Positions 1-64,000 of a stretch of DNA of 64,000 bases are shown here, in pieces. Under the pieces are notes generated by a model. The model ran no database searches, was not told where the DNA came from, and was given only the letters and a program-made list of their open reading frames with translations. Numbering within the stretch: the first letter of the stretch is position 1; each line of letters opens with the position of its first letter. Made by a program: the position numbers and the translations under genes. Source of the stretch: a virus (Duplodnaviria > Caudoviricetes). The stretch is taken from positions 78,929 through 142,928 of IMG/VR virus record IMGVR_UViG_3300015607_000582. One strand, written 5' to 3'.

Positions 1-156
1 GTGAGGTGGGTTGGCGACCATGTCCGCGTGTGCAGCACGAGCGCATGCGCTCCGCGTGACGGTGTGAGCCGACGCCTTGGACGGTGCCGCTGCCAGCGCA
101 ATGAGCGCGACTGCAGCGATGGCGATGGCTGTAGTGACGAGCTTGGATCCCTTCAT
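1..156 (-). CDS. Secreted protein with N-terminal signal peptide (partial, runs off window start)
   Basis: Not in ORF track. GGAGG RBS then ATG at 156: MKGSKLVTTAIAIAAVALIALAAAPSKASA|HTV..., with basic N-terminus, hydrophobic core and AxA cleavage site. Confidence 0.7.
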   Translation of the reverse strand, partial: MKGSKLVTTAIAIAAVALIALAAAPSKASAHTVTRSACARAAHADMVANPPH

Positions 157-205
157 GGGGTCCTCCAGTTTAGCCTACAGGGACGGCGCTCCGATCCGAA
201 GATGC

Positions 206-236
206 AGAACGCAAACGACCCTCCGGAGAGGGTCGC
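206..236 (-). terminator. Intrinsic terminator-like hairpin
   Basis: CGACCCTC-TCCG-GAGGGTCG followed by TTTGCGTTCT on minus strand, just after the RNase H gene. Confidence 0.6.
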
Positions 237-242
237 TGGTGC

Positions 243-268
243 ATCATAGACTACCCGTCGGACGAACC
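243..268 (-). promoter_or_regulatory. Class A (putative middle) promoter
   Basis: GGTTCGTCCGAC-N8-TATGAT. Confidence 0.7.
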
Positions 269-984
269 TACTCCGCAGCCGCCTCGCATGCCTGACGGCC
301 GAGGTCGTCGGCGAGGGCGTTCTGGGCACGGGGGATCCACTTGAACGTGACCCGCTCGAACTCGCGCACGAGGCGGCGCAGCTCGCCATGGAACTCGATC
401 AGGTTCTCGGCACGCACCGCGTACTGGCCAGACGCCTGACGCATCACGAGCTGCGAATCGCCATGGGCGCGCACGACACGCGCCCCCAGCTCGCGGCAGC
501 GGTACAGGCCCGCAATGAGCCCGCACCACTCGGCTTCGTTGCTGGTGACGTCGTCGGGCAGGACACGGCCGCTCTGGTCGAGGATCATGCCGTCGACGTC
601 ACGGATGACGAACCCGTAGCACGGGGCGGGTGACATGCCGCCGTCGCTGTAGAGGTGGACTTCCACGGCCTGCTCCTCGCTCTCGAATGAGCCACGAAGT
701 GCCGCAATCGTTGCGTCGATGCCGCGCTTCCTGATCTCGATGTGGTGGATGGTCTCGTCCAGCTCGGCACGGCTCGTGATGAGGTAGTAGCCGCCGCCGT
801 GGACCGAGCCGATAAGGTGCCCGGCCTTGCGCAGGCGGCTGACCATGAAGCCGATAGCGCGCTGGTTCACCTCCAGCTTCTGCGCCAAGTCGAAGCTCGA
901 CCGGGCGGCGTCCTTGCCCTCGCCCAAGAGTTCCAGCAGCGAGGCGTCAATGCCTCGATCTGCTGCGTGGACGATCTCAGTCAC
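268..984 (-). CDS. rnhA: Winged-HTH domain fused to ribonuclease HI
   Basis: C-terminal RNase HI motifs YSDGG, TSNEAEW, GDSQLV, WIPRAQNALAD. N-terminal wHTH (LAQKLEVNQRAIGFMVSRLRKAGHLIGS..GGYYL). Confidence 0.85.
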   Translation of the reverse strand: MTEIVHAADRGIDASLLELLGEGKDAARSSFDLAQKLEVNQRAIGFMVSRLRKAGHLIGSVHGGGYYLITSRAELDETIHHIEIRKRGIDATIAALRGSFESEEQAVEVHLYSDGGMSPAPCYGFVIRDVDGMILDQSGRVLPDDVTSNEAEWCGLIAGLYRCRELGARVVRAHGDSQLVMRQASGQYAVRAENLIEFHGELRRLVREFERVTFKWIPRAQNALADDLGRQACEAAAE

Positions 985-1658
985 GGAGCCTGCCTCCCAT
1001 GCTCCACGAAGGCCGCCATGGCGACCGGCGCGATCTCGAACGCCATCTCCTCGATGGCCTCGGCGTAGACCTTGATCTCGTACTGGGCCCGGTCGTCGTT
1101 GCGCAGCGAGAGGAAGTTCATCAGCGAGCGGAGGTTGCAGCTCCAGACCATCTTGCTGTACGTGTTGACGGGCAGCACGAGGCGGGCGATCTCCTTCGCG
1201 ACGCCATCGCGGAGCATGGCCTCGTACGTGTCGAATGCCCTATTGCACGAGGCCGTGATGCCGTCTCGGACTGCGCGGGCCTTGCCGTCATCCTCGATGC
1301 GCTCGTAGGTGTACGCGCCCGCCTTGCCCTTCTGCTCGCGCACGTTGTCGCGTGCGGGGACGTAGAACAGGCGAGGCAGCTCGACGTAGCGCCCGCTCAT
1401 CTCGTTGATCGACGCGATGCGATGGCGGTGCCACTCGCGGAACACGAAGATCGGGGCCTGCACCTCGAACATGAGGTTGACCATCTCGAACGGCGTGCCG
1501 TGACGCTCGCGAGCGAGGAAGTTGATAAGCCCGCGATCCGCGTCGCTCAGCTCCTCGCGCTTCGTGTTGTACGACGTGCGAGCAGCGTTGACGATGTTGA
1601 GGTCGCCGCCCATGCTGTCGACGAGGTTGACGTAGCCGTGGTCGAGGACGTCGGTCAT
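981..1658 (-). CDS. thyX: Flavin-dependent thymidylate synthase ThyX
   Basis: RHRIASINEMSGRY motif, HGTPFE, AKEIARLVLP, NLRSLMNFLSLR, AQYEI. Start MTDVLDHG at 1658. Confidence 0.95.
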   Translation of the reverse strand: MTDVLDHGYVNLVDSMGGDLNIVNAARTSYNTKREELSDADRGLINFLARERHGTPFEMVNLMFEVQAPIFVFREWHRHRIASINEMSGRYVELPRLFYVPARDNVREQKGKAGAYTYERIEDDGKARAVRDGITASCNRAFDTYEAMLRDGVAKEIARLVLPVNTYSKMVWSCNLRSLMNFLSLRNDDRAQYEIKVYAEAIEEMAFEIAPVAMAAFVEHGRQAP

Positions 1659-1948
1659 CCCTGACCCTCCGTCTCCATCGCCAGCTTCTTGCGGAGCTTG
1701 GCCGCGCGCTTGAGCGCCTTGCCGCGATTGAGCCGCCCGACGCGACGCCACCACGGCAACTCCAGCATCGACCAGATGAGGTTCACCTCGTCGACGATGT
1801 CGTTGATGACACGCTCGTTGAGCTGCAGAACCTCCTCGATGAACCCCGCCTGCTTGTTGACGACGTCACCAAGCGAGATGACGTCATCCTGCAGCGCGTC
1901 GAAGGCTTCCTGCCCGAGTTCCATGTGTTCGATCCTCCAGTTGCTCAT
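1655..1948 (-). CDS. Hypothetical protein
   Basis: MSNWRIEH... with overlapping start/stop junctions on both sides and GC3-rich codons. Confidence 0.65.
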   Translation of the reverse strand: MSNWRIEHMELGQEAFDALQDDVISLGDVVNKQAGFIEEVLQLNERVINDIVDEVNLIWSMLELPWWRRVGRLNRGKALKRAAKLRKKLAMETEGQG

Positions 1949-2145
1949 GATGCGGCGAATGCTCCGATGATCTCGCCGTTGTCGCCGTAGTAGACCTTCA
2001 CCTGCTCTCCGAGGCGGACGCCGAAGCGCCGAGCCATGTCGCTGTCCGCGTACATGAACTCGGGCTTCGCGCCGTTGGCCGCCGCCATCAGTCCGGCCCG
2101 GAAGCCGAGCTGGAAGCCGCGCTCGAAGTTGCACTCGCTGGTCAT
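1945..2145 (-). CDS. Hypothetical protein, likely leaderless
   Basis: MTSECNFERGF.... ATG lies 7 nt after the -10 hexamer of the class A promoter. Confidence 0.7.
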   Translation of the reverse strand: MTSECNFERGFQLGFRAGLMAAANGAKPEFMYADSDMARRFGVRLGEQVKVYYGDNGEIIGAFAAS

Positions 2146-2152
2146 GTGTCGA

Positions 2153-2178
2153 AGCGTACCGACCGCGTCGGACGAACC
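2153..2178 (-). promoter_or_regulatory. Class A (putative middle) promoter
   Basis: GGTTCGTCCGAC-N8-TACGCT-N7-ATG. Confidence 0.75.
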
Positions 2179-2179
2179 G

Positions 2180-2638
2180 TCAGCGACCCAGCACCACGCT
2201 GGCCTGCGCCAGCACCCGCTCGCGCAGCTCACGCAGCTCGGCCGAGCGTGCTTCGAGGAAGTCGGCCGGAGGCTCCTCGTCGTGCTCGGCCATGTACTCC
2301 TCGTAGGCCATCTCCTTGGCGTACTTGGCGTACGTGCCCGGCACGAACGTGAACGTGTGGATGAGGTACGGCTCGCCCATGGCGGTGCAGATGAGGTCGA
2401 CGACACGCAGGCCGACCATCGGCTCCTCGTGGTTGAGGATCCTCGTCACCTGCCGAGGCGAGAGCCCCTCAATCGGCGCAGTCCAGCGCGACAGGTCGAA
2501 CTCGTAGTCGTGCTCCTCGGCCGCCTCCTTGAGCCGCTCGATGAACGGCCTGAGCACCGCCGACACCTCCCATACCGGCACCTGACTGCAGTCGTTGCGG
2601 CTGATCTTGGGCACGCTGACGCCAGAGGTGGATCCCAT
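2180..2638 (-). CDS. XRE-like helix-turn-helix protein
   Basis: GLSPRQVTRILNHE..VGLRVVDLICTAMG resembles an XRE HTH. GGGGAG RBS. Confidence 0.6.
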   Translation of the reverse strand: MGSTSGVSVPKISRNDCSQVPVWEVSAVLRPFIERLKEAAEEHDYEFDLSRWTAPIEGLSPRQVTRILNHEEPMVGLRVVDLICTAMGEPYLIHTFTFVPGTYAKYAKEMAYEEYMAEHDEEPPADFLEARSAELRELRERVLAQASVVLGR

Positions 2639-2798
2639 GATTTTCTCCCCGTTGTAGTCCCACTGCGACCGGCGTCCCGAGCCGGTTGCATGATGTGCGC
2701 CGGGAGGCTACCCCAAGTGCATGATGGACTACACGAAGAGGCCACGAGATGGCCGCATAAGTGTGCTCCGAGCGGCGTTTATCGCCCTCAAGGTGGGT

Positions 2799-5700
2799 CT
2801 ACTGCTTGGGCCTGAAGGGGTCACCCGCCGCGCTCAGCGCAGCGATGTCGTCGTAGTTGACCCACCCGGTGGCGTAGTGCGGATGGAGCTTGCCGACATC
2901 GTTGAGCGGGATGTGGACGAGCACCATCTTCATGAACGGCTCGATGTCGACCACCTCGCCCCGGCGTCCGGGCTGCAGATCCGCATACTGGTCGCGCCAC
3001 TCGGGTGCGCCATTCGGGCCGCTGTCGGCGTTGACGCGCTGCTGCAGCTCCGGGTGCCACCCAAGGTCGAGCGTCCGGTAGATGGGCAGACCGTCCTGCG
3101 ACTCGCCGATGGGCTGCGCGCCCGGAATCGGGATCTTGCCCCCGCGCACCTCCAGCGTCACGGGCTTGCGGAGCTGGAAGATGGCCTTCTGGTTGCTCTT
3201 GCGCGACATGGCGTACCACGCCTCGACATCCTGCTCCGCCCCGAAGTGGAACTCGGAGCGACGCAGGGCCGTGACCGAGGCGAGCACCGCCACCTTGATG
3301 CGCTCGTAGCGGTACGGGTCGCCCGCCATCTTCCTGACCTGCGCCTCGTAGTGCTCATGCGCGAAGCAGACCGGCACCTCGTCCCCTCCGCCGAACCGCA
3401 TGATCGTCTTGGCGGGCTCGCCGCAGTGACGACACACGGGGGCCGCGACCTTCGAGTACAGGTGCGCCGGGTGGGTCGGAGACCAAGCGATGGCGTTGGC
3501 TGGAGCGCCCGGCTCGTCCACCCGCCGAGCACTGGGCTCGATGAGCGGCTGCTGGGGGCGCGGCCCCTCGGGGTGCTCAGACAGGTTGTGCTCGGGCACC
3601 CACCGCTGGCCCTTGGACGTGTCGTCGTAGCGAACCTCGTACTGCCAGTACGAGCCGACCGCGTGGGCCGAGCCATTGTTCGTCGGATCGAGCCACCTGC
3701 GCTCGACGACCACTCCGGGCTCGCGCAGGTAGCCCACGTAGGTGTGCGCGCCGACCTCGAACTTGGGCGGCGTGGTCAGGTGCGACAGCGGCACCTGCAT
3801 GTGCTTCACGCCCGGCAGGGTGGCCGCCGCAGGGGCGACTGCATTCCCGAGCGGATAGTCGGAGGCGGGTCGGCCATTGACGGCAGGGAAGTTGACCAAG
3901 AACGGGTTGTGCGGATCCTGCTCGACGCCCTCCAGCGGCTCCTCGCCCCACCTGCGATGTCGGACGTCAGTCAGGTTCGACTTGAGCAGCTCGAAGCCGT
4001 GCAGGATGCTGTTGTAGAATCGTTCGAGGTGCGTGCCGGTGTCGAACTGCTGGTTGTTCTGCTCGCGGGCATGGGCACTGACACTCCGCACCGCACCGGC
4101 AGCGACGTTCAGCTCGCCGACGATGCGCGTGGCGATCCGGATCAGCTCCGGTCGAAGCGGATCGCCGCGCTCGTCGGTCGGGGACGTCAGGAAGCGACGC
4201 TGCAGATTGCGGGCCATCTCCTCAAGCGAGCCCGCCGTACCGTCGGGATTGCTGAAGCCCCAGTTGCGACCGCCGTGAGCCTCCATGTTGCAGCCCGCCG
4301 TGGCGAGAGCCGCGATGGCCTGAGACAGCTCGTCCTCGTCGTAGTTGACGCCCCAACTCGACTCCTCGGTGCCACTCAGTTCAAGGATGTGCTCGACCAG
4401 CTCCTCCTCGACCTTCTCCCAGTCGATCTCATCGACGTAGTGCGCTTCTTGGTAGTCGCGCGTCTCGCCGTCGTCGTCGTACTCGTACTCGCTGCTGGCG
4501 GTGAAGCGGTCGAAGTCGTCCTTGAAGTCGATGGCGTCGTCGAGGTCGGTGATGCTGAACGACTCGCCGTCGTGCCAGTAGTCGCCGTAGTGCTCGCGCC
4601 GCTCCTCCAGCCGCCGCTCCTCGTCGTAGCCGAACTCGTGATGGTCGTAGGCGGCGCTGTCGTTCTCCTCTGATCGGTCGACGGTGATGTCGTACTTGGC
4701 GGCGACGTCGTTGTAGAAGCGCACCATGATGTCGGAGACAGGGTTCTTGCCGGAGCGTTCGACGCTGCGCTCGTCGAGCGGCTGGTTGTCGTTGGCGCGC
4801 ACCTCCAGCGGCACCCACTCGTTCGCGTAGGGAAAGCCGCCACGCCTCCCGCGCAGACCGATGAACAGCGACGCGAGCGGTCGACCCGACTGACTCCGCA
4901 GGCCGACGGCGATCTGGTTGCCGTCGTAGATCGGCGCACGGTACTGCTCGCCGTATGAGCTGTCAGAATCGGCGTAGCAGTGGCTGAGCATCTCACCATG
5001 GCGCTCCATGGAGTCGCTGTCGTTCGGGTCGAGGACGACCGCGTAGTTGCCCTTCTTGTCCTCCCAGACCTTCTTGTCCTCGTCGTCCCAGTAGATCGAG
5101 TTCGTCTCGGGGTCGAGGCCGATGCTCTCCAGCTCCCCCACCCACGAGCGCAAGCTGGAGAAGTCATCGCCCTTGGGGTCGAAGCCGCCTCCGCCAACCT
5201 CGCGGTCGCCGTACATCCGCTGCCACTCGATGAAGGGGATCGCGTTGTCGAGCGTCGAGAGGTCGTAGCTGTTGACGGGGTTGAGGCGCTTGGCCTTCAC
5301 CTCCTCGGCGATCCACGGGTAGATGGTCGCTGCCTCGGGATCCAGACCCTCGATGAGCTGGGAGATGACCTGCAAGTTCGTCAGCCCGGCACCCTCGCCG
5401 TCGTACTCGCTGCCGCGCTTGACCATCTTCGGCGGCTTCGACCACCCCTCGACACGGAGCTGCGCGATCCAGTAGGCGTCGCCGATGATCTCCCTGATCT
5501 CCTCGGTCAGGGGAACCTTGCGCTCCTGTCCGTCGCCGAGATCGAGGAACAGCTCATCCGAGAGCGGGATCGCGCGCAGGCTGTGGCGGACTTTGCTGAC
5601 ACGCCAGAGGTTGCCGGGGGAGATGGTGAAGTGGGCGTCGTTGTCCCAGCCCTCATCGGAGTCTGGCTGGACGCCCGCCTCGCGCATGATCGCATCGAAG

Positions 5701-6023
5701 AGCTTGACGTACTCGCCGCCCCATCGACGCCAGATGAACTCGGGCGACGTGTTGCGCACGACGTCGCCCTCCATGATCCGACGCGGGTCGAACGGCTCCT
5801 TGGCCCACTTCTGGGGCTCAAGCTGCTTGAGCAGCGACTCGCGCTTGCGCTCCGCGTACTCGGGGTCGACCGCCGCCGTGCGACGAAGACCAGACGCCAG
5901 CGAGCGCATGACGTAGTCGTGAACCGGGTTGGTTCGATGCACCTCGCCGCAGTGGGGGCACGGGCGCTCGTCGTCGCCACCGATCCAGTTGGCGAGCGTG
6001 CCTTCGCTCCATCCGTCGATCAT
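2799..6023 (-). CDS. Polyvalent multidomain protein 3 (Zn-knuckle, PcfJ-like domain, acidic region, SH3-like, Zn-finger)
   Basis: PcfJ-like pattern SMERHGEMLSHCY...GLRSQSGRPLASL...EVRANDNQP. CPHC and CRHC..C.AH motifs. SH3-like PKFEVG..PGVVVE..YEVRYDD..WVPEHNL. Confidence 0.7.
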   Translation of the reverse strand: MIDGWSEGTLANWIGGDDERPCPHCGEVHRTNPVHDYVMRSLASGLRRTAAVDPEYAERKRESLLKQLEPQKWAKEPFDPRRIMEGDVVRNTSPEFIWRRWGGEYVKLFDAIMREAGVQPDSDEGWDNDAHFTISPGNLWRVSKVRHSLRAIPLSDELFLDLGDGQERKVPLTEEIREIIGDAYWIAQLRVEGWSKPPKMVKRGSEYDGEGAGLTNLQVISQLIEGLDPEAATIYPWIAEEVKAKRLNPVNSYDLSTLDNAIPFIEWQRMYGDREVGGGGFDPKGDDFSSLRSWVGELESIGLDPETNSIYWDDEDKKVWEDKKGNYAVVLDPNDSDSMERHGEMLSHCYADSDSSYGEQYRAPIYDGNQIAVGLRSQSGRPLASLFIGLRGRRGGFPYANEWVPLEVRANDNQPLDERSVERSGKNPVSDIMVRFYNDVAAKYDITVDRSEENDSAAYDHHEFGYDEERRLEERREHYGDYWHDGESFSITDLDDAIDFKDDFDRFTASSEYEYDDDGETRDYQEAHYVDEIDWEKVEEELVEHILELSGTEESSWGVNYDEDELSQAIAALATAGCNMEAHGGRNWGFSNPDGTAGSLEEMARNLQRRFLTSPTDERGDPLRPELIRIATRIVGELNVAAGAVRSVSAHAREQNNQQFDTGTHLERFYNSILHGFELLKSNLTDVRHRRWGEEPLEGVEQDPHNPFLVNFPAVNGRPASDYPLGNAVAPAAATLPGVKHMQVPLSHLTTPPKFEVGAHTYVGYLREPGVVVERRWLDPTNNGSAHAVGSYWQYEVRYDDTSKGQRWVPEHNLSEHPEGPRPQQPLIEPSARRVDEPGAPANAIAWSPTHPAHLYSKVAAPVCRHCGEPAKTIMRFGGGDEVPVCFAHEHYEAQVRKMAGDPYRYERIKVAVLASVTALRRSEFHFGAEQDVEAWYAMSRKSNQKAIFQLRKPVTLEVRGGKIPIPGAQPIGESQDGLPIYRTLDLGWHPELQQRVNADSGPNGAPEWRDQYADLQPGRRGEVVDIEPFMKMVLVHIPLNDVGKLHPHYATGWVNYDDIAALSAAGDPFRPKQ

Positions 6024-9000
6024 CGCCAGTTCTCCTCGAAGTTGCTCATGTCAGTCGACCGCTCAGCGATCAGGTTGTCAGGGCCGACCCATCCCTCGTG
6101 ACCGTCATCAAACTGGACGTGGTAGACGGTGCCACCCTCGAAGAGGCCGTCGGGCTCATGCTTGACCTCGATCACCCGGCCCGGCTTGTCGATGACCTCC
6201 GGCCAGTCGGGGATCTTGGCACGGGCATCTGGATGCGTGACGAGGCGGTAGATGACGCGATCTCCGCCCTTGAAGCGGTAGTCCGTCGCGCGCAGCTCCT
6301 CGGGCACCTCGTGGATGCGGCGGTTGTACTCGGCTCGATGAAGTTCGGTCCACGCCTGCCGCTCGTCCTCGTCCATCTCGCCATCAAGGTAGCGGCGGTT
6401 CTGCTCGGCCATGAAATCATCGACTCTGCCGTCGGCACGCCAGTAGTCTTCGTACTCGTCGCCCACAGACGAGTACGTGCCGGGGAACTGGGTCGGGTTG
6501 CCGGGGTTCTCCCAGCCGGGCGGGTTCGCGCCGGGGATCGACGTCGGGTTGGTCGGCGGCACCGGCTGACCGCCGGGCGGCGCGGTGATGTCGAACAGCT
6601 TGAACTGGCCGGGGCCGGGGCCCTTCTTGCGCTGCGGCGGGGTGAACGGGTTCGCCGGGCGCGGCGCGATGGGGCCGGGCGGCGGGCCCGCAGGCTGCGC
6701 TGGCATCTGCTGCTCGATCTGCTCGCGCATGTCCGGCAGCGAGATGATCGGCGGCTTGTCGTCGGGGCTGAACGAGCGCGGGAGCTTGTCGAGATCGAGG
6801 CCGAGGTCGGCCCGCTGCTCGTCCATGCCGGGAATCTGGCCCTTGTTGCGCTCGAACAGCTCGTCCTCCGAGAACGGGGTGACGCGCTGGCCCGGCGCGG
6901 GCTTGAAGGCGGGGTCGAGCGCCTTCAGCTCCTCGATGCCTTCGAGCGGATGCGACTTGCTCGCCCAGTACAGCGCCCGGACGTGAGAGCACGGGCGGCC
7001 CTCCAGCCGCTTCCACTTGCGAGTGCGCCCCCACGCATACTGCGACCACTTGCAACCGCAGTGCCACATGTCGATGCTGGACGACCTCGGGTCAGTCGAC
7101 TCGATCTCGACCTCGTAGTCGCCATGGTCGCCGATGACATGGCCCTGCGTGAGGATGCCGGGCTTGGTGGGGTGAATGCCGTGGTAGTTGACGGTGACCT
7201 TGCCATCGCGAATCAGGCGCATGGACTTCTGCATGGTGTTCTCGGCCACCACGAGGCGCATCCCGAGCCCGAGCCCCGCGACCTTCGCGATGTGCTCCCC
7301 GGTCAGCTTCTCGATTGCGGGATGGAGCCCCGCGTTGGCGATGGCCTTGTACGCCACGTTGGCGTCGCTGAAGTCTCCGAGCCCGGCGCGCTGTGCCTCC
7401 TGCCGCGACTTGTGGAGCTGGTGCCAGAACTCGCGTGCCGCATCGGGCGCGTACATGAGCAGCAGCTTCATCTTGTCGACGACCATCTCGGCGTAGGCGC
7501 GCAGCGAGGGGCGCACCTCCTTCGCCATCGACTTGTCCGGCGGCACGATCCACTCGCGCTTGTCGAGGTCGTAGCCCGAGCGCAGGCCGGGCTTGTACAG
7601 GTCCTCGCGGCGGATGTCAGCCGGAACCACGTACGCCTGCAGCGGGATGTCAGTTCCCGGCAGCTTGGTGCCGTCGACGCTGCCGACCATCACCTTGACG
7701 AGGTCGGCCCGAACCCAGTCGGGCATCCGGGCGGCGTCGACGAAGAGGCTGACGTCGAAGTCGGACGGGCCGGTGTCATCGTACTGGTACGTCGTCAGCG
7801 AGCCGGTCAGGACGAGCGACAGGTACTGGTCGGGGTCAGGCCATCCGGCGGCGACCATGGCGTCGGTGATGGTCTTGCGGACGAAGTCGATGATCTCGGG
7901 CTTGACGTCAGGGGTCGCCGACGACGGGTTGTCGAAGACGTGCGAGCTGAGCTGGTCGCGCACCGGGTCGAGGATGTTCGCAGTGCGCCGCTGGCGCAGG
8001 TGCGGGTAGTCGTCAAGGATCGCCTCGTCAATCGCATCGAGGTCAATACCTCGCTGAAGCGCATCCTTGACGAAATCCTCGTGCGTCCAGAGCCACGACT
8101 TGTCTGGCACGACGCCCGATACGCTGCCGACATCCTCGGCTTCGTTCTGGTACCAATACCCAGTGTCGTCCCACCCCTCGTTGATGGCGTGGTTCGCGTA
8201 TGCGTCGCCCGAACCTCCGTGCCAGTCCCCCATGTCCCCGCCGTTGAACGGATACCCCATCTCGTGAGCGTCCGCCATATCGTCTTCTCGATGGGGAGAG
8301 ACACGAACGGGGATGAAGGTCGGCTTGGTGTGCCAGTCCTTGGGCCCCTTGTGCCATGTGTCCGCAGTCTCTGCGCGCAGCGCATCGAGCGGCTCGTGCG
8401 GCTGCCACTTGAGGCTGCTGGCATTGCCGCCAGCGAGATTCGCAGTCATCGCTTCGTACGCCGCCTTCTGCGTGCCGAAGTGGATGACGCCGTCCCCCAT
8501 CTCCCCGGCCGGGGTCGCGTGCCAAAGCGTGTCGGGGTGACGCTCGAACTCCCACTTGGTCATCTCATGGGGCTCGCGCTCATCATGGCGAAGGCTGCCC
8601 GAGCCGGGCTCTACACGATGCTCCCAGTCCTCCCAGAGCGCGTGCGCCTCGGCGATCATGCGCTCGGTCTCGTGGTACGGGTCGATCAGGTCGCCCGTGG
8701 CGAGTGACACGAGTACGCGGTCGCGGTCGACCGACGCGAGATGGCGCTCGGCGGTCTCGAAGCCGATCATCGCCACGCGCACGAGCGCGCCCGGCCCGCA
8801 GTGACGGGTGACGACCTCGCGCACGGTGTCGGGCTCGACGCCTTCGACGGCGATGTGGAGGTCGCCGGGCTGCATGGGCCGTCGCTGGACGACGTCGCGG
8901 ACGGTCTCGCCTGCGACGTAGACGGTGCCGTACTCCAGCAGCTCCTGCGCGGGCTCCCAGAGCGGATCGCAGGCGAGGAGCTTGATGCACTTGGCCGCGA

Positions 9001-9298
9001 TGTTCGACGACGCGAGGCGGTACCGCTCCTCGCCGACCAGCCGGTAGATGTGCTTGATCTCCAGCTCCGGGTGCATGGTGTACCAGAGCCGCGTCAGGTG
9101 GAACACCGTCCACGGCATGTCCGTGTCCGTGCGGATCTGCAGATTGCCCTTCGGGTCGTAGACGCCTTCGACGATGCCGCCGGGGTTGAACTTACCGGAG
9201 ATGTCTGCGTGCCGCTCGCCGGGCTGGCCGACGTAGACGCGGTCGCCCTCGATGTCGTAGATCATCGGGATGGGGCCATGCAGCTCGACGTCAGGCAT
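6020..9298 (-). CDS. Polyvalent multidomain protein 2 (degenerate CCA/polyA-polymerase head, ART-like, Pol-beta nucleotidyltransferase, SWIM finger, Pro-rich linker, SH3-like)
   Basis: VYVAGETVRD. LWHATP..IHFGT..YQNEAED. VLTGS..SDFDV. CGC..GRPCSH. FKGGDRV..PGRVIEV..YHVQFDDG..WV. Confidence 0.75.
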   Translation of the reverse strand: MPDVELHGPIPMIYDIEGDRVYVGQPGERHADISGKFNPGGIVEGVYDPKGNLQIRTDTDMPWTVFHLTRLWYTMHPELEIKHIYRLVGEERYRLASSNIAAKCIKLLACDPLWEPAQELLEYGTVYVAGETVRDVVQRRPMQPGDLHIAVEGVEPDTVREVVTRHCGPGALVRVAMIGFETAERHLASVDRDRVLVSLATGDLIDPYHETERMIAEAHALWEDWEHRVEPGSGSLRHDEREPHEMTKWEFERHPDTLWHATPAGEMGDGVIHFGTQKAAYEAMTANLAGGNASSLKWQPHEPLDALRAETADTWHKGPKDWHTKPTFIPVRVSPHREDDMADAHEMGYPFNGGDMGDWHGGSGDAYANHAINEGWDDTGYWYQNEAEDVGSVSGVVPDKSWLWTHEDFVKDALQRGIDLDAIDEAILDDYPHLRQRRTANILDPVRDQLSSHVFDNPSSATPDVKPEIIDFVRKTITDAMVAAGWPDPDQYLSLVLTGSLTTYQYDDTGPSDFDVSLFVDAARMPDWVRADLVKVMVGSVDGTKLPGTDIPLQAYVVPADIRREDLYKPGLRSGYDLDKREWIVPPDKSMAKEVRPSLRAYAEMVVDKMKLLLMYAPDAAREFWHQLHKSRQEAQRAGLGDFSDANVAYKAIANAGLHPAIEKLTGEHIAKVAGLGLGMRLVVAENTMQKSMRLIRDGKVTVNYHGIHPTKPGILTQGHVIGDHGDYEVEIESTDPRSSSIDMWHCGCKWSQYAWGRTRKWKRLEGRPCSHVRALYWASKSHPLEGIEELKALDPAFKPAPGQRVTPFSEDELFERNKGQIPGMDEQRADLGLDLDKLPRSFSPDDKPPIISLPDMREQIEQQMPAQPAGPPPGPIAPRPANPFTPPQRKKGPGPGQFKLFDITAPPGGQPVPPTNPTSIPGANPPGWENPGNPTQFPGTYSSVGDEYEDYWRADGRVDDFMAEQNRRYLDGEMDEDERQAWTELHRAEYNRRIHEVPEELRATDYRFKGGDRVIYRLVTHPDARAKIPDWPEVIDKPGRVIEVKHEPDGLFEGGTVYHVQFDDGHEGWVGPDNLIAERSTDMSNFEENWR

Positions 9299-12230
9299 GG
9301 GGCTCTCCGTTCAGTCCGATGTGCGATGGCGGGAACAGCTCGGGCGGGCGCGGGTCGCCCCACACGTCGCGCTCAGGGCCGACGTAGTCGCCAACGTGGA
9401 CTGCCGGTCGGCCGATCTTGTCGCGGAACTCCGCCATCGGCCCCATCCTGCGCACGACGGTGACGGGAACGTGCGTGTGGCCGAGGCTCTCTGCCATCTC
9501 AAGGCGGTGGTGGCCCTCGCCGAGGTAGGCATGGCCGTCGGCAGCACTCCACTCCAGCATGAGCGGCTGGTTGATGCCGTGCTCGGCGATGTGGTCGCGG
9601 AGGCGCGCGAAGCTGACATCGTCGTTGATCCTGTCGCCTCCCGTCCGGTCGAACTCCGCGAACCGCCTGACTTCGGAGATCGGCATCATCTCGGCGAACT
9701 GCATCTGCCATCCCGGCTTCTCGCTGTACTGCTGCCACTTCGGGGTCTCGCCACGGTCGATGGACGACCAGTCGGGCTCCTGCGCCCATGGCGCGGCCGT
9801 CTTCGGCCGTCGGATGCGCTCCGGAAGCTGGCTCCCGTACTGCTCGCGCCAGTCGCCATGATCCCAGTCGGTGACGTAGCTCGGGTGGATGGGGCCACGG
9901 TGCGTCATGCCCGCATCGTGGGGCACACGCGGCTCGTCGTGCCAATCCTCCTCGGGAGGGTAGGGGTCGGCGTAGTTGCGCAGGCTCTCGTGGAGATCCT
10001 CGGGCAGGTGCGGCCAGAGCCGAATCGCCTCGGGGATGCGAACCCGATCCTTGCTCGATCCGGGCAGCTCCTCCGGCGGCACCTCGCCGTGCTGTGTGAC
10101 CGCGTCCCAGATGTCATGCGTGGGGTCGTACCACTCATCCCATCCGTGCGTGCCGCGCTCCAGCTCGTGAGGCTCGTAGTCGTCCTCCTCCTGCGCGACC
10201 TGCTTCCACTCGTCGCGCTCGTCCTCTGGGCGGCGCGTGTGGTGGAGGATGTCCGCGAAGTGCTCGGGGTCGCCCTGAATGCGGCTGGGGTCGAGGCCCT
10301 GCATCTTGACGATGACGGGGTCGTTGAGCTTGTTGTTGATCGCCATGGTGCCCGCCCACTGCGCCGCCGTCTCGTAGTGCGGGAACACGTAGACGTGATC
10401 GGTCAGGCGCGGCACCCACTCGACCGTGTGCGAGGGATCCTGCTGGAACCTCGCGGGCAGGATGCCGCTCTGCTGGATGACCGGCAGGTTGGAGCGATCC
10501 GTGACGTGGTACCACTCGTCGTTGAACCGACCCATGCCGACTGCAGTCCAGCCCGCGACGACGCCGAGCTGATCCTGCTTGCGCTGGTAGTCGACGAAGT
10601 TGTTGGGGAAGGTGGCGTCCATGTTGACGTAGGGGTCGACCTCGCTCGGCAGCGGGTCGGCTCGCGTGTGCTCGGCGACAGTGTGCTCGCGCCATGCCCC
10701 GTAGTCGGGGAAGTGCTCGCCGCACTCGGAGCACTCGTACGCACCGCCGTTGGGCTCGCCCTCGTCGGGGCCGTCGATGCTCCATCCGGGCGGCGGCATC
10801 TGGTCGAACTGGTCGGTGCCCGCCCACTCCTTGTTGCGCCAGTCCTTGACGCCGGGGTTGTTGGGGCCGACGCCGAAGCCTGCGGCAGTCGTCTGCGACC
10901 ACGCGACGGCGTCCGGGGACATGTGGCCCCAGTCGTGCTCGACGGCCCCGAAGACGCGACGTGCCTCTTCGAGCAGGGCGGAGGCGACGCCCGTCCGACG
11001 GTACTCGGGCTCAACCTGCACTCCGCCGATGACCCACTGCCCCTGATCGCCCTTCGCGACCGACAGGATGCCCACGGCCGTCTGCCCCGAGTAGGCGATG
11101 AAGTGGTTGAGGGTCTGCTTGATGGCGAAGGACGGCGGCAGCGGCATGGCCGTACGAACGCGACCCTCGACCTGTCGCATGCGGAAGTTGTAGAGCACCT
11201 CGTTGAACGAGCTGTCGATCAGCCACGCGAGCGGGTCTTCGACCTCGGTGACCGTGTAGTCGACCCCGTTGAGGCGGTAGACGCGGCCGACCTGCGGCAC
11301 GCCCTCGCTGTCTGGCGTCACCTGCGCGGCGGGGGCGGCCGGGTTGATCGGCTGCACGCCCTCGCCACGGCAGTTGCAGTCGCCGCGCTCGCACTTGCGG
11401 AGCTGCGCCTTGGCGTTCCGGTCGCTACGGTAGTCGCTCGGCGTCGCGGCGACGTTGACCTTGTGCCCATTCTGCACGAAGCGGAAGTGGCCGCCCGGCA
11501 GCGGTACCAGCTCCCACCCGGCCTTCGTGGCCTCGGGGAATCGCTGGAGGATCTTGCGGTTGGCTACGCGCTCTCGCGGAAGGCGGCGCTCTTGACCTGA
11601 GCCTCGCGCAGGCTCTCCGGCGTCGGCTGCCAGCCATCCGTCACGCCGCACGACGGGCAGGGGAAGGTCTCGCCCTCCCGGTGCGCCACCCGATGCCCGC
11701 AGCTCTGGCACGGACGCCTCCAATGACCGCTCGCCGTCTGCACGACGGTCGGGTCGCCCTTCTCGAACTTCTGCATGGATGGCTTCATGGTCACTCCTCA
11801 GTGTGCCCGTTTTCTCCAGATGAGGCAACCCCTGCTCGTCGATCAGCCCCTTGTAGTTCCATCCGTAGGTCTTGGCGGCCTTCTTGAGCGCCTTCTCGAC
11901 GATGTCCAGCTTCATGTTGCTCGACAGCAGCTCGAACTCGGCGTCCCAGCGGTCGAACAGGTGCAGGATCCCCTTGGCGTGGGGCCGTGAGAAGTGCGAA
12001 TGGCTCGCCATCTCCAGCATGAGCTGGTGATCTGCGGTCGGGTGGATCAACACCTGATCCTTGCCCACGACGACCCAGTTGTAGGGCGTCGGCTCGTGGC
12101 TGGGCTCGACCCGCGTGTAGTCAGGGCGAGGAGCGAGCGGCTGAACCTTGGGGCGGGCGTCGTTGGCCGCCTGCGGCTCCTCGGCGGGGTAGGCATCGCT
12201 ACCGGAGGTGTCAGAGGTTCGGTGCGTCAT
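9291..12230 (-). CDS. Polyvalent multidomain protein 1 (HicA-like, GNAT, C2H2 finger, ADP-ribosyltransferase-like, ParB-like)
   Basis: AGWELV..GGHFRF..ATPSDYRSDRN (HicA-like). VQVEPEYRRTGVASALL (GNAT motif A). CSECGEHF..WREHTVAEH. WYHVTDRSNLPVIQQSGILP (ART). HIAEHGINQPL..EGHHRL (ParB). Confidence 0.8.
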   Translation of the reverse strand: MTHRTSDTSGSDAYPAEEPQAANDARPKVQPLAPRPDYTRVEPSHEPTPYNWVVVGKDQVLIHPTADHQLMLEMASHSHFSRPHAKGILHLFDRWDAEFELLSSNMKLDIVEKALKKAAKTYGWNYKGLIDEQGLPHLEKTGTLRSDHEAIHAEVREGRPDRRADGERSLEASVPELRASGGAPGGRDLPLPVVRRDGWLAADAGEPARGSGQERRLPRERVANRKILQRFPEATKAGWELVPLPGGHFRFVQNGHKVNVAATPSDYRSDRNAKAQLRKCERGDCNCRGEGVQPINPAAPAAQVTPDSEGVPQVGRVYRLNGVDYTVTEVEDPLAWLIDSSFNEVLYNFRMRQVEGRVRTAMPLPPSFAIKQTLNHFIAYSGQTAVGILSVAKGDQGQWVIGGVQVEPEYRRTGVASALLEEARRVFGAVEHDWGHMSPDAVAWSQTTAAGFGVGPNNPGVKDWRNKEWAGTDQFDQMPPPGWSIDGPDEGEPNGGAYECSECGEHFPDYGAWREHTVAEHTRADPLPSEVDPYVNMDATFPNNFVDYQRKQDQLGVVAGWTAVGMGRFNDEWYHVTDRSNLPVIQQSGILPARFQQDPSHTVEWVPRLTDHVYVFPHYETAAQWAGTMAINNKLNDPVIVKMQGLDPSRIQGDPEHFADILHHTRRPEDERDEWKQVAQEEDDYEPHELERGTHGWDEWYDPTHDIWDAVTQHGEVPPEELPGSSKDRVRIPEAIRLWPHLPEDLHESLRNYADPYPPEEDWHDEPRVPHDAGMTHRGPIHPSYVTDWDHGDWREQYGSQLPERIRRPKTAAPWAQEPDWSSIDRGETPKWQQYSEKPGWQMQFAEMMPISEVRRFAEFDRTGGDRINDDVSFARLRDHIAEHGINQPLMLEWSAADGHAYLGEGHHRLEMAESLGHTHVPVTVVRRMGPMAEFRDKIGRPAVHVGDYVGPERDVWGDPRPPELFPPSHIGLNGEPHA
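11564..11788 (-). CDS. Small Zn-ribbon protein nested out of frame inside the 979-aa ORF
   Basis: GAGGAG RBS plus ATG. CQSC...CPSC. Third positions are G/C-rich in this frame but not in the enclosing frame. Confidence 0.7.
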   Translation of the reverse strand: MKPSMQKFEKGDPTVVQTASGHWRRPCQSCGHRVAHREGETFPCPSCGVTDGWQPTPESLREAQVKSAAFRESA

Positions 12231-12235
12231 GAGGC

Positions 12236-12248
12236 TTCGACGATTAGG
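12236..12248 (-). promoter_or_regulatory. Class B (putative late) promoter
   Basis: CCTAA-TCGT-CGAA directly before the ATG at 12230. Confidence 0.55.
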
Positions 12249-12264
12249 TGTGAGCCCACGACAG

Positions 12265-12343
12265 GCACTGCGCGGTCCCCTGCGCCCGAGGCGGCCACGC
12301 TGGCCGAAGAGGTCGCGCCCCGGACACAGGGAACCCGCAGTAC
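12265..12343 (-). ncRNA. Long G-U-containing hairpin, candidate structured RNA
   Basis: GTACTGCG-GGTTCCCTG-TGT-CCGGGGCG / CGCCTCGG-GCG-CAGGGGACC-G-CGCAGTGC. Non-Watson-Crick positions are G-U on the minus strand. Lies between two class B motifs. Confidence 0.5.
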
Positions 12344-12380
12344 GAGACCTCGATCACCTCCGCCATCGGACGACAACCTC

Positions 12381-12393
12381 TTCATGGATTAGG
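12381..12393 (-). promoter_or_regulatory. Class B (putative late) promoter
   Basis: CCTAA-TCCA-TGAA, intergenic. Confidence 0.6.
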
Positions 12394-12401
12394 CAGAGCA
12401 G

Positions 12402-12569
12402 TCAGTCGCTCGCGGGGGCGTCGTCGACCGTCTGGCCCACGCCTCGCCTCGCGCGCTTGGGATGCACATCGCACCGAAGGCACACGTATGCAGGCAGCTT
12501 CTGCCGCGAGGTACTCTCGGCAGCGAGTTGCCGGACGGAGCCGCACAGACGACAGGTGGCCTCATCCAC
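12402..12569 (-). CDS. Small Zn-finger protein
   Basis: GTG start overlapping the upstream stop region. CRLC...CLRC. Confidence 0.5.
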   Translation of the reverse strand: MDEATCRLCGSVRQLAAESTSRQKLPAYVCLRCDVHPKRARRGVGQTVDDAPASD

Positions 12570-12795
12570 GCTTGGATGAACCGAAGCGACCCGGCGAGCC
12601 ACCCGCGCCCTGAACAGTGCCAAGGCCGAACCCGGATCGGTAGTCGCGCTTGTGCGGCGTGTCCAGCCCCACACCAGCATCATCAACGCCAGCGCAGCTA
12701 CAGGGAAGCATGAGCGATTCGGAAACCTCATCGAGCCTCAGCTCCCTCTCCGTGACGAACCCACAGCTCTCGCATCGGTAGTCGTAGACCGGCAT
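12562..12795 (-). CDS. FmdB-like zinc-ribbon protein
   Basis: MPVYDYRCESCG N-terminal signature. Confidence 0.8.
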   Translation of the reverse strand: MPVYDYRCESCGFVTERELRLDEVSESLMLPCSCAGVDDAGVGLDTPHKRDYRSGFGLGTVQGAGGSPGRFGSSKRG

Positions 12796-13082
12796 CACCA
12801 CGCCCTCCCCTCGTTGCCATGCTTGGCGAGCCACTGGCGGATGAGCTTGTACGCGCCCTCGGCTCGCTCCAAGGCGCGTTCGATGTCGTGTTCGTCGGGC
12901 GACCCGCGCAGGCAGTTGATCGTGCGGACGAGCGCCCGCTGCGTGGCGAACAGGTCGTCGACCTCCGGCACGGCGCGCTTCATCGGCTGGCGCTGGTAGG
13001 GGTGCTCGAACGACCGTGGCAGCGGCTGGGCGATCTGGAAGTGATCCCCGCCCAGCGGGTTGGCTGGATCGTAGGGGCTCAC
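12795..13082 (-). CDS. Hypothetical protein
   Basis: Coupled ORF with phage-like codon usage. Confidence 0.65.
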   Translation of the reverse strand: MSPYDPANPLGGDHFQIAQPLPRSFEHPYQRQPMKRAVPEVDDLFATQRALVRTINCLRGSPDEHDIERALERAEGAYKLIRQWLAKHGNEGRAW

Positions 13083-13471
13083 TCGTCCTCCTCGTCCTCG
13101 GGCTCGTCGTCATCGGTGAACTCCAGCGCGGGAGCGCGGTGGTCGCCGGTCAGTGCGCCGAGGGGCGTGGCGTGCAGCTCGGGCTCGTCAGCCACCTCGG
13201 TGTCGTCGGCGGCCGCCAGCTCCTCCTGCGCCTGCGCCCTGCCGCGCTCCGCCCAGTAGTCCTTGACGTGGCCCTCGAAGCGGTCGCGCACTGCCTCCAG
13301 CTCCTTGGTGAGCGGGCTGTAGCGCACATCCACGAGGTTGTTGTGGCACTTGGCGATGTCCTCCGCCTGCTGCTTGCCCAGCGCGAGGCCGATGACCTCG
13401 ACGAGGTTCATCAGGTCGGGGACGCGAACCTCGACGAAGTCCATCTTGTAGCTGTCGGCGTCAGACGCCAT
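13079..13471 (-). CDS. Hypothetical protein with acidic C-terminus
   Basis: GGAGG RBS, coupled ORF. Confidence 0.7.
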   Translation of the reverse strand: MASDADSYKMDFVEVRVPDLMNLVEVIGLALGKQQAEDIAKCHNNLVDVRYSPLTKELEAVRDRFEGHVKDYWAERGRAQAQEELAAADDTEVADEPELHATPLGALTGDHRAPALEFTDDDEPEDEEDE

Positions 13472-13787
13472 TGAGTGCCTCCTCGATCAGGGTCTCGATA
13501 CGGTCGAAGTCTGGGGCGTGCAGGCTCACGGCCTGAATCGCGCGCTCCCAGAACACCTGCCTCATGCCCCCAGAGGAGCGCATGATGATGAACGGCGACG
13601 ACTTCTGGTTGGCCTCGGCCATGAAGTCCTCCAAGCAGTGCTCCATGAAGCCTGCGACGCCGATCTCCTTGATGTAGAGCGCGGGTGCCTCGATCTCCAT
13701 GAGCGCCAGCACCGGATCCTCCCGGTTCTCCAGATAGAACTCCATGTGGAGGTCGAAGGCGATCTCTGGGCCCTCGTCGCCGATCAC
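13461..13787 (-). CDS. Hypothetical protein
   Basis: Coupled ORF, GC3-rich. Confidence 0.7.
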   Translation of the reverse strand: MIGDEGPEIAFDLHMEFYLENREDPVLALMEIEAPALYIKEIGVAGFMEHCLEDFMAEANQKSSPFIIMRSSGGMRQVFWERAIQAVSLHAPDFDRIETLIEEALNGV

Positions 13788-14071
13788 TGGTCAGCCACTG
13801 CCTTCCCATGCGCGTCGACCAGCCAGATGAGCGACTTGCACACGCCGCACTGCCACAGGTTCACCGGGAGATCGGGCTCGCCGGGGCGGTCGTCGATGAA
13901 CTGCTGGACGGCGTTGAGCGGATGCGGGCACTCGGTGGCCGGGCGATCCTTGGCGGCCAGCACCTCGGTCTTGCGCATGAGCTGCGCGTCCGGGTTGATC
14001 TGCTTGATCGGCGCGACGCCGTCGCGGATCATCTCCTCGAACGTCGACATCTTCTTGGGCTGGTCAGCCAA
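13784..14071 (-). CDS. Hypothetical protein with CxH/CxxC Zn motif
   Basis: GGAGG plus TTG at 14071. ECPH...WQCGVC. Confidence 0.65.
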   Translation of the reverse strand: MADQPKKMSTFEEMIRDGVAPIKQINPDAQLMRKTEVLAAKDRPATECPHPLNAVQQFIDDRPGEPDLPVNLWQCGVCKSLIWLVDAHGKAVADQ

Positions 14072-14642
14072 GGCCGTCCTCCAACACATCGCGAATGGAC
14101 TGCAGGTCTTCGATCCACGCCTGCCCTTCACTGCTTAGGAGGCCGCCACGGCGGGCCAGATAGGCGGGATCGTGGACTGGCATGACGGACATGTACATGC
14201 CGAAGCGATCTACCTTCATGACGAGGCCGTGTACCAGCGCGAGGCTGGGCAGCTTCTGGCCAACGATGAAGGCGGCAGGGCTTGCGCCGACGGCCACAAT
14301 CAGGTCGGGCTTCGCACTCTGGATGGTCTGAACCAGATGGCCCGAGCAGTAGTCCAGCTCGTGCGCCGTGGGCTTCCGGTTCACACCTCCGGGGCCGACG
14401 GGGCGGCGCGGGATCAAGTTGGTGTAGAGCACCTGCTCGGCCAACCCGAGCCCCTGCATGATCTCGCGCACGACCTCACTCGTCTTGCCCGTGAAGGGCT
14501 CACCCGTGCGCTCCTCGGTCTCGCTTGGCGCAGTCCCGACCACCATGACCGAGCAGGGCGACGCCCCGCTCGCCGGGACGAACTGCTGCGCAATCAGCGG
14601 GCAGTTGACGCACCGCAGCGGATGAGGGTCAGACGACGCCAT
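14064..14642 (-). CDS. Uracil-DNA glycosylase superfamily protein (family 4-like, atypical motifs)
   Basis: CVNC, VMVVGTAPSETEERTGEPFTG, LYTNL..RRP..NRKPT..E..C, IVAVG, HDPAYL. Confidence 0.85.
   Translation of the reverse strand: MASSDPHPLRCVNCPLIAQQFVPASGASPCSVMVVGTAPSETEERTGEPFTGKTSEVVREIMQGLGLAEQVLYTNLIPRRPVGPGGVNRKPTAHELDYCSGHLVQTIQSAKPDLIVAVGASPAAFIVGQKLPSLALVHGLVMKVDRFGMYMSVMPVHDPAYLARRGGLLSSEGQAWIEDLQSIRDVLEDGLG
14127..14139 (-). promoter_or_regulatory. Class B (putative late) promoter inside UDG 3' end
   Basis: CCTAA-GCAG-TGAA, uses a rare CTA codon. Confidence 0.55.
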
Positions 14643-14645
14643 CAG

Positions 14646-15266
14646 CTACGCCAACCCCGCTCGCTCCAGATCGACGCCCTCCAGTCCCGCTTCGATGGAC
14701 TTGCGCACGTAGCTCTTGAAGGCGTCCTCGTAGATGGGCCCAGTGATCTTGGGGTGGAAGAACGAGGGCAGCGGGTGACCGGCGACCGGCGTCATCGCCA
14801 GCTCGTGGTGGTACTGCACGACGTCGATGACCCGCTCATCGGGCGCGACGCCCTTGAACTGCAGCGACGTCGGCTCCGCGTGTCGCAGATACACGCCCTC
14901 GTTGACGAGGCAGATGTGGTCGACCGCATCGACGGCCGCCTGCCCCTCCGGCGGAATCGGCCACGGCAGGCCGTATGCGACACACATGCGCTCGTAGAGC
15001 TGGTGCTCCAGCTCCTTCTGCTCGTCGGACTTCCACGGTGTCGGCACGTCGTTGGTGACGGCCTCCGGCGCATCGTGGAAGAGCGCGTAGATCGACCACT
15101 TCGGCTCGCAGAGCACAGCCGCCGTCAGCGCATGCGCCAGCACGGGGTAGTGCTCCTCAGTGTGGCCAGCGAAGCGAACGAGGCGGCCGAGGCTCGCCCC
15201 GATCTCGCGCAGGGTGAGGACGCCATCGTCGTGCTGCCAGCAGTGCGAGCCGTCGAGCGCAATCAC
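14646..15266 (-). CDS. HD-domain 5'-deoxynucleotidase (YfbR-like)
   Basis: RFAGH..Y.V..H, ALFHDAPEA..NDVPTPWK. Confidence 0.85.
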   Translation of the reverse strand: MIALDGSHCWQHDDGVLTLREIGASLGRLVRFAGHTEEHYPVLAHALTAAVLCEPKWSIYALFHDAPEAVTNDVPTPWKSDEQKELEHQLYERMCVAYGLPWPIPPEGQAAVDAVDHICLVNEGVYLRHAEPTSLQFKGVAPDERVIDVVQYHHELAMTPVAGHPLPSFFHPKITGPIYEDAFKSYVRKSIEAGLEGVDLERAGLA

Positions 15267-15269
15267 GAG

Positions 15270-15860
15270 CTACCTCCCGAGGAGCGTGCGGATCTGCGTG
15301 TCGAGGAACGAGAACCCGTCGTCACGCACCGTGTTGTCGATGGTCGCGGTGATGAAGTGATCGGGGAGCGGCACCTCGGAGGGGTGGTCGCCCGTGTCCT
15401 CGTCGGGGCCAACGACACGCCAGACCTGACCGCCCCGCTCGATGATCGTCTTCGCCTCGTTCTCGAAGCGCACGTCCGTGCAGACGAAGGTTCGGTCGAG
15501 GCCGCTCCCGAGGTCGCCGCTCAGGGCCATGTCGACCCAGAAGTCGTCACCGAACACGTCGCGGCCACCCTCGGTGCCCTTGAACTGCAGGTACTGACGC
15601 CCGGTGATCGTGAAGTGCTGGACGCCGTCGACCGAGACGGCAATCGTGCCGTGCTCCTTGAGGATGTTGGCGAGGTCGATCAGCTCCTGATCGGTGCGCC
15701 TGTTGCCGAAGGCGTCGCTGCGCATGCCGAGGCTCGCCATGGCGCTGATCTTGAGCTTGTCGGCGAAGCCGAAGCGGACGGGCTCGATGCCCAGCGCCGC
15801 CATGCGCTCGCAGACCGTGTCCTTGCCGCTCCCGAGGCGGCCGTGGATCCCGATCAGCAT
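15270..15860 (-). CDS. Deoxynucleoside monophosphate kinase (T4 gp1-like)
   Basis: IGIHGRLGSGKDT, FADKLK, RQYLQFKGTEGGR..FWV, TDVRFENE, HPSE. Confidence 0.9.
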   Translation of the reverse strand: MLIGIHGRLGSGKDTVCERMAALGIEPVRFGFADKLKISAMASLGMRSDAFGNRRTDQELIDLANILKEHGTIAVSVDGVQHFTITGRQYLQFKGTEGGRDVFGDDFWVDMALSGDLGSGLDRTFVCTDVRFENEAKTIIERGGQVWRVVGPDEDTGDHPSEVPLPDHFITATIDNTVRDDGFSFLDTQIRTLLGR

Positions 15861-16111
15861 CAGCAGTTCTCCGAGTTCTCGGTGTAGAACTCCGTGACCT
15901 TCTCGTCGACGCGCTCCTTGAGCACCTCGTAGCGGTCGGCGACGAACGCCTCGACCAGCTCCTCGGACAGGCCCTCGACGTTCCACCGCTCGGTCTGCGA
16001 GACGTGCAGGTCAGCACTCTCGTACTTCGCGATGCTGGCCTTCACTCCAGCGGAGTAGCTGACGACAGCCTCGATCTGCTTGGGCTGCGGCAGTTCCTTC
16101 TTCGGCGGCAT
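15860..16111 (-). CDS. Hypothetical protein
   Basis: First ORF after class A promoter, coupled to the kinase. Confidence 0.75.
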   Translation of the reverse strand: MPPKKELPQPKQIEAVVSYSAGVKASIAKYESADLHVSQTERWNVEGLSEELVEAFVADRYEVLKERVDEKVTEFYTENSENC

Positions 16112-16140
16112 GCTTCCCCCATGGGTTGGACTTGCGCCCC

Positions 16141-16166
16141 ATCATAGAGACGGCGTCGGACGAACC
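16141..16166 (-). promoter_or_regulatory. Class A (putative middle) promoter
   Basis: GGTTCGTCCGAC-N8-TATGAT ahead of the nucleotide-metabolism genes. Confidence 0.75.
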
Positions 16167-17429
16167 TCAGCCGCGATAGCGCCACGAGCGCCAAGTGACG
16201 TCGCCGCGCTGGGGATCGAACAGCACCAGCTCCGGGTGCCAGCGCCCATCCGGATGGAGCACGATGACCCCGAAGGACTGACCCACGTCGTGCGCGTGGT
16301 TGTAGCCGAGGTCGCGGCGAGCCATCGTGCCGACGCTCCACGCGATCCGCTGCACGTACCCGTTGGCGGTGCGCTTGGGGACGACGTTGATCGCGGTCTT
16401 GTGGTCGTGGCCCTGAAAGACGTCGACGCCCTCCCAGTTCTGCAGCTCCCGCACCGCGCCGCCACCCTTGCCCGTGTACACGCCGTGCAGGCCAAGCAGC
16501 TCGTCGGTCAGGTGCAGGATGTTGTCGTGGTACTCGCCGCCACTGTCGACGAGGTTGATGCGCAGCGAGTCGAGGTTGAGGACGCTGCGGAGACCGAGCA
16601 GTGGGTGATCCTCGCCGGGCCGCGTCAGCTCCGCCAGCTCGGGGAACTTCTCAAGGATGCGGTACCAGAGCCAGTGGTCGTGGTTGCCGACGATGAGGTC
16701 GAAGTCTGCGTCAGGTGCTGCGTTGCGCCAGCGGGCGAGGAGCGCGTAGGTACCCATCTGGGACTCCTCGACGCTGATGTCGAGGTCGACCCGCTTGTTC
16801 TTGCGATGGCGGCTGAACGGCGAGGCGTCCCATGCGTCACCCAAGCAGATGACACGCTCGGGCTGGAACTCCTCCAGCCACGCGACTGACGCCTCCTCCA
16901 TGATCTCCTCGTTGAGGGGCGCGTGGGGGTCGGGGAAGATGGGGATGAGCTTCGGCTCGTTCGACTTGCCACGCGACGGGCGAGCGGGCGGCGGCACCCA
17001 GCCGGGCTTGAGGTCGAGCTGGAGGCTGGAGAAGTCGGGCTTGCGCTCCAGCCAGAGCTTGAGCTGGTAGCTGGGGTTCTCCGGGTTGCCCCACCAGCTC
17101 GCGACCGCCTTCTTCTCGACGTAGTTGTCGGGGTCGAGCCCGTGCAGCTCTTTCAGCTCATCCGGCGTGATCTGCTTGCGGTCGGACAGCTTGACCCATG
17201 GCCCGGTGATCTCGACGTCCCGCCCGCTGACCGTGATTCCGGGGCGGCTGGTGTCGGGGTTGACGGGCCCCTCGACGTTGCGCTTCTTCGCGCGCCTGAC
17301 GGAGTCCTTGGTGGTCTGGACGCCGAGGAGCTTGAGCTGCTCGACGATCTGCACGTTGGTCAGTCCAGACGAGGCCCACGCCGCGATCTGCCCCAGATAT
17401 GGATCGAGCGGCGAAGTCCCACTACTCAT
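16167..17429 (-). CDS. Calcineurin-like metallophosphoesterase with N-terminal HTH
   Basis: PDPH, LGDAWD, GNHD, HG and GHDH motifs. Confidence 0.85.
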   Translation of the reverse strand: MSSGTSPLDPYLGQIAAWASSGLTNVQIVEQLKLLGVQTTKDSVRRAKKRNVEGPVNPDTSRPGITVSGRDVEITGPWVKLSDRKQITPDELKELHGLDPDNYVEKKAVASWWGNPENPSYQLKLWLERKPDFSSLQLDLKPGWVPPPARPSRGKSNEPKLIPIFPDPHAPLNEEIMEEASVAWLEEFQPERVICLGDAWDASPFSRHRKNKRVDLDISVEESQMGTYALLARWRNAAPDADFDLIVGNHDHWLWYRILEKFPELAELTRPGEDHPLLGLRSVLNLDSLRINLVDSGGEYHDNILHLTDELLGLHGVYTGKGGGAVRELQNWEGVDVFQGHDHKTAINVVPKRTANGYVQRIAWSVGTMARRDLGYNHAHDVGQSFGVIVLHPDGRWHPELVLFDPQRGDVTWRSWRYRG

Positions 17430-17462
17430 GCGTCCCCCATTGTCAGTGCCAACCCGATGTGG

Positions 17463-19742
17463 CTACTCCATGTTCCGGCGGAAGGCGGGCGGCACCTTGT
17501 CGATCACCACGCGACTGCTCCGGCGCATGTCCCACTTCAACTCCGGCTCGTCGGCTGCCACGACGGTGCGCTTCGACGATTCCTTGATGCGTCGCGACCG
17601 CTTGCTCAGCTCGATCTCGATCATGGTCTCCTTGAGCCCCGCCAGTCGCCTGTCCACTTCCTCCGGATCCAGCTCGGCAAAGCTGGCTCCGACTGGCTTC
17701 GGCATACCGGGGCGACGCTCGTCGCTGATCGGCGGCCTTGCCCCCATGTTGCCTGCACCGCCGGACGAACCTCCGGGGATGGGCGGAGCCCCGCCCGGAG
17801 GAGTGCCCAGTCCCGGCGGAGGGGGCGGCATCACGATGCCGCCGGGCAGACCGCCCGCCATGTCGCCGCCGGGAGGCGGGCCGCCCACCATGCCGCCGCC
17901 CATGTCGCCGCCGGGCGGCGGGCCGCCCATGCCACCCGGAGCACCGGGCCCCATCGCGGGTGCGTTCGTGCTCTCGACCTCGGCCTTGAGGTCGGGCGGA
18001 ATCGGCAGGCCCTGCGTCTGCAGGATCTTGTACGTCTGGAGCTTCGCCTGCTGCTGGGCGACGGTCTTCTGGATCATCTCCTCGGACAGCTCATCGAGCG
18101 TGTCCTTGAAGTCGAAGCCGACGTTGACCATGAGGCGGTTGTCACTGATCGGGGCACCCATGGCGCGCAGGGTCTGGAGGAACTGTCGCTCCGTCGCCTC
18201 GTCGCGCATGTTGAAGTTCTCGAACTGCAGGTCGATGTCGAGGAGCTTGTGCTTCTCGACGATGTAGGGATCGCCGTCATCGTCGTACTCGATCACTTCC
18301 TCCATGATCGGCACGCGGGTCTGGCCCCGCTTCTCGTAGTCGTAGTGGCCCTGCGCCTCGGCGACCACCTGAGCCCGCTCGGTGAAGAACCGCTTCAGGT
18401 AGTTCTGGTAGGTCTTCATCTGCTGGTTCATGAACTCCGCCTGCAGGGCGGAGCTGGCGTACGGCTGCGCGTTCGAGCCACTGGAAAGCAGCGACGGGTT
18501 GATGCCGAAGCCCTGCATGATGCGGCGCTCGATGCGGTCGAAGTCGTTGCCGAGATCCGGCACCTGCTCGCGGCCGAAGACGTTCTGGACGTCGAGCGCG
18601 TGATGGTAGACGAGCAGGCGGAAGTCGCTGGCGAGCGCGATGTCCATGTCGTCGCGGAAGCTGTCGAGCTGGTCGGGCGTCGGCAGCCACCCCTCCTGCC
18701 CGGCGATCATGTCGCTCGTGCCGAGCTTGGCGAGGATGAGCGGCGAGTACAGGCGCTCTGCGATGGCGTCCTGCGACGCCAGCAGCTTCTCCTCGTGGAG
18801 CAGCGTGCGCAGGATGCCGAGCATGATCGGCGTACCGTGATCGTCCCAGTCCGTGTGCGTCGTCGCGATGTGCTTGAGCATCACGTCGGACACGGGGAAC
18901 GGCTCGCCGCGCAGGGCGTACGGGATCAGGTGCTCGTAGTTGATCTGGAGCTGCTTGTACTCGTCGGACGGCGACTTCGTCTGCGCGAGGCGGCGCAGGG
19001 ATTCGGGCAGGTGAACCTTGAGCTGCTGGGTGCCCATGAGCGGGAACCGCTCGATGACGATGTTCTCGGGGTTGAGCAGCTCTTCGCGCTCCCACACGCC
19101 GAGGCTCTCGTTGAACGAGCCGAGCGGGAACGCCTCGCCGACCGTGAACACCTCGCGGCCGATCTTGTAGAGGAACTCCTCGTAGTTCAGCTTGTCGAGG
19201 AACTCCTCCTCGTAGAACTGCGTGACCTTGCGATCCTGACACTCGATGCGCAGCCCGGCCAGCGGGAATCGCGAGTAGATTTCCACGAGCTGCTTGACGA
19301 GGTAGTGCGTCGAGTAGTACAGGCGCATCCACTTGTGCAGCTTGTGGCGATGCCCCTCGTCGGCCATGTTCCACGGCAGGCCGGAGAGATCCCAGTATTC
19401 CATGGGGTCGTAGAAGCGCGGCAGGGCGGCCATGACGTCGGAGCCCATCGACCCGATCTTCTGCATGCCCATCGACGCGCTGGCGTTCCGGTGACGCCGC
19501 ATCGCCGAGATGACCTCGGCGTTCTTCTGGAGATCGCGCACCTCGGGGCTCGAAGCCGTCCGCTCGAAGTGCGACCGGACGTCGGCCTGAAGCTGCCCCG
19601 GCGTCTTCACCATGGAGGCGTAGTCGTTCGCCGCCGCCATCCGGGCCTTGTAGTTGCGCGGGAGCGAGACCCCCTGCGCCTGCAGGCTCTGCAGCTCGCG
19701 TGCAAGGTCTCGCGGAACCTTCTTGCGCTTTCCGTCACTCAT
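17463..19742 (-). CDS. Portal protein with Pro/Gly-rich C-terminal insert
   Basis: Position downstream of terL. YSRFPL, GEAFPLGSFN, WDDHGTP, AQ-like 'SQDAIAERLYSPLILAKLG' and DFRLLVYH patterns typical of large actinophage portals. Confidence 0.8.
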   Translation of the reverse strand: MSDGKRKKVPRDLARELQSLQAQGVSLPRNYKARMAAANDYASMVKTPGQLQADVRSHFERTASSPEVRDLQKNAEVISAMRRHRNASASMGMQKIGSMGSDVMAALPRFYDPMEYWDLSGLPWNMADEGHRHKLHKWMRLYYSTHYLVKQLVEIYSRFPLAGLRIECQDRKVTQFYEEEFLDKLNYEEFLYKIGREVFTVGEAFPLGSFNESLGVWEREELLNPENIVIERFPLMGTQQLKVHLPESLRRLAQTKSPSDEYKQLQINYEHLIPYALRGEPFPVSDVMLKHIATTHTDWDDHGTPIMLGILRTLLHEEKLLASQDAIAERLYSPLILAKLGTSDMIAGQEGWLPTPDQLDSFRDDMDIALASDFRLLVYHHALDVQNVFGREQVPDLGNDFDRIERRIMQGFGINPSLLSSGSNAQPYASSALQAEFMNQQMKTYQNYLKRFFTERAQVVAEAQGHYDYEKRGQTRVPIMEEVIEYDDDGDPYIVEKHKLLDIDLQFENFNMRDEATERQFLQTLRAMGAPISDNRLMVNVGFDFKDTLDELSEEMIQKTVAQQQAKLQTYKILQTQGLPIPPDLKAEVESTNAPAMGPGAPGGMGGPPPGGDMGGGMVGGPPPGGDMAGGLPGGIVMPPPPPGLGTPPGGAPPIPGGSSGGAGNMGARPPISDERRPGMPKPVGASFAELDPEEVDRRLAGLKETMIEIELSKRSRRIKESSKRTVVAADEPELKWDMRRSSRVVIDKVPPAFRRNME

Positions 19743-19996
19743 GTGGCTTCGCCTCCGGCGAGTCTCGCGTCAACGATGGCCTGCAGACGCTCTCGGGAAA
19801 TCCAGCCCCTGTCGGCCTCCCAGTGGCAGTTGCCGCAGAGGTAGGCGACGTTCGAGAGGCGGTACTTGCCTCCCTCCTTGCCGGGGAGGATCCGGTGGCG
19901 CTGGGTGAACTTGTCGTAGCCGCATATCTCACACGACTTGAGTTGGGCGCACTTGACCGCCCGCTTCCCGTCCTTCTTCGGAGCCGCGTCGCCCAT
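19739..19996 (-). CDS. Small HNH endonuclease
   Basis: CEICG..RHRILP..GG...SNVAYLCGNCH. Confidence 0.85.
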   Translation of the reverse strand: MGDAAPKKDGKRAVKCAQLKSCEICGYDKFTQRHRILPGKEGGKYRLSNVAYLCGNCHWEADRGWISRERLQAIVDARLAGGEAT

Positions 19997-20004
19997 CCCC
20001 GGCG

Positions 20005-20856
20005 TCAGACTTCGACGCGCCAGCGGGAGGTGACGGCACTCCCCTGCCCCTCGGGCGTGGGGAAGGTGTCCGTCCTGTCGCCGACCTGCTCCTCGCCGAT
20101 GGGGGAGTCGACGTCGACCTGCTTGCCCGTCTCGCTCACGAGATCCGGATCCTGCTTGAGCGTGTCGGCGTTGTCCGGAGCGATGCCCTGCATCTCGCTG
20201 GGGTTCGCCTTCGACGGGACATCGGCGCTCGTCGCGGTGCCGTTCTCGATGAACTCGCCGCCGAGCCCGGTGGTCGAGCCGTCGGCGGTCGACGTCGGCA
20301 GGCTCTCGGTCGACTGCGTGTAGGTGTCCCCGTCCGCGTCGGCCGTCTTGGAGCCCACCGCCTCGTAGAGCTGCTTCTTGCGATCCTCGTGGTACTTGCG
20401 CGTGGCCGCGTCGATGTCGCCATCGACCTCACCGGGGTGAGGCGGATCGAGGATCTCGCCCGCGCCGCCGCCGCACACCGGGCACTCCATCGTGGAGACA
20501 TCGACCGGAGCGCCGCAGTCGGGGCAGGTGGTGTCGCGAGGGCGCTCGTAGTTGACCACCGAGTTGGCGACCTCGACCGGGTTGGCGGCCTGTCGCAGCG
20601 ACGACATCGCCGCATCGAGCGCGGTCTGGATGTCGGCATGCTCGGTCAGGCCGTGCTCGGCGCACGCCTCCTTGACCGTCGCGAGGATGTCGCTCTGGAT
20701 GAGTTCGATGCGCTCCTCGGCGTCGCTGGAGCTGCCAACGAACTTGGCGAACTTCTGCTGGACGCGCGAGACCGATGCGATGGCCGCTCGACCCGTGTTG
20801 CGCTTGTGCGAGTCATCGTCTTCGAGCTTGGCGATGACGGAGAACATGTCGGACAT
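20005..20856 (-). CDS. Acidic head-associated protein with inserted Zn-ribbon
   Basis: Between terL and portal. CPDC..CPVC flanked by RQAA and KTAD. Confidence 0.6.
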   Translation of the reverse strand: MSDMFSVIAKLEDDDSHKRNTGRAAIASVSRVQQKFAKFVGSSSDAEERIELIQSDILATVKEACAEHGLTEHADIQTALDAAMSSLRQAANPVEVANSVVNYERPRDTTCPDCGAPVDVSTMECPVCGGGAGEILDPPHPGEVDGDIDAATRKYHEDRKKQLYEAVGSKTADADGDTYTQSTESLPTSTADGSTTGLGGEFIENGTATSADVPSKANPSEMQGIAPDNADTLKQDPDLVSETGKQVDVDSPIGEEQVGDRTDTFPTPEGQGSAVTSRWRVEV

Positions 20857-20868
20857 GAACGGGTGCTC

Positions 20869-22212
20869 CTAGTAGAAGAGGGCCTCGGCAGGGCCATCGT
20901 TGTCGGGTGTGACGGTGTCGACGGAGGCGGTGTGGGCGCGTGCCTCGGCGTTGAGGGCTGCAGCCCGCCGAGCGCGGTGCGCCTCGACTGCATCGCAGAA
21001 CTGGTCGACGAGCTGCTTGCGCGCCTCGGGATCCATCGCTGCGGTGCGCTCCATGACGGACGCCTCGGCGAGGTCGCGGATCGCCGCAGCATCGTGAACC
21101 ATGAGATCCGGCAGCTCGGCCACGAGGATGGCTGCATCCTCTCGGGCCGCCTTGACCGGGTTGTAGCTCGCCGACTCCTCCGTCATCTGGGCGATGGCCG
21201 GATCGAGGTCGGGGGAGTCGAAACCACCGACGGAGCCGTTGGCCGCGACCACCGCCCCGACCTCGTAGCCGCTCTGGCTGGAGAGGTACTCCCGCTCGGA
21301 CGCCGTGACGATGCCCTCCGCGTTGGACGTCAGCTCCCTGATCGCCCCGGCAGTGGCCTCCCGCATCTTGACGAGGTAGGGCAGGCTCTCGTCATCGGCC
21401 CGACCGAGCGCGGCGACGATGCGCTTGCGCGCCTCCTGCAGATGCTCGATGCGAGACGCGACAGTGGCGATGTCGTTCGGCTTCGCCTCGGGGATGGAGT
21501 CGATGAACTGCTGGATCTCCGAGACCTCGTCGCTCTCGTCGCTGACGGGCTCGGCGATCTCGCCGTTGAGCTGCTGGACGCCGTGCGGGGTGTCGACGGC
21601 GACGACGAGGCGGCCCCACTCGTCGTAGTCCATGCCCCGGAAGGTGCCCTCGAAGTTGGCCACGCGCACCTTGCCCGTGTAGCCCTGCCACATGGTGCGA
21701 AGCTGGTCGCGGAGCTGCTGCGCCATGACCGTGTCGCCCTCCTGCTCGGCCTGCATGAGCTTGGCCTTCAGGTCTTCGACGCCCTGCACGCCCTGATTCT
21801 GCTCGGGCTGCTCCGGGTAGGTGTGGCGGTACTGGTCGAGACCGTCGCCGACATTGGCCGTCAGGCCCTGCGGGGGCATGCTGAACTCACTGTCCTGCTG
21901 GATCTCGGGGGCAGCGGCCGGATCCTCCACCTCGGGGTCGAACTCGTTCGACTCCGTCGACTGGTGCTCCAGTGCGCGCTGGTAGGCGGCCTCGGGGTCG
22001 GGACAGCCGTCGTGCGCCAGCTTGGCGACGATCTCCTGCTGGTTGGCCCCACGGGTCAGCATGTCGAGGGCGTGATCGACCCACGTCTCGGTCGCCACCT
22101 CCTGCTCGACCGAGTTGGTGGCGTTGTCCGCGAGGTCGACACCACCGGGGGCCGCCTCGGGGCTGATCGGGTTGAGATCCGCTGCATCAGCAGCAAGCAC
22201 GCGCCATCGCAC
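20869..22212 (-). CDS. Acidic/helical head-associated (scaffold-like or internal) protein
   Basis: AGGAG RBS plus GTG at 22212 (MRWRVLAA), downstream of class B motif. Confidence 0.6.
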   Translation of the reverse strand: MRWRVLAADAADLNPISPEAAPGGVDLADNATNSVEQEVATETWVDHALDMLTRGANQQEIVAKLAHDGCPDPEAAYQRALEHQSTESNEFDPEVEDPAAAPEIQQDSEFSMPPQGLTANVGDGLDQYRHTYPEQPEQNQGVQGVEDLKAKLMQAEQEGDTVMAQQLRDQLRTMWQGYTGKVRVANFEGTFRGMDYDEWGRLVVAVDTPHGVQQLNGEIAEPVSDESDEVSEIQQFIDSIPEAKPNDIATVASRIEHLQEARKRIVAALGRADDESLPYLVKMREATAGAIRELTSNAEGIVTASEREYLSSQSGYEVGAVVAANGSVGGFDSPDLDPAIAQMTEESASYNPVKAAREDAAILVAELPDLMVHDAAAIRDLAEASVMERTAAMDPEARKQLVDQFCDAVEAHRARRAAALNAEARAHTASVDTVTPDNDGPAEALFY

Positions 22213-22234
22213 TGGTATGCACTCCTGTTGTGGC

Positions 22235-22247
22235 TTCACACGTTAGT
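22235..22247 (-). promoter_or_regulatory. Class B (putative late) promoter
   Basis: ACTAA-CGTG-TGAA between terL and head genes. Confidence 0.6.
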
Positions 22248-22263
22248 TCGCAGCAGGAATCGG

Positions 22264-24282
22264 TCACCGCATCCTGCGCAGCCCTCGGGCGGGGTTGAAG
22301 TTGCCACCTCGGGCCCCTCGACCGCCGTAGAACTGATCCAAGCTGCCGCTGGTTGATGCGGTGCTCCGGGGGCCGAACTCCGACCTGCCGCCGATGGGGT
22401 AGCCACCCTGCGCGCCCGTGCGAATCATGGGATTGCCGCGCGTCCCGATCAGGTCGGACAGGAACGACCCGAGGAACTTGTAGTTGACGTCGCGGATGCA
22501 GTCCGCCATGTCCTTCGTCTGCACCGGGCCCGTGGTCTGTCGCTCGACCTTCGGGTTCTGCTTGGTCATGTCGCACGAGAGGAACTTCAGCTCCTGCTTC
22601 GAGTAGTCACTGTCCTCGCAGTCGGGCGCGACGTGGATCATGCCGAGGTTCATCGCCGTCTTGAGCGTCTGCCACTTGTTCCAGTTCTCCTTGTTGCCGC
22701 CCTGCGACTCGAAGACCTTGGTCTCGTGGATGCGCTTGACGGCCATCTCCTCGCGCAGCCACTGCACGGGCATGATCGAGTTGAACTGGTCGAACGTCAG
22801 CTCGGACGGCCGGAACAGGTCGATGATGTGCAGCACCTCCCGCATCACCACCATGTAGTCGATGGTGCCCTGCGGGAAGTCCTCGGGGTTCCATCGCTTC
22901 ACGACGTCGATGATGACGTGGTTGACCGGCTCGCCTCCGAAGTTCGGATTCGGGAACGCCTCGACGTGACCCAGCGCGAAGCCGAACCCTGCCGTGGTCG
23001 ACGAGGGGTCGAGGTGCGCCATGTAGTTGTACGTGTACGAGCCCTCCGTCGCCATCCGCACCGGCCGCATGATGTCCTCGCGCAGCGTCGGCACCCCGGC
23101 GGCGGGGATGTGGATCATGCCGTTGTAGGCGCGGTCGACCACGTTCGGGTCGAGGTACCCATCGAGGACTTCCGCCCACTGAGCGCGACGCTCGACCCGG
23201 TAGGTGTCCGGGTTCGCCTTCTCCTTCAGGCGCTCGTCGCGCGCCGACAGTCGGTCATCCTCGCACGGCTGATCCTCGTCAGGCACGTCGGGGTTCGCCA
23301 TGACCGCATTCGGAATCGGAGCATGGCCCCACCGCTGCTTGCGGGGGTCGTTCTCGTAGCCCATGTAGAGCGCCCACGACGGCCAGTTGAACGTCAGCAT
23401 GCCGTGGTTGAAGGGATCGCCGTTCTCGTCGAGCTGGTACCCGATCTGCGTCTGCTCGTAGAACTTGCCGGTCTTGGCCCACGGCGACGAGTTCAGGAAG
23501 CACATCGCCCACTTGCCGAACTGGGCGAGCGACGGCTCGTTCGCGTTGTAGACCTCGCTGCCGGTGGAGGCCGACTTGCCCTCCATCATGTGCGCCATCT
23601 CGTCGAACACCGACACGAGCGAGGTAGCACCTCGGACTGAGCGGGCGTTGGCCGGGAGCGGCTTGGCGCGCAGCTTCGAGTAGTCGCGGTTGACGGAGAT
23701 CCCCGCCTCCCTCAGTTCCTGCACCAACTCCTCGTCGGCGTCCGTCTTGATGTTGAAGCCCTCCTCCAAGATGTTCGTGATGAACGGCCGGAGCGGCTTG
23801 CAGTTGGAGACGACGTTGATGAGGTCGGCGAACTGGAACTTCTTGGCCTGATCGAGCGACGCCGCGATGCAGGTGAAGTAGATTTCCTTGTCCTTCGAGA
23901 TGTTGAAGAACTCGCCGGGGTTGGGGATCTGCTGGACTTCGTACATGATCTTCGCCATGGCCAGCGCGGTGAGGAATCCCTTCGATCCGCGTCGGCCACC
24001 GATCATGTGAACCTCGGTGAAGTGCGTGTAGCCGTTGTCGCGCAAGTAGTCCCTGCGCTGGCGCACCTTGGGTGAGATGTGGACGCCGTCCTCGCCACGA
24101 ATCCATCCGCTGAGGACGTCCTCCTCCCACCCCTCCATCTCTTCGAGGAACATCAGCTTGAGCAGCACCTGCTGGCGCGGGTACATCCGGTACCCGCAGT
24201 AGGCGCTGCTCTCTGCGAACTCGGCAATGCCGACCTGATGCGAGGCGACCTGCCGAAAGAACTGATCGGCGAGGACAGTCAT
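22264..24282 (-). CDS. terL: Terminase large subunit
   Basis: YPRQ adenine motif, Walker A GGRRGSKG, Walker B VFDEMAH, NSSP, nuclease HLDPS...TFDQF...KDMAD. Confidence 0.92.
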   Translation of the reverse strand: MTVLADQFFRQVASHQVGIAEFAESSAYCGYRMYPRQQVLLKLMFLEEMEGWEEDVLSGWIRGEDGVHISPKVRQRRDYLRDNGYTHFTEVHMIGGRRGSKGFLTALAMAKIMYEVQQIPNPGEFFNISKDKEIYFTCIAASLDQAKKFQFADLINVVSNCKPLRPFITNILEEGFNIKTDADEELVQELREAGISVNRDYSKLRAKPLPANARSVRGATSLVSVFDEMAHMMEGKSASTGSEVYNANEPSLAQFGKWAMCFLNSSPWAKTGKFYEQTQIGYQLDENGDPFNHGMLTFNWPSWALYMGYENDPRKQRWGHAPIPNAVMANPDVPDEDQPCEDDRLSARDERLKEKANPDTYRVERRAQWAEVLDGYLDPNVVDRAYNGMIHIPAAGVPTLREDIMRPVRMATEGSYTYNYMAHLDPSSTTAGFGFALGHVEAFPNPNFGGEPVNHVIIDVVKRWNPEDFPQGTIDYMVVMREVLHIIDLFRPSELTFDQFNSIMPVQWLREEMAVKRIHETKVFESQGGNKENWNKWQTLKTAMNLGMIHVAPDCEDSDYSKQELKFLSCDMTKQNPKVERQTTGPVQTKDMADCIRDVNYKFLGSFLSDLIGTRGNPMIRTGAQGGYPIGGRSEFGPRSTASTSGSLDQFYGGRGARGGNFNPARGLRRMR

Positions 24283-24659
24283 CGCGCAGGCGGCTCGATG
24301 GCCCGAATCACTCGCCGGACGTCCTTGTCCTCGTTGCGGTCGACCGCGCGCCGCACCTCGTGGTACTGGCGCTCGTGGTCGAACCCGTGCTTGTTGTACT
24401 CGTGGCCCGGCACGCGACCAACCACCTCGATGGTGGCGGGGCCGATGCCGAGCAGGCACTCGGTCGTGTGGACGCGGACGACGTAGCCGATCTTGTACGC
24501 CTCGTCCTGAGCGCGCTTCGCCATCTCGCCGACGTGCAGGTGATCGTTCGGCTTCTTGGAGTAGCGACGCATCAGCTCCCGCCACATGGTGGCGATGCGC
24601 TTGACGTCCTCGTCGTGCATGTCGGCAGAGGTGATCCCCTGCTCGGCGTACTCGGTCAT
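24279..24659 (-). CDS. Hypothetical protein
   Basis: MTEYAEQG..., coupled to terL. Confidence 0.7.
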   Translation of the reverse strand: MTEYAEQGITSADMHDEDVKRIATMWRELMRRYSKKPNDHLHVGEMAKRAQDEAYKIGYVVRVHTTECLLGIGPATIEVVGRVPGHEYNKHGFDHERQYHEVRRAVDRNEDKDVRRVIRAIEPPAR

Positions 24660-25393
24660 CCGTCTCCCCTTGCGAGTTGCCTGCGCCGATCCCGCTCCAG
24701 CTCCAGATTGAGCCTGAACTGCTCGGCGATCTTCTTCCACATCGACTCGGGCACGATCTGCTTCATCGTCTTGGTGAGGATGTTCATCTCCATCACCATC
24801 TCGTCGACGCGCTCCGCGTGGAGCTTGGCATCGTCGGCCGCCAGCTTGTCGATGATCTTGAGCGCGGTCTCGGGCTCGATGCGTACGCTGTCGTCCACGA
24901 TGGCCTTGAACGCCTTCTGGCGCATCACCTCAAGCATCGCTCGATTCGTGAGCAGGTTGTCAGCCACCTGCTCGATGTTCTCGAACTGCTTCTCGGCCTG
25001 CTTCTCCAGCATGCGGCGCACGGCCGCGTCGTGCATCGTCATGTGCTTCCGCACATGGTTCGACATGGAGTGCGGCGAGAGCTTCTCGCCGATCTGCTCC
25101 ATGTAGCTGATGACCTCGACCTGCGACATGCCGTACACGATCAGCCGCTCGATCTGGTCACGGTACGTCGACTTGCACACGTTGCACTTGTCGACGACGG
25201 GGCGCAGCTTGGTGGTCGAAGCCTGCGCCAGCCCGAGGCCCTTCTTCGGCGCGTCCTTGTCGCCCTTGCCGGTCGCGGACTTGCCTCCGTTGGCGCGCTT
25301 CTCGCGCTGCGCGTCCTTGAACGACTTCCCGCCAGCGGTGGGGTCGTTCTTGGGGGAGCGCGGACTGCCGCTGCTGTCGTACGTCGGAGCCAT
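24656..25393 (-). CDS. Candidate terminase small subunit (CxxC..H, HTH, helical)
   Basis: CNVC, HTH-like GMSQVEVISYM..LSPHSMSNH, two genes upstream of terL. Confidence 0.5.
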   Translation of the reverse strand: MAPTYDSSGSPRSPKNDPTAGGKSFKDAQREKRANGGKSATGKGDKDAPKKGLGLAQASTTKLRPVVDKCNVCKSTYRDQIERLIVYGMSQVEVISYMEQIGEKLSPHSMSNHVRKHMTMHDAAVRRMLEKQAEKQFENIEQVADNLLTNRAMLEVMRQKAFKAIVDDSVRIEPETALKIIDKLAADDAKLHAERVDEMVMEMNILTKTMKQIVPESMWKKIAEQFRLNLELERDRRRQLARGDG

Positions 25394-25394
25394 G

Positions 25395-25748
25395 TCAGTC
25401 GGCGTAGTAGGCGGCACCCTTGGCACGCGCCTCCTCGGAGTTCACCCGGCGACCATCCGGCGCAGCGCGCCAGTAGATCCCCGAAACGACAGACGGGTCG
25501 ACGGATCCCGAGTTCGAGTGGATCTCGCGTCGACGTCGCTGGCGCAGGTGCTCGTAGAACAGGATGGGATCGTCGCCCTTGAGCCCGCGCTTCTTGCCGG
25601 TCTCCGGGTCGATCTCGTTCGCGTTCTCGCGCAGCATCTGGTCGGCGATGACCTCCAGCTCGGTCTTGGTGTAGCCGCCCGCCTTCGCCTTCTCCGGGTC
25701 GTACTCGATGTAGTCGGGCTTCTGCCGACGGCGATTCCAGTTCCCCAT
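25395..25748 (-). CDS. Hypothetical protein
   Basis: Coupled ORF, GC3-rich. Confidence 0.7.
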   Translation of the reverse strand: MGNWNRRRQKPDYIEYDPEKAKAGGYTKTELEVIADQMLRENANEIDPETGKKRGLKGDDPILFYEHLRQRRRREIHSNSGSVDPSVVSGIYWRAAPDGRRVNSEEARAKGAAYYAD

Positions 25749-26122
25749 CAGTCCCCCTCGTACCAGTCTGGGAAGTAGTGACGTGCCAAGTCCTCGCAGG
25801 ACAGCTCGACGAACTGCCCCACCATGACCGGCTTGACGTTGCCGATCAGCACCCCAACCTCCTTCTGCGTCATGTCGCGCAGGACGTTGAGCAGCAGGGC
25901 ACTGCGATGCTGCTGAGGAACCTCAACGGGCCCCTCGCCAGTTAGGATGCAGTGCCGGATGGCTTCCACCTCGGTCAGCCCCATGTGAACCTCGGTGTCG
26001 CCGAGCCTGTAGACCAGCGCGAACTCCCCCGACTGCTGGCACACCTGCTTGAACGACTCGAAGTTCCGCAGCACCTCGCGGAGCAGTCGATGCGGCTTCG
26101 CCAGAAACTCCTGCTCATCCAC
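25748..26122 (-). CDS. Sigma70 region-4-like HTH protein
   Basis: VPQQHRSALLLNVLRDMTQKEVGVLIG matches the LP.r.R.a..L....mt..EIa..lg pattern. Confidence 0.6.
   Translation of the reverse strand: MDEQEFLAKPHRLLREVLRNFESFKQVCQQSGEFALVYRLGDTEVHMGLTEVEAIRHCILTGEGPVEVPQQHRSALLLNVLRDMTQKEVGVLIGNVKPVMVGQFVELSCEDLARHYFPDWYEGD
25934..25946 (-). promoter_or_regulatory. Class B (putative late) promoter for packaging genes
   Basis: CCTAA-CTGG-CGAG within a CDS, using a rare CTA codon. Confidence 0.45.
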
Positions 26123-26714
26123 GAGCGGCCCCCTTCGACTTCTTGCGGCGCGGATTGCCCTTGGCCTTCGGCACCCTGTAGCCGCCACCCACGAGACTGA
26201 TCGCGATTGCGTCCGCCTCGTCTGCGGTCGACGTCAGCTCCTTCTTGCGCGGCTCCAGCTCGGGGAACACGGACAGCACCGCGTTCCTGACCTGCACCTT
26301 GGTCGCGTCGCCGTAGCCAGTGGCGCGCTGCTTGACGGTCGTGGCCGAGAGCTGCTCGTACGGCCACTCCCACTCCTCGCACAGCGCCTGACACACCGTG
26401 ACAACGACCTGCGCGAGCTGTGACTGAACAGCCCCGCCCGACTGGAACCCGATGGCAGGAACGATCTCGAAGACGATCCTGACGTCCGGGTCGCCATGCT
26501 CCACATGGAGGTCATCGAGGTGATCCGCGATGTCGGCGAAGTTGGACGCCCAGAACGTGACCAGTCGAGAGCGGTACTGCTGGTACGGCTCGTTCTGCTT
26601 GCGAGGCAGCGAGCAGACGCCAGAGCCGAGGTAGCGCCGCTCGCCATCGACCTCCTGAGTGAACGCCCACCCAGCCCGCTGCGCACCGGGGTCGATTCCG
26701 AGCACAATCGTCAT
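26115..26714 (-). CDS. ruvC: RuvC-like Holliday junction resolvase
   Basis: VLGIDPG, VFE, TVKQRATGYGDATK, DEADAIAI. Confidence 0.9.
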   Translation of the reverse strand: MTIVLGIDPGAQRAGWAFTQEVDGERRYLGSGVCSLPRKQNEPYQQYRSRLVTFWASNFADIADHLDDLHVEHGDPDVRIVFEIVPAIGFQSGGAVQSQLAQVVVTVCQALCEEWEWPYEQLSATTVKQRATGYGDATKVQVRNAVLSVFPELEPRKKELTSTADEADAIAISLVGGGYRVPKAKGNPRRKKSKGAARG

Positions 26715-27505
26715 GCCTTGGCCGCCTTCTTGATCGCGGTGCGTCCGGGGCACGCCTTGTCGGGGTTGCACTCGCACTTCGGCGGCGTCCCGGCGCGAAG
26801 GGCCTCGGCCACGATTGCCCAGCGTTCGTAGATCGACTCCACGAAGTCCGGATCGCGGTGGACGTGGCGCTCCTTGAAGCCGTGCGGCGTGTCCTTGTTC
26901 ATGTAGAGCACGATGGCGAGATCGACGTCGTGCCAGTCCATGTAGAGCTGCGTCTGGGCCTCGTACTTCGGCCAGAAGCCGGTGTCCTGCCCCACGTTGT
27001 TGAAGGAGAACGACGCGGCGGTCTTCACGTCGACCAGAGCATCCCCGAAGTCGGGAATCTCGCAGTGCGAGACGTCGGCGGAGCCACGGCACCACCAGAG
27101 GGCTTCCTTGATCTTCGGATCGGTGCGCCAGTCGACCGAGCAGTCGAGCACCGTGCCGTCGTCGGTGCGACGGAACTCGTGCTCGATGTACTCCGGCTTG
27201 GTGAACCCCATGTCGACCAGAGCGTTCTGCAGGAGGCCATGCAGCGCGTGACCGATCTGGAACACCCGCTGCGTCGACGCGGAGTGCTTCTCCGGCGGCA
27301 GCAGGCCCGCCATCGAGGCGTACGTCGCCGCCAGACATGCCAGCCCATGCGACGACGGATGGAAGGCGGTGTCGCGCTCCTTGTTCGGCTCGACGATGAT
27401 CTTGATCTCGTCGGGGAACTGACCCCTGCTGTAGTAGAGGTCGAGGTGCGGGGCGAGGAGCAGTTTCTCCTTCGCCGTCTTGTTCAGGTTCTTGATGAAG
27501 CTCAT
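26711..27505 (-). CDS. Cas4/RecB-like PD-(D/E)XK exonuclease
   Basis: FHPSS..C, GHALH, GSAD, VDVKT, QTQLYM, C-terminal Cys cluster. Confidence 0.85.
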   Translation of the reverse strand: MSFIKNLNKTAKEKLLLAPHLDLYYSRGQFPDEIKIIVEPNKERDTAFHPSSHGLACLAATYASMAGLLPPEKHSASTQRVFQIGHALHGLLQNALVDMGFTKPEYIEHEFRRTDDGTVLDCSVDWRTDPKIKEALWWCRGSADVSHCEIPDFGDALVDVKTAASFSFNNVGQDTGFWPKYEAQTQLYMDWHDVDLAIVLYMNKDTPHGFKERHVHRDPDFVESIYERWAIVAEALRAGTPPKCECNPDKACPGRTAIKKAAKA

Positions 27506-27867
27506 GCGTACCTCGGATCCATGAAGTGGTCGAGCGTGGTGACGATCAGGTCGATGTGTCCGTCTCGGTCGGCCAGCGGGTGAGCCGGGTCAGCGATGAT
27601 GCGGAGAGCCATCAGCGGCTCCTTACCCTCGCTCCACGCCTCGTCGGTGATCTTGGCGAGATCCTCCATGGAGATGGAGATGGACTTGGCGGGCTTGTCG
27701 TACTGGCCGCGCACCTTGCACTCGATCAGGTACTGGTGGTTGCGCACGTCGCCCTGATCGGAGACCGCAGCCCCCGACGACGGCGAACGCTTCGCACTCG
27801 GGAACCGCGAGGCAACGTACTCCTCCTGCCGAACGGAGCGATCCTTGCTGCTGCCGCGAGCCGCCAT
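27502..27867 (-). CDS. Hjc-like PD-(D/E)XK resolvase/endonuclease
   Basis: QEEYVA..PSSGA..GDV..LIECK. Confidence 0.8.
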   Translation of the reverse strand: MAARGSSKDRSVRQEEYVASRFPSAKRSPSSGAAVSDQGDVRNHQYLIECKVRGQYDKPAKSISISMEDLAKITDEAWSEGKEPLMALRIIADPAHPLADRDGHIDLIVTTLDHFMDPRYA

Positions 27868-27990
27868 CTACTCGCCCCTCTCGCAGTCGACGCAGCGAAC
27901 CCAGAACGTGTCGCGATCCTGTCGCGACCACAGGACGAGCGCCAGCGTGACGCCGACGAACACCCCTGCGAGGAATGCGAGGACGATCAT
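27868..27990 (-). CDS. Small membrane protein
   Basis: MIVLAFLAGVFVGVTLALVLW, one TM segment plus CxxC. Fills the gap between recA and the resolvase. Confidence 0.55.
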   Translation of the reverse strand: MIVLAFLAGVFVGVTLALVLWSRQDRDTFWVRCVDCERGE

Positions 27991-29090
27991 TCGCCGACCT
28001 CCACTTCGTCGGCCGAGATCGGGTCGACGTTCTCGACCGGGCCGTAGGCGGTCTCCATCGCGTCCATGATCCCTGCCCGGATGAGGTCGTAGACCATCGG
28101 CTTCTCGGCGATGTGCGCCGCGACGCCCTTGACGCCCTGCACCTTCACGCCGTCGGGGAGCGTGTAGTACGCGCCGCCGCGCTTGATGATGCCGGAGCGC
28201 ATGCCCGTGTTGATGACGTCGGCGACGGTGTCGACGCCGAAGGGGTAGTCGTCCGTCTCCATGTAGTACATGTCGTAGAGCGCCTTGCGACCCGAGCCCT
28301 CGGAGAGCTTGTTGCGCAGGATGTGCGCGATGATCGGCCGACCGATCTCGACGTCGGTTCCGGCGATCTTGGTCTTGAAGGGCGTGCCGCCGACCTTGAG
28401 GTGGACGATCATCGCCTCCATGTGCTCGATAGCGCGACCGCCCGGCTGCTTCACTGCCCCGGCGTAGCGCGCGTTCATGTCGTCGCGCTGCTGGTTGAGC
28501 ATGACCAGCGCCGTGTTGGTGTGGTAGGCGGCCGGGACGCACATCTTCATGCCCCATGTGATGAGACCCGCCTGACCGCCAGTGCGGGCCTTGGCGTCGG
28601 TGCCGATCTCGCTCTCGCCGAGCAGGGCACCAATCGAGTCGAAGATGACCAGCCCGACCTCGGCCTCGATGCAGCGGTACATCATCTGGAACGCCTCCTC
28701 GCCCGTCTTGGGGAAGGCGACGAGGAGGTTGTCGACGTCGACGCCGTGCTTGGCCGCCCACGAGGGGTCGAAGCTCGTCTCGACAGCGAGCCAGACGGCG
28801 TCGAGCTTCTGGTTCTGGGCGTTGGCGACGATGCGGTTCGCCAGCACGCTCTTGCCGATGTCGCGGTGGCCGAAGATGCCGGTCGCATGGCCGCGCGGGA
28901 TGCCGCCGATGCCGGTCTCGTAGTCGAGGGCGAGGATGCCCGTCGGGATGACGTCGAGCGGAGGCTTCTCGCTGCCGAGCACGGCGGCGCGGGGTCCGTA
29001 CGCCTTCTGCAGCTCCTGCCCGAGCGAGTGCATCCGCACGGGCTTGACGGGCTTGGTCTTGTTCGCGTTGAGCTTGATCGGCTTGCTCAT
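27987..29090 (-). CDS. recA: RecA-like recombinase
   Basis: IPTGILALD..GIGGIPRG, Walker A GHRDIGKS, VIFDSI, LNQQR, PGGRA. Confidence 0.93.
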   Translation of the reverse strand: MSKPIKLNANKTKPVKPVRMHSLGQELQKAYGPRAAVLGSEKPPLDVIPTGILALDYETGIGGIPRGHATGIFGHRDIGKSVLANRIVANAQNQKLDAVWLAVETSFDPSWAAKHGVDVDNLLVAFPKTGEEAFQMMYRCIEAEVGLVIFDSIGALLGESEIGTDAKARTGGQAGLITWGMKMCVPAAYHTNTALVMLNQQRDDMNARYAGAVKQPGGRAIEHMEAMIVHLKVGGTPFKTKIAGTDVEIGRPIIAHILRNKLSEGSGRKALYDMYYMETDDYPFGVDTVADVINTGMRSGIIKRGGAYYTLPDGVKVQGVKGVAAHIAEKPMVYDLIRAGIMDAMETAYGPVENVDPISADEVEVGE

Positions 29091-32000
29091 GTCAGTCGTT
29101 CCCCTCCTGCGAGCGTCAGCCCGCGATCCTTCACCTCGATGTCGAACAGGCCGAGCACTCCGGGCTTGAGGAGGTGCGACTTGTTCGCCTTCCAGACGCC
29201 GGGCCATGCCGCCGCCTGAATCCGTGATCCGTTCCACTCGACGGTGACGCGAGCCCACTGCTCTCCGGCGTTGTAGCCGCCCTCCTTGAGGGTGCGCTTG
29301 TCCACCTCGGCAACGACGCCGTAGCAGCGCATGCGCTCGCCGGTCTCGGCGAGCTGCACGTCGCCGACGGTGACGCAACCGTCGACCCGCTCGGCGTTGT
29401 CGAGCAGGATGTCCGAGTAGAGGTCCTGAAAGACGATGCCGGTCAGCTCCTGCTCGAACTCGGCCCGGCGGTGCTTGTCGCACTGCACGACCACGTCCTT
29501 CTTGACGGTCTTCGAGGGGTCACGCACCTGCGGCACGTCCTGCTTCTCGCAGTACCAGTATTCGCCCTCGTAGAGGCCGTCGAACGCACCCGCGTTGAGT
29601 AAGGCGTTGAGGGCACCACGCGAGCAGAGCTGCTTCGGCGACTTCTCCGGGCGCTCGGCGGCGGGCAGCTTGAGGTGAGCCTTGTTCTGGGCTTCGAGCT
29701 TCGCGAGCAGATCCTCGAAGCTCTCGAACGGGCGATTGGCGATGATCCACTCGGCCGCCGTCTCGTTGACGCCCTTGACGGTGGACAGCCCGAACAGGAT
29801 GTCGTCATCGACCTTCGACGTGATGACACCAGAGCGGTTGATGTCCGGCCCGAGCACGGTGACGCCCATGCGCCGACCCTCGTTGACGTAGTCGCCGACG
29901 CGCTCGGTGAGGCTCCGCTTGGTGGTGCCCTTGGCCGTCAGGATCGACGCGAGGATGAACTCGGTCGGGTAGTGGTACTTCATCCACATCGTCCAGAGCA
30001 GCACCTTGCCGTACGAGATGGCGTGCGACTTGTTGAAGCTGTACTTGGAGAAGTCGACGATCTCGTTCCAGATGACCTCGGCCTGCTCCTCAGAGATGCC
30101 AGCGTCCTGCGCTCGCTGCAGGTATCGCGGATGCTCCGCGTGCATCTGCTTGACCTTTTTCTTGCCGAGGATCGAGCGCATGTCGTCGGCCTCGCTCAGC
30201 GTGTAGCCGATGGCGCGGAAGTAGGCCAGCACGGACTCCTGATACAGGAAGTCACCGTACGTCTCGTTCAGGATCGGTTCGAGGATCTCGTGCTGGTACC
30301 TGACCGGGGCCTCACCGGAGCGGCGCTCGAAGTAGCGGTCGACCATGCCCGAGCGGAGCGGGCCCGGACGGTTCAGCGCGACGATTGCGCCGAGGTCTTC
30401 GAGGGAGCGCGCCTCCATGTCCTTGGCGATGCGGCGTGCGGCGTTGCCGTCCTCGATCTGGAACAGCCCGAGCGTCATCTTGAGGTCGAGCAGCTCGTAC
30501 ATCTCGTCGGGCTGGTCGTCCCAGTCGATGTCCCGCTTGAAGATGTCGTTGGGGTTGCGGCCCGCCAGCTCGGGAACGAGGGCGACCGCCTCCATCAGCG
30601 TGTCGAGGTTCCGCAGGCCGAGCAGGTCGAGCTTGAGGAAGCCGAGCGCCTCGACCTCCTTCATCTCGATCTGCGTCACGAGCTTCTTGACCCCGGCAGT
30701 CTTGTCCTCGACGAGGCGACCGGGCAGCAACCCCGTCAGCGGCTCGTCGGAGAGGATCACGGCGGAGGCGTGGACGCCGTAGCTCGCCAGTCGCCCGGTG
30801 AGCCACTCGGCGGCCTCGAACAGCTCCGGGTACTCCTCGATGTACGGAGCCAGCTCGTCCTTGAGCGCCGTGTAGATGCCCTCGGCGATGACCGCACCGT
30901 CATCGTTGATGACGTCGTGCCACTCCGGCTGCTTGCCCGCATCCTCCAGCGTCTCGATGAGCTTCTTGATGCGCTCGGCAGCGGCGTAGTATTCGCTCCC
31001 CACGACGAGGTTCTTGGGACGCCCGGTCGCCCGGTCGTACTCGATCTCGCCGTACACGGGCTTGAGCGCCTTGTCGATGGCCGACTTGGGCTGCATCCGG
31101 ATGTGCGTGCCGATGTCTCGAACGTGATCGTGGCCCCAGCGGCGGGCGAGGTACTCCTTCGCCTCGCCTCGGAACTTCTGGGGGATGTCGTTGTCGATGT
31201 CCGGCAGGCCGTCGGCGCGACCGGGGTTCCAGAACCGCTCGAAGAACAGGTTGTACTTGATCGGGTCGATGTCGGTGATCCCGAGCGAGTAGGCGAGGAT
31301 CGAGCCAGCGGCGGAGCCACGACCGGGCCCGGTCAGGATCCCCTGACGGTGGCACCAGTTGATGAGGTCCCATGTGATGAGGAAGTAGTCCTCCAGACCT
31401 CGCTCGCCCTTGCCGAACGCCTCGGTGATCGCGCGGAACTCGAACTCGGCGCGCTCGACGACCTCGTCGGGCAGATCGCCATTCTCGTCGCCGTACCGCT
31501 CGACCAGCCCCTCCTCCATCAGCTCCAGCAGGAGGGCCCTGTTGTTCGGCACCTCGCGGGCGACCTCGTCGGCCTGCGTGAACTTCGGGAGGTGCAGCTT
31601 CCGCTCCATCGGCGTGATGTCGCGGCACAGCTCCATGACGTTGAGCGTGTTCGCCATGCTCTCGGCGACGCGATCCTCGCCGAGGTACGAGAGCGCACTG
31701 GCCATGGAGCTGCCGTCCATGATCCAGAGGTCTGGCGGATGGTGGCGCATCGCCCCGGTCACGGGGCTCTTCCAGCCATACCCCTCGCTGGTGCCGGGAG
31801 GCCCCATCTGCGCCGTCAGCAGAGTCTCGTGGTTGAAGTAGTCCTCCTGACAGGCGTAGTGCGCGTCGCTCACGGCGAGCGTCGGAATCCCGCGCTCCTG
31901 CGCGATGGACACCAGAGCCTCGTTCAGGTCACGCTGCTCCTGCGTCCGGTAGGCGTGCAGCTCGATGTAGAAGCGGTCGCCGAAGATGCGCAGGTAGCGG

Positions 32001-32536
32001 TTGAGCGCGTCAGTGTCGTCGCCCTTGACACCCTTCGCCACGAGCCCCGCCATGCACGCGCTGGTGCAGATCAGGCCCTCGTTGTACTTCTCCAGCAGCT
32101 CCCAGTCGAGACGGGGCTGCGGGAACGGGTAGTCGCTCTTGGGGTCGTTCGCCGCCTGCGTGAGGATCTTGAGGTTGCGGGCCCCGACGTCATTCTGGGC
32201 CAGCAGGACGAGGTGGTAGGCGTCGCGCGGATGCGTCAGTCGCCGCTGCGTCCGCCCCGTCTCCGCGTTGGTGATCTCGCGGTAGTAGCTCTCGGGCCGC
32301 TGGTACCGATGCACCTCGGCCTGATACGCCTCCATGCCGCGACCGGCGAAGAGCCCACGCTTGTTCATCGCCTTCGCGAATGGCTCCCACCCAGCCACGA
32401 GGCCGTGGTCGGTGACGAACGCGCCCGGCATCCCGATGCTCTCGATGTGAGCAGCGATCTCCTCGACCGTGCCAGCGCCGTCGAGGGCACTGAACTCGGA
32501 GTGGAGATGCGTAGGACAATACACGCTATCGCACAT
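29087..32536 (-). CDS. dnaE: DNA polymerase III alpha subunit (DnaE-like)
   Basis: PHP HLHSEFSALDG/TDHG, GPGRGSAAGS, PDID, HASAV, KLDLLGL, YSFNKSHA. Start ATG 32536. Confidence 0.97.
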   Translation of the reverse strand: MCDSVYCPTHLHSEFSALDGAGTVEEIAAHIESIGMPGAFVTDHGLVAGWEPFAKAMNKRGLFAGRGMEAYQAEVHRYQRPESYYREITNAETGRTQRRLTHPRDAYHLVLLAQNDVGARNLKILTQAANDPKSDYPFPQPRLDWELLEKYNEGLICTSACMAGLVAKGVKGDDTDALNRYLRIFGDRFYIELHAYRTQEQRDLNEALVSIAQERGIPTLAVSDAHYACQEDYFNHETLLTAQMGPPGTSEGYGWKSPVTGAMRHHPPDLWIMDGSSMASALSYLGEDRVAESMANTLNVMELCRDITPMERKLHLPKFTQADEVAREVPNNRALLLELMEEGLVERYGDENGDLPDEVVERAEFEFRAITEAFGKGERGLEDYFLITWDLINWCHRQGILTGPGRGSAAGSILAYSLGITDIDPIKYNLFFERFWNPGRADGLPDIDNDIPQKFRGEAKEYLARRWGHDHVRDIGTHIRMQPKSAIDKALKPVYGEIEYDRATGRPKNLVVGSEYYAAAERIKKLIETLEDAGKQPEWHDVINDDGAVIAEGIYTALKDELAPYIEEYPELFEAAEWLTGRLASYGVHASAVILSDEPLTGLLPGRLVEDKTAGVKKLVTQIEMKEVEALGFLKLDLLGLRNLDTLMEAVALVPELAGRNPNDIFKRDIDWDDQPDEMYELLDLKMTLGLFQIEDGNAARRIAKDMEARSLEDLGAIVALNRPGPLRSGMVDRYFERRSGEAPVRYQHEILEPILNETYGDFLYQESVLAYFRAIGYTLSEADDMRSILGKKKVKQMHAEHPRYLQRAQDAGISEEQAEVIWNEIVDFSKYSFNKSHAISYGKVLLWTMWMKYHYPTEFILASILTAKGTTKRSLTERVGDYVNEGRRMGVTVLGPDINRSGVITSKVDDDILFGLSTVKGVNETAAEWIIANRPFESFEDLLAKLEAQNKAHLKLPAAERPEKSPKQLCSRGALNALLNAGAFDGLYEGEYWYCEKQDVPQVRDPSKTVKKDVVVQCDKHRRAEFEQELTGIVFQDLYSDILLDNAERVDGCVTVGDVQLAETGERMRCYGVVAEVDKRTLKEGGYNAGEQWARVTVEWNGSRIQAAAWPGVWKANKSHLLKPGVLGLFDIEVKDRGLTLAGGERLT

Positions 32537-32541
32537 CGTTG

Positions 32542-33012
32542 TCAATACCTTCGCTGATTCGCATGGTGTGGCTGATGCGGACAGAAGCCGTGAATCCCGA
32601 TGGAGCAGTTGCAGTTCCAGCAGAGGATGCGGTATGCGTCTGGCCAACCTTCCTTCTTGATCTTGCGCAGCAGGGTGAGCCCAGTGACACGCTTGCCACT
32701 CGGCCAGCGGTGATGATCTGGAACTCCGTGGATGTGATCGAGAGTGAGGAAGTGCTCCTCGGTCTCGCCGCAGCACGCACACTGGCCACCGTAGGCTTCG
32801 AGCATCTCGGCCCGAAGGCGCAGTCGAGCCCTCGTGTTGCTGTTCGCGTTCTGGCGACTGACCTTCTCCCGATTCCCCTTGCGCCAGCGCCTCGTGTACT
32901 CGCTGTTGCAGAGCTTGCAGTACGACTGCCGGTAGCCCTTCGCCTTGTTCGTGAAGTGGAAGTCATCGACCGACTTCTCCTTCTCGCACATCTTGCAGAC
33001 CTTGGTCGCCAC
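32542..33012 (-). CDS. Free-standing HNH homing endonuclease
   Basis: N-terminal CKMC..F...CKLC. YGGQCACCGE..FLTLDHI..YRILCWNCN. GGAGAGG RBS plus GTG. Confidence 0.88.
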   Translation of the reverse strand: MATKVCKMCEKEKSVDDFHFTNKAKGYRQSYCKLCNSEYTRRWRKGNREKVSRQNANSNTRARLRLRAEMLEAYGGQCACCGETEEHFLTLDHIHGVPDHHRWPSGKRVTGLTLLRKIKKEGWPDAYRILCWNCNCSIGIHGFCPHQPHHANQRRY

Positions 33013-33037
33013 TGCCCTCTCCCATCGCATTGTTGAA

Positions 33038-33050
33038 CTCACCACTTAGG
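33038..33050 (-). promoter_or_regulatory. Class B promoter inside a hairpin upstream of the HNH gene
   Basis: TGTTGAACT-cctt-CACC-CTAAGT-GGTG-AGTTCAACA, containing CCTAA-GTGG-TGAG. Confidence 0.6.
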
Positions 33051-33055
33051 GTGAA

Positions 33056-33097
33056 GGAGTTCAACATGGAGGTTGCGCAGTATGAAGTGTCACACAT
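33056..33097 (-). pseudogene. Remnant duplicate of the dnaE 5' end
   Basis: GAGGA RBS plus MCDTSYCAT, then LHVEL after a frameshift, versus functional MCDSVYCPTHLHSEF. Confidence 0.6.
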
Positions 33098-33119
33098 GGG
33101 GTTGGTTTCCTCGAATGGC

Positions 33120-33180
33120 GAACGCGGGGCCGACGTGGTCGGTGTGGGCGGGACGTGCTTGCCACGCCGACCCCGCGCTC
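33120..33180 (-). promoter_or_regulatory. RNA stem-loop (19-bp stem, conserved loop) upstream of the ancestral dnaE start
   Basis: GAGCGCGGGGTCGGCGTGG / CCACGTCGGCCCCGCGTTC with 3 G-U pairs. Loop CAAGCAC-N8-CACACCGA is repeated at 39310-39333. Confidence 0.6.
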
Positions 33181-33206
33181 TGCACGAGCAGTAGGGGGAC
33201 TAGGTC

Positions 33207-34130
33207 CTACTGGTTGCCGGTCAGCTCGGCCTGCAGCTCCTCGAAGCGAGAACGCTTCTTGGGCTTCGCGGCCGGAGCCTCCGCCTTGGGCTCGGCGTCG
33301 TCGCCGTCCATGTCGTCCGCCACCTTCGCGCCGCCGGAGAACCGGCCCGCCGAGGAGCTGCTGCTCTTCGCAGAGGTCGACTTGGCGGAGCCGCCCTTCA
33401 TCTTCGCGTACTTGTTGAAGACGTGGTCCTCGGGCAGCGACTCGACGATCTCCCGCATGCGGTCCTCGGACGCCAGCTCCTCGACGTACGCTTCGAGGCG
33501 CTTCTCGGCCTCCTCGACGTTCTCGGGCATCTCGAACTCCTTGCCCGTGTACGCGATGGGAGCGTAGGTCGTGTTCTGGTCCTTGCCCTGACGGGTGATG
33601 CAGAAGACCTGATCCTCGATGGGACCGATCTCGTCCGCGAACGCCCGCAGGTTGGGGAAGAACGTCGAGGGCGACTCGATGACGAGGTAGATCGCGGGCT
33701 CGGTGACCTCCTCGGAGCCACCGTCCTCGGTCTTGCGGTTGAACGTGCGCTCCATCGGCTTGAACGAGACGATCTTGCCGCCCTTGAGCACCGGCTCCAT
33801 CTCGCAGACGATGGCGATGGAGCGGTTGCTGGGGCTGTAGCCCCGGTCGGCGAGCGGGTCGTACCCGGACGGGCCGTCGATGTTGGGATCGCGGCGGCTG
33901 ATGAAGTCGCGCCACATCGGCTTGTTGGTCTTCGGGTTCGTCCCGCAGTCCATCATCTTGTGGTAGAGGACGGTGGGGATGTCGTCCATTCCACTGAGGA
34001 AGAGCACGTAGTGCTTCTCGCCGTCGTCCTTCCAGCGCAGGTTGGGGACGAACGTCCCGCCCTTGCCGCCAGACGCAGCGGCCTTCTTCATCTCTTCTCC
34101 GCCCTTGCGGAGATTGGCGAACACAGCCAT
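33207..34130 (-). CDS. ssb: Single-stranded DNA-binding protein (gp32-like)
   Basis: Position between primase and dnaE. ITRQGKDQNTTY motif. Low-complexity acidic tail. Confidence 0.75.
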   Translation of the reverse strand: MAVFANLRKGGEEMKKAAASGGKGGTFVPNLRWKDDGEKHYVLFLSGMDDIPTVLYHKMMDCGTNPKTNKPMWRDFISRRDPNIDGPSGYDPLADRGYSPSNRSIAIVCEMEPVLKGGKIVSFKPMERTFNRKTEDGGSEEVTEPAIYLVIESPSTFFPNLRAFADEIGPIEDQVFCITRQGKDQNTTYAPIAYTGKEFEMPENVEEAEKRLEAYVEELASEDRMREIVESLPEDHVFNKYAKMKGGSAKSTSAKSSSSSAGRFSGGAKVADDMDGDDAEPKAEAPAAKPKKRSRFEELQAELTGNQ

Positions 34131-34189
34131 TTCACGACTCCTTGGTCTACTGAGCTGATGCACAGTCCCTTGTGGACCGCGCATGACCA

Positions 34190-34215
34190 AGGATACTGGC
34201 CGCGTCGGACGAACC
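34190..34215 (-). promoter_or_regulatory. Class A (putative middle) promoter
   Basis: GGTTCGTCCGAC-N8-TATCCT ahead of ssb. Confidence 0.75.
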
Positions 34216-34219
34216 TTCG

Positions 34220-34393
34220 TCAGTCGCAGTCGCCGCAGGGCTCCGAGCACCCGCAGGGGCGTCCAGCCTTGCTGGTCTTGCTGATCGTGTCGAGCTTCGC
34301 GGCCAGCTTGTTCAGCTTGGCGTTGTCGGCGGGCTTGACCGCCTTCGGCTTCTCGGTGATCGCGAACTTGCGGAAGGACATCGTGAACTCCAT
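34220..34393 (-). CDS. Small basic protein with Cys-rich C-terminus
   Basis: Downstream of class B motif. Ends CGCSEPCGDCD. Confidence 0.6.
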   Translation of the reverse strand: MEFTMSFRKFAITEKPKAVKPADNAKLNKLAAKLDTISKTSKAGRPCGCSEPCGDCD

Positions 34394-34402
34394 GCCGGGG
34401 GA

Positions 34403-34415
34403 TTCACCCATTAGG
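34403..34415 (-). promoter_or_regulatory. Class B (putative late) promoter
   Basis: CCTAA-TGGG-TGAA overlapping the primase TAA stop. Confidence 0.6.
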
Positions 34416-35472
34416 GGTGAGCGGCGGAGTACATGATGGACGGCGTGACCCGGCGCAGGGCCGCCTCAAGCTGGTCGTCATCGCAGTCGCCGAGGTCTGC
34501 CTTCTCCGCGTGCCGGGGTGGGGGAACGACCCAGAGGGCCGTGTGATGTTCGAGCGCATCCGTGATGGTCTTGACGGCCTTGTGGCCCGCCTTGTCGTTG
34601 TCGTAGCTCAGCCACAGCTCGCGCATCTTGCGCAGGAGCTTGAGCTGCCCCGGTGACACCATCGCGCCGTACGTCGCGACCGCCGGAAGCCCAGCCGTCA
34701 GCAGCCGCGCGACCGACATCGGCGACTCGACCACGAGCGTCGGCCTGTCGAGCACCAGCACCGCCGAGTTGTACACGGTCGACTCCCTCGGGAAGTCGGT
34801 CGTGTTGGTGTACTTGGGCACCCAGCTCGGGACGTCGTCGCCGAGCCACCGCTCCTGCCACCCGACGCACTGGTCGTCGACGAAGACGGGGATGATGAGC
34901 GCCGGGCCGACATGGGAGCCGCGCTGGTGCTCCGGATCGTAGCCGAGCTTGAGGTGGCGGCACACGTCGCGGCCGATGAACCGATTCCGCCCGTCAAGGT
35001 GCAGCTCGCCGTCACAGAACAGGTGCTCGCTCGACATGAGATTGTTGCACCACTCGTCGACCTTCGACTTCGGGTACCACGGCAGGACGGTCTCGTCCTT
35101 GGTTCGCCACGGTGTGTCCTCGACGGCGAGACGGCGATGCACCTGCTCAAGGAACCCGGCGTCGGTGCCGGGCGTGAAGTCGGAGAACTTGGCGAGCCAC
35201 TCGACGGCGAAATCGTAGTCGCAGTCGAGCACGCGCATGACGAGCTTGATCGGCGTGCCGCCGTACCCGCAGGTGAAGCACGACCAGACGAGGCGGTCGG
35301 TGTTGATCGAGAACGAGGGGTTGCTGTCGACGCCACCATGCTCTGGCAGCGGGCAGTGCGAGAACCACTCGTCACCACGGATGGTCGTGGCCTCGATCCC
35401 CAGCTCGTCGAGCACCTCCTCGATGCGGAGGGTCGCCGCGATCTCGGGCCAGTCGTCGCGCTCGTCAGACAC
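34411..35472 (-). CDS. dnaG: DNA primase (CHC2 Zn finger plus TOPRIM)
   Basis: CPLPEH..D.NPSFSIN..WSCFTC. PKYTN. VVES. YDNDKAG. Confidence 0.92.
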   Translation of the reverse strand: MSDERDDWPEIAATLRIEEVLDELGIEATTIRGDEWFSHCPLPEHGGVDSNPSFSINTDRLVWSCFTCGYGGTPIKLVMRVLDCDYDFAVEWLAKFSDFTPGTDAGFLEQVHRRLAVEDTPWRTKDETVLPWYPKSKVDEWCNNLMSSEHLFCDGELHLDGRNRFIGRDVCRHLKLGYDPEHQRGSHVGPALIIPVFVDDQCVGWQERWLGDDVPSWVPKYTNTTDFPRESTVYNSAVLVLDRPTLVVESPMSVARLLTAGLPAVATYGAMVSPGQLKLLRKMRELWLSYDNDKAGHKAVKTITDALEHHTALWVVPPPRHAEKADLGDCDDDQLEAALRRVTPSIMYSAAHP

Positions 35473-36706
35473 GCTCGATCCACTTCAAGTCGCCGCACAC
35501 GCCGATCTGGTTCGACACGAGGCCCCTGACGTTCTCGCTGACGCGGGAGGCGATGCTCCCCAGCTCGAACATGCGCGACTCGCGCATCTCCTTGTTGGCG
35601 TGGATGCCGAGCACGAGGTCGGATGCCTGACCGATGGCGTCCGTCAGGCCGATCTGCGCGAGGTCAGCCATCTCGGTCAGCCCGGACGCCTCGCGGTTGA
35701 ACTGCGCCGCCCAGAAGGTCGGCCAGTGCGCTGCGATGTAGTCCTTGATCTCGTAGACCGTGGCCGCGTCGCGCTGGTTCTTCTCCTTCGCGCTGGAGGT
35801 GGGTGTCAGGAAGCTGAACTGGTCGCCCAGCACGACGTCCGGATCCCACGCCTTGGCCCGCTCGGCGACGTGGCGGACGGTGCGCTCGTCGGGCTGCGGA
35901 TGGACGAAGCGAACCGTGCCCGACGCCTGCCGCAGCAGCTCGCCGATGGCGCGCATCTCGTCGATCTCCTCGCTGGTCAGACGCCCCTTGAAGAACTTGG
36001 TGTAGCTGACGCCAGCGACCATGCACTGGAACCGCCCGTACATCTCCTCCTCACGCAGCTCCATCGTCTCGAAGTGGACGCGGGCACCGGCAAGCATGTT
36101 CGCGACGGCCGACTTGAGGAGGATCCACGACTTGCCGGTCTTGGGGCGACCGCAGACGAACGTCATCGTGCCGGGACGCAGTCCGCCGGTCACCTCGTCG
36201 ATGTCGGGGAAGCCGAACGAGAAGCCGCGATGCGACCCGGCGAGGATCCGCTTGTTGTAGATCGAGATGGCCCGATCCCAGTCCGCGAGGTCGAGGACGC
36301 CAGTGTGGGAGGCGGTCTTGCGGGCGATGTCGCCGAACTGCTCCAGACCGAAGCGCACGGCCTCGTCAGGGTCGCTCACGGCGAGTGACGCGAGGCGACT
36401 GACGACCTCCTTGGCGCGGCTGCGCTGGTAGCGGTCGCGAAGCTGCTCGATGACCCACTCGACGGGGGTCGTGGGCTCCGCGAAGTGGCCGCCCAGCTCA
36501 TGGATGATCTGCGGGGCCGTCGGAGCCTTGCCGTGCTTCTCGATGTACTCGATCACGAACGGCAGCAGCTTCGCCGCGCCCTGCTCGTCCCGCAGCAGCA
36601 TCTCGGTGCCGATCTGCTCACGGTAGATGGCCATCGCCGAGTCGGGCACCGCGAGGTGCTCGATCAGCTCGTCCTCGATGTCGATGGGCTCGTCGATCAG
36701 CTCCAT
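35465..36706 (-). CDS. dnaB: Replicative DNA helicase DnaB-like
   Basis: GGLRPG..GRPKTGKS, TMEL, GDQ, AAQFNR, IGQASD. Confidence 0.92.
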   Translation of the reverse strand: MELIDEPIDIEDELIEHLAVPDSAMAIYREQIGTEMLLRDEQGAAKLLPFVIEYIEKHGKAPTAPQIIHELGGHFAEPTTPVEWVIEQLRDRYQRSRAKEVVSRLASLAVSDPDEAVRFGLEQFGDIARKTASHTGVLDLADWDRAISIYNKRILAGSHRGFSFGFPDIDEVTGGLRPGTMTFVCGRPKTGKSWILLKSAVANMLAGARVHFETMELREEEMYGRFQCMVAGVSYTKFFKGRLTSEEIDEMRAIGELLRQASGTVRFVHPQPDERTVRHVAERAKAWDPDVVLGDQFSFLTPTSSAKEKNQRDAATVYEIKDYIAAHWPTFWAAQFNREASGLTEMADLAQIGLTDAIGQASDLVLGIHANKEMRESRMFELGSIASRVSENVRGLVSNQIGVCGDLKWIERV

Positions 36707-37509
36707 GTCAGTGGCCTCACTTCACCCGAGAGGATCATCTCCTCGTTCTCCAGCCCGTGCTCGACGCGATAGTCGGCACCCTGCAGCTCGATGCGGAACT
36801 GCTTGGCCGACAGCAGGGAGTGGATGCGCGGGAACTCCCGCTCCAGATCCTCCTCCAGCATGTTGGTCGTCGTCGCCGTCGGCAGGTTGCGCGAGGTGCG
36901 GTGCCGGATCACCTCTTCGAGCTGGTCCTCGAAGAAGGAGCGCATCTTGTCCGAGCGCGGCTTGAGGATGTCGTCGATGACCAAGAACTCGGCGTCGGTC
37001 AGCTTCGACCGGATCCAGTCACGGCGAACGGCGTCCTCCAGCTCGTAGAGGGACTTCATCTCCATGAACTGGATGAACCAGACGGAGTAGCCGTCGAGCG
37101 CGAGTGCCTTGGCGATGTGGGCCGCTGTCATCGTCTTTCCGACGCCGAGGCGCTTGCCCATGATCTCCCAGCCGAAGCCCGACATGCGTGCCGTCTCGAA
37201 GTTCGTGATGTACTTCTCGATCCGGTCGCGGTGCTCGTTGTGCGGGTACTCGTTCCAGTCGAGCACCTGATACTCCAGCGGAATGTTGGCCAAGCAGTAG
37301 AGCTTGAAGAGCTGGAGCATCGGGTGCGACCCGTACTCGTCCGTCGGGCACTCGTGGTCTTCGCCGCGAAAGCGGTACGTCCCGGTGCCGCGACAGACGG
37401 GGCACTTGCCGCCCGTTCGGATGTAGTCCGGGTTCCTGTCCAGCTCAGCCCGCTGGCTGTCGCTCAGTGCCCTCGGCAACTTCGTCGCCATCAGATTCGT
37501 CAAGTCCAT
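36697..37509 (-). CDS. dnaC: DnaC/IstB-like AAA+ helicase loader
   Basis: CPVC Zn site, GKRLGVGKT, LVIDD, R....LPT.TTTN, GADYR. Confidence 0.88.
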   Translation of the reverse strand: MDLTNLMATKLPRALSDSQRAELDRNPDYIRTGGKCPVCRGTGTYRFRGEDHECPTDEYGSHPMLQLFKLYCLANIPLEYQVLDWNEYPHNEHRDRIEKYITNFETARMSGFGWEIMGKRLGVGKTMTAAHIAKALALDGYSVWFIQFMEMKSLYELEDAVRRDWIRSKLTDAEFLVIDDILKPRSDKMRSFFEDQLEEVIRHRTSRNLPTATTTNMLEEDLEREFPRIHSLLSAKQFRIELQGADYRVEHGLENEEMILSGEVRPLTWS

Positions 37510-38194
37510 CTTCGCCCCTGCCGCGCAGCAAGTCCTCTGCTGCCTCGATCTTCCGCAGGTTCTCGATGCGCCGTGGCTCGAACTCCTGCAGTACCCTGAG
37601 CACGGTATCAGCACGGTCGGACGAACTACCGTCGTCGAGCTTGAGGATGTTGAGCGGAGACCCGGCCGCGATGTAGCTCTCCATCAGCTCGCGCAGGGCC
37701 TCGTCCACGCCCTTCTCGAACTCGCTGGCGTCGTCGCCGACGGGCAGGTAGAAGGCGTAGTCGTAGTTCCACGTCTCGACCAGTGCGATGGCCAAGCAGG
37801 GCAGCACCTGCTGGAGGTGGAGCAGCTCCTGTCGCTCGGTGTCGGTGAAGTCGACGTCGAGCAGACGGGCCGTGAGCGCGTTGATCCGCTGACCGCAGTG
37901 GGCCATGCGGTCGAAGCAGGTGCCGACCTCGATGACGCCACGGGCCGCGATCTCATCCTCGCTCTCGCTGCGGAAGTGGACGAGCTTTGCCCAGAGTGCG
38001 AGTGACGTGCGCCACGACCCCTTCTCGCCGAGGGGGAAGCCGTATGCGCTCGTGCGCTGCTCGCTGCCGTTCCCTCCGGCGAGGTCGACGAGGTATGGGC
38101 GATTCTCGTGTGGCCACCCGCACCACAGATCGTGGGCGAGATCGGTCTTGCCAGTCCCCGGTGCCCCGAGGATGCCGATGCGAGGAGGCGTCAC
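37445..38194 (-). CDS. P-loop nucleotide kinase/AAA_28-like protein
   Basis: RIGILGAPGTGKT, YDYAFYLP. Confidence 0.7.
   Translation of the reverse strand: MTPPRIGILGAPGTGKTDLAHDLWCGWPHENRPYLVDLAGGNGSEQRTSAYGFPLGEKGSWRTSLALWAKLVHFRSESEDEIAARGVIEVGTCFDRMAHCGQRINALTARLLDVDFTDTERQELLHLQQVLPCLAIALVETWNYDYAFYLPVGDDASEFEKGVDEALRELMESYIAAGSPLNILKLDDGSSSDRADTVLRVLQEFEPRRIENLRKIEAAEDLLRGRGEDGLDESDGDEVAEGTERQPAG
37602..37627 (-). promoter_or_regulatory. Class A-like promoter upstream of the loader
   Basis: AGTTCGTCCGAC-N8-TACCGT, inside a CDS. Confidence 0.5.
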
Positions 38195-39099
38195 GACAGC
38201 TCGTCCGCCTTCGCCTTGCGAGGCTTGAGGAGGGACATCGAGACCTTCGGTGCCACGCGGAACTTCATGAAGACCGCGAGCAGGGACGGGTCGGCCACGA
38301 CGAGCGCCTCGGCCTTCTCCTCGTCGAGGGTGACGGTCGTGGAGGCCAGCGAGAGCAGCTCCTCTGCATCCAGCTCGCTCAGGTCGAACGACGAGGACAC
38401 GGAGAGGGTGACCGTCTTCGTCACGCACTTCTCGGCCAGCTCGGGGAACTCGTCCACGAAGCCGAGGACGTCGAAGTCAGCGCCGCGCTCAGTCCGCCCA
38501 CGGCCGTAGACCATCTTCGTCTGCGTGTTGACGTACTGGTACTTCATGTACTGCGGGTCGGGCTCCATGACCACGATCCACTCGCGGTCGTTGTCCGGGT
38601 TGGGCTCCATGAGCAGCTCACCGTCAGCGGTGATCGCCACGCACATGTCCGGGTAGCGAGTGTTCAGGGCGTCGTCGATGTCCTCGCCGTCCTTGAGCAG
38701 GACGCGCTCGGTGACCCGCTCCAGCGGCACGTTGTCGATGATGTACTGCGTGAGCAGGTCGAAGAACTGGGACTTGCGGACGTCCTTCGACTCCTCGGCG
38801 TCCTTCCACTTGTCGTAGACCTTGCCGAGGTCTGCGGTGAGGATCTGGAGCTTGTCGTTGACGGTCTCCGCCGCCTCGATCTGCTCCTCGATGGTCTGCT
38901 TCTTGGCCTTGGTCGTCATCTCCGCTCTCCGTTCGATTGCGATCTGCTGATGGGAACAGTGTCCCCTGAACCTGAACCCGTCACAGTCGCAGACGGGTTC
39001 ATCTGGCCACGGTGGGAAGAGGACATCGTGTACCGCTCCCTCGATTGTCTGCGAGGGGACGGGGATGATCTCCCAACCGTGTTCTGGTCCGATTGCCAT
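38191..39099 (-). CDS. SWIM Zn-finger N-terminus plus conserved phage hypothetical domain
   Basis: CDCDGFRFRGHCSH. Leaderless ATG at 39099. Second in-frame RBS/ATG at 38919. Confidence 0.7.
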   Translation of the reverse strand: MAIGPEHGWEIIPVPSQTIEGAVHDVLFPPWPDEPVCDCDGFRFRGHCSHQQIAIERRAEMTTKAKKQTIEEQIEAAETVNDKLQILTADLGKVYDKWKDAEESKDVRKSQFFDLLTQYIIDNVPLERVTERVLLKDGEDIDDALNTRYPDMCVAITADGELLMEPNPDNDREWIVVMEPDPQYMKYQYVNTQTKMVYGRGRTERGADFDVLGFVDEFPELAEKCVTKTVTLSVSSSFDLSELDAEELLSLASTTVTLDEEKAEALVVADPSLLAVFMKFRVAPKVSMSLLKPRKAKADELS

Positions 39100-39106
39100 G
39101 TGAACC

Positions 39107-39132
39107 AGTGTACTCGACGGGTCGGATGAACC
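39107..39132 (-). promoter_or_regulatory. Class A (putative middle) promoter heading the replication operon
   Basis: GGTTCATCCGAC-N8-TACACT-N7-ATG. Confidence 0.72.
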
Positions 39133-39144
39133 GTCTTGGGTATC

Positions 39145-39173
39145 ATCGTAGCGAGTCCCCGCATGGCAGTCAA
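39145..39173 (-). promoter_or_regulatory. Host sigmaA/sigma70-type promoter
   Basis: TTGACT-N17-TACGAT. Confidence 0.7.
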
Positions 39174-39225
39174 CCCCTGTATCGAGGTATTCGCTCTTCT
39201 CGGTACACGCGCGTCGCGTGACGCG

Positions 39226-39410
39226 AGTAAAGGGGCGACTGCGCGGCCTCTCGGAATGGCGCAGTCTCGCCCAACGGCCTCGTACCGTCTAGGTGTCACC
39301 GAACGACCAGTCGGTGTGCTGCCGGTGCTTGCCGGGCCCGCTGGGGGCTATGCTGGGGCCGCTGCTCGACTCCCGTCGCCGGGGGCAGGTCGCTCCAGAG
39401 AAGCGGCCGG
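39226..39410 (-). ncRNA. Candidate structured non-coding RNA
   Basis: Follows a class A promoter, has no credible ORF, forms three hairpins and ends in a GC stem plus CTTT. Confidence 0.5.
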
Positions 39411-39416
39411 AGCCCA

Positions 39417-39442
39417 ATCGTAGCGAGGCCGTCGGACGAACC
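39417..39442 (-). promoter_or_regulatory. Class A (putative middle) promoter
   Basis: GGTTCGTCCGAC-N8-TACGAT. Confidence 0.72.
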
Positions 39443-39476
39443 GAGGCCCGCCCCGGTGATCGTCGGGACGGGCCTC
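39443..39476 (-). terminator. Terminator-like hairpin after the holin-like gene
   Basis: GAGGCCCGTCCCG...CGGGGCGGGCCTC, with only a weak U tail. Confidence 0.5.
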
Positions 39477-39523
39477 GTGGCGGAGATGATGAGCGGCGAG
39501 CCTACGTGCGCGCCTTCGCAGGG

Positions 39524-39838
39524 TCAAGCCTGCTCCACTCCAGCCGATCCCTTCCTGATGGCCTCGACCTGCGCGACGCTCGTGTTGTAGGCCGCGACGG
39601 CCTCGACGGCTGCCTTCTTGAGGTCGTGCCGCTTCGCGCTGTAGGCGATGGCCTGCAGGCTGGTGAGCAGCGACACGCCGAGGATGACCCACGGCGCGTA
39701 CTCGTCCGGAACGACCGGGACGAGATCGGTGAGCACCGTCAGCAGGACGGTTGTCCACTGGATGACGACAGTGGTGACGAGGGCGATGTACTCGGAGGTC
39801 TTCTTGCCCGGCTTGAGGGCGAGGTCGTGCAGTTCCAT
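39524..39838 (-). CDS. Holin-like two-TM membrane protein
   Basis: KPGKKTSEY followed by two hydrophobic helices and a basic C-terminus. Class B-like motif upstream (39861-39873). Confidence 0.6.
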   Translation of the reverse strand: MELHDLALKPGKKTSEYIALVTTVVIQWTTVLLTVLTDLVPVVPDEYAPWVILGVSLLTSLQAIAYSAKRHDLKKAAVEAVAAYNTSVAQVEAIRKGSAGVEQA

Positions 39839-39887
39839 GATGCTCCAGTGTGTCGGTGTGGGCACACATTAGGCCGGTGCTCTGCCG

Positions 39888-39913
39888 AGTTCGTCCGGCC
39901 AGCCGCGTATCAT
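39888..39913 (+). promoter_or_regulatory. Class A promoter on + strand
   Basis: AGTTCGTCCGGC-N8-TATCAT-N7-ATG(39921). Confidence 0.7.
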
Positions 39914-39920
39914 GGGCACC

Positions 39921-42044
39921 ATGACGAGCACAGGTCATAGGCTGGCTGTCCCGCGTGGACATGGCCAGCGAGAGATTGGACGGCTGCCCGCAGTCGTCGC
40001 ATCGGCGGGCCCGGCGAGGAAACTGTGCAACTTCGCTGGGTCCGCCGGAGCACCCCGCTGGCGCGTCTTCAACGACGCCGACAAGCACGAGCTGTTCTCG
40101 GGCGACGAGCGGCGCAAGTTCCTCTTCCTCGAACGGCACGAGACGCTGCCGCTGCAGTGGGCGGTCGAGAGCTTCGACCCCACCTACCTGCAGCGCATGG
40201 GCGACGCGATGACGGCCTACAACACGGTCACCGTCTTCGCCGTCGACGGCTTCCTTGCCCGCGCGGCCGAGCAGGGGTACGAGGTGGTCTTCCTCGAAGA
40301 CCCTGCCGAGGAGTTCGCGTGGCTGGCGTCACTGTCGGAGCCGGTCGGCGTCTCGATTGCCGAGCCGCACCTCGACGGCACGACCGACGAGGGGTTCCTG
40401 CCCTGTCAGGCGCAGGGCATCAACTTCGCCAAGGGGCGACGTGCGACCTACCTCAACTGGTCGACCGGCGTCGGCAAGTCCGTGGCCATGCTCGGCCTGA
40501 TCGAGTGGTACACCAAGCACGACCTCATCGACCTCGTGCTCTGCTTCGTGAAGCCCCACAACAAGATCAACACCCAGCGCGGATTCGAGCGGCTGTGGGG
40601 GATCGAGGGCGACCCGCGCTCGGTGATCGTCGACGGCACGCTGCGCAAGCGCGAGAACCAGTACGTCGACGTCGCTCGGGCGATGAAGGGCGGCGAGGTG
40701 CCGATCCTCATCACCAACCACGAGAAGATGCGCGAGGACGTCGAGGCGATGAAGTTCCTCGTCGAGGGGCGGCGCGTCCTGATCCTGTGGGACGAGATGA
40801 GCAGCAAGCTCGGCAACCACGAGACCGCGATCTACAAGGGCACCGTCGAGGCGCTGTACACCTCCCACACGTCGCGCAAGAAGGTCACGGGGCGCGGCAA
40901 CAAGAAGGTCGAGGAGACCGTCCGCTCGTACTTCCCCCGCGCAGGCTCGGAGCGGACGGCGGAGGTCTACCACGTCGCGCTGTCAGCGACCCCCATCGAG
41001 CACAACCCCGGCCAGTTCTTCAACCAGTTCAACATCATGGACCCGACGATCTACGGCACCCGTCGAGCCTTCGAGAGCACGTTCGGGCGTGGCCGCGACC
41101 CGTGGAACAACATCGTCTGGGACGCCAACAAGCTGCCGCTGGTGGGGCTCATGGCTCTCGACGCAATCCACCAGATCGACAAGGAAGACCCGGACATCGC
41201 CGAGCAGTTTCCCGAGGTCATGCCGCCCGAGACCGTCTACCTGCAGATGTCGCCGGGCGAAGCGTTCCTGTACGACAAGCTCGTCGCCGAGTACGAGAAC
41301 ATGCGCGAGGCCGACGCCTCGATTCTCGACGAGACGGAGATCCTCGCCGCCCTCAACGTGCTGGAGATGATCTGCTGCAATCCGATGGCGGTGCTCGACA
41401 GCGCGAAGGCCCATCAGGAGTGGCTCGATGGCGGCGGTCGGCCGGAGGATCGAGCTGGATCGCAGGTCGCGTGGAAGCTGCGCGAGCTGATCGACAACGA
41501 CAAGAAGTTCAACATCGTGCCGACCAAGTCGCTGGCCCTCATCGAGGAGCTGGAGGAGAACCCGGACGAGAAGTACGTCGTGTTCACCTCGCTCAACGAC
41601 AGCCTGATCCCGTACCTGTCGGGGTGGCTGGACAAGGTTGGCATCTCGCACGTCTGCTACCACGGCGGCCTGTCGATGCAGCAGAAGCAGGCGGCCGAGG
41701 ATGCGTTCCAGAACGACCCTGACGTCCGGGTGTTCCTGTCGTCCGATGCCGGATCCGACTCGATCAACCTGCACGCGGCCGCCGAGGTCATCCACTACAA
41801 CCTGCCGTGGTCGTACGCGAAGAAGATCCAGCGCCAGAACCGCATCAACCGACTGACGTCGACGCGACTGACCAACCGCTACCGCGACCTGCGGTTCTCG
41901 GGCACCTACGAGGACCGCAAGGAGGAGGTCATCGCCCAGAAGGCGGGCTTCCACACCGGCATCCTGCGCGGCGCCATCGCGGAGCAGGCCCAGACCCTGC
42001 GGCGCGGCGACTTCATGTACGTGCTTCTCGGAGGAGAGCGATGA
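39921..42044 (+). CDS. SF2 (SNF2-like) helicase
   Basis: STGVGKS, LWDEMS, LSATP, VFLSSDAGSDSINL, QRQNRINR. Confidence 0.9.
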   Translation: MTSTGHRLAVPRGHGQREIGRLPAVVASAGPARKLCNFAGSAGAPRWRVFNDADKHELFSGDERRKFLFLERHETLPLQWAVESFDPTYLQRMGDAMTAYNTVTVFAVDGFLARAAEQGYEVVFLEDPAEEFAWLASLSEPVGVSIAEPHLDGTTDEGFLPCQAQGINFAKGRRATYLNWSTGVGKSVAMLGLIEWYTKHDLIDLVLCFVKPHNKINTQRGFERLWGIEGDPRSVIVDGTLRKRENQYVDVARAMKGGEVPILITNHEKMREDVEAMKFLVEGRRVLILWDEMSSKLGNHETAIYKGTVEALYTSHTSRKKVTGRGNKKVEETVRSYFPRAGSERTAEVYHVALSATPIEHNPGQFFNQFNIMDPTIYGTRRAFESTFGRGRDPWNNIVWDANKLPLVGLMALDAIHQIDKEDPDIAEQFPEVMPPETVYLQMSPGEAFLYDKLVAEYENMREADASILDETEILAALNVLEMICCNPMAVLDSAKAHQEWLDGGGRPEDRAGSQVAWKLRELIDNDKKFNIVPTKSLALIEELEENPDEKYVVFTSLNDSLIPYLSGWLDKVGISHVCYHGGLSMQQKQAAEDAFQNDPDVRVFLSSDAGSDSINLHAAAEVIHYNLPWSYAKKIQRQNRINRLTSTRLTNRYRDLRFSGTYEDRKEEVIAQKAGFHTGILRGAIAEQAQTLRRGDFMYVLLGGER

Positions 42045-42292
42045 CCCGGCCCAAGTTCGTCAAGGTGCAGCAACCACTGCCCGGAGCCGGTCTCGTATCG
42101 TTCGGCGCGGGACGGAGCGTGAAGTCTCGCCAGACGGAGTTCGACGAGAAGTACCACCCCAGCCTCGTGCGCTTCGACATCGGCATGCACGCTCGCCGGA
42201 ATGGACACCTGAGCCCCGGCGGCCCAGTCTCCATGGCGGGGTCAAGTCCCGACTGGAGCAGGCTGGAGGATGAGCGCAAGCTCTGCGACTAG
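42041..42292 (+). CDS. Hypothetical protein
   Basis: GGAGGAG RBS, ATGA overlap with the helicase stop. Confidence 0.65.
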   Translation: MTRPKFVKVQQPLPGAGLVSFGAGRSVKSRQTEFDEKYHPSLVRFDIGMHARRNGHLSPGGPVSMAGSSPDWSRLEDERKLCD

Positions 42293-42831
42293 GCGAAGTC
42301 GATTGCGCTCGACACCTTGATCTGCCCGTTGGGGAGAGCCAGCACGAGGTAGAACGCTGCGATGTTGGCGCTCTCGTTGATCGTGATGGCGATCTGCCCG
42401 GAGGCGTTCGACACGAGCGAGAACGCCTTCTTGGAGCCGGATTCGTCGATGATGAGGCCGGTGCTCGCGGTCACCGCGCCGTTCGGGGCGGTGTTGATGA
42501 GGTCGAGGCCGTCGCTGTTGTCCGAGAACCACGCCTTGACCCGCCGCGACGCCCGGAGGTTGATCCCGAGGATGTCCTTGAGCTGGATGGTGACGCCGAT
42601 GGCGTTCCCGGCCTCGGCCGCGACCGTGATGGTGGTCGTGGAGGCGTCGGGAGCCTGCTCGTCGAGGTTGCTGGAGACGATCTGCCAGCGGCCCATCGTC
42701 AGGTTCAGGTCACGACGCACGGCGGGGTCGTCCACGTTCACGCGCGTGCCGCCCGCAGCCACCGTGGCGATGCTCGTCTTGTTGATGCGCAGCGGCGTCG
42801 CCGAAATGCGGCCGATCTGGAGGATTGCCAT
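42289..42831 (-). CDS. Small virion (decoration-like) protein, paralog B, with Ig-like C-terminus
   Basis: Paralogous to 42939-43505. Own class B motif at 42849-42861. Confidence 0.65.
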   Translation of the reverse strand: MAILQIGRISATPLRINKTSIATVAAGGTRVNVDDPAVRRDLNLTMGRWQIVSSNLDEQAPDASTTTITVAAEAGNAIGVTIQLKDILGINLRASRRVKAWFSDNSDGLDLINTAPNGAVTASTGLIIDESGSKKAFSLVSNASGQIAITINESANIAAFYLVLALPNGQIKVSSAIDFA

Positions 42832-42865
42832 CGTCGTCCTTCCGGGGGTTCACCTGTTAGGTGCC

Positions 42866-42905
42866 AGAACGCAGACGGCCGCCCCCTCGCGAAAGGGGAC
42901 GGCCG
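42866..42905 (-). terminator. Intrinsic terminator-like hairpin
   Basis: CGGCCGTCCCCT-TTCGCG-AGGGGGCGGCCG followed by TCTGCGTTCT. Confidence 0.6.
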
Positions 42906-42938
42906 CTGTACTGAGCCCACATCGTGGTGGGGCAGTGA

Positions 42939-43505
42939 CTACGCGAGGTCGATGACGTCCGAGACCTTCAGCTCGCCGTTGGGGAACTCGACCCAGAGGT
43001 ACTTCGGGGTCGCGTTGCCCGCGTGAGCGACGGACAGGACGAGCACGCCGTTGGCGTCGGTGACGCCCTTGAACACGAGGTCGTCGACGACCTCTGCGAC
43101 CAGCGATCCGGTCGTGGCCGTGACGGTGATCGTGTCGTCGCTCGCGACAGCTCCGGTCGTCGCCGAGCTGGACAGCCAGCAGTTGACGGTGCGGACGGCG
43201 TCGACGTCGACCCCGGTCACGTCCTTGAGGGTGACGGTGACGGCGATGGCGTCACCGGCCTCGGTTGCGACGGCGATGGTCGACGCGCCAGCGTCAGCGA
43301 CGCCGCCAGCGGCAGCGACGGGAGCGCCGGAGTCGACGATGTCGGTGAGGACGACCCACTGACCGACGGAACGGTTCAGGTCGCGCTTGACGGCGGGGTT
43401 GTCGAGGTCGACGGTCGTGCCGCCATCGGCGACGGTAGCGATGGGGGTGCGGTCGATGCGAAGGCGCTTGCGCGCAGTGCGGGCGATGCGGATGAGATTG
43501 GCCAT
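42939..43505 (-). CDS. Small virion (decoration-like) protein, paralog A, with Ig-like C-terminus
   Basis: Shared N-terminus LRI..T.IATVA.GGT.V..D.PAV.RDLN. Own class B motif at 43603-43615. Confidence 0.65.
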   Translation of the reverse strand: MANLIRIARTARKRLRIDRTPIATVADGGTTVDLDNPAVKRDLNRSVGQWVVLTDIVDSGAPVAAAGGVADAGASTIAVATEAGDAIAVTVTLKDVTGVDVDAVRTVNCWLSSSATTGAVASDDTITVTATTGSLVAEVVDDLVFKGVTDANGVLVLSVAHAGNATPKYLWVEFPNGELKVSDVIDLA

Positions 43506-43623
43506 GTTCGTGTCCTTTGGGATCGTGTGGTTGCTCTACGGAGCAGCCCGCTCAGGCGGCCAAGCCTGTCGGGTCGGTCATCGCGCTTGCGCTTGATGCC
43601 AGCTCACCCTTTAGGCACGAGCG

Positions 43624-45849
43624 TCAGCGGGTTCGGTAGCTCTTGTCGTAGAGCGGCACGCCGAGCTGCGCGTATCGAGGGATCACCTTGTAGTTGACGA
43701 TGCGAGCTGTCGGGGTGAGCGCCGTGCCCTGAATCTGGAGGTCGCGGCCGCGCTCCTCGGGCGGGAAGTGGATGCCGCCGAAGGGGTCGCTGACGTAGTT
43801 GCGGAACGAGCGCCAGCGGCCGTCGGCGGTGGCCCGAGCCTCCCACTCGACCGTGCGCTGGCCAACCCGCAGGTCGTCGACCCAGAAGTGCCCGATGCCC
43901 GCGTCCTGCGGAACGAGGATGGACATGCGATAGAACAGGCTGGCGTACTGGTTGCGGTACGGGAGCAGGTCGATGTAGACCTCGTTCCAGCGCGTCGGCT
44001 GGAGATGTTCGAGGTTGATCCGGAACCTGATCGGGTCGCCGTTCTCGTCGAGCGAGGTCGACTCCATGAGGATGTACGGCTGCGTGTCGGGCGTGGATCC
44101 GCTGCCGACCCAGATGTTCGCCCTGATGTACGAGTGCTTCCAGTCGTCGATCAGGAAGTTCGAGGTCACGAGGCCGGACTTCGAGCGATAGCTTCCGAGG
44201 CCCGACGGAGACTTGGTGGTGTCGATGAACTGCTCCCGCACGTCGACCCAGAACACGCCCTGCGTCAACATGACGTCGGGGGTCGTGTTGGCGATGAGCT
44301 GCACGCCATCGACCGGCGTCGGTGACCGGAACACGCGCGAGCGAATGGTTCCGTACCCGATGGTGCCCTCCGCCAGCTCGTCGATGTATGCGTCGTAGTC
44401 GACGAACGAGGCCGAGAAGCCGCAGCGCCCGAGCCGCCCCTTGTACGCAGGATTGGAGAGCAGCACCTGCGCAACGAGCGAGCCGATTCCGTTGCGCTCA
44501 TCCGACTCGTGCAGGCGAAGCTCGACGGATGCGCCCACGGCGGTCGCGGAGAAGTAGTAGCGCCCCGAATCGACCACGATCCCTCGACCGGCCTCGACGT
44601 CTTCGTCGATGGCTCGATCCAGCGTGACGCCCCACGACGTCAGCGTGGTGTCGCCGACGAGCACGTTCGCACCGTCGTTGCCGTCGTAGCGGAACACCCG
44701 GTACGAGGCCGCGCCGTTGAGATCCCATTCGAGGCGGGCCACCATGTGGCTCTCCAGACCCCCAAACGTCCCCTCGCGGAAGATGAGGTCGATGCTGTTG
44801 GTGCCAGCCTGTGTGAGCGCGCCTCCAGTGCAGAAGAACACGCCGACCGAACCGTCGATGAAGCGGGGGTCGTTATCGGGGTCGTCCGACGCGCTGCGGA
44901 TGAGCTTCGGGATGTTGGTGCCGATGGTGGTGCCGTCGAGCGCGACCTGATTCTTGATGACGCGATGGCGCGTGTCGAAGTCGATCTTGCGGTCGTTGGC
45001 CTGATAGTCGGTCAGATCCTCGATGACGCGGATGCCGTGCAGCAGCCGCATGGTGTGGCCGTCGGTCGATGCCGCCTTCTCGATGTGGATGCGGATCCCG
45101 GTCACGGCCGTGATGTCGAATGTGTCGCGCAGGAAGCTGGAGATCGGCACCGCCACCCAGTGCGTGCCGCCGACGCTCGCCGAGAATGCGAGCTTCACCG
45201 ACTCGCCGTCCTCCGGGCTGTCACCCACCTGATTGGCCGAGGTGAACGAGCCGTCTGTGTTGGACGAGAGCTGGACGTACGACGAAGCGGCGGTCAGCGA
45301 GCTGAGGGTGATGTCGGCCGTCGAGTCGAACGTGATGACGAGGTGCGCGCTGGGGCCGAAGAGCGTCTCGCTGCAGTCGATGGGGTTGGTGACGTCGTCG
45401 GTGTCAACCGGAATGCTCGAAACGAGATCGGCGTCGATTGCGTTGCCGTCGGCGGTGAGTGTCAGCGCCCGCAGGTTGGCCGGTGACGAGATCAGGCCGA
45501 CCTTGAGCAGCTTCGCCTCGTTCGCGCCGTAGGAGGCACCGTCGTAGGTGATCCAGTTGGGGTTCGGGTAGACGCCAGTGCCGCTCGCCTCCCAGAACTC
45601 GCCAGCGACGATGCGCTGCGATTCGAGGTTGAACTGGGTGCCGTACGGCGGATCCAGCTCAAGCAGGGTCTGCGAGAGCTGATCCAGCTCGGACTGCGTG
45701 CGGGGGCGCTCGATGTCGAAGTTGATGAACGAGCGCAGGTCTGCGTGGATGACCTCGTCGATCCATGCGCTGTCCGCGACGCCGTCGGGAGTCCAGTATT
45801 CCAGCCACCGCCCATTGGGTGAGCTAAAGGTGTCAGCGATGGGCCTCAT
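43624..45849 (-). CDS. Tail/baseplate structural protein
   Basis: Beta-rich, last gene of the baseplate operon. Confidence 0.6.
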   Translation of the reverse strand: MRPIADTFSSPNGRWLEYWTPDGVADSAWIDEVIHADLRSFINFDIERPRTQSELDQLSQTLLELDPPYGTQFNLESQRIVAGEFWEASGTGVYPNPNWITYDGASYGANEAKLLKVGLISSPANLRALTLTADGNAIDADLVSSIPVDTDDVTNPIDCSETLFGPSAHLVITFDSTADITLSSLTAASSYVQLSSNTDGSFTSANQVGDSPEDGESVKLAFSASVGGTHWVAVPISSFLRDTFDITAVTGIRIHIEKAASTDGHTMRLLHGIRVIEDLTDYQANDRKIDFDTRHRVIKNQVALDGTTIGTNIPKLIRSASDDPDNDPRFIDGSVGVFFCTGGALTQAGTNSIDLIFREGTFGGLESHMVARLEWDLNGAASYRVFRYDGNDGANVLVGDTTLTSWGVTLDRAIDEDVEAGRGIVVDSGRYYFSATAVGASVELRLHESDERNGIGSLVAQVLLSNPAYKGRLGRCGFSASFVDYDAYIDELAEGTIGYGTIRSRVFRSPTPVDGVQLIANTTPDVMLTQGVFWVDVREQFIDTTKSPSGLGSYRSKSGLVTSNFLIDDWKHSYIRANIWVGSGSTPDTQPYILMESTSLDENGDPIRFRINLEHLQPTRWNEVYIDLLPYRNQYASLFYRMSILVPQDAGIGHFWVDDLRVGQRTVEWEARATADGRWRSFRNYVSDPFGGIHFPPEERGRDLQIQGTALTPTARIVNYKVIPRYAQLGVPLYDKSYRTR

Positions 45850-48800
45850 GTGCTCTCCTCATCCACGGCGGTACCGAAGCCCGCTGCGACGCCGCTGTCA
45901 CGGAACGTGATGCCGAACAGCGCGGAAGGATCCACCTCAAGGTACTCCGTCATGTCGGAGCGTGCGATCTGCGTCACCACCTCGCCCCCGTCGCCGTACG
46001 CGCTGGCGATCATGTAGTCGACGTCGATGTCGTATCGCACGCCGCGCTCACTGAGCTGAGAGTGAACGCGCACGTTGGATGCGATGCCGACGTTGAGCAG
46101 GTTGATGAAGCGGTTGTCCGTGAGGGTGACGGGCTCGTCCGAGTAGGCAACGCCATCGACCGAGTAGGACACGTAGACGGTCTGCCCGCTCTCGATGCGG
46201 CTCATCGGCTCACGCACGAAGGAGTTGAGGTCGAGGAACTGGTCGTCGTAGAGGTTGTCGTCGATGATCGGATCGTCGTGCTCGACCGTGTAGTCGTTGC
46301 GACGGAACTCGACGTCGCGGATGCCGACGTAGTACGCCTTGCGGTTGAAGCGCGCCTTGTCCGTGCGGTAGAAGTGGCGGCACTTGCGATTGAACCACAT
46401 CGGCGTCTCGGCGATCTCCGAGAAGGCGTGCGTGACACGATCCCCTCGCGTGGAGACGAACGCCGAGTGGGCCTCGATCTGCGGAGTGGCTTCCCGCGTC
46501 AGGGGTTCGATCTGCGTGGGCCGCGACCGCAGCGACCGGCCGAGGAGACTTCCGTCCCGCAGCGTCGCGACCAGAGAGCCACGATACAGCGTGTTCGACG
46601 CGAACCGGATCTTGCTCTGGGTCACCGGGTCGATGAAGGCGTTGGTGCCCGTGTCGACGAGCCCGGAGCCAAGCACGCGAGGATCATCGAGCAACCCGTG
46701 CGAGAGCGCGGTCATGAACTCACGATGCTTGTAGGCGAACTCCTGAACCGGGTCGGCGATCTCCTGAAGGATGCGACGCTGGACGGGCGTCTGCGACTGG
46801 ACGAACCAGTCCTCCACGGTGCGTCGCACCTGCGTGTTCTGGAACGCGCTCTCGACCCACGTCGGGTGCCGCTTGTACTCGACGGGCGGCAGCTCGGGGA
46901 ATGGCGAGACGGTGAACGGCATCGGGCGCAGGTTCGTGAACTCCAGCTTGATGAAGCTCGCCTGCACCCCGTGCGGAAGCTGGATCGCCTCGTCGCGGCG
47001 GAGGATGTAGACCTCGTTGATCGGAGTCCAGAGCATCTGATCCCAGTGCTCGGTCAGCTTGGGGGCCTCCCCGTGGAGGTTGTCGCGCGTGTAGTAGACG
47101 TGCATCCGGACGCCATGCGTGCGCGGGGCGATGCGGATGTTGTCGATGACGGCGAACTCCTGCTGGCCAGTGGCCTGCGCCTGACGCACATCGAAGTAGA
47201 GGCTCTCGACGGCCTCCGGGCTCGGGCGCGGCGCGCTCATCCAGCCCGGAGACGCCGGGTCGAGCACGCGACTCGCCGAGTCGAGCAGACGTGTGGCGTA
47301 GCGGTACTGGTTGCCGAGGATGTCACGCCCCGAGTCGCCCGTGTCAGACCAGACGCGCAGGGCGAGGCTGCGGCTGTGATCGGCGACGTACTCGCCGCCA
47401 GCCACGTAGGTCAGGCGGGGGACGATGAAGAATCGACGTGATCCCGTCAGCTCGCGCCAGCCCTTGTTGACCTCGATCACGACCTGATCGTTCGCCTCGC
47501 CGGTCAGCGATACGCCGAAGAACATGACGTCGCCATCACGCGCGGCCTCGGAGTCGACGACGGTCGTGGAGCCGACTGCGTCGTTGAGCGCCCACAGGCC
47601 GACGAGGTCGCCGTACGCCTGCAGGTCGCCGATGATCGAGCCGCCACCGTGGCCGAGATCGTAGATGGCGGAGACTTCGCCAGCGGTCATGTCGTCGTTG
47701 AAGAAGGCGATGTCGTCGAGGTCACCCTCGTAGCGCGTACCGGGATCCGTCCACGGCCCCGATCCGTAGAGCAGGTTGTCCCAGTCCGTGCCCCACTTCG
47801 TGCCGAAGCAGATTTTGTCCCCGGCGGCTGCCGCGTTGGGGGTGAAGGTGAGGCCAGCCGCGCTGTCCACCAGCGTGCCGTCCCGATAGAGCTTGAGCGT
47901 CCCGGTGCCGTTGTCGAAGGTGGCGAATGCGTGATGCCACTCGCCGTCGGCGGTGTTGGCGACGTCAGTCAGGGTGACACCGTCGCAGGTGACCTGCAGG
48001 GCGCTGTCGAGAGACCCACCGTCGGGCCCGATCCCGACGTACCACCCGTTCCCGGCGTAGTCGGCGTTGTCGACGATCACGCTGACCACGCCGTCCATCG
48101 TCGACGCTTCGCGACGGTACCAGAAGCTGCACGACCAGTTGGAGGTCGCGAGATCCGCGTGCCAGTCGACCTGAATGCGGCCCGAGTAGCCGTCGAAGCT
48201 CGCGTATCCGCCGGGCTGTCCGATGGAGCGGATCTGGTAGGAGTTCAGGCCGTCGACCGCCTGAATGTAGTCGCCTACCTGAGCCAGTCCCATGCCAGCA
48301 TCGACGTCGTCGACGATGAACAGCTTCGAGCGCCGCTCCGCCGACAGCGTGGATGGCACGAGGAAGCCGGGCGCGTCGACCGGGTTGCTGACGTAGACGG
48401 CCGACGACGCAGGCGTGTGCTGGCTGCTGATCCTGATCTCGTAGGTCGTGTTCATGTCCCCCTGCAGGGGGCGACTGAAGTAGCAGTTGATCCAGCACTG
48501 GCCGACGTGCGCGGCTCCGCGCGTGGTGCCGCTGTCGATCCGCACGGCCTCGTCGGTGACGTCCCACAGCGACCAGCGCCACACCACGTCCCCGTGCATG
48601 GGGACGCCCTCGTCGGCACCGGCAGTCTGGGAGTTCACCTCTGCGAGGAAGCTGAAGCCAAGCAGGCCGGGAACGATGTCGTCCCCGGTGGTCGCAGTTC
48701 CCTCGCCGCGAGGCGCATCCTCGGGGAAGACGAACCGCTGCGTCAGCTCGTGCGTCGTCAGGTCAGGCTTGGCGGTGAGCTGCAGCAGCTCCGTGTTGGA

Positions 48801-49379
48801 GTCGATCTCGGACGCGAACAGCGGCCCCGCCATGTGGCGATGGTCGGAGACCGTGCGGAAGGTGCGCAGGTTCTTGACGATGGCCGGGTACGGCGTCCCG
48901 AGGTTGGCGCGAGTCGGCCACGGCGTGTCTCGGCGCGTGAAGCCGATGCGCAGACGGCGCGTGTGAACCGTCTCCCCCTTGGCGTCCGAGAAGTAGAACT
49001 CCGAGTGGACGAAGCTCGCCGTCGCGTCCGCCTCGTAGAGGATCAGGTCGTCGAACTTCAGCTCGGGTTCCGGCGTGACCGGCATCCACTCGGGAGCGCC
49101 CTCGCCTGCGGAGACCGCGTCGTACTCGATGGTGATCTGAAATGGTAGCCGAACGATGTCAAGCATCAGGCCCATGACCTGACGAACGCGACCGTAGTCG
49201 ATCTCCAGATACTCGGTGGTCTCGACGCCGCCCCGCGCGACTGGGAGGTACTCTCCAGTCAGGGCGTTGACGGCCGCTGGGCGGATCTTGGACGACCAGA
49301 ACGTCCCGCTGTCGGGCTCGGGGTCGTCCGTGAAGCGCAGGCCGAACAGGCGCGGATCGTAGATTCCGTTGACGAGCAT
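45846..49379 (-). CDS. Baseplate wedge/minor tail protein with inserted LamG/ConA domain
   Basis: WSCSFW..DGEWHHAFATFD..KLYRDG..GDLDDIAFFN. ATG at 49379. Confidence 0.7.
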   Translation of the reverse strand: MLVNGIYDPRLFGLRFTDDPEPDSGTFWSSKIRPAAVNALTGEYLPVARGGVETTEYLEIDYGRVRQVMGLMLDIVRLPFQITIEYDAVSAGEGAPEWMPVTPEPELKFDDLILYEADATASFVHSEFYFSDAKGETVHTRRLRIGFTRRDTPWPTRANLGTPYPAIVKNLRTFRTVSDHRHMAGPLFASEIDSNTELLQLTAKPDLTTHELTQRFVFPEDAPRGEGTATTGDDIVPGLLGFSFLAEVNSQTAGADEGVPMHGDVVWRWSLWDVTDEAVRIDSGTTRGAAHVGQCWINCYFSRPLQGDMNTTYEIRISSQHTPASSAVYVSNPVDAPGFLVPSTLSAERRSKLFIVDDVDAGMGLAQVGDYIQAVDGLNSYQIRSIGQPGGYASFDGYSGRIQVDWHADLATSNWSCSFWYRREASTMDGVVSVIVDNADYAGNGWYVGIGPDGGSLDSALQVTCDGVTLTDVANTADGEWHHAFATFDNGTGTLKLYRDGTLVDSAAGLTFTPNAAAAGDKICFGTKWGTDWDNLLYGSGPWTDPGTRYEGDLDDIAFFNDDMTAGEVSAIYDLGHGGGSIIGDLQAYGDLVGLWALNDAVGSTTVVDSEAARDGDVMFFGVSLTGEANDQVVIEVNKGWRELTGSRRFFIVPRLTYVAGGEYVADHSRSLALRVWSDTGDSGRDILGNQYRYATRLLDSASRVLDPASPGWMSAPRPSPEAVESLYFDVRQAQATGQQEFAVIDNIRIAPRTHGVRMHVYYTRDNLHGEAPKLTEHWDQMLWTPINEVYILRRDEAIQLPHGVQASFIKLEFTNLRPMPFTVSPFPELPPVEYKRHPTWVESAFQNTQVRRTVEDWFVQSQTPVQRRILQEIADPVQEFAYKHREFMTALSHGLLDDPRVLGSGLVDTGTNAFIDPVTQSKIRFASNTLYRGSLVATLRDGSLLGRSLRSRPTQIEPLTREATPQIEAHSAFVSTRGDRVTHAFSEIAETPMWFNRKCRHFYRTDKARFNRKAYYVGIRDVEFRRNDYTVEHDDPIIDDNLYDDQFLDLNSFVREPMSRIESGQTVYVSYSVDGVAYSDEPVTLTDNRFINLLNVGIASNVRVHSQLSERGVRYDIDVDYMIASAYGDGGEVVTQIARSDMTEYLEVDPSALFGITFRDSGVAAGFGTAVDEEST

Positions 49380-50704
49380 CAGGCGCTCCTCCAAGCTCCG
49401 ACGTAGATCGGCAGCGTGTTCGGGGCCACGACGTTCTCCTGAACGTGGGCCTGATCCACCTCGACTGTGCGGAGGAACGGGTAGACGTCAGCCACGGACG
49501 CCGGGAACGTGCCGACGTGCTCCGACTGATGCTGAGGGAACGTCGCTGCGAACGCGGTCGTGCCGTAGTTGGCGTCGTTCAGCGCCGACTCGCTGTACGC
49601 CATCACGGTCTCGATGGTGTGGAAGATGTCGGGCAGCTCGATCTGCGCGTCCGCATAGTTCACAGCCTGAGCTTCGATGCCGCCTTCGATGAAGTTCGCG
49701 TCGACCGCGCTCGGCGTAGGCCATGAGACGTCGGGCTTGCCGCTGACGAATCGCGTGGGCAGGAAACGCTCCGTGGACGAGTCGACGACCGGAGACGGGT
49801 TGACCTCGATGTGCCGGTACTCCTGCGGGAGGACTGACATGAGGCTGCCGACTGGGCGCAGGCGGTCGAGCACGTCCAGCATGTTGCGGTGGAGGTCGGG
49901 GAGCAGGAAGTACCACCCGCGCGCAACGATCCCCTCGACGGCCTCTCGGGGAACGTGTTGCTCGGTCGAGTAGACCGCGTCCATCTCCATGGGGCGGGTC
50001 GTGCCGTGCGCAGGCACATGGAACTGCGCCTGCCTGATGAACTGCACGTCGAAGGCGTAGTCGGCTGCGAAGTTCCCGTCGTTGTCCCCGAGCCTCGGCA
50101 TGACGACGAACTCGCCCGGTGCGGACGACTTGCCGTACGCCTCCAGCCCCAGCGGGTCGTCACTGTACTGGTCGAAGATGTAGAGGTAGTGCTCGCGCAC
50201 TTCGCACTCGACGCCAGACCCCGCCTCGGCAGCGTACGCCATGCCCTGCGGCGAGGAGCCAAGTCGCGTCGCGGCGAACAGCTTCTGGGCGCGGTGCCGG
50301 TAGCGGGCGTCCTTGAGCTGGACGTCGCTCCACTCGTCGGGCGTCAGAGCGTCGACGTCAGTGTCGAACGAGTACACCTCCGGTCGGATGCGCCCGAACC
50401 GGAAGTGCGTGGTGTAGAAGCTGTCGAGATCCCGGTAGCTGATGACCTCCGCCTCGCCCTGCAGGCGAGCGATGTAGGTCTGCTTCCGCAGCAGGCCAGC
50501 CCCCGCGTCTCCGCAGAGGGCTTCGAGGAACTTGTACAGGTGCGTGTCCGGACCCTGCGCGTAGGTCGATTCAGGGAACCGATCCATCAGTTCCTGAATG
50601 CGCGGCGGCCCCGCGAGGGGCTCGATGATCGGATCCGCCCGGACGAGTGACGTGGTCGTGCGGTCTCCGGAGTTGTCGGGGAAGCTGCTCAGGTAGGAAG
50701 CCAT
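49379..50704 (-). CDS. Baseplate wedge protein (gpI-like)
   Basis: Follows baseplate J. DARYR....A...GSSP.G and LDRLRP patterns. Confidence 0.65.
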   Translation of the reverse strand: MASYLSSFPDNSGDRTTTSLVRADPIIEPLAGPPRIQELMDRFPESTYAQGPDTHLYKFLEALCGDAGAGLLRKQTYIARLQGEAEVISYRDLDSFYTTHFRFGRIRPEVYSFDTDVDALTPDEWSDVQLKDARYRHRAQKLFAATRLGSSPQGMAYAAEAGSGVECEVREHYLYIFDQYSDDPLGLEAYGKSSAPGEFVVMPRLGDNDGNFAADYAFDVQFIRQAQFHVPAHGTTRPMEMDAVYSTEQHVPREAVEGIVARGWYFLLPDLHRNMLDVLDRLRPVGSLMSVLPQEYRHIEVNPSPVVDSSTERFLPTRFVSGKPDVSWPTPSAVDANFIEGGIEAQAVNYADAQIELPDIFHTIETVMAYSESALNDANYGTTAFAATFPQHQSEHVGTFPASVADVYPFLRTVEVDQAHVQENVVAPNTLPIYVGAWRSA

Positions 50705-50707
50705 CGG

Positions 50708-53700
50708 CTACCGATCCCAAGTGTGCTGTGCGCGCTTGACCACGACCGAGACGTTGAGCAGCGGCGCTGCCGCCAGCTCTCGATCCTCGATGAAGAAGTC
50801 CGTCGTGAAGTAGACCGAACCCGACTCCAGAGCCTCGCCCTGCGGATTGACCTCTTCGACGCGAACCTCTGTGAGGGCACGCCACGTCACGCCGCTGTCG
50901 ACGATGGTGTCCCCGTCTGCGTCGGGCCAGATGGGTTCGGTCGCGTTGCTCGTGCCAGCGCGGATGGCCTCGAACACGAAGCCGTTCTGCGTCGTGCTCG
51001 GGCGAACGATGTCGCCCAGCGAGTAGGCCGTCGCGCTGTCCCACGCCGGAACCGTGTCGTAGCGGCGGTCTGCCGTCCAGCGCACGTTGTCGACACCCGG
51101 CACGTCATGGATCGCCTGCAGGATGTCGGAGAGCTGGATCGCCGCACCGTAGTATTGGTTCTCGTAGAACACCGCCAGCGCGGCGTCGATGGACGCATTG
51201 ACGATTGCCTCGTTCGCGCCGATGGAGTACATCACCGTGATGTACGCCTTGAAGTAGCGGCGCAGCGCGCGATGGACGAGGATGTCGGTGCCGACCTGCT
51301 TGTGACTGTCCTCCAGCGACTGCAGGAACTGGATGTTCTGATCGAACACGTAGCCCTGCACGTCGAACTGCACGCCCTGATTGTCCTCTCCGGTCACGAC
51401 CGCGCCCGTGTAGGTCTCGACGCCGTTGATGTCGGTGAGGATGCCGAGCAGCCCCGCGTTGCCCTGCGGCGCGGCGATCAGCCACTCGATCCCGTCCTTG
51501 GCCCTGATCGAGCCCGCGTTGCCGTTGACACTGCGCGCGAAGGCGTAGTGCGCGAGCTTGGTATAGAGGTAGGGGCTGGCTTCGGTGCCAGACCCGGTGC
51601 GCTGGTTGAAGTACGCGCCGCTCGCCGTGTCCCCGATGTAGGTGAACACGGCGGTGCCGCTGGTGGTGGTGGCTCGGATCGGCGCGACATCCCAGACTGG
51701 CTCGGATCCGCCCGACGTACCTGCGGTCGTGCAGACGAACAGCTCGGTGTCGGACGCCTTCTGCACCACCTCGCCGACGGCGTATGCGGAGGTGGGTCGG
51801 AACGCCTCACCCTCGTCGACGTAGTAGTTGGCGCGCAGGTACTTGTTCTGTCCGATGGTGATGCTGTCCGGCAGCTCCAGCACTGGCTGCCAGAGCAGTG
51901 GCGTCAAGCGATTGCCCAGCGAGCAGGCGCGACCGTCGAGGCCGCGCTCGAAGTTGATGACCCGAGGGTCGTCCAGCTTCTGGTACGTCCAGTGGCTGGG
52001 ATCGGTGTCTTGCAGGTTGTGGCTCTGCCCGGAGATCACCTCGGCGCTGTCGACATTCGTCTCCTCGCCGCCGTTGACGAAGACCTCGACGCAGTTGGAG
52101 ATGCCGAGGCTGTAGTCGTTCCGCGAGTTCTGGGACATGTACTGGTGTTCGAGCAGCAGGATGTCGCCGCCCTCGATGCCACTCGGCCAGATCGGCGAGC
52201 CGTCGGTTCCCTGATCGACGAGGATCGTGACGTTGGGCTGGTACGGGTACGCCGAGGAGATGTAGCTGTGCGTCACCTGCCCGAGGTACGTGAACGTGAT
52301 GCTGCCGGACACCGTCGTGGCGTCGACCGCGCTCGTGTCCCATGTCGGCATGCTCGCGCCCGACGAGCCAGCGTCGGCGGTGACGATGAACAGATCGTCG
52401 CCATGCTGCACGAGGTCGTTCAGCGCGTAGTTGTACGAGGGCTGGAACGCGCTGCCCGTCGTCAGGCCGATCAGCGCGAAGGTCGGCGCTTCGGCCTGCC
52501 CGGTGCCGACCATCGTCTCACTGAGGTAGCCCTCGGTGATGTCCCACGTCGGGCTGACCGTGTCGCTCGTTCCCGCCTCGATGCAGACGAAGAGGCGGCC
52601 GGAGCCGGTGGCGCCAGTGCCCTTGACGAGATCGCCCACGGCGTAGGCGTGTGCGTTGGCGTATGCCTCGCCCGCATCGGCGGTGATCGGCACGTCGTTG
52701 AAGAAGTAGTCAACGCCCGGCCGGAAGAAGTACGCGCTCGCCGCACTGAGCGTCGAGTCGGTCAGGAAGTGTCCGTCCGGGTACGTGAACTTGGAGTTCG
52801 GAATCGTGCTCGGCGGCGACGTCACCTTGAACGGCCAGTTGTGCGCGTCGGTCGCGAGCCCGCTGTGGTTGTCGTAGCCGAACGAGCCGCCGACAGTCGT
52901 CTGGATGTCGTCGTGCCCCGTGGGTGCCGCCCCAGCCGTGACGCCCGTGGCGTTCGCCGTTCCCGCACTGCCGCCGCCCGTGATCGTGTACGCCATCAGG
53001 GCGAGGTTGCGCCGACCGAGCCTGTTGCGGAACGTGACCGTGTAGGTGTACGGGCCACTGCCGCTGCGCGTCACGACGACGTGCGTCTCGCTGACGGTTG
53101 ACAGGGCGGTGTCGAGTGCCGCGTTGATCGCGGTCTGGACGTCGTCGCCAGTCGCGCCCTGCGCGATGGAGGCCGATGTCGCGAGCGTGTTGCCGATCTC
53201 GTCCTTGACCGTCACGGTGAAGGTGGTCGCATCCGCAGCGATGGTGAACGACTGCACCTCGTTCTCGCCGTCGTCCGTGATGACGGGGATCTGGATCAGC
53301 TCGGCATACCGCGAGATCGGCCCGACCACGTTCACCTTGCTCACCGTCGGCGCGGAGAGCGCCAGAGCCATGATGTGGTCGTAGGTGCCGCTCATGTTGC
53401 GGAAGATCGAGTTGCGGAAGCGCAGCTTGTACTCGGCATCGCTCTCGCCGTCGAAGCCGCCAGTGGTGGGCTGCGTGTTGGTCACCGACGTGATGCCGGA
53501 GATGCCGCGCAGACCGGCGAAGCTCGTGATCGAGTTGACCGGGAGGTTGCCGATGGTGCCGTAGGTCGTGCAGCGCACGGGTGCATCGACGCTCGTCGAG
53601 TCGGCACCCATGACGACGGTCTCGGTCGTCGCGAAGATGAGGTTCGGGAACGCCGGGTTGTCGACGACACCGAGAAGCTGCGTGCCTCGCGGGATCGTCA

Positions 53701-53992
53701 GCGGATCGAGCGTTGCGCCGGTTCGCGAGAAGGTGACGCGGCCGACGGCCGCGCGGGGCACCTGACGGCCCCAGCCGAAGTTCCCGAGGTAGGCGTCGAG
53801 GCGTCCGCCGGTCATCGTGTCGAGATCGTGCTGGCGCAGCAGGACTGAGTAGTCCACCTGCGAGCCCGCGACGAACTCGGCCACCGTGTCGAGGATCTTG
53901 CGCTCGGGGGTGCCGACTTCGAGGCTGAACGCCGGATCCAGCAGGCGGAGCTGCTGGATCATGCGGTTGGCGATAGTGGACGCCGAAAGCAA
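50708..53992 (-). CDS. Baseplate J-like protein with inserted repeats
   Basis: LDAYLGNFG..R..A.G.V.F, IPRGT, GN...N, TGGFDGESDAEYKLR. Confidence 0.9.
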   Translation of the reverse strand: MLSASTIANRMIQQLRLLDPAFSLEVGTPERKILDTVAEFVAGSQVDYSVLLRQHDLDTMTGGRLDAYLGNFGWGRQVPRAAVGRVTFSRTGATLDPLTIPRGTQLLGVVDNPAFPNLIFATTETVVMGADSTSVDAPVRCTTYGTIGNLPVNSITSFAGLRGISGITSVTNTQPTTGGFDGESDAEYKLRFRNSIFRNMSGTYDHIMALALSAPTVSKVNVVGPISRYAELIQIPVITDDGENEVQSFTIAADATTFTVTVKDEIGNTLATSASIAQGATGDDVQTAINAALDTALSTVSETHVVVTRSGSGPYTYTVTFRNRLGRRNLALMAYTITGGGSAGTANATGVTAGAAPTGHDDIQTTVGGSFGYDNHSGLATDAHNWPFKVTSPPSTIPNSKFTYPDGHFLTDSTLSAASAYFFRPGVDYFFNDVPITADAGEAYANAHAYAVGDLVKGTGATGSGRLFVCIEAGTSDTVSPTWDITEGYLSETMVGTGQAEAPTFALIGLTTGSAFQPSYNYALNDLVQHGDDLFIVTADAGSSGASMPTWDTSAVDATTVSGSITFTYLGQVTHSYISSAYPYQPNVTILVDQGTDGSPIWPSGIEGGDILLLEHQYMSQNSRNDYSLGISNCVEVFVNGGEETNVDSAEVISGQSHNLQDTDPSHWTYQKLDDPRVINFERGLDGRACSLGNRLTPLLWQPVLELPDSITIGQNKYLRANYYVDEGEAFRPTSAYAVGEVVQKASDTELFVCTTAGTSGGSEPVWDVAPIRATTTSGTAVFTYIGDTASGAYFNQRTGSGTEASPYLYTKLAHYAFARSVNGNAGSIRAKDGIEWLIAAPQGNAGLLGILTDINGVETYTGAVVTGEDNQGVQFDVQGYVFDQNIQFLQSLEDSHKQVGTDILVHRALRRYFKAYITVMYSIGANEAIVNASIDAALAVFYENQYYGAAIQLSDILQAIHDVPGVDNVRWTADRRYDTVPAWDSATAYSLGDIVRPSTTQNGFVFEAIRAGTSNATEPIWPDADGDTIVDSGVTWRALTEVRVEEVNPQGEALESGSVYFTTDFFIEDRELAAAPLLNVSVVVKRAQHTWDR

Positions 53993-54015
53993 AGCCGGGC
54001 TCCTCGGTGTGCGAA

Positions 54016-54480
54016 CTAGACGGGGCGATTCAGGGTCACGCGCCCGCCACTTTCAACCCTTAGATAGCAGCGCGCCAGCACCACGTCCTGAATGGGCACC
54101 ACGTCCAGTCGCTCGATGTCCGTCAGCACCTCGCCCGATGACATGGTGTGCTTGCCCCCGTAGCGAGCGACATCCGCTCGGATCCTGTCCATCTGCGCGG
54201 TCTGGTGGGCGATCAGGATCCGCCGAATCTCCGCCTCGATCATCATGAGGCGCTCGCGCCCCATGAGCGACCCGATGAACTCGTCGGGGGCACGCCCATC
54301 AGGTGTCACGCCGCCGTCCAGCGTCGACCCGTAGCTGGGGTGCATCGGGTCATGCCCGCGCGGCTCCAGTAGGTGGTGCCGCAGATCCTGCACCAGCTTC
54401 TGCGAGCCCGTGACCACGGCAAGGCCGCCCGGCCCTGCGGGGTTCAGGTCGCCGTTGCGGACGTGGAGCGAGTAGCTCAC
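54016..54480 (-). CDS. gp25/GPW-like baseplate wedge subunit
   Basis: KLVQDL..LLEPRG.D..HPSYGS. Start is uncertain by a few codons. Confidence 0.8.
   Translation of the reverse strand: MSYSLHVRNGDLNPAGPGGLAVVTGSQKLVQDLRHHLLEPRGHDPMHPSYGSTLDGGVTPDGRAPDEFIGSLMGRERLMMIEAEIRRILIAHQTAQMDRIRADVARYGGKHTMSSGEVLTDIERLDVVPIQDVVLARCYLRVESGGRVTLNRPV
54052..54064 (-). promoter_or_regulatory. Class B (putative late) promoter for baseplate J
   Basis: TCTAA-GGGT-TGAA using rare CTA/AGG codons. Confidence 0.5.
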
Positions 54481-57113
54481 GCGCCAACCCCGCCCGTGTA
54501 GATGATCTTCGGCACCATCATGTTCGGCGAGATCACGTTATGAACGCTCGCTGCGCTGGAGCCGCTGATGGCGTGCGTGTGCGCCGACTGGTACCCGCCA
54601 CCGCCCCAAGCAGCGTTGAGGTAGTACGGATTCCACCCAAGGCTCAGGTCGGCGTTGTTGATCGACGCCAGTGTGAAGCGATTGGCTCCAGCACTGAAAC
54701 CTGCGCTGCCGCCAGTCGTCGCGCCAGTCCAGAACGAGTAGCCGGTCGATGAGCCATGCGAGTGCGCCACGTCAGTCACGCCGATGACATCGCCCGCATT
54801 GACCCACGAGGCATAGCCGCCGTCGCTGGTCACGGCCTTCTGTCCGCTCTCGCTCGTCGTGAGCAGGTGTGCCGCCTCGCCAGCGTACATGCCGAGCACA
54901 TTCGACCACTGGTGGTCGGTGATCGTGCGACTGGAGCCGCCCATGTTGCCGAGACCGATGGTGCCCAAGCGGCGCAGGTCGGGCACCTTGAACGTCGTGG
55001 AAACCGGCGTCCCAGTCGTGCCCGCGATCCCATGCGGTGCGTGTCGCAGGACGATGTTCGACCCATCGCTGGTGATGTTGACTGCACCGCCGCCCACCAC
55101 GACGCCAGTGGAGAGCGTGACACTGCGCGTGGTCGAGATCGTGATGTTGTTCGCGTCCACGACCGAGGCGACGTAGTATTGCGCGTTGGCCACGAGGCCC
55201 GCGCCGCCAGAGCCGATGGATTCGAGGAAGATGCTGTCACCGACCGCGAGGCCATGGGCGGTCGCGGTGATGCGGTCGTTGGATGCGGTTGCAGTCGCCG
55301 ACGACGTGATGACCGGACAGTAGCGCCCGAACAGGGTCGGGTAGTCGGTGCGACTGATGTCCTGACCGTACGCCGCGACGTGGTTGGGTGGGATCTGCGA
55401 CGCGGGGCCGCCGAAGTCGTACACCTTGCCGATGTTGAGTGAGTTGTACGTCGCCTGCCAGTCCGCGATAGCCTCGACGATGGCCGCCTGCACGTCGGTG
55501 GAGGCGATCCCGCTGGCCGGTGAGAACGAGATTGCCGACGCGGGGTGCGCAGCCGTGGGGTCGGCGAGGTGATCCGCAATCGCGTTGTCCAGCTCCTCGA
55601 ACACCGCCTGCACGTCCGTGCCGGTGCCGACGAGCGTCGAGCTGTCGACCGAGACTGCTGTCGCCGGGTGTGCGCCTGTGGGATCGGAGATGTGGTCGGT
55701 CAGGTCCGTGATGTCGATCAGCTCGACCCACGACGATCCGTCGCTGCGCTGAAGCTGTCCGACCGTCGTATCGAAGTAGAGGCCGCCAGCGGCGATGAGG
55801 GTGGCGGCGGGCTTCGAGCCAGTCACGCCTCGCCCGACGTAGTCCAGCGCCTGCCACGCCGTCGAGGTGGTGTTGACGGTGATGGTGCCGGTGGTCGTGA
55901 GCCGCCATCGCGTGCCCGCCCAGTCGCCGCGAGCGACGTCGAAGTGCATCCCCTCGAAGCCGTCGAGCGAGCTGTCGTACCAGCTCGGCCGCGTGAGCGC
56001 AGCCCCGGAGCCGTTGAACTGCCACGGGCCGTTCTGGGAGCCGGTCGACTGGCCGACGAGCAGCACGAACTCGCCGTCCCCAGCGTTGTCGACGACCGTC
56101 GTTCCGCCGAACGTGGACGTGCCGGGGTTCGAGGTGTTGATGTTCGACGTGTGGACTGCGACCACTCGTGTGAGGTTGCGCGGGGCGACAGCATCGTCGG
56201 CGAGCTTCTCGTCGGTGACACTTGCGTCTGCGAGCTTGCCAGTCGTGATCGCGCCGTCTGCGACAGACCCCGTCGCGATGGGGAGCGATGTCCACGCCGC
56301 CGCGTCGCTGTAGTACACGACCCCAGCCTGCGAGTCGACGTAGATGCCACCGTCTGCGACGAGTGCGATGGCCGGTCGAGACGCCGTGTTGCCAGCATCC
56401 ATGTAGCCGACCATCTGCCACACGGTCGAGGTGGTGTCGATGGTGATCGTGCCGGTCGTGAACTGACGCCACTTGCGGCCCGCGTAGGTGCCGCGAAGGG
56501 AGACGACCTCGAAGCCCTCGAAGGCATCGCCGGAGCCGTCGTACCACGATGGGCGGGTCATGGCGCTGCCGCTGCCGTTGAAGACCCACGGGCCGTTCTG
56601 ACTGGCCGTCGACTGGCTGGACAGCAGCACGACCTCGCCCGAGGCGGCCGTGGCTCCACCGAACGTCGACGTGCCCGGAGCAGCGGTGTTCACGTTCGCG
56701 TCGGCGACTGCAGCGACGCGGGCGAAGTTGCGAGGGGCGATGGCGTCGTCGGCCATCAGGGCGAACGTGACCGCGCCAGCGGCGATCTTCGCGGTCGTCA
56801 CGTTCGCGTTGAGGATCTTCGCGGTCGTCACCGCGTCGTCGGCGAGCTTGCCGGTCGTCACCGCGAGATCGTTGATCTTGCCGGTCGTCACCGCGAGATC
56901 GTTGATCTTGGCGGTCGTGACGGCGCTCGCCGCGATCTTGGCCGTGGTGACCGCGTCCGACGCAAGGGCAGCGGCGGCCACCGTCCCAGCCTGATAGACG
57001 TGGACGCCCGTCGTGTTGATGAACGTCTCGATGGCATCGAAGTCGGCCTGAACGTCTGCGCCGTCAGCCGTCTGGCCGTTGACGTAGGTGCCGGGAAGGT
57101 TGATGTTCGTCAC
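54477..57113 (-). CDS. Tail fibre protein with collar domain and internal duplication
   Basis: AVTTAKI repeats. Duplicated QNGPW module. Collar GQDISRTDYPTLF...TTFKVPDLR. C-terminal HSH/HTH motifs. Confidence 0.85.
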   Translation of the reverse strand: MTNINLPGTYVNGQTADGADVQADFDAIETFINTTGVHVYQAGTVAAAALASDAVTTAKIAASAVTTAKINDLAVTTGKINDLAVTTGKLADDAVTTAKILNANVTTAKIAAGAVTFALMADDAIAPRNFARVAAVADANVNTAAPGTSTFGGATAASGEVVLLSSQSTASQNGPWVFNGSGSAMTRPSWYDGSGDAFEGFEVVSLRGTYAGRKWRQFTTGTITIDTTSTVWQMVGYMDAGNTASRPAIALVADGGIYVDSQAGVVYYSDAAAWTSLPIATGSVADGAITTGKLADASVTDEKLADDAVAPRNLTRVVAVHTSNINTSNPGTSTFGGTTVVDNAGDGEFVLLVGQSTGSQNGPWQFNGSGAALTRPSWYDSSLDGFEGMHFDVARGDWAGTRWRLTTTGTITVNTTSTAWQALDYVGRGVTGSKPAATLIAAGGLYFDTTVGQLQRSDGSSWVELIDITDLTDHISDPTGAHPATAVSVDSSTLVGTGTDVQAVFEELDNAIADHLADPTAAHPASAISFSPASGIASTDVQAAIVEAIADWQATYNSLNIGKVYDFGGPASQIPPNHVAAYGQDISRTDYPTLFGRYCPVITSSATATASNDRITATAHGLAVGDSIFLESIGSGGAGLVANAQYYVASVVDANNITISTTRSVTLSTGVVVGGGAVNITSDGSNIVLRHAPHGIAGTTGTPVSTTFKVPDLRRLGTIGLGNMGGSSRTITDHQWSNVLGMYAGEAAHLLTTSESGQKAVTSDGGYASWVNAGDVIGVTDVAHSHGSSTGYSFWTGATTGGSAGFSAGANRFTLASINNADLSLGWNPYYLNAAWGGGGYQSAHTHAISGSSAASVHNVISPNMMVPKIIYTGGVGA
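56761..56960 (-). repeat. 30-bp period tandem repeat encoding (x-AVTTxKI-x)n
   Basis: Two identical units ccggtcgtcaccgcgagatcgttgatcttg (56851-56910) plus degenerate flanking units. Confidence 0.85.
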
Positions 57114-57133
57114 GCTGGCTCCAAGGCTCTGGG

Positions 57134-57146
57134 TTCACCCATTAGG
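57134..57146 (-). promoter_or_regulatory. Class B (putative late) promoter
   Basis: CCTAA-TGGG-TGAA, intergenic before the tail fibre. Confidence 0.65.
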
Positions 57147-57153
57147 CGGTGGC

Positions 57154-57636
57154 TCATGTCAACGTCGTGTACTTCCACACGCCGCCCACACGGACGTAGA
57201 GGCGGTCGCTGCCCTCGTCCACGACGATCAGTCCGTCGACTGCCCCGCCGGGAAAGTCATCATCGGATGGCGCAGTGCCACTGACCATGGTGGCCAGCCC
57301 ATCGGCGACGACCATGCCCATCACGTCGACGCTGCCTCCGGGGTTGAGGTGAATGTCCCCGGTTGTCTGGATGCGGATGTCACCCTGCCCCAGCTCGTCG
57401 ATGTTGGTGACCTCATCAGGGTCGTTGATCCGCGAACCGAGGTGCCACTGGAACCCGACGCGCGTTGCCGTCCAGTGCTCGTTGACGACGGGGATCTGCA
57501 GGAACGCCCCGGTTGCGCGGAACGTGATCTGATACGCGCCGCCGAGGCGATCCTTGACGTGGATGATGCGGTTGGCGAGGTCGACGTCCTGAATCTGGAC
57601 GGTGATGATGTCGCCGTTCTGTGGGGTGACGGCCAT
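57154..57636 (-). CDS. Baseplate spike (gpV-like OB-fold) candidate
   Basis: Follows the hub. N-terminal OB-like IPVVNEHW segment followed by beta-rich repeats. Confidence 0.5.
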   Translation of the reverse strand: MAVTPQNGDIITVQIQDVDLANRIIHVKDRLGGAYQITFRATGAFLQIPVVNEHWTATRVGFQWHLGSRINDPDEVTNIDELGQGDIRIQTTGDIHLNPGGSVDVMGMVVADGLATMVSGTAPSDDDFPGGAVDGLIVVDEGSDRLYVRVGGVWKYTTLT

Positions 57637-60389
57637 CAGCCCGCGCCCCCCACCGTGTTGATGCCACCAGCGATCACCATGCCCGGCAGGTTCGACGGGT
57701 CAGTCTGGTTCGGGTTGCGAGGGTCGTAGATCGCGGCGGGTGCGGTCAGCGTCGCGCTCGTGCTGAAGCCGCTCTCGTACGAGAACTCGTGGCGCACCTG
57801 CTTGCAGTACATCTGCAGACCGTGCTCGCGGAACCCGATGATCCCGCCCGCCATGACCTCGGGCTGGAATGTGAACTCGACGCGCGTGTCGTAGGTCGCT
57901 GCCCACTGCTGCATGAACCGCTGCCACGCCATCAGGAACTCGTACCACGGGTTCTTGATGATCGGGTTCTCCTCCTTGAGCGGGCGCATGCCGTGCTTGT
58001 TGAGGAAGTCCCTCGCCTTCGTCGCGTCGAAGGCCGTGCGTCGACTCGAAGCCTGACCGTCCGCTGGGGTCGTCAGCACTCCCGGCACCATGAAGGCGTT
58101 CAGCAGCTCCACATCGAACACGGACACGACGCCGCGACTCAGGACTCGCTCGATGAGGTCGATGCTTCCATTGAATGTGGGGCCGACAGTGTCACCCGTC
58201 ACGTAGACGTGCGTGGCGAGCGGCCCGTCGGTGAGCTGGATGCCCATGTTGATGATCTCGATCTCGCGCACGTACCAGTACGGGCCGCGCCGAGCGCCGA
58301 AGTAGTCCGGGTAGTAGGCGCAGAGGCGGCCGTTCGGCAGCGACATGAAGTTGCGCATCGACCCCTGCGCGAGCTGCTTCGCCGCATCGAGGCACGAGAT
58401 GTCGTTCATCAGGGCGCGATTGTTGGTCAGCAGCGTTGAGCCCGCCACCCCATCGGCAGCGGCGAATGTGTACTGCGCCTGCAGGGCGGCCACGGTCGAG
58501 AACTGTCCGAGCTGCTGGAACGAGAAGCCGTCGTTCGACAGGACGTTGTCCTCGGTGTTGACTTCGGTCGGCAGCCCGACCCACGAGGGCGGCGGGTCGA
58601 CCGTCTCCTTGGTCATGACGATGCGGATCGAGTTCGTTTTCAGCAGCCGGGTGCCACTGTCCGTGGAGCTGCTCTCGACACCCTCACGCATCAGGTAGCG
58701 GAAGGCGAGGTCGTCTGCGCTCATCGTCACCGAGGACACCTCCTCGTGCCCCCGGAACTTGCGATACAGCTCGACGAGGGCGCCCTCGTGCCACCCTTGC
58801 CCGGTGGGCCTGTCTTCGTTCTCGCCGTCTCGCCGGAGATGAATGTCGCCGGTGAGGTAGAGGCTCTCCTTGTGGATGCCGGTCGGGTACGTCAGCTTGA
58901 CATCCTCGCCCAGCGTATTCTTCGCGAAGTACAGGTACGGGATCAGGCTCTTGTGGTGCGACTGGTACCTCGCAAGCGCCTGCTTCTCGCTTTCGTCGAA
59001 GTTGAGTTCCAACAGCTCGGGGCTGTCCCACTCAAGTGCGAGCGGCTCTCGCTCAGTGGTCTCGGAAGTTGGCTGCGCCACGGCCTCCCCACCCACGACA
59101 GCCCGGATGTACCGATTGGCTTCGTCGAAGGCGCGCACTGCCGTGTCGTCGTTGACGCCGAGGCCCATCTCGACCATGGTCTGCGCTGCGAAGCGAGAGT
59201 CCGTCTCCAGCTTGTTTGTGACCAGTGCCCAGTTCTCGGCCGTCGGCCCGTCCGGGTAGTAGTGCGAAATCGCCTTGTTGAACTTCGCCTTGAACACCTG
59301 CATCGACAGGTTGATGCTGCCGACGTACGCCGACGGGTCTCGTCCGTAGATCGTGTCGAGGTACCCCTCGCCGTCGCCAAGCTCAAACTGTGGGTTCCCG
59401 AACACCCCCCCTTCCCAGTTCATGTCGTCGCCATCGGATGCGAAGTCCGGCTGCAAACGGAAGAGGCCGACGCCGAACCCATCGGGCCCGGCACTCACGC
59501 CCTTCTGGTAGCTCGGGTTCAGGGCACTGCGGGCGACGCCAGCCATGACGGCAAACTGGAGCGGAATGCGTGATGTGCCGAGGCTCTTCTGAATGGCTCG
59601 CACTCGCCGTGTGATGGTCGCATTGACCGTACCGTCTGCCCGGACGCCACCCACCTCGGCGGCGTCGATGGCGTCGATGCCGATGAAGCGACGCATGACC
59701 TCCTTGTAGGCGTCCATGTCGTCGCGCAGCATGTCGAGCTGGTCTTCGCGCAGGTCTGACGCCTTCTGGATCAGTGTCGGATCCAGCTCGCCCACCATCA
59801 CCATCCGCTGATCCCAGTCCGCGACCTCGGTCAGGAACTGGAAGAGGAACCCCGACATGCCACCGTCGAGAGGTGCCTGTGCGGTCGGGTCGTTCGGGTC
59901 GGTGTAGATTTCCGGCACGTAGCCCTGACCGGAGTCGGGGTTGTATGTCCAGCCGCGCTGACTGGCCATGTTCATGAAGAACGCCGAGCCGGGATCGAAC
60001 CACGAATACGCGAGCCGCTTCATGGTGCAGCTCGCCTCGATCCGGCAGTCGCCGGGGTACATCTGCCACCCCGGCACGCTGTCGAGATAGCCGGTGAAGA
60101 CCTGCACGGGCTGCCCCGGCAGGCGCTGCAGCCAGATCGTGATGAGGTCGTCCCACTGGAAGACTTGCGTCCCCTTGGGGATCCTTCGGCCGTCGACCTC
60201 GGCGTCGGCAAGGGTCCTGATGTACTTGCGCCCGCTGTTGCGCAGCACCAGCTCGGCCTTCGACATGTCGTTGTCGAGGCGGTCGACCCAGCCGGAAACG
60301 ATGTCGTCGCTGACGTCGATGATCTTGTTCAGGTTCGACGAGTAGATGAACGCGAAGGCTCGGGGTGCGTAGACGAGGCGCTTTACCAT
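57636..60389 (-). CDS. Baseplate hub-like protein with inserted lysozyme-like domain
   Basis: KRLVYAP, DVSDDI, QVFTGYL, FMSLPNG..A.YPDYFG, FQPEV..GG.I. Confidence 0.7.
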   Translation of the reverse strand: MVKRLVYAPRAFAFIYSSNLNKIIDVSDDIVSGWVDRLDNDMSKAELVLRNSGRKYIRTLADAEVDGRRIPKGTQVFQWDDLITIWLQRLPGQPVQVFTGYLDSVPGWQMYPGDCRIEASCTMKRLAYSWFDPGSAFFMNMASQRGWTYNPDSGQGYVPEIYTDPNDPTAQAPLDGGMSGFLFQFLTEVADWDQRMVMVGELDPTLIQKASDLREDQLDMLRDDMDAYKEVMRRFIGIDAIDAAEVGGVRADGTVNATITRRVRAIQKSLGTSRIPLQFAVMAGVARSALNPSYQKGVSAGPDGFGVGLFRLQPDFASDGDDMNWEGGVFGNPQFELGDGEGYLDTIYGRDPSAYVGSINLSMQVFKAKFNKAISHYYPDGPTAENWALVTNKLETDSRFAAQTMVEMGLGVNDDTAVRAFDEANRYIRAVVGGEAVAQPTSETTEREPLALEWDSPELLELNFDESEKQALARYQSHHKSLIPYLYFAKNTLGEDVKLTYPTGIHKESLYLTGDIHLRRDGENEDRPTGQGWHEGALVELYRKFRGHEEVSSVTMSADDLAFRYLMREGVESSSTDSGTRLLKTNSIRIVMTKETVDPPPSWVGLPTEVNTEDNVLSNDGFSFQQLGQFSTVAALQAQYTFAAADGVAGSTLLTNNRALMNDISCLDAAKQLAQGSMRNFMSLPNGRLCAYYPDYFGARRGPYWYVREIEIINMGIQLTDGPLATHVYVTGDTVGPTFNGSIDLIERVLSRGVVSVFDVELLNAFMVPGVLTTPADGQASSRRTAFDATKARDFLNKHGMRPLKEENPIIKNPWYEFLMAWQRFMQQWAATYDTRVEFTFQPEVMAGGIIGFREHGLQMYCKQVRHEFSYESGFSTSATLTAPAAIYDPRNPNQTDPSNLPGMVIAGGINTVGGAG

Positions 60390-61261
60390 CAGTCACCTCC
60401 CGGCAGGATGTCAGTCGCAGAGTCGGCGAGGTTTTCGAGCCATTCGCCGAAGCTGTCAATCCCCGTCACGACGTCGTCAATCGTGTCGAGGATGGGATCC
60501 CAAGCATCTCCGCTGTTGAGCCCGCCATCGTCGGGCGGCTCGTACATCGAGCCGAGCGACGACGTGTACACGCCCAAGGCCGCCTGCACGTCGCGAGTGT
60601 CGTACGGAAGCCCACTGGCCTTGTCGTTCGTGATCTTCAGCCCCAGCTCGAACTCGGGCGCGAACTTGAATCGAGTCGCTCCTGCGCGCACCTCGGTGAT
60701 GACCCCGGAGACGCTGAAGGGCGGAAGCTGGTAGATGCCCTTGCGTGACCCGGTGAACTGGGCGCGCTTGGGCGGATCCGTGAAGCCGTCCCTGTCCGCG
60801 TCACCGGGAGGTTCGACCCATCGGTCTTCGGCGGTCGAGGGCAGCAGCATGAAGTCGACGCCTGCCGGGGCTGCGGCCCGCACCGACGGTGGCTGGAACT
60901 GGGCGGAGGAGATGCCGGAGCCGAAGATCGGATTGACGCCCGTGCCACGATTGAGGCCCAGCATGCCGTGCTGGTGGCGCTCGACGAACTCGACGATGCG
61001 GTCGTACTCGTACTGGTTGGCGCACTGGCCCTTGATGACGACGTTCTCCTGAACGAGGTGCTGCGGGTAGAAGGTGCGACGCGCCTGCGTCTGCGATGCG
61101 TTCCCGCGCAACGTCCACGCCGTCGACACGCCGGTCACGAACAGGTACAGCGTCTTCCCCGCGATGGGGTCGAACAGCTTCGCCGACGCGGTGTTCGCGT
61201 CAGCGGGTGCGTTCGGCAACTGGTTTGCGAAGCCATGCCCTGTTGCGCGGAACCCGGTCAT
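60389..61261 (-). CDS. Tail/baseplate protein
   Basis: Coupled ORF starting MTGFRATG in the tail operon. Confidence 0.65.
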   Translation of the reverse strand: MTGFRATGHGFANQLPNAPADANTASAKLFDPIAGKTLYLFVTGVSTAWTLRGNASQTQARRTFYPQHLVQENVVIKGQCANQYEYDRIVEFVERHQHGMLGLNRGTGVNPIFGSGISSAQFQPPSVRAAAPAGVDFMLLPSTAEDRWVEPPGDADRDGFTDPPKRAQFTGSRKGIYQLPPFSVSGVITEVRAGATRFKFAPEFELGLKITNDKASGLPYDTRDVQAALGVYTSSLGSMYEPPDDGGLNSGDAWDPILDTIDDVVTGIDSFGEWLENLADSATDILPGGD

Positions 61262-62976
61262 CCGTAGAACCTGCCCAAGACGTCCATCGGGTCGCCGACA
61301 TTCTTGTAGCCACCGGGGTGCCACTCGATGTGCAGGTGGTCGCCGAATGAGTGGCCCGTGTTGCCGACCGTGCCGAGCAGTTGGCCCATCTCGACCTTCT
61401 GGCCCTGACGCACCGCCACCGAGGTCAGGTGAGCGTAGATCCACTCGCCAGAGCTGGTCTCAAGGAATACATGATTGCCCCAGCCGCCGCCACAGCTCCT
61501 GTTGCCCACGGCGCATCCGGTGTGGGCGACGTTGATCGTGCCCGCCTGCACCGCGTACACCGGGGTGCCGCGCGGGGCGGGCAGGTCGAGGCCCTCGTGC
61601 CCACGCCCTGCGCCCAGACCGTCGCCAACGGAGGTCGCCGCGACGGGCTTCGCGACGCCGCCCTCGATGGCCGTGCTGCCCCCGGCGACTGCGGCGACGT
61701 CCTCCGCCTGCTCGATCAACTCACCGGCTCGACGCCACTGTCGCGCCCACGCCTGCCTGAAGTTCTCCTGATCTGAGGGGCTCTGCGTCAGCCCCTGCGC
61801 GTCGAAGACCCAGTTGAGCATCTTCTCCTTGTCGTTGACGTCATCGAGCCCGCGACCGTAGGCGCTGTCGGCGAACCATGCGGCGGCGTGTGCGATCTGG
61901 GAGCTGGCGGGGTAGTTCTCGGGGATCTCGGGGAAGAAGCCCCACGGAGACGGGATGCTCTTTCCCGCGATGGCGCGCTCTGCCGCCTTGACCTCGTCAC
62001 GGTACTGCTGCGGGCCGCCGCCGCCGCGCCCCGAGGACTGCGTCTGGAACAGGCCCATGTAGCCGAGGGTGTTGATGATGCTCGGATCGAGCGTGCTCGC
62101 GCTCTCGACGAGCGCAACGAAGACGCCGAGGCGACCGGGTACGCCCGCATCCTCGAACGTCGAGTTGATGAGCCCCACCGTCTGCAGCTCGGTGCTCGGC
62201 TCGCCCGTGTAGCCAGCCCCGGCGGTGTCGTCCTTGGGCGGTACCAGCCACTTGCTGCCGAAGATTTCCTCGTAGACGTCGTCCGGCTCGTCGGTGGCAC
62301 CCTCGGGGCGTCCGAACAGGTCGAACGCGCCGCGCACGAGCGATGCCAGCATCCTGTCGACCGTGTTCCCCTGCTCCTCGACGTCGTCGAGCGTGGGGAA
62401 ATACTCCTGCGCGAAGGCGGGGTCGAAGTGATTCTTCCAGTGGTCGAAGGCGTGCGGCGCGAGCAGCGAGCTGTTGGGCATCCCGATCTGGTGCTGCGCC
62501 ATCGTCCACTCGACGAGGCTGTTCGATGTTGACGACACGACCTCGGCCGTCAGGAACCACTCCGTGGCGACGAGCTTGTCGTCGAGCTGCCATGGACCGA
62601 ACTCGATGGGGATGATGTGGAAGGCCCAGCCGCGCTCGGCGTACTTGAACGTGATCGGCGTCTCGCGCCGGTTGCCCGTGCCGAGGGCCCGCATGACCTC
62701 CACGATCCATCGCTTGATCGACTCGTACTCCTGCCGCGACTGCGTGTTGCCGCTGATGCGGATCGGGCCGACTGACGCGCCGAGGATCTGGATGACCTCG
62801 CCGCCGTACGTCGACTGCACGTTGGTCTTCAACTCGTAGGCCCACTCGATGTTGTTCATGCCCGAGCGCAGCCGCAGGGGCGGCTTGTCGCCGAACTGGA
62901 GCGTGGGCGCAGCGGGGCCTGACGCCGCGATTGGCGCGTACAGGGTGCCCGACAGGATCTCCGGATCAGTGGGCAT
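61258..62976 (-). CDS. Tail-associated peptidoglycan hydrolase (tail domain, lytic transglycosylase-like, M23 peptidase)
   Basis: VALVES..DP..GLFQ. M23 motifs HEGLD, GWGN, YAHL, GNTG.S.GDHLH. Confidence 0.88.
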   Translation of the reverse strand: MPTDPEILSGTLYAPIAASGPAAPTLQFGDKPPLRLRSGMNNIEWAYELKTNVQSTYGGEVIQILGASVGPIRISGNTQSRQEYESIKRWIVEVMRALGTGNRRETPITFKYAERGWAFHIIPIEFGPWQLDDKLVATEWFLTAEVVSSTSNSLVEWTMAQHQIGMPNSSLLAPHAFDHWKNHFDPAFAQEYFPTLDDVEEQGNTVDRMLASLVRGAFDLFGRPEGATDEPDDVYEEIFGSKWLVPPKDDTAGAGYTGEPSTELQTVGLINSTFEDAGVPGRLGVFVALVESASTLDPSIINTLGYMGLFQTQSSGRGGGGPQQYRDEVKAAERAIAGKSIPSPWGFFPEIPENYPASSQIAHAAAWFADSAYGRGLDDVNDKEKMLNWVFDAQGLTQSPSDQENFRQAWARQWRRAGELIEQAEDVAAVAGGSTAIEGGVAKPVAATSVGDGLGAGRGHEGLDLPAPRGTPVYAVQAGTINVAHTGCAVGNRSCGGGWGNHVFLETSSGEWIYAHLTSVAVRQGQKVEMGQLLGTVGNTGHSFGDHLHIEWHPGGYKNVGDPMDVLGRFYG

Positions 62977-64000
62977 CAGGTGGCCGCATCCCATGCCTTG
63001 AGGCCGAGCCCTGCGGCGATGCCGACGCCGGGCACCGCGAAGCTCGCAACCTCAATGGCCGTGCGAGCGATCTGCTCCTCGCTGCTGCGCGGGCGACCGC
63101 TCTCCTTGTCGCCGCCGCCCATGAGCTTGACGAGGCGCTTCGCCTCGGGGGTGAGGTCGAGCTTCACGGACTTGTCCTTGACGCCGCCGGAGCCCGTGAT
63201 GATGTCGTTGAGCTTGCGCTCGCGCTCCTTCGCGCCCATGCCGCTGAACTCAGACAGGAACGACTTGTCTGTCTTGCTGAGCTTGCCGTCGGACTTGAGC
63301 AGGTCGCGCACGCGACTCTTGCTACCGAGGAATCCCTCCTTGTCGCGCAGCAACTCTTGCTCGTACCATTCGCTCTGGCGACCCTTCGACACCTTGCCCT
63401 CATCAAAGAGGACACCGATCTCATCGGGCGACATGCCGCCAAGCAGCTCAGACACCCCCGGCGAGGATGCCAGCATGCGAATCCTGCCCCGCTGCCTGAT
63501 GGCCTCGGGATCTCCCTTGTCGGCGGCGGCGGCGATTGCCTTGTAGTTTTCGATCCCCGGCAGGATCTGACGCGCCAGTCGCTTAGTCGACTCGATGTTG
63601 GGCGTCAGCTTGCTGCTCGCATTGTCGTACCGCGTGAAGACGTCCCCACCCCCCGCAGTGCCCATGCCCATGCTGCGGAACGTGGCCTCGCGTGACATCA
63701 GCGCGCCGCTCTGCTCTGGCGTCAGGCCGTATGCGGCTCCTACGCTGGTGATCCTCGTCCCCTCTGCTGCGCCGATGCCGAGCTGGCGGGACAGCGTCGC
63801 GGCCACCTGAGCAGTCGCCGAGCTGAACTCCTCGACTGACATGCCAGCGGCCGATGCCGCCGACGCCAGTCGGTCGAGGTTGCCCTCGACGTTCGGGAGC
63901 TGGTCTGGTCGGTAGCGTCGGGCGTGGTCGACGAACGCCTTGACCGTTGCCGCGCTGTGGCCCTGCTGCATCATGCGCTTCATGATGCCGTCGGGATCCT
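62976..64000 (-). CDS. Tape measure protein C-terminus (partial)
   Basis: Ala/Gly/Ser-rich helical ORF open at the window end, directly upstream of the tail hydrolase and baseplate genes. Confidence 0.7.
   Translation of the reverse strand, partial: DPDGIMKRMMQQGHSAATVKAFVDHARRYRPDQLPNVEGNLDRLASAASAAGMSVEEFSSATAQVAATLSRQLGIGAAEGTRITSVGAAYGLTPEQSGALMSREATFRSMGMGTAGGGDVFTRYDNASSKLTPNIESTKRLARQILPGIENYKAIAAAADKGDPEAIRQRGRIRMLASSPGVSELLGGMSPDEIGVLFDEGKVSKGRQSEWYEQELLRDKEGFLGSKSRVRDLLKSDGKLSKTDKSFLSEFSGMGAKERERKLNDIITGSGGVKDKSVKLDLTPEAKRLVKLMGGGDKESGRPRSSEEQIARTAIEVASFAVPGVGIAAGLGLKAWDAAT

What the first reader, a model, noticed from the sequence alone, without database searches (positions are those of the whole stretch)
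2799..12230. Three tandem ~1000-aa effector polyproteins with a recurring (K/R)-(T/V)-A-type motif at module borders: candidate protease-released, virion-packaged enzyme arsenal
Seen: three coupled late-type ORFs (class B motif before 12230) are each a string of unrelated small modules: HicA-like, GNAT, C2H2, ART-like and ParB; a dead CCA-like head, ART-like, Pol-beta NTase, SWIM and SH3-like; PcfJ-like, SH3-like and Zn fingers. A short motif sits just before most modules: ERVA|N (HicA), VRTA|M (GNAT), QTTA|A, GVVA|G (ART), PKTA|A (ParB), YRLA|S, RRTA|N (NTase), AKVA|G, LVVA|E (SWIM), RRTA|A, SKVA|A. The same kind of motif occurs in the head-region proteins and the portal (RVLA|A, VRVA|N, ERTA|A, RQAA, SKTA|D, ERTA|S). 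Established: phage 'polyvalent proteins' combine such domains, and prohead proteases (T4 gp21, phiKZ gp175) cut portal, scaffold and internal head proteins at short motifs. Inference: these proteins are packaged whole and cut into individual host-takeover or anti-defence enzymes, with motif-bounded cassettes exchangeable between phages.
Basis: partly seen in the sequence, partly recalled or inferred. Interest (0 to 1): 0.88.

Follow-up and report, generated by a model that had tools for sequence, protein, structure and literature searches.

The report
Phage enzyme polyproteins with junction motif
A 143-kb uncultured actinobacterial phage encodes three back-to-back proteins, each a string of swappable enzyme modules joined by a short Lys/Arg-Thr/Val-Ala peptide; the peptide is a real, family-wide junction signal and probably a protease cutting site, but no cutting or packaging has been shown.

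Summary
The three ORFs (979, 1092 and 1074 aa, minus strand) are real, well coded and translationally coupled. They lie in a 96%-complete phage genome distantly related to Mycobacterium phage Bxz1. GNAT, C2H2, ParB, SWIM, a Pol-beta-type nucleotidyltransferase (NTase) and a degenerate CCA head are confirmed. The HicA-, ART- and SH3-like calls are unverified, and Pfam PcfJ hits a different protein.

Four metagenomic relatives carry the same modules in other orders, fused or split differently. The border motif is real once sharpened to [KR]-[TVI]-[AGS], usually followed by Ala:
- Eight of 17 sites in the window lie within 4 aa of a homology breakpoint (2.4 expected).
- In 106 representatives where more protein follows the NTase module, the motif comes straight after it in 43% (background 0.4%). 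C-terminal copies stop just before it.
- It ranks first of 512 tripeptide classes at other module starts.
- The phage's prohead-protease fusion protein is the most motif-rich protein in the proteome.

Cassette exchange is shown. Cleavage, and delivery in the virion, are plausible but untested. Related proteases in jumbo phages cut after Glu, and the genes sit among DNA-metabolism genes. This scan has noted similar junction-motif polyproteins in at least eight other phage genomes. I rate it a new variant of polyvalent proteins.

The parts
9291..12230 (-). Polyprotein A (979 aa): N-terminal domain, nested-gene linker, HicA-like?, GNAT, C2H2 module, ART-like?, ParB
11814..12107 (-). A residues 42-139: conserved N-terminal domain, always N-terminal in about 20 homologues; function unknown
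   Evidence: 74-80% identical in L006/L008/L009. AF2 pLDDT 74-97. Best fold hit is phosphohistidine phosphatase at Z 6.3, which is not decisive.
11805..11813 (-). Junction tripeptide KTG (A 140-142) at the end of the N-terminal domain
   Evidence: Breakpoint cluster of 17 alignment ends. Relatives end EKTG|M, EKTGA|D, KKKG|D. First low-pLDDT residues after the domain.
11564..11788 (-). Nested +1-frame gene: GAGGAG-N5-ATG, then a 74-aa CxxC...CxxC zinc ribbon, inside A's linker (A residues about 146-222)
   Evidence: GC3 is 0.90-0.92 in the +1 frame against 0.60-0.64 in A's frame. The same sequence is in a second assembly, L017. No homologue found.
11376..11558 (-). A residues 225-285: HicA-like module (unverified); matches phrog_2089
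   Evidence: phrog_2089 at 7.9e-9. AF2 gives a small beta/alpha block at 232-280. Pfam HicA_toxin: no hit.
11148..11156 (-). Junction tripeptide RTA (A 359-361), just before the GNAT domain
   Evidence: Low-pLDDT stretch 327-362, with the fold starting at 363-370. No homology breakpoint within 16 aa.
10896..11144 (-). A residues 363-445: GNAT acetyltransferase
   Evidence: Pfam PF00583, 28.1 bits against a cut-off of 20.7
10884..10892 (-). Junction TTA (A 447-449), then Ala, before the C2H2 module; relatives have RTA-A, KVA-A, KTGA
10536..10883 (-). A residues 450-565: C2H2 zinc-finger module, shared with about 20 homologues
9804..10535 (-).
   Evidence: 59% identical to P0010 residues 7-258. 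Pfam DarT: no hit. Not modelled with confidence.
9795..9803 (-). Junction tripeptide KTA (A 810-812), then Ala, between the ART-like and ParB modules
   Evidence: Breakpoint at 813. P0010 has ...PERIRRPKRTA|A followed by a different module.
9411..9740 (-). A residues 831-940: ParB/sulfiredoxin-fold domain
   Evidence: PHROG 3147 and 26387. Pfam ParB_N in relatives. VIA Z 8.2 and 7.2.
6020..9298 (-). Polyprotein B (1092 aa)
8645..9298 (-). B residues 1-218: N-terminal domain plus degenerate CCA-adding-enzyme head
7988..8644 (-).
   Evidence: Only P0012 and L008 share it
7979..7987 (-). Junction tripeptide RTA (B 438-440), directly before N-I-L-D-P of the NTase module
   Evidence: Breakpoint cluster of 23. 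K/R at -3 in 72 of 87 internal copies against 20 of 60 N-terminal copies. pLDDT below 50.
7286..7978 (-). B residues 441-671: Pol-beta-superfamily nucleotidyltransferase module
   Evidence: 330 cluster representatives. Invariant TGS..SDxD. AF2 pLDDT 88. Fold hits ANT, CdnE, TUT and CCA enzymes.
7277..7285 (-). Junction tripeptide KVA (B 672-674), directly after ...GEHIA
   Evidence: 46 of 106 internal junctions carry [KR][TVI][AGS] here and 62 of 106 carry [KR]x[AGS]. Nineteen C-terminal copies stop at ..IA. It starts a disordered linker.
6938..7240 (-). B residues 687-787: SWIM zinc-finger module
   Evidence: Pfam SWIM 14.8 bits (below the cut-off); phrog_2940 and phrog_30974; also in relatives
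6023..6463 (-).
   Evidence: 58% identical to P0010 residues 488-630
2799..6023 (-). Polyprotein C (1074 aa); residues 14-795 and 912-1074 form the C-terminal half of the 1897-aa fusion protein of L008
5874..5882 (-). RTA (C 48-50), then Ala, after the N-terminal CxxC ribbon; candidate junction, untested
   Evidence: no informative homologue
3444..3452 (-). Junction tripeptide KVA (C 858-860), then Ala; in L006 a separate gene starts here (M-PECRHC)
3297..3443 (-). C residues 861-909: zinc-ribbon module
   Evidence: 60% identical to L006 gene C residues 2-48
3288..3296 (-). Junction tripeptide KVA (C 910-912)
   Evidence: Breakpoint cluster of 4
2802..3287 (-). C residues 913-1074: conserved C-terminal module (74% identical in L006 and L008; also in L010 and P0121)
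17463..19742 (-). Portal protein, 5 kb upstream in the transcription direction; has ERTA|S at residues 61-64 (DKKA|S and DRKA|S in relatives)
   Evidence: phrog_2833 at 2.4e-155

Best explanation
Three translationally coupled polyvalent-type proteins of an uncultured Bxz1-related actinobacterial myophage. Each is a chain of independently folding modules:
- A: N-terminal domain, GNAT, C2H2, ParB.
- B: dead CCA head, Pol-beta NTase, SWIM.
- C: zinc ribbons and unknown modules.

The modules are separated by disordered linkers that carry the tripeptide [KR]-[TVI]-[AGS], usually followed by Ala. This tripeptide is a selected junction signal used throughout a large family of such proteins in roughly 150-kb uncultured phages.

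Most likely (inferred, not shown) it is the recognition site of the phage's own head-maturation protease (819-aa fusion protein, genome 13211-15670), with a small residue at P1. On that reading the proteins are loaded into proheads, cut into single enzymes and delivered with the DNA.

Shown: the modules, their shuffling, and the motif's position and its conservation at the protein level.
Inferred: cleavage, the identity of the protease, packaging, and the roles of the enzymes (RNA-end repair or modification, acetylation, DNA binding).
For: - Module shuffling, fusion and fission among syntenic relatives.
- In the window, 8 of 17 motif sites are within 4 aa of a breakpoint, against 2.4 expected (0 of 5000 shifts reach this).
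- After the NTase module, 46 of 106 internal junctions have the strict motif and 62 of 106 the loose one, against a background of 0.38% per position. The downstream modules form 47 unrelated BLAST clusters, and 29 of them include a motif-bearing member. Nineteen C-terminal copies end exactly before the motif.
- K/R at -3 occurs in 72 of 87 internal but only 20 of 60 N-terminal NTase copies (Fisher p 1.4e-9).
- In an unbiased scan of 512 tripeptide classes at 323 other module starts, [KR][TVI][AGS] ranks first (3.8-fold, p 1.5e-27).
- Junction copies have Ala at +1 in 43%, against 12% for other copies.
- The motif lies in low-pLDDT linkers flanking confidently folded blocks.
- The codons differ across loci of 48-68% GC, so selection is on the protein.
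- The protease fusion protein is the most motif-rich of 148 proteins (12 against 3.7, p 0.0005).
- Its homologues show the same excess: ScottMcG gp94 13 against 6.2, Skog 13 against 5.3, CherryTomatoes 10 against 5.1, Finch 6 against 4.0. The reversed motif and the Glu motifs [AGS]-x-E are not enriched.
- Two other proteins in the virion region share the linker PDTLPEHWA(A)K[TV]A.
Against: - No cleavage product, virion proteome or expression timing exists. The NTase module has no homologue in 50,697 cultured-phage records.
- The genes lie in a block inserted between the portal gene and thyX that Bxz1-like and Gordonia relatives lack. The block holds a metallophosphoesterase, UDG and HNH genes, and thyX, RNase H, TK, ligase and RNR follow it.
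- In more distant phages the neighbours are NADAR, Macro and rIIB-type genes.
- No MuF domain, capsid-targeting sequence or embedded peptidase was found.
- Jumbo-phage head proteases that match this protease at 28-31% identity belong to a group that cuts after A-x-E (PMC10052503).
- N-terminal NTase copies always keep three to four residues with A/G/S at -1 before N-I-L-D-P (60 of 60), so part of the motif belongs to that module.
- Some motif copies in the protease protein are conserved inside the protease fold, for example KTG, which inflates the count.
- The junction counts include homologous junctions, so the p-values overstate independence.
Confidence: 0.45

Rival explanations
1. Uncleaved multidomain enzymes. 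The tripeptide is a preferred inter-module linker or N-cap, with a positive charge and a small residue at the start of each module. The proteins act intact in the cytoplasm as early or middle host-takeover or RNA-repair factors.
For: - The gene context is DNA and nucleotide metabolism and accessory genes, not head genes.
- N-terminal NTase copies keep x-x-[AGS] before N-I-L-D-P. They often have a residue at -3 that permits Met removal, so a free amine could replace the K/R charge.
- There is no embedded peptidase.
- Some polyvalent proteins are transferred uncut, such as N4 vRNAP, ArdC and TraC1 (PMC5512222).
Against: - C-terminal copies of the NTase module drop the tripeptide entirely, and it reappears before 29 unrelated downstream module types.
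- This reading does not explain the excess of the same motif in the protease fusion proteins of five phages.
- The motif sits in disordered segments rather than capping modelled helices or strands.
Confidence: 0.3
2. A true polyprotein that is cut at the motif by a protease other than the prohead protease (another phage protease or a host one). The cutting happens in the cytoplasm without virion packaging, as with RNA-virus polyproteins.
For: The junction motif and the linker disorder fit as above. The genes have a non-structural neighbourhood. The nearest characterised proteases prefer Glu at P1 (PMC10052503).
Against: No second protease was seen in the regions scanned, though the scan was not exhaustive. 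The motif excess in the head-protease fusion proteins points to that enzyme.
Confidence: 0.15
3. Chance: a loose Ala-rich pattern in a high-GC proteome that can be found near any border.
For: Raw counts in A-C are near background.
Against: Positional tests with shuffles, control motifs and an unbiased class scan all single out [KR][TVI][AGS].
Confidence: 0.02

Closest known systems
Polyvalent proteins of phages and conjugative elements (Iyer, Burroughs, Anand, de Souza, Aravind 2017; PMC5512222)
   Same: Large phage proteins that string together unrelated conflict-type domains (ParB, NTases, ARTs and others). They show heavy mosaicism, predicted packaging in portal/terminase phages, and proposed release of domains by proteolysis.
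   Different: That paper proposes release by peptidase domains embedded in the proteins (MPTase, assemblin-like). Here no peptidase is embedded, and a defined junction tripeptide marks the borders. The array is three coupled genes, partitioned differently in each relative, and lies in a Bxz1-related actinophage lineage. I found no MuF domain.
Prohead-protease-processed internal head or ejection proteins (T4 IPI-III and Alt with gp21; phiKZ and SPN3US with gp175 and gp245; PMC9026906, PMC10052503)
   Same: Enzymes packed in the head, trimmed by the head protease at a short motif, and injected. The protease also cuts itself and the scaffold at the same motif, and multiple motif copies occur in propeptides.
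   Different: The known motifs end in Glu ([LI]-x-E, A-x-E) and remove N-terminal propeptides from single proteins. Here P1 would be Ala, Gly or Ser with Lys/Arg at P3, and the sites lie between modules of a polyprotein. Neither cleavage nor packaging has been measured.
Herpesvirus assemblin sites ([VLI]-x-A|S; from my own knowledge, not checked here)
   Same: Phage prohead proteases share the assemblin fold. Cleavage occurs after Ala, with a beta-branched or aliphatic residue upstream.
   Different: There is no Lys/Arg requirement in assemblin sites, the virus lineage is different, and the resemblance is recalled rather than tested.
Phage-encoded CCA-adding enzyme fusions (about 1060-aa proteins with PolyA_pol + HD + a C-terminal NTase module; P0008, P0013-P0025)
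   Same: The same N-terminal domain, C2H2 module, CCA head region and NTase module as A and B.
   Different: In those proteins the CCA enzyme looks intact (Pfam PolyA_pol, RNA-binding, HD). In this phage and its close relatives the head has lost GG, one Asp and about 40 residues, and the modules are spread over two genes.

Membership tests
Polyvalent proteins (PMC5512222) | Several unrelated effector-type domains in one polypeptide | tested here: met
   A has five or more folded blocks, including GNAT, C2H2 and ParB. B has a CCA-like head, NTase and SWIM.
Polyvalent proteins (PMC5512222) | Encoded by a phage or conjugative element that has a portal/terminase system | tested here: met
   Portal, terminase, MCP, sheath and baseplate are in the same 143-kb virus record, which is 96% complete.
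Polyvalent proteins (PMC5512222) | Extensive mosaicism of domain order among relatives | tested here: met
Polyvalent proteins (PMC5512222) | Embedded peptidase (MPTase, assemblin-like, LonC); common but not universal | tested here: not met
   No peptidase family in the Pfam or PHROG scans of A-C. The unknown regions were not folded.
Polyvalent proteins (PMC5512222) | Delivered with the DNA (packaged in the capsid) | not testable with these tools
   There is no virion proteome, and the module has no homologue in cultured phages.
Head-protease-processed internal/ejection proteins (T4, phiKZ, SPN3US) | Cleavage motif shared with the protease's own propeptide or scaffold | tested here: inconclusive
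   The motif is enriched 2-3-fold in protease fusion proteins of five phages, but part of this is fold-conserved and no cut has been measured.
Head-protease-processed internal/ejection proteins (T4, phiKZ, SPN3US) | Glu at P1 (x-x-E) | tested here: not met
   The junction motif has A/G/S at that position. [AGS]-x-E is not enriched in the protease or head proteins; [LI]-x-E is enriched only marginally, in gp94 and gp79 of ScottMcG. [KR][TVI][DEQN] is not enriched at borders.
Head-protease-processed internal/ejection proteins (T4, phiKZ, SPN3US) | N-terminal capsid-targeting sequence | tested here: inconclusive
   A has a conserved domain that is always N-terminal (residues 42-139), with no known fold match above noise. 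Nothing comparable is seen on B or C.
Pol-beta nucleotidyltransferase superfamily (B 441-671) | G-[GS] ... [DE]-x-[DE] catalytic motif and NTase fold | tested here: met
   Invariant T74 G75 S76 ... S88 D89 x D91 in 40 sequences. The top Foldseek hits are all NTases, but the best E is only 7.5e-4 with low TM.
Class II CCA-adding enzyme head (PF01743), B about 127-218 | GG and DxD catalytic residues | tested here: not met
   GE replaces GG, D-L-H replaces DxD, and there is a deletion of about 40 aa relative to Pfam-positive homologues. The region is homologous but degenerate.
ParB/Srx fold (A 831-940) | ParB N-terminal-domain fold and profile match | tested here: met
   phrog_26387 and phrog_3147. 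Pfam ParB_N hits in the relatives, at (26.3 bits) or below the cut-off. Z 8.2 to sulfiredoxin and 7.2 to a ParB-N domain.
PcfJ (PF14284) for polyprotein C | Profile match | tested here: not met
   The only match in the genome is in the 1899-aa protein at genome 25200-25442. The Atlas lead scores only 0.84.
HicA toxin / DarT-type ART | Profile match | tested here: inconclusive
   No hit at E<=10 in the whole genome. The resemblances (GWELV..GGH; WYHVT..NLP.I..G) are by eye only.

The most novel reading that the evidence does not exclude
A whole lineage of roughly 150-kb uncultured phages uses a polyprotein code. Enzyme cassettes are bounded by [AS]-[KR]-[TVI]-[AS]-A, which the head-maturation protease cuts after the small residue. 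That would be a specificity unlike the Glu-directed T4 and phiKZ relatives. Arbitrary effector modules could then be gained, swapped, loaded into the capsid as long chains and released as single enzymes on injection.
Probability: 0.35. Interest if true: 0.8.

Novelty: new variant of a known kind. Interest (0 to 1): 0.66.

Why it matters
If the tripeptide is a cutting site, three things follow:
- It gives a new specificity for a phage head protease.
- It gives a simple sequence rule for splitting hundreds of giant "hypothetical" metagenomic phage proteins into their working units.
- It explains how these phages exchange effector cassettes without breaking function.

The idea can be tested in cultured relatives (Bxz1, ScottMcG, Gordonia phage Skog), whose protease fusion proteins carry the same motif excess. 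Even if nothing is cut, a conserved three-residue junction used before dozens of unrelated modules is an unusual feature of protein architecture.

Tried and rejected
- Raw motif counts in A-C against the proteome show no excess. Only positional tests are informative.
- A nucleotide search of the 9.4-kb region against cultured phages found nothing. A protein search with the NTase module against the same collection also found nothing.
- A homologue search with C found only itself in the allowed length range.
- The portal ERTA|S site is conserved only in its loose form in relatives (DKKA|S, DRKA|S), so it is not decisive.
- The MCP N-terminus has a conserved [KR]-x-[AS]-K-[AG]-S-D stretch in relatives but no strict motif.
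- A sequence search of the protease domain against the PDB gave no match.
- Complex prediction with the protease (residues 25-265) and A residues 790-830 returned no verdict. It counts neither for nor against.
- Atlas searches for A's N-terminal domain and for C gave only weak leads.
- Literature searches for a cleavage motif or virion N-termini in Bxz1-type phages found none.
- I considered that the K after ..GEYIA is a mutated stop codon. I rejected this because Q, E and Y are absent at that position and +2 and +3 are also constrained.
- I considered a DNA-level recombination scar. I rejected this because the codons differ across loci of 48-68% GC.
- The 'late promoter' CTAA-N4-YG is present 17 nt before A's ATG. 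However, it is confounded with TAA stop codons of upstream genes and also precedes the RNR gene, so expression timing is left open.
Full report
**Setting.** The window is the last 64 kb of a single 142,928-bp contig. IMG/VR lists it as a virus record and CheckV rates it 96% complete. It has 66% GC and nearly all genes are on the minus strand. PHROG scans identify these genes:
- terminase (22264-24585);
- portal (17463-19742, phrog_2833, 2.4e-155);
- a metallophosphoesterase;
- DNA polymerase, primase and helicase;
- baseplate and tail-fibre genes.

Outside the window they identify tail sheath, the major capsid protein (genome 11427-12503) and an 819-aa protein whose N-terminal 230 residues match a head-maturation protease (genome 13211-15670). 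The portal is about 40% identical to those of Mycobacterium cluster C phages (Bxz1, ScottMcG) and of Gordonia and Rhodococcus myophages. No cultured phage matches at the DNA level.

**The three ORFs.** A is 9291-12230 (979 aa), B is 6020-9298 (1092 aa) and C is 2799-6023 (1074 aa). All have GC3 of 0.87-0.89. Their stops and starts overlap (ATGCCTGA and ATGA), and Shine-Dalgarno sequences precede B and C. ThyX, RNase H, thymidine kinase, NAD ligase and RNR follow them. In ScottMcG, Blubba, CherryTomatoes and Skog the portal gene is followed almost directly by thyX. The roughly 15-kb block that holds the polyproteins is therefore an insertion specific to this uncultured clade.

**Domains.** Confirmed:
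- GNAT (above the Pfam cut-off);
- C2H2;
- ParB (PHROG, Pfam in relatives, fold Z 8.2 and 7.2);
- SWIM;
- a Pol-beta-type NTase (invariant TGS..SDxD, AF2 pLDDT 88, all top fold hits are NTases);
- a CCA-enzyme head that has lost GG, one Asp and about 40 residues compared with Pfam-positive homologues.

Not confirmed: the HicA and DarT profiles give no hit, PcfJ hits the 1899-aa protein elsewhere in the genome rather than C, and the SH3-like calls were not tested.

**Cassette exchange.** Four metagenomic loci keep the synteny portal, phosphoesterase, small genes, polyproteins, thyX. They partition the array as 988+1060+403 (L006), 1055+1897 (L008), 836+>1551 (L009) and 1065+785 (L010). BLAST shows the same modules in different orders. 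B residues 5-946, C residues 14-795 and C residues 912-1074 form one protein in L008. A's N-terminal domain, its C2H2 module and B's CCA region and NTase module sit in one 1065-aa protein in L010. Gene ends coincide with module borders. In L010 the protein stops at ...GEHIA, with its TAA overlapping the next ATG. In L006 gene C starts where C has ..SKVA-A.

**The motif in the window.** I then defined borders independently, from the ends of alignments to 34 relatives. Eight of the 17 [KR][TVI][AGS] sites in A-C lie within 4 aa of a border, against 2.4 expected, and none of 5000 circular shifts reached this.

AF2 models place the sites in low-confidence linkers next to confident folds:
- RTA and KVA flank the NTase fold.
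- KTG140, RVA221, RTA359, TTA447 and KTA810 lie in linkers beside A's folded blocks.
- RTG412 lies inside the GNAT cofactor motif and is not a junction.

**The motif family-wide.** The NTase module has 330 cluster representatives among 1.84 billion proteins. It occurs alone and at N-terminal, C-terminal and internal positions in proteins of up to 2580 aa.
- Nineteen C-terminal copies end exactly at ..GE[YH]IA.
- In 106 copies followed by more protein, the next three residues are [KR][TVI][AGS] in 46 and [KR]-x-[AGS] in 62. The background is 0.38% per position.
- The downstream modules fall into 47 unrelated BLAST clusters, and 29 of them include a motif-bearing member.
- Upstream of N-I-L-D-P, position -3 is K/R in 72 of 87 internal copies but in 20 of 60 N-terminal copies (p 1.4e-9). 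Position -1 is A/G/S in nearly all copies of both kinds.
- At 323 module starts not adjacent to the NTase module, an unbiased scan of 512 reduced-alphabet tripeptide classes ranks [KR][TVI][AGS] first (88 near, 287 far, 3.8-fold, p 1.5e-27). Its shifted versions rank next.
- Junction copies have Ala at +1 in 43%, against 12% elsewhere.
- Control motifs (acidic at P3, acidic or amide at P1, reversed order) are not enriched.
- The loci span 48-68% GC and use different codons for the motif.

Homologous junctions are counted more than once, so these p-values are too small. The direction and rank of the signal are nevertheless robust.

**Link to the head protease.** Among 148 predicted proteins, the protease fusion protein has the largest excess of the motif (12 against 3.7, p 0.0005). 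A 350-aa protein in the virion region ranks second. Against composition-preserving shuffles, the homologous protease proteins show:

| Phage | Observed | Expected |
|---|---|---|
| ScottMcG | 13 | 6.2 |
| Skog | 13 | 5.3 |
| CherryTomatoes | 10 | 5.1 |
| Finch | 6 | 4.0 |

The reversed motif and [AGS]-x-E are not enriched in them. Two proteins in the virion region share the linker PDTLPEHWA(A)K[TV]A. There are two caveats. Some copies (KTG) are conserved inside the protease fold. Also, the jumbo-phage proteases that resemble this one belong to a group in which the studied enzyme cuts after A-x-E (PMC10052503).

**Interpretation.** The concept of polyvalent proteins is established. It includes predicted capsid packaging and release of domains by proteolysis (PMC5512222). 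What is new here is a defined junction tripeptide with a small residue where T4-type systems have Glu, used across a large uncultured lineage, with no embedded peptidase.
- I put about 0.45 on cutting by the head protease with packaging.
- I put about 0.15 on cutting by another protease.
- I put about 0.3 on an uncut linker or cap. That reading is favoured by the non-structural neighbourhood and by the residues retained in N-terminal NTase copies.

This scan has noted junction-motif polyproteins in at least eight other phage genomes. Another note on this same genome proposes [K/R]-x-A sites in the late genes. Those notes are unchecked. I reached the protease enrichment before reading them.

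**Side finding.** Inside A's residues 146-222 the +1 frame, not A's frame, carries the coding signature (GC3 0.90-0.92 against 0.60-0.64). It has GAGGAG-N5-ATG right after ..LEKTG and encodes a 74-aa zinc ribbon.

Noticed in passing
window 11564-11788 (minus strand, +1 frame relative to polyprotein A): A nested 74-aa CxxC...CxxC gene with GAGGAG-N5-ATG lies inside A's linker. GC3 switches from A's frame (0.60-0.64) to the +1 frame (0.90-0.92). The same sequence is in a second assembly (L017). The peptide has no homologue in the relatives' polyproteins.
   Followed up: partly
window 12238-12247 and genome-wide: CTAA-N4-YG occurs 32 times on the minus strand and never on the plus strand, mostly 3-40 nt before gene starts. 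One copy lies 17 nt before A's ATG, which has no Shine-Dalgarno sequence. The pattern is confounded with TAA stop codons of upstream genes and also precedes the RNR gene.
   Followed up: partly
window about 267, 2177, 16165, 37626, 39441: The box GGTTCGTCCG(ACG) recurs 11 times in intergenic DNA of the genome. One copy follows the phosphoesterase gene and one precedes thyX. It may be a promoter or an operon boundary bracketing the block that holds the polyproteins.
   Followed up: no
genome 23217-28916 and 40147-41199 (outside the window; L003, L002): The 1899-aa protein carries the genome's only Pfam PcfJ match. It shares the linker PDTLPEHWA(A)K[TV]A with a 350-aa protein that is the second most motif-rich protein in the proteome. 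Both look like further junction-motif proteins in the virion region.
   Followed up: partly
window 12231-17429 compared with L012, L013, L016: The whole stretch from the portal gene to thyX (phosphoesterase, about 10 small genes, three polyproteins) is absent from cultured Bxz1-like and Gordonia relatives, where thyX follows the portal gene within about 1 kb.
   Followed up: yes
L010:2373-5570, L018:5812-8772, L019:5735-9229: Many related phages carry an apparently intact CCA-adding enzyme (PolyA_pol + RNA-binding + HD) fused to the same N-terminal domain, zinc finger and NTase module. In this phage's clade the CCA head is degenerate.
   Followed up: partly
L004:11427-12503 (MCP) and relatives: The capsid-protein N-termini of Bxz1-like, Gordonia and Rhodococcus relatives share ..[KR]-[FV]-[AS]-K-[AG]-S-D at about residues 12-19. 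This is a candidate propeptide site of the loose [KR]-x-[AGS] type. It is less clear in this phage.
   Followed up: no

What the first reader, a model, noticed from the sequence alone, without database searches (positions are those of the whole stretch)
11564..11810. A complete Zn-ribbon gene nested out of frame in the linker of polyprotein 1
Seen: inside the 979-aa ORF there is GAGGAG-N5-ATG (11788) starting a 74-aa CxxC...CxxC protein that ends at TAG 11564. Its codons have the genome's G/C-ending bias, whereas the enclosing frame here reads as off-frame, Arg/Gly-rich text yet stays stop-free. The enclosing frame is properly coded on both sides. The downstream HicA-GNAT-ART-ParB part has no evident start of its own after the TAG, and the overlap is bracketed by EKTG and ERVA|N. 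Inference: a gene cassette was inserted in a frame-preserving way and is tolerated because the overprinted linker is cut out. This would be true dual coding and independent support for polyprotein processing.
Basis: partly seen in the sequence, partly recalled or inferred. Interest (0 to 1): 0.78.

Follow-up and report, generated by a model that had tools for sequence, protein, structure and literature searches.

The report
Small gene nested in phage polyprotein
A real 74-codon zinc-ribbon gene sits one base out of frame inside the spacer of a large multi-domain phage protein gene, so one stretch of DNA very probably encodes both a small protein and a throw-away linker; a related phage carries the same zinc-ribbon in frame as part of the big protein.

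Summary
Observation confirmed. A complete Zn-ribbon gene lies in the +1 frame inside the 979-aa ORF 12230..9291(-). It has a stop (TGA 11800), GAGGAG, 5 nt, ATG 11788, 74 codons and TAG 11564. GC3 switches frame exactly there, and this is the only internal switch in the 143-kb phage genome.

It is not an assembly error. An independent assembly (L003) is 99.98% identical with no indel. A diverged relative (L002) keeps the same two-frame layout.

Selection acts on the Zn frame (dN/dS 0.41). The enclosing frame is only kept stop-free. That alone is weak evidence here (P 0.2-0.5), but it is significant across three loci, including L005, where an unrelated 105-aa gene is nested at the same place.

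Two findings are new. The syntenic phage L007 lacks a 921-nt in-frame insert made of the Zn gene plus HicA-like and GNAT modules. Phage L004 has a homologous Zn-ribbon in frame at the same position.

Best reading: an embedded-gene architecture, as in Rz1/Rz or the ShiLan insertion, within a polyvalent phage protein. Translation of both frames, linker removal and the small protein's function are untested.

The scan has noted similar nested genes in giant phage proteins on other DNA.

The parts
9291..12230 (-). Enclosing 979-aa ORF (P0001). It is the first of three tandem multi-domain ('polyvalent') protein genes.
   Evidence: Pfam and PHROG find GNAT, C2H2 and ParB-like domains. tblastn hits the ParB-like proteins of cluster C mycobacteriophages.
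11805..12230 (-). Conserved N-terminal module, aa 1-142, ending ..LPHLEKTG. It has a disordered head (aa 1-45) and a compact alpha/beta domain.
   Evidence: It is 71-84% identical to the N-termini of four long proteins (P0004-P0007, 836-1951 aa). More distant homologues also head long proteins. DNA homology to L004 and L007 stops exactly at 11805/11806. In the AF2 model pLDDT exceeds 90 for aa 50-130, and no PDB match was found.
11565..11804 (-). 80 codons of the enclosing frame (T143..V222) that read the nested gene in its -1 frame. The product is Arg/Gly/Ala/Pro-rich with no coding signature.
   Evidence: GC3 is 0.55-0.68. There is no homologue except where the same DNA arrangement recurs. 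Against L002 there are 3 synonymous and 28 non-synonymous codon changes, apparent dN/dS 2.1.
11810..11813 (-). AAAA run. It is made by the rare Lys codon AAA of EKTG plus the A of ACG.
   Evidence: AAA makes up 15 of 1180 Lys codons in this genome. Relatives L004 and L007 use AAG at this site. A +1 slip here would reach TGA 11800 after 3 codons. Its significance is unknown.
11794..11800 (-). TGA (11800-11798), which closes the nested frame upstream, overlapping GAGGAG (11799-11794), a Shine-Dalgarno-like site 5 nt before the ATG.
   Evidence: This genome has 226 SD-N4-8-ATG sites in 286 kb of both strands; 90 are followed by an ORF of at least 60 aa with GC3 of at least 0.8, and this is one of them.
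11564..11788 (-). Nested Zn-ribbon gene: 74 codons plus TAG, with ligands CQSC and CPSC, in the +1 frame of the enclosing ORF.
   Evidence: GC3 is 0.905. The L002 homologue is 56% identical (36/53 in the core) with all four Cys kept and its own GGAGG-N6-ATG. dN/dS is 0.41. BLASTP against the in-frame module of P0004 gives E 2e-5. There is a weak Pfam hit to HVO_2753_ZBP.
11565..11567 (-). GTA (Val222) of the enclosing frame, overlapping the nested TAG by two bases (GTAG). It sits where free-standing relatives of the next module have their start codon.
   Evidence: The motif cGTAGCC is identical in L005. Stand-alone relatives in L006, L008 and L010 start by a 4-nt overlap with the upstream stop, 17-22 residues before the GW motif.
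11361..11564 (-). HicA-like (alpha-beta-beta-beta-alpha) module, aa 223-290, in the enclosing frame.
   Evidence: PHROG 2089, E 2e-9. 22 homologues share GW..GGH..TPSD..N..A.LRRCE. The AF2 model has pLDDT 81. HicA toxins rank 1, 2 and 4 by VIA-align (Z 4.8, 4.6 and 4.3; rmsd 2.4-2.9 over 54 residues). There is no Pfam HicA hit.
10884..11804 (-). 921-nt (307-codon) in-frame insert relative to syntenic phage L007. It holds the SD, the Zn-ribbon gene, the HicA-like module, a spacer and GNAT.
   Evidence: In P0005 (L007), EKTGA runs directly into DFGVGPNNPGVKDW. The window has the same motif at aa 452 onward. blastn breakpoints are at 11806 and 10894. The near-identical strain L003 diverges at 10886.
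10878..11123 (-). GNAT acetyltransferase module (aa 370-451), the last part of the insert.
   Evidence: Pfam PF00583, E 2.6e-7, above the gathering score.

Best explanation
This is an embedded-gene architecture inside a phage polyvalent (multi-domain, probably virion-delivered) protein gene.

Ribosomes starting at ATG 12230 meet no stop. They read through the small gene in its -1 frame, which yields an 80-residue low-complexity linker. They then continue in frame into the HicA-like, GNAT, C2H2 and ParB-like modules.

Other ribosomes start at the internal GAGGAG-N5-ATG (11788). They make a separate 74-aa Zn-ribbon protein that ends at TAG 11564.

The Zn-ribbon and the HicA-like module travel together:
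- fused in frame in phage L004;
- embedded out of frame here, in L003 and in L002;
- as adjacent coupled genes in L006.

The two are therefore probably functionally linked. The HicA-like module's own start codon is no longer needed, and GTA now stands at its expected place.

Shown:
- the anatomy;
- that the sequence is real;
- selection on the Zn frame;
- stop-avoidance in the enclosing frame across three loci;
- the empty-site and in-frame homologues.

Inferred:
- that both frames are translated;
- that the linker is tolerated or removed;
- that the Zn-ribbon works with the HicA-like module.
For: 1. Real sequence. L003, an independent ENA assembly, has 1 mismatch and 0 gaps over 5345 nt, including the whole overlap. 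That single difference is synonymous in the Zn frame and E-to-K in the enclosing frame.

2. Nested gene under selection. GC3 is 0.905, with SD-ATG and an in-frame stop 3 codons upstream. The L002 homologue keeps all four Cys. There are 10 synonymous and 17 non-synonymous codon changes, dN/dS 0.41. The enclosing frame shows 3 and 28, ratio 2.1.

3. The enclosing ORF has no stop. Its N-terminal module is never a stand-alone gene in close relatives: P0004-P0007 are 836-1951 aa with cargo in frame.

4. The layout recurs.
- L002 has the Zn gene at +1, the HicA-like part at 0, and the enclosing frame open to the contig end.
- L005 has a different N-terminal domain, an unrelated 105-aa nested gene at +1, and the HicA-like part in frame. 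Its ORF 1826-4822 is open.
- The probability that the enclosing frame is open, given each nested gene's own codons, is 0.21, 0.08 and 0.05. Each case must also be in register (1/3). These loci were found through the HicA-like domain, not through openness.

5. The empty-site homologue L007 and the in-frame Zn-ribbon homologue in L004 sit at the same position. BLASTP gives E 2e-5, and GC3 in the L004 ORF frame is 0.83-1.0.

6. Stand-alone HicA-like genes start where GTA now stands.

7. Precedents exist for embedded same-strand genes: Rz1 in Rz (PMC6139136) and the ShiLan out-of-frame HNH in an actinophage methylase (PMC11855218).
Against: - There are no expression data, and read-level and RNA data could not be obtained.
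- In this window alone the open enclosing frame is unremarkable (P 0.2-0.5).
- L002 is a 785-nt contig of 1.6x coverage.
- Window and L002 are homologous, so their openness is not fully independent.
- The rare AAA codon, making AAAA just before TGA 11800, could mean that some ribosomes leave the frame.
- In-frame GTGs lie inside the overlap, at 11712 (after GGAGG-N5) and at 11652. They could start the downstream part. However, they are by-products of xxG-TGC Cys codons, and the SD-like site is not kept in L002.
- The weak resemblance between the ends of the two N-terminal domains is not significant.
Confidence: 0.6

Rival explanations
1. There are three separately made products. The N-terminal module ends by a +1 slip at AAA-A (11813-11810) onto TGA 11800. 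The Zn-ribbon starts at 11788. The HicA-to-ParB part starts on its own, at GTG 11712 or 11652, at a CTG, or by re-initiation at the TAG. The long fusion would then be a minor or unwanted product.
For: AAA makes up only 1.3% of Lys codons, and relatives have AAG at this site. The slip would end 9 nt before the nested ATG, a geometry that favours coupling. GGAGG-N5-GTG lies at 11722-11710. Gene callers start the L005 and L002 proteins internally.
Against: - No hungry codon or stop follows AAA.
- The region has no unusual structure (z 0.23), and no -1 heptamer was seen.
- AAAA runs occur elsewhere in coding DNA of this genome.
- L002 and L005 have no stop in the +1 frame upstream of the nested start, so the scheme is not general.
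- The internal GTGs are by-products of Cys codons, and their SD-like site is not conserved.
- It does not explain why the enclosing frame is kept open and in register in three loci.
- The N-module always carries cargo in relatives.
Confidence: 0.15
2. The Zn frame is a relic. An originally in-frame Zn-ribbon module (as in L004) was thrown out of frame by two compensating changes. It is no longer expressed, and only the polyprotein matters.
For: A homologous module is in frame at the same position in L004. The present sequence would be stop-free if read 0/+1/0.
Against: - The layout is shared with L002 at 74% nucleotide identity, yet the Zn frame keeps GC3 0.87-0.95, all four Cys and dN/dS 0.41.
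- Both copies have SD-ATG at the same place.
- DNA between EKTG and the Zn core is not homologous to L004. The boundary is a recombination joint, not a point indel.
Confidence: 0.07
3. The fusion is a recent, neutral recombination scar. The read-through happens but serves no purpose, and the locus is on its way to being resolved or lost.
For: The window and L003 are 99.98% identical, so they give no time depth. Openness in this window alone is likely by chance. Cargo is shuffled freely at these joints, for example where L003 diverges at 10886.
Against: The same register and openness hold in L002 and L005 at much greater divergence, with two different nested genes and two different N-terminal domains. 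The downstream module has no start codon of its own here.
Confidence: 0.1
4. The feature is an assembly or sequencing artefact: two compensating indels in an ordinary in-frame polyprotein, or in three ordinary genes.
For: High-GC metagenome assemblies do produce open frameshifted ORFs. P0021 looks like one.
Against: An independent assembly from another sample reproduces every base of the overlap. The diverged L002 has the same frame offsets. Stops TGA 11800 and TAG 11564 bracket the Zn frame.
Confidence: 0.03
5. The Zn-ribbon unit is a selfish insertion: a ShiLan-like homing element, an intron, or an intein-like element.
For: It is a frame-preserving 240-nt unit whose start lies 16 nt inside it and whose stop lies at its end. 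This resembles the ShiLan description (PMC11855218).
Against: - There is no HNH or other nuclease signature.
- Only 13 residues separate the two CxxC pairs.
- There is no Rfam intron match and no unusual fold.
- The empty-site comparison gives a 921-nt unit, not 240 nt.
- The same module is an in-frame domain in L004.
Confidence: 0.05

Closest known systems
Embedded spanin genes Rz1 inside Rz of phage lambda (PMC6139136, PMC5295617)
   Same: A complete small gene with its own start lies wholly inside a larger same-strand gene in the +1 frame. Gene finders miss it. Related phages carry the same pair in other architectures (embedded, overlapped or separated there; fused, embedded or adjacent here).
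   Different: In Rz both frames encode functional, conserved sequence. Here the inner gene carries the selection, and the outer frame across it is a compositionally odd linker that seems only to be kept stop-free. The proteins are unrelated to spanins. Expression is untested.
ShiLan domain: out-of-frame HNH endonuclease in a frame-preserving insertion of an actinophage DNA methylase (PMC11855218, PMC9957025)
   Same: It occurs in high-GC actinophage-type DNA. The insertion gives no stop in the host frame. The hidden ORF starts a few bases inside the insertion and stops at its end. Homologues without the insertion exist.
   Different: The hidden ORF here is a 74-aa Zn-ribbon with no nuclease motif. 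The inserted unit is 921 nt and includes in-frame modules. The hidden module is an ordinary in-frame domain in a relative. There is no evidence of homing.
Polyvalent proteins of phages and conjugative elements (Iyer, Burroughs, Anand, de Souza, Aravind 2017, PMC5512222)
   Same: A string of unrelated effector-type domains (GNAT, ParB-like and others) sits in one phage polypeptide. Cargo is shuffled between relatives behind a constant part. Three such genes lie in tandem.
   Different: That paper does not mention frameshifts or overlapping genes (0 occurrences). No processing peptidase was looked for here. Packaging and delivery are not shown.
MuF-type polymorphic toxins with adjacent immunity genes, and hicAB toxin-antitoxin pairs
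   Same: A constant N-terminal part carries variable, possibly toxic cargo. A small gene is tightly linked to a HicA-like fold.
   Different: No MuF domain, HicB or Pfam HicA match was found. The small gene lies upstream and embedded, not downstream. Binding is not shown.

Membership tests
Embedded same-strand overlapping gene pair (Rz/Rz1 type) | Inner ORF lies wholly inside the outer ORF, on the same strand, in another frame | tested here: met
   Inner ORF 11788..11564 lies inside 12230..9291, in the +1 frame.
Embedded same-strand overlapping gene pair (Rz/Rz1 type) | Inner gene has its own translation start signals | tested here: met
   GAGGAG-N5-ATG with a stop 3 codons upstream. L002 has GGAGG-N6-ATG. 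This is sequence-level evidence only.
Embedded same-strand overlapping gene pair (Rz/Rz1 type) | Inner frame is under purifying selection | tested here: met
   dN/dS 0.41 against L002, four Cys kept, GC3 0.905.
Embedded same-strand overlapping gene pair (Rz/Rz1 type) | Outer frame is constrained across the overlap | tested here: inconclusive
   The residues are not conserved (3 synonymous, 28 non-synonymous changes). The only constraint seen is stop-avoidance: P 0.21, 0.08 and 0.05 in three loci.
Embedded same-strand overlapping gene pair (Rz/Rz1 type) | Both products are made | not testable with these tools
No proteomics is available.
Polyvalent protein (PMC5512222) | Several unrelated effector-type domains in one phage polypeptide | tested here: met
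   GNAT (above the Pfam cutoff), C2H2-like, ParB-like (PHROG 26387 at 8e-7; tblastn to cluster C phage ParB-like proteins) and a HicA-like fold.
Polyvalent protein (PMC5512222) | Mosaic shuffling of domains among orthologues | tested here: met
   P0003-P0007 share the N-module with different cargo. Breakpoints are at 11805 and 10886-10894.
Polyvalent protein (PMC5512222) | Packaged in the virion, delivered, and processed by a peptidase | not tested
No peptidase domain was searched for.
HicA toxin (Pfam PF07927) | Match to the family profile | tested here: not met
   No Pfam hit at E up to 5 for aa 215-330. The profile search against PDB sequences found no HicA.
HicA toxin (Pfam PF07927) | alpha-beta-beta-beta-alpha (dsRBD-like) fold resembling solved HicA | tested here: inconclusive
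   The model has this topology. HicA chains 5yrz_B, 6g26_E and 6hpb_A rank 1, 2 and 4, but with Z of only 4.8-4.3. Foldseek E exceeds 0.9.
HicA toxin (Pfam PF07927) | Cognate HicB antitoxin gene next to it | tested here: not met
   No HicB-like gene is present. The neighbours are the Zn-ribbon gene and in-frame modules.
ShiLan-type hidden homing endonuclease insertion (PMC11855218) | Frame-preserving insertion without stops in the host frame, absent from some homologues | tested here: met
   A 921-nt insert absent from L007, with the host frame open.
ShiLan-type hidden homing endonuclease insertion (PMC11855218) | Hidden ORF is an HNH (or other homing) endonuclease | tested here: not met
   Only a weak Zn-binding-pocket hit was found, with no HNH match. 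The atlas neighbours are small Zn-binding proteins.
Programmed ribosomal frameshift site | Slippery sequence plus stimulator at the frame change | tested here: inconclusive
   AAA-A is present at 11813-11810, but a slip leads to a stop. No -1 heptamer lies before the TAG. The fold z-score is 0.23 and there is no Rfam hit.
Group I/II intron | Match to intron covariance models or an unusually stable fold | tested here: inconclusive
   No Rfam match at E up to 5 over 11300-12100, and z 0.23.

The most novel reading that the evidence does not exclude
The nested Zn-ribbon protein is the dedicated partner of the HicA-like module that follows it, acting as a brake, antidote or chaperone. Related phages switch this partner between two states: fused in frame, where it is delivered with the polyprotein, and embedded out of frame, where it is made separately and kept in the producing cell. 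The polyprotein frame across it is selected only to stay open. This would be a general way for phages to hide effector-partner genes inside disposable linkers of virion polyproteins.
Probability: 0.25. Interest if true: 0.7.

Novelty: new variant of a known kind. Interest (0 to 1): 0.55.

Why it matters
1. Annotation. Gene finders called either the long ORF or the inner gene, never both. The Zn-ribbon protein has no entry in a 5.8-billion-protein collection. Small genes of this kind are being missed systematically in phage genomes.

2. Evolution of overlapping genes. Here the older, well-coded reading is the inner one, and the outer frame is the newcomer. This is the reverse of classical overprinting. 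The same module is seen fused, embedded and possibly adjacent in related elements, which gives a natural series for study.

3. Biology of polyvalent proteins. An 80-residue nonsense linker would be tolerated only if spacers between modules are dispensable or removed. The locus therefore offers a direct test of processing.

4. If the small protein controls the HicA-like module, this is a new way of linking an effector to its partner.

Tried and rejected
- **Close relatives in public collections.** Megablast and tblastn against 50,697 phage records found only ParB-like hits. Six scans of IMG/VR found no relative. A metagenome scan with the Zn-ribbon alignment found none. The HicA-like alignment found only L006.
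- **Protein word searches.** The Zn-ribbon at near lengths and the L005 N-terminal domain at longer lengths both found nothing.
- **Complex prediction** of the Zn-ribbon with the HicA-like module gave no verdict (score 0.00). I use it neither for nor against binding.
- **Homology of the L005 N-terminal domain to the window's N-module.** hhalign aligned only a 14-column stretch at probability 0.7%. I rejected this as evidence.
- **Paralogy to other Zn-ribbon proteins.** The upstream 77-aa Zn_ribbon_8 gene gave E 0.016 and the L006 Zn-ribbon gave E 0.004. Both are too weak to use.
- **Fold of the N-module.** No PDB match was found.
- **P0048 and P0041 hits that overlap the linker.** P0048 is an unrelated repeat protein; P0041's HicA-like match lies at the C-terminus of a low-GC protein of different context.
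- **Other frame switches flagged by GC3.** Those in this genome are ordinary upstream-gene overlaps at ORF 5' ends. One in L007 is noise.
- **Promoter and terminator scan of 11400-12500.** Nothing was found.
- **Contexts of stand-alone HicA-like genes.** Cys-rich neighbours are common, but there is no consistent partner.


Full report
**Setting**

The window is the last 64 kb of a 142,928-bp, 66% GC virus contig from IMG/VR, estimated 96% complete. Nearly all genes are on the minus strand. The finding lies in the first of three tandem ORFs of about 1000 codons. Their products are strings of unrelated small domains (note e1-5745471). This matches the 'polyvalent proteins' described for phages and conjugative elements (PMC5512222).

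**Observation**

The 979-aa ORF runs 12230..9291 on the minus strand (P0001). In its +1 frame I find, in order:
- TGA at 11800-11798;
- GAGGAG at 11799-11794;
- the spacer TGACC;
- ATG at 11788;
- 74 codons with ligands CQSC and CPSC;
- TAG at 11566-11564.

GC3 in sliding windows behaves as follows:
- The ORF frame scores 0.80-0.97 down to about 11870.
- The +1 frame scores 0.78-0.95 from about 11840 to 11630.
- The ORF frame resumes from about 11600.
- The nested ORF as a whole scores 0.905.

A scan of every long ORF of the genome found no other internal switch. The other flags are ORF 5' extensions overlapped by the end of the upstream gene. After the TAG, no canonical start occurs in the enclosing frame before the core of the next domain.

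**How much is chance**

Off-frames often stay open in this genome.
- The -1 frame of real genes is stop-free over 76 codons in 52% of windows.
- It is stop-free in about 20% of synonymous permutations of the nested gene itself.

'Stays stop-free' is therefore weak evidence on its own. What is not ordinary is that the upstream coding part has no stop, the downstream part has no start, and the two are in register.

**Not an artefact**

L003 is a contig from a different sample and assembler. It matches window 16230..10886 with one mismatch and no gap. The match includes the AAAA run and both borders. The single difference is synonymous in the nested frame (GAG to GAA) and changes E to K in the enclosing frame. 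L003 then diverges into different cargo at 10886, so it is a different genome. I could not inspect reads.

**Relatives**

An exhaustive phmmer search with residues 1-330 gave five informative results.

1. *The N-terminal module.* Residues 1-142, ending LPHLEKTG, form a conserved module. It is 71-84% identical in four proteins of 836-1951 aa (P0004-P0007). It is more distantly present at the head of many other long proteins. In those four the cargo follows in frame.

2. *The empty site.* L007 (P0005) is syntenic upstream. There EKTGA runs straight into DFGVGPNNPGVKDW, a motif the window has only at residue 452 onward.
   - blastn places the breakpoints at 11806 and 10894.
   - The window therefore carries a 921-nt, 307-codon insert (11804..10884).
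   - The insert comprises the SD, the Zn-ribbon gene, a HicA-like module, a spacer and GNAT.

3. *An in-frame homologue.* L004 (P0004) shares 81% DNA identity up to 11805.
   - It continues, in frame and with GC3 0.83-1.0, into a Zn-ribbon homologous to the nested one. BLASTP gives E 2e-5 and 37% identity over 62 residues. The shared pattern is KGD..V..G..C..CG..GE..CPSC..PE.SLR.A.V..AA.
   - A divergent HicA-like module follows it (hhalign E 2e-4).

4. *The same embedded layout in a diverged relative.* L002 is a 785-nt contig.
   - It has a Zn-ribbon gene 56% identical to ours (36/53 in the core) with GGAGG-N6-ATG.
   - The HicA-like reading is in its -1 frame, as here.
   - The enclosing frame is open to the contig end.

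5. *A different nested gene at the same place.* L005 has a different N-terminal domain that starts by an ATGA overlap with a NUMOD3 endonuclease-like gene.
   - Next come about 90 nt without coding signature, then an unrelated 105-aa gene in the +1 frame.
   - The HicA-like start of a 719-aa ParB-bearing protein then follows, in frame with the N-terminal domain.
   - The whole stretch 1826-4822 is one open frame.
   - DNA homology between L005 and the window begins about 15 nt before the nested stop. Both read cGTAGCC there.

**Which frame is selected**

Over the 159-nt ungapped core, the window and L002 are 74% identical.

| Frame | Synonymous codon changes | Non-synonymous codon changes | dN/dS |
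|---|---|---|---|
| Zn frame | 10 | 17 | 0.41 |
| Enclosing frame | 3 | 28 | 2.1 (apparent) |

The nested gene is the selected reading. The enclosing frame is not conserved as protein.

The enclosing frame does avoid stops. Given each nested gene's own codons, the probability of an open -1 frame is 0.21 (window), 0.08 (L002) and 0.05 (L005). In addition, each must be in register with the upstream domain (1/3). These loci were found through the HicA-like domain, not through openness, so there is no ascertainment bias. Allowing for the shared ancestry of the window and L002, the joint probability is of the order of 10^-3. I take this as moderate evidence that continuity of the long ORF is maintained by selection.

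**The missing start codon**

Free-standing relatives of the HicA-like module are 68-84 aa. They begin 17-22 residues before the conserved GW, usually by a 4-nt overlap with the upstream stop (L006, L008, L010). In the window and in L005, the enclosing-frame codon at exactly that place is GTA, overlapping the nested TAG as GTAG. This suggests a start that is no longer needed because translation arrives from upstream.

The in-frame GTGs inside the overlap (11712, 11652) are by-products of xxG-TGC Cys codons. The GGAGG before 11712 is not kept in L002.

**What the modules are**

- *Zn-ribbon.* There is only a weak Pfam Zn-pocket hit, and the atlas neighbours are small Zn-binding proteins. No nuclease motif is present.
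- *'HicA-like' module.* It has no Pfam HicA hit. It belongs to a 22-member family with the pattern GW..GGH..TPSD..N..A.LRRCE. Its model (pLDDT 81) has alpha-beta-beta-beta-alpha topology. Solved HicA toxins rank 1, 2 and 4, but at Z of only 4.8-4.3. I call it HicA-like in fold, not a member.
- *N-module.* It has a disordered head and a confident alpha/beta domain without a PDB match.

A Zn-ribbon next to the HicA-like module recurs in four arrangements. It is fused in L004, embedded in the window/L003 and in L002, and adjacent and coupled in L006. For L006 the Zn-ribbon homology is marginal (E 0.004). This suggests a functional link.

**Other mechanisms considered**

- *Intron or structured RNA.* There is no Rfam match and no unusual folding energy, z 0.23.
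- *-1 frameshifting.* No heptamer lies before the TAG.
- *+1 slip at AAA-A.* The Lys of EKTG uses AAA, which is 1.3% of Lys codons here. Relatives use AAG. This makes AAAA, where a +1 slip would end at TGA 11800 three codons later. It remains an open minor possibility. However, AAAA occurs elsewhere in coding DNA, and an A-rich stretch may simply favour initiation at 11788.

**Comparison with what is known**

- The nearest textbook case is Rz1 embedded in the +1 frame of Rz, which also exists in overlapped and separated architectures (PMC6139136).
- The nearest case in similar phages is the ShiLan insertion. It is a frame-preserving insert in an actinophage methylase that hides an out-of-frame HNH gene (PMC11855218).
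- This locus differs from both in three ways:
  - the inner gene is a Zn-ribbon, not a nuclease or spanin;
  - the outer frame is a nonsense linker rather than functional sequence;
  - the inner module is an ordinary in-frame domain in a relative.
- The polyvalent-protein paper does not mention overlapping genes.
- Earlier notes of this scan report nested genes in linkers of giant phage proteins on other DNA. Those are leads, not evidence.

**Verdict**

The nested gene and the dual-frame anatomy are real. Translation of both frames, removal of the linker and the function of the small protein remain inferences.

Noticed in passing
L002:70-160 and L005:2290-2378: The roughly 90 nt between the N-terminal domain and the nested gene is conserved between the two loci and lacks a coding signature. 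It contains TTGCAT or TTGCGA, then 17 nt, then TACCAT (promoter-like), followed by a GC-rich hairpin (GGGGCG..CGCCCC in L002). This is a possible internal promoter and leader for the nested gene, yet it is open in the enclosing frame.
   Followed up: partly
window 11810-11813 (-): The Lys of EKTG uses AAA, which is 15 of 1180 Lys codons in this genome. Relatives L004 and L007 use AAG. The resulting AAAA would let a +1 slip reach TGA 11800.
   Followed up: partly
window 10886 (-) / L003:5345: The strain in L003 is 99.98% identical up to 10886. It then carries entirely different cargo and ends as a 579-aa protein. The recombination joint falls exactly at the module border ..WSQTT.
   Followed up: partly
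G000, upstream of the window (window coordinates about -7095, -7141, -11351, -13217, -13241, -68964, -68988, -70201, -70226): A repeated element of about 45 nt occurs on both strands at several intergenic sites, often in inverted pairs. It contains GCAACCCC..GTTGC and AAAAGTTCGCTATTTGCGAGATTTT.
   Followed up: no
window 24279-24740 and 22264-24585 (-): The terminase-like ORF has an open extension of about 100 codons of Arg-rich nonsense upstream of its real start. The extension overlaps the preceding 153-aa gene. It shows how readily off-frames stay open in this genome.
   Followed up: yes
L005:1263-1988: A NUMOD3-containing homing-endonuclease-like gene sits directly upstream of the N-terminal domain gene, joined by an ATGA overlap.
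   Followed up: no
P0021 (335 aa, another assembly): This protein begins with the N-module. It alternates between well-formed segments shared with P0012 and Arg/Pro/Ser-rich nonsense. It looks like uncorrected frameshifts in that assembly, or further frame changes.
   Followed up: no
window 12562-12795 (-): A separate 77-aa Zn_ribbon_8-like gene lies just upstream of the polyprotein gene. It is conserved in L003 and L007. Its similarity to the nested Zn-ribbon is weak (E 0.016).
   Followed up: partly
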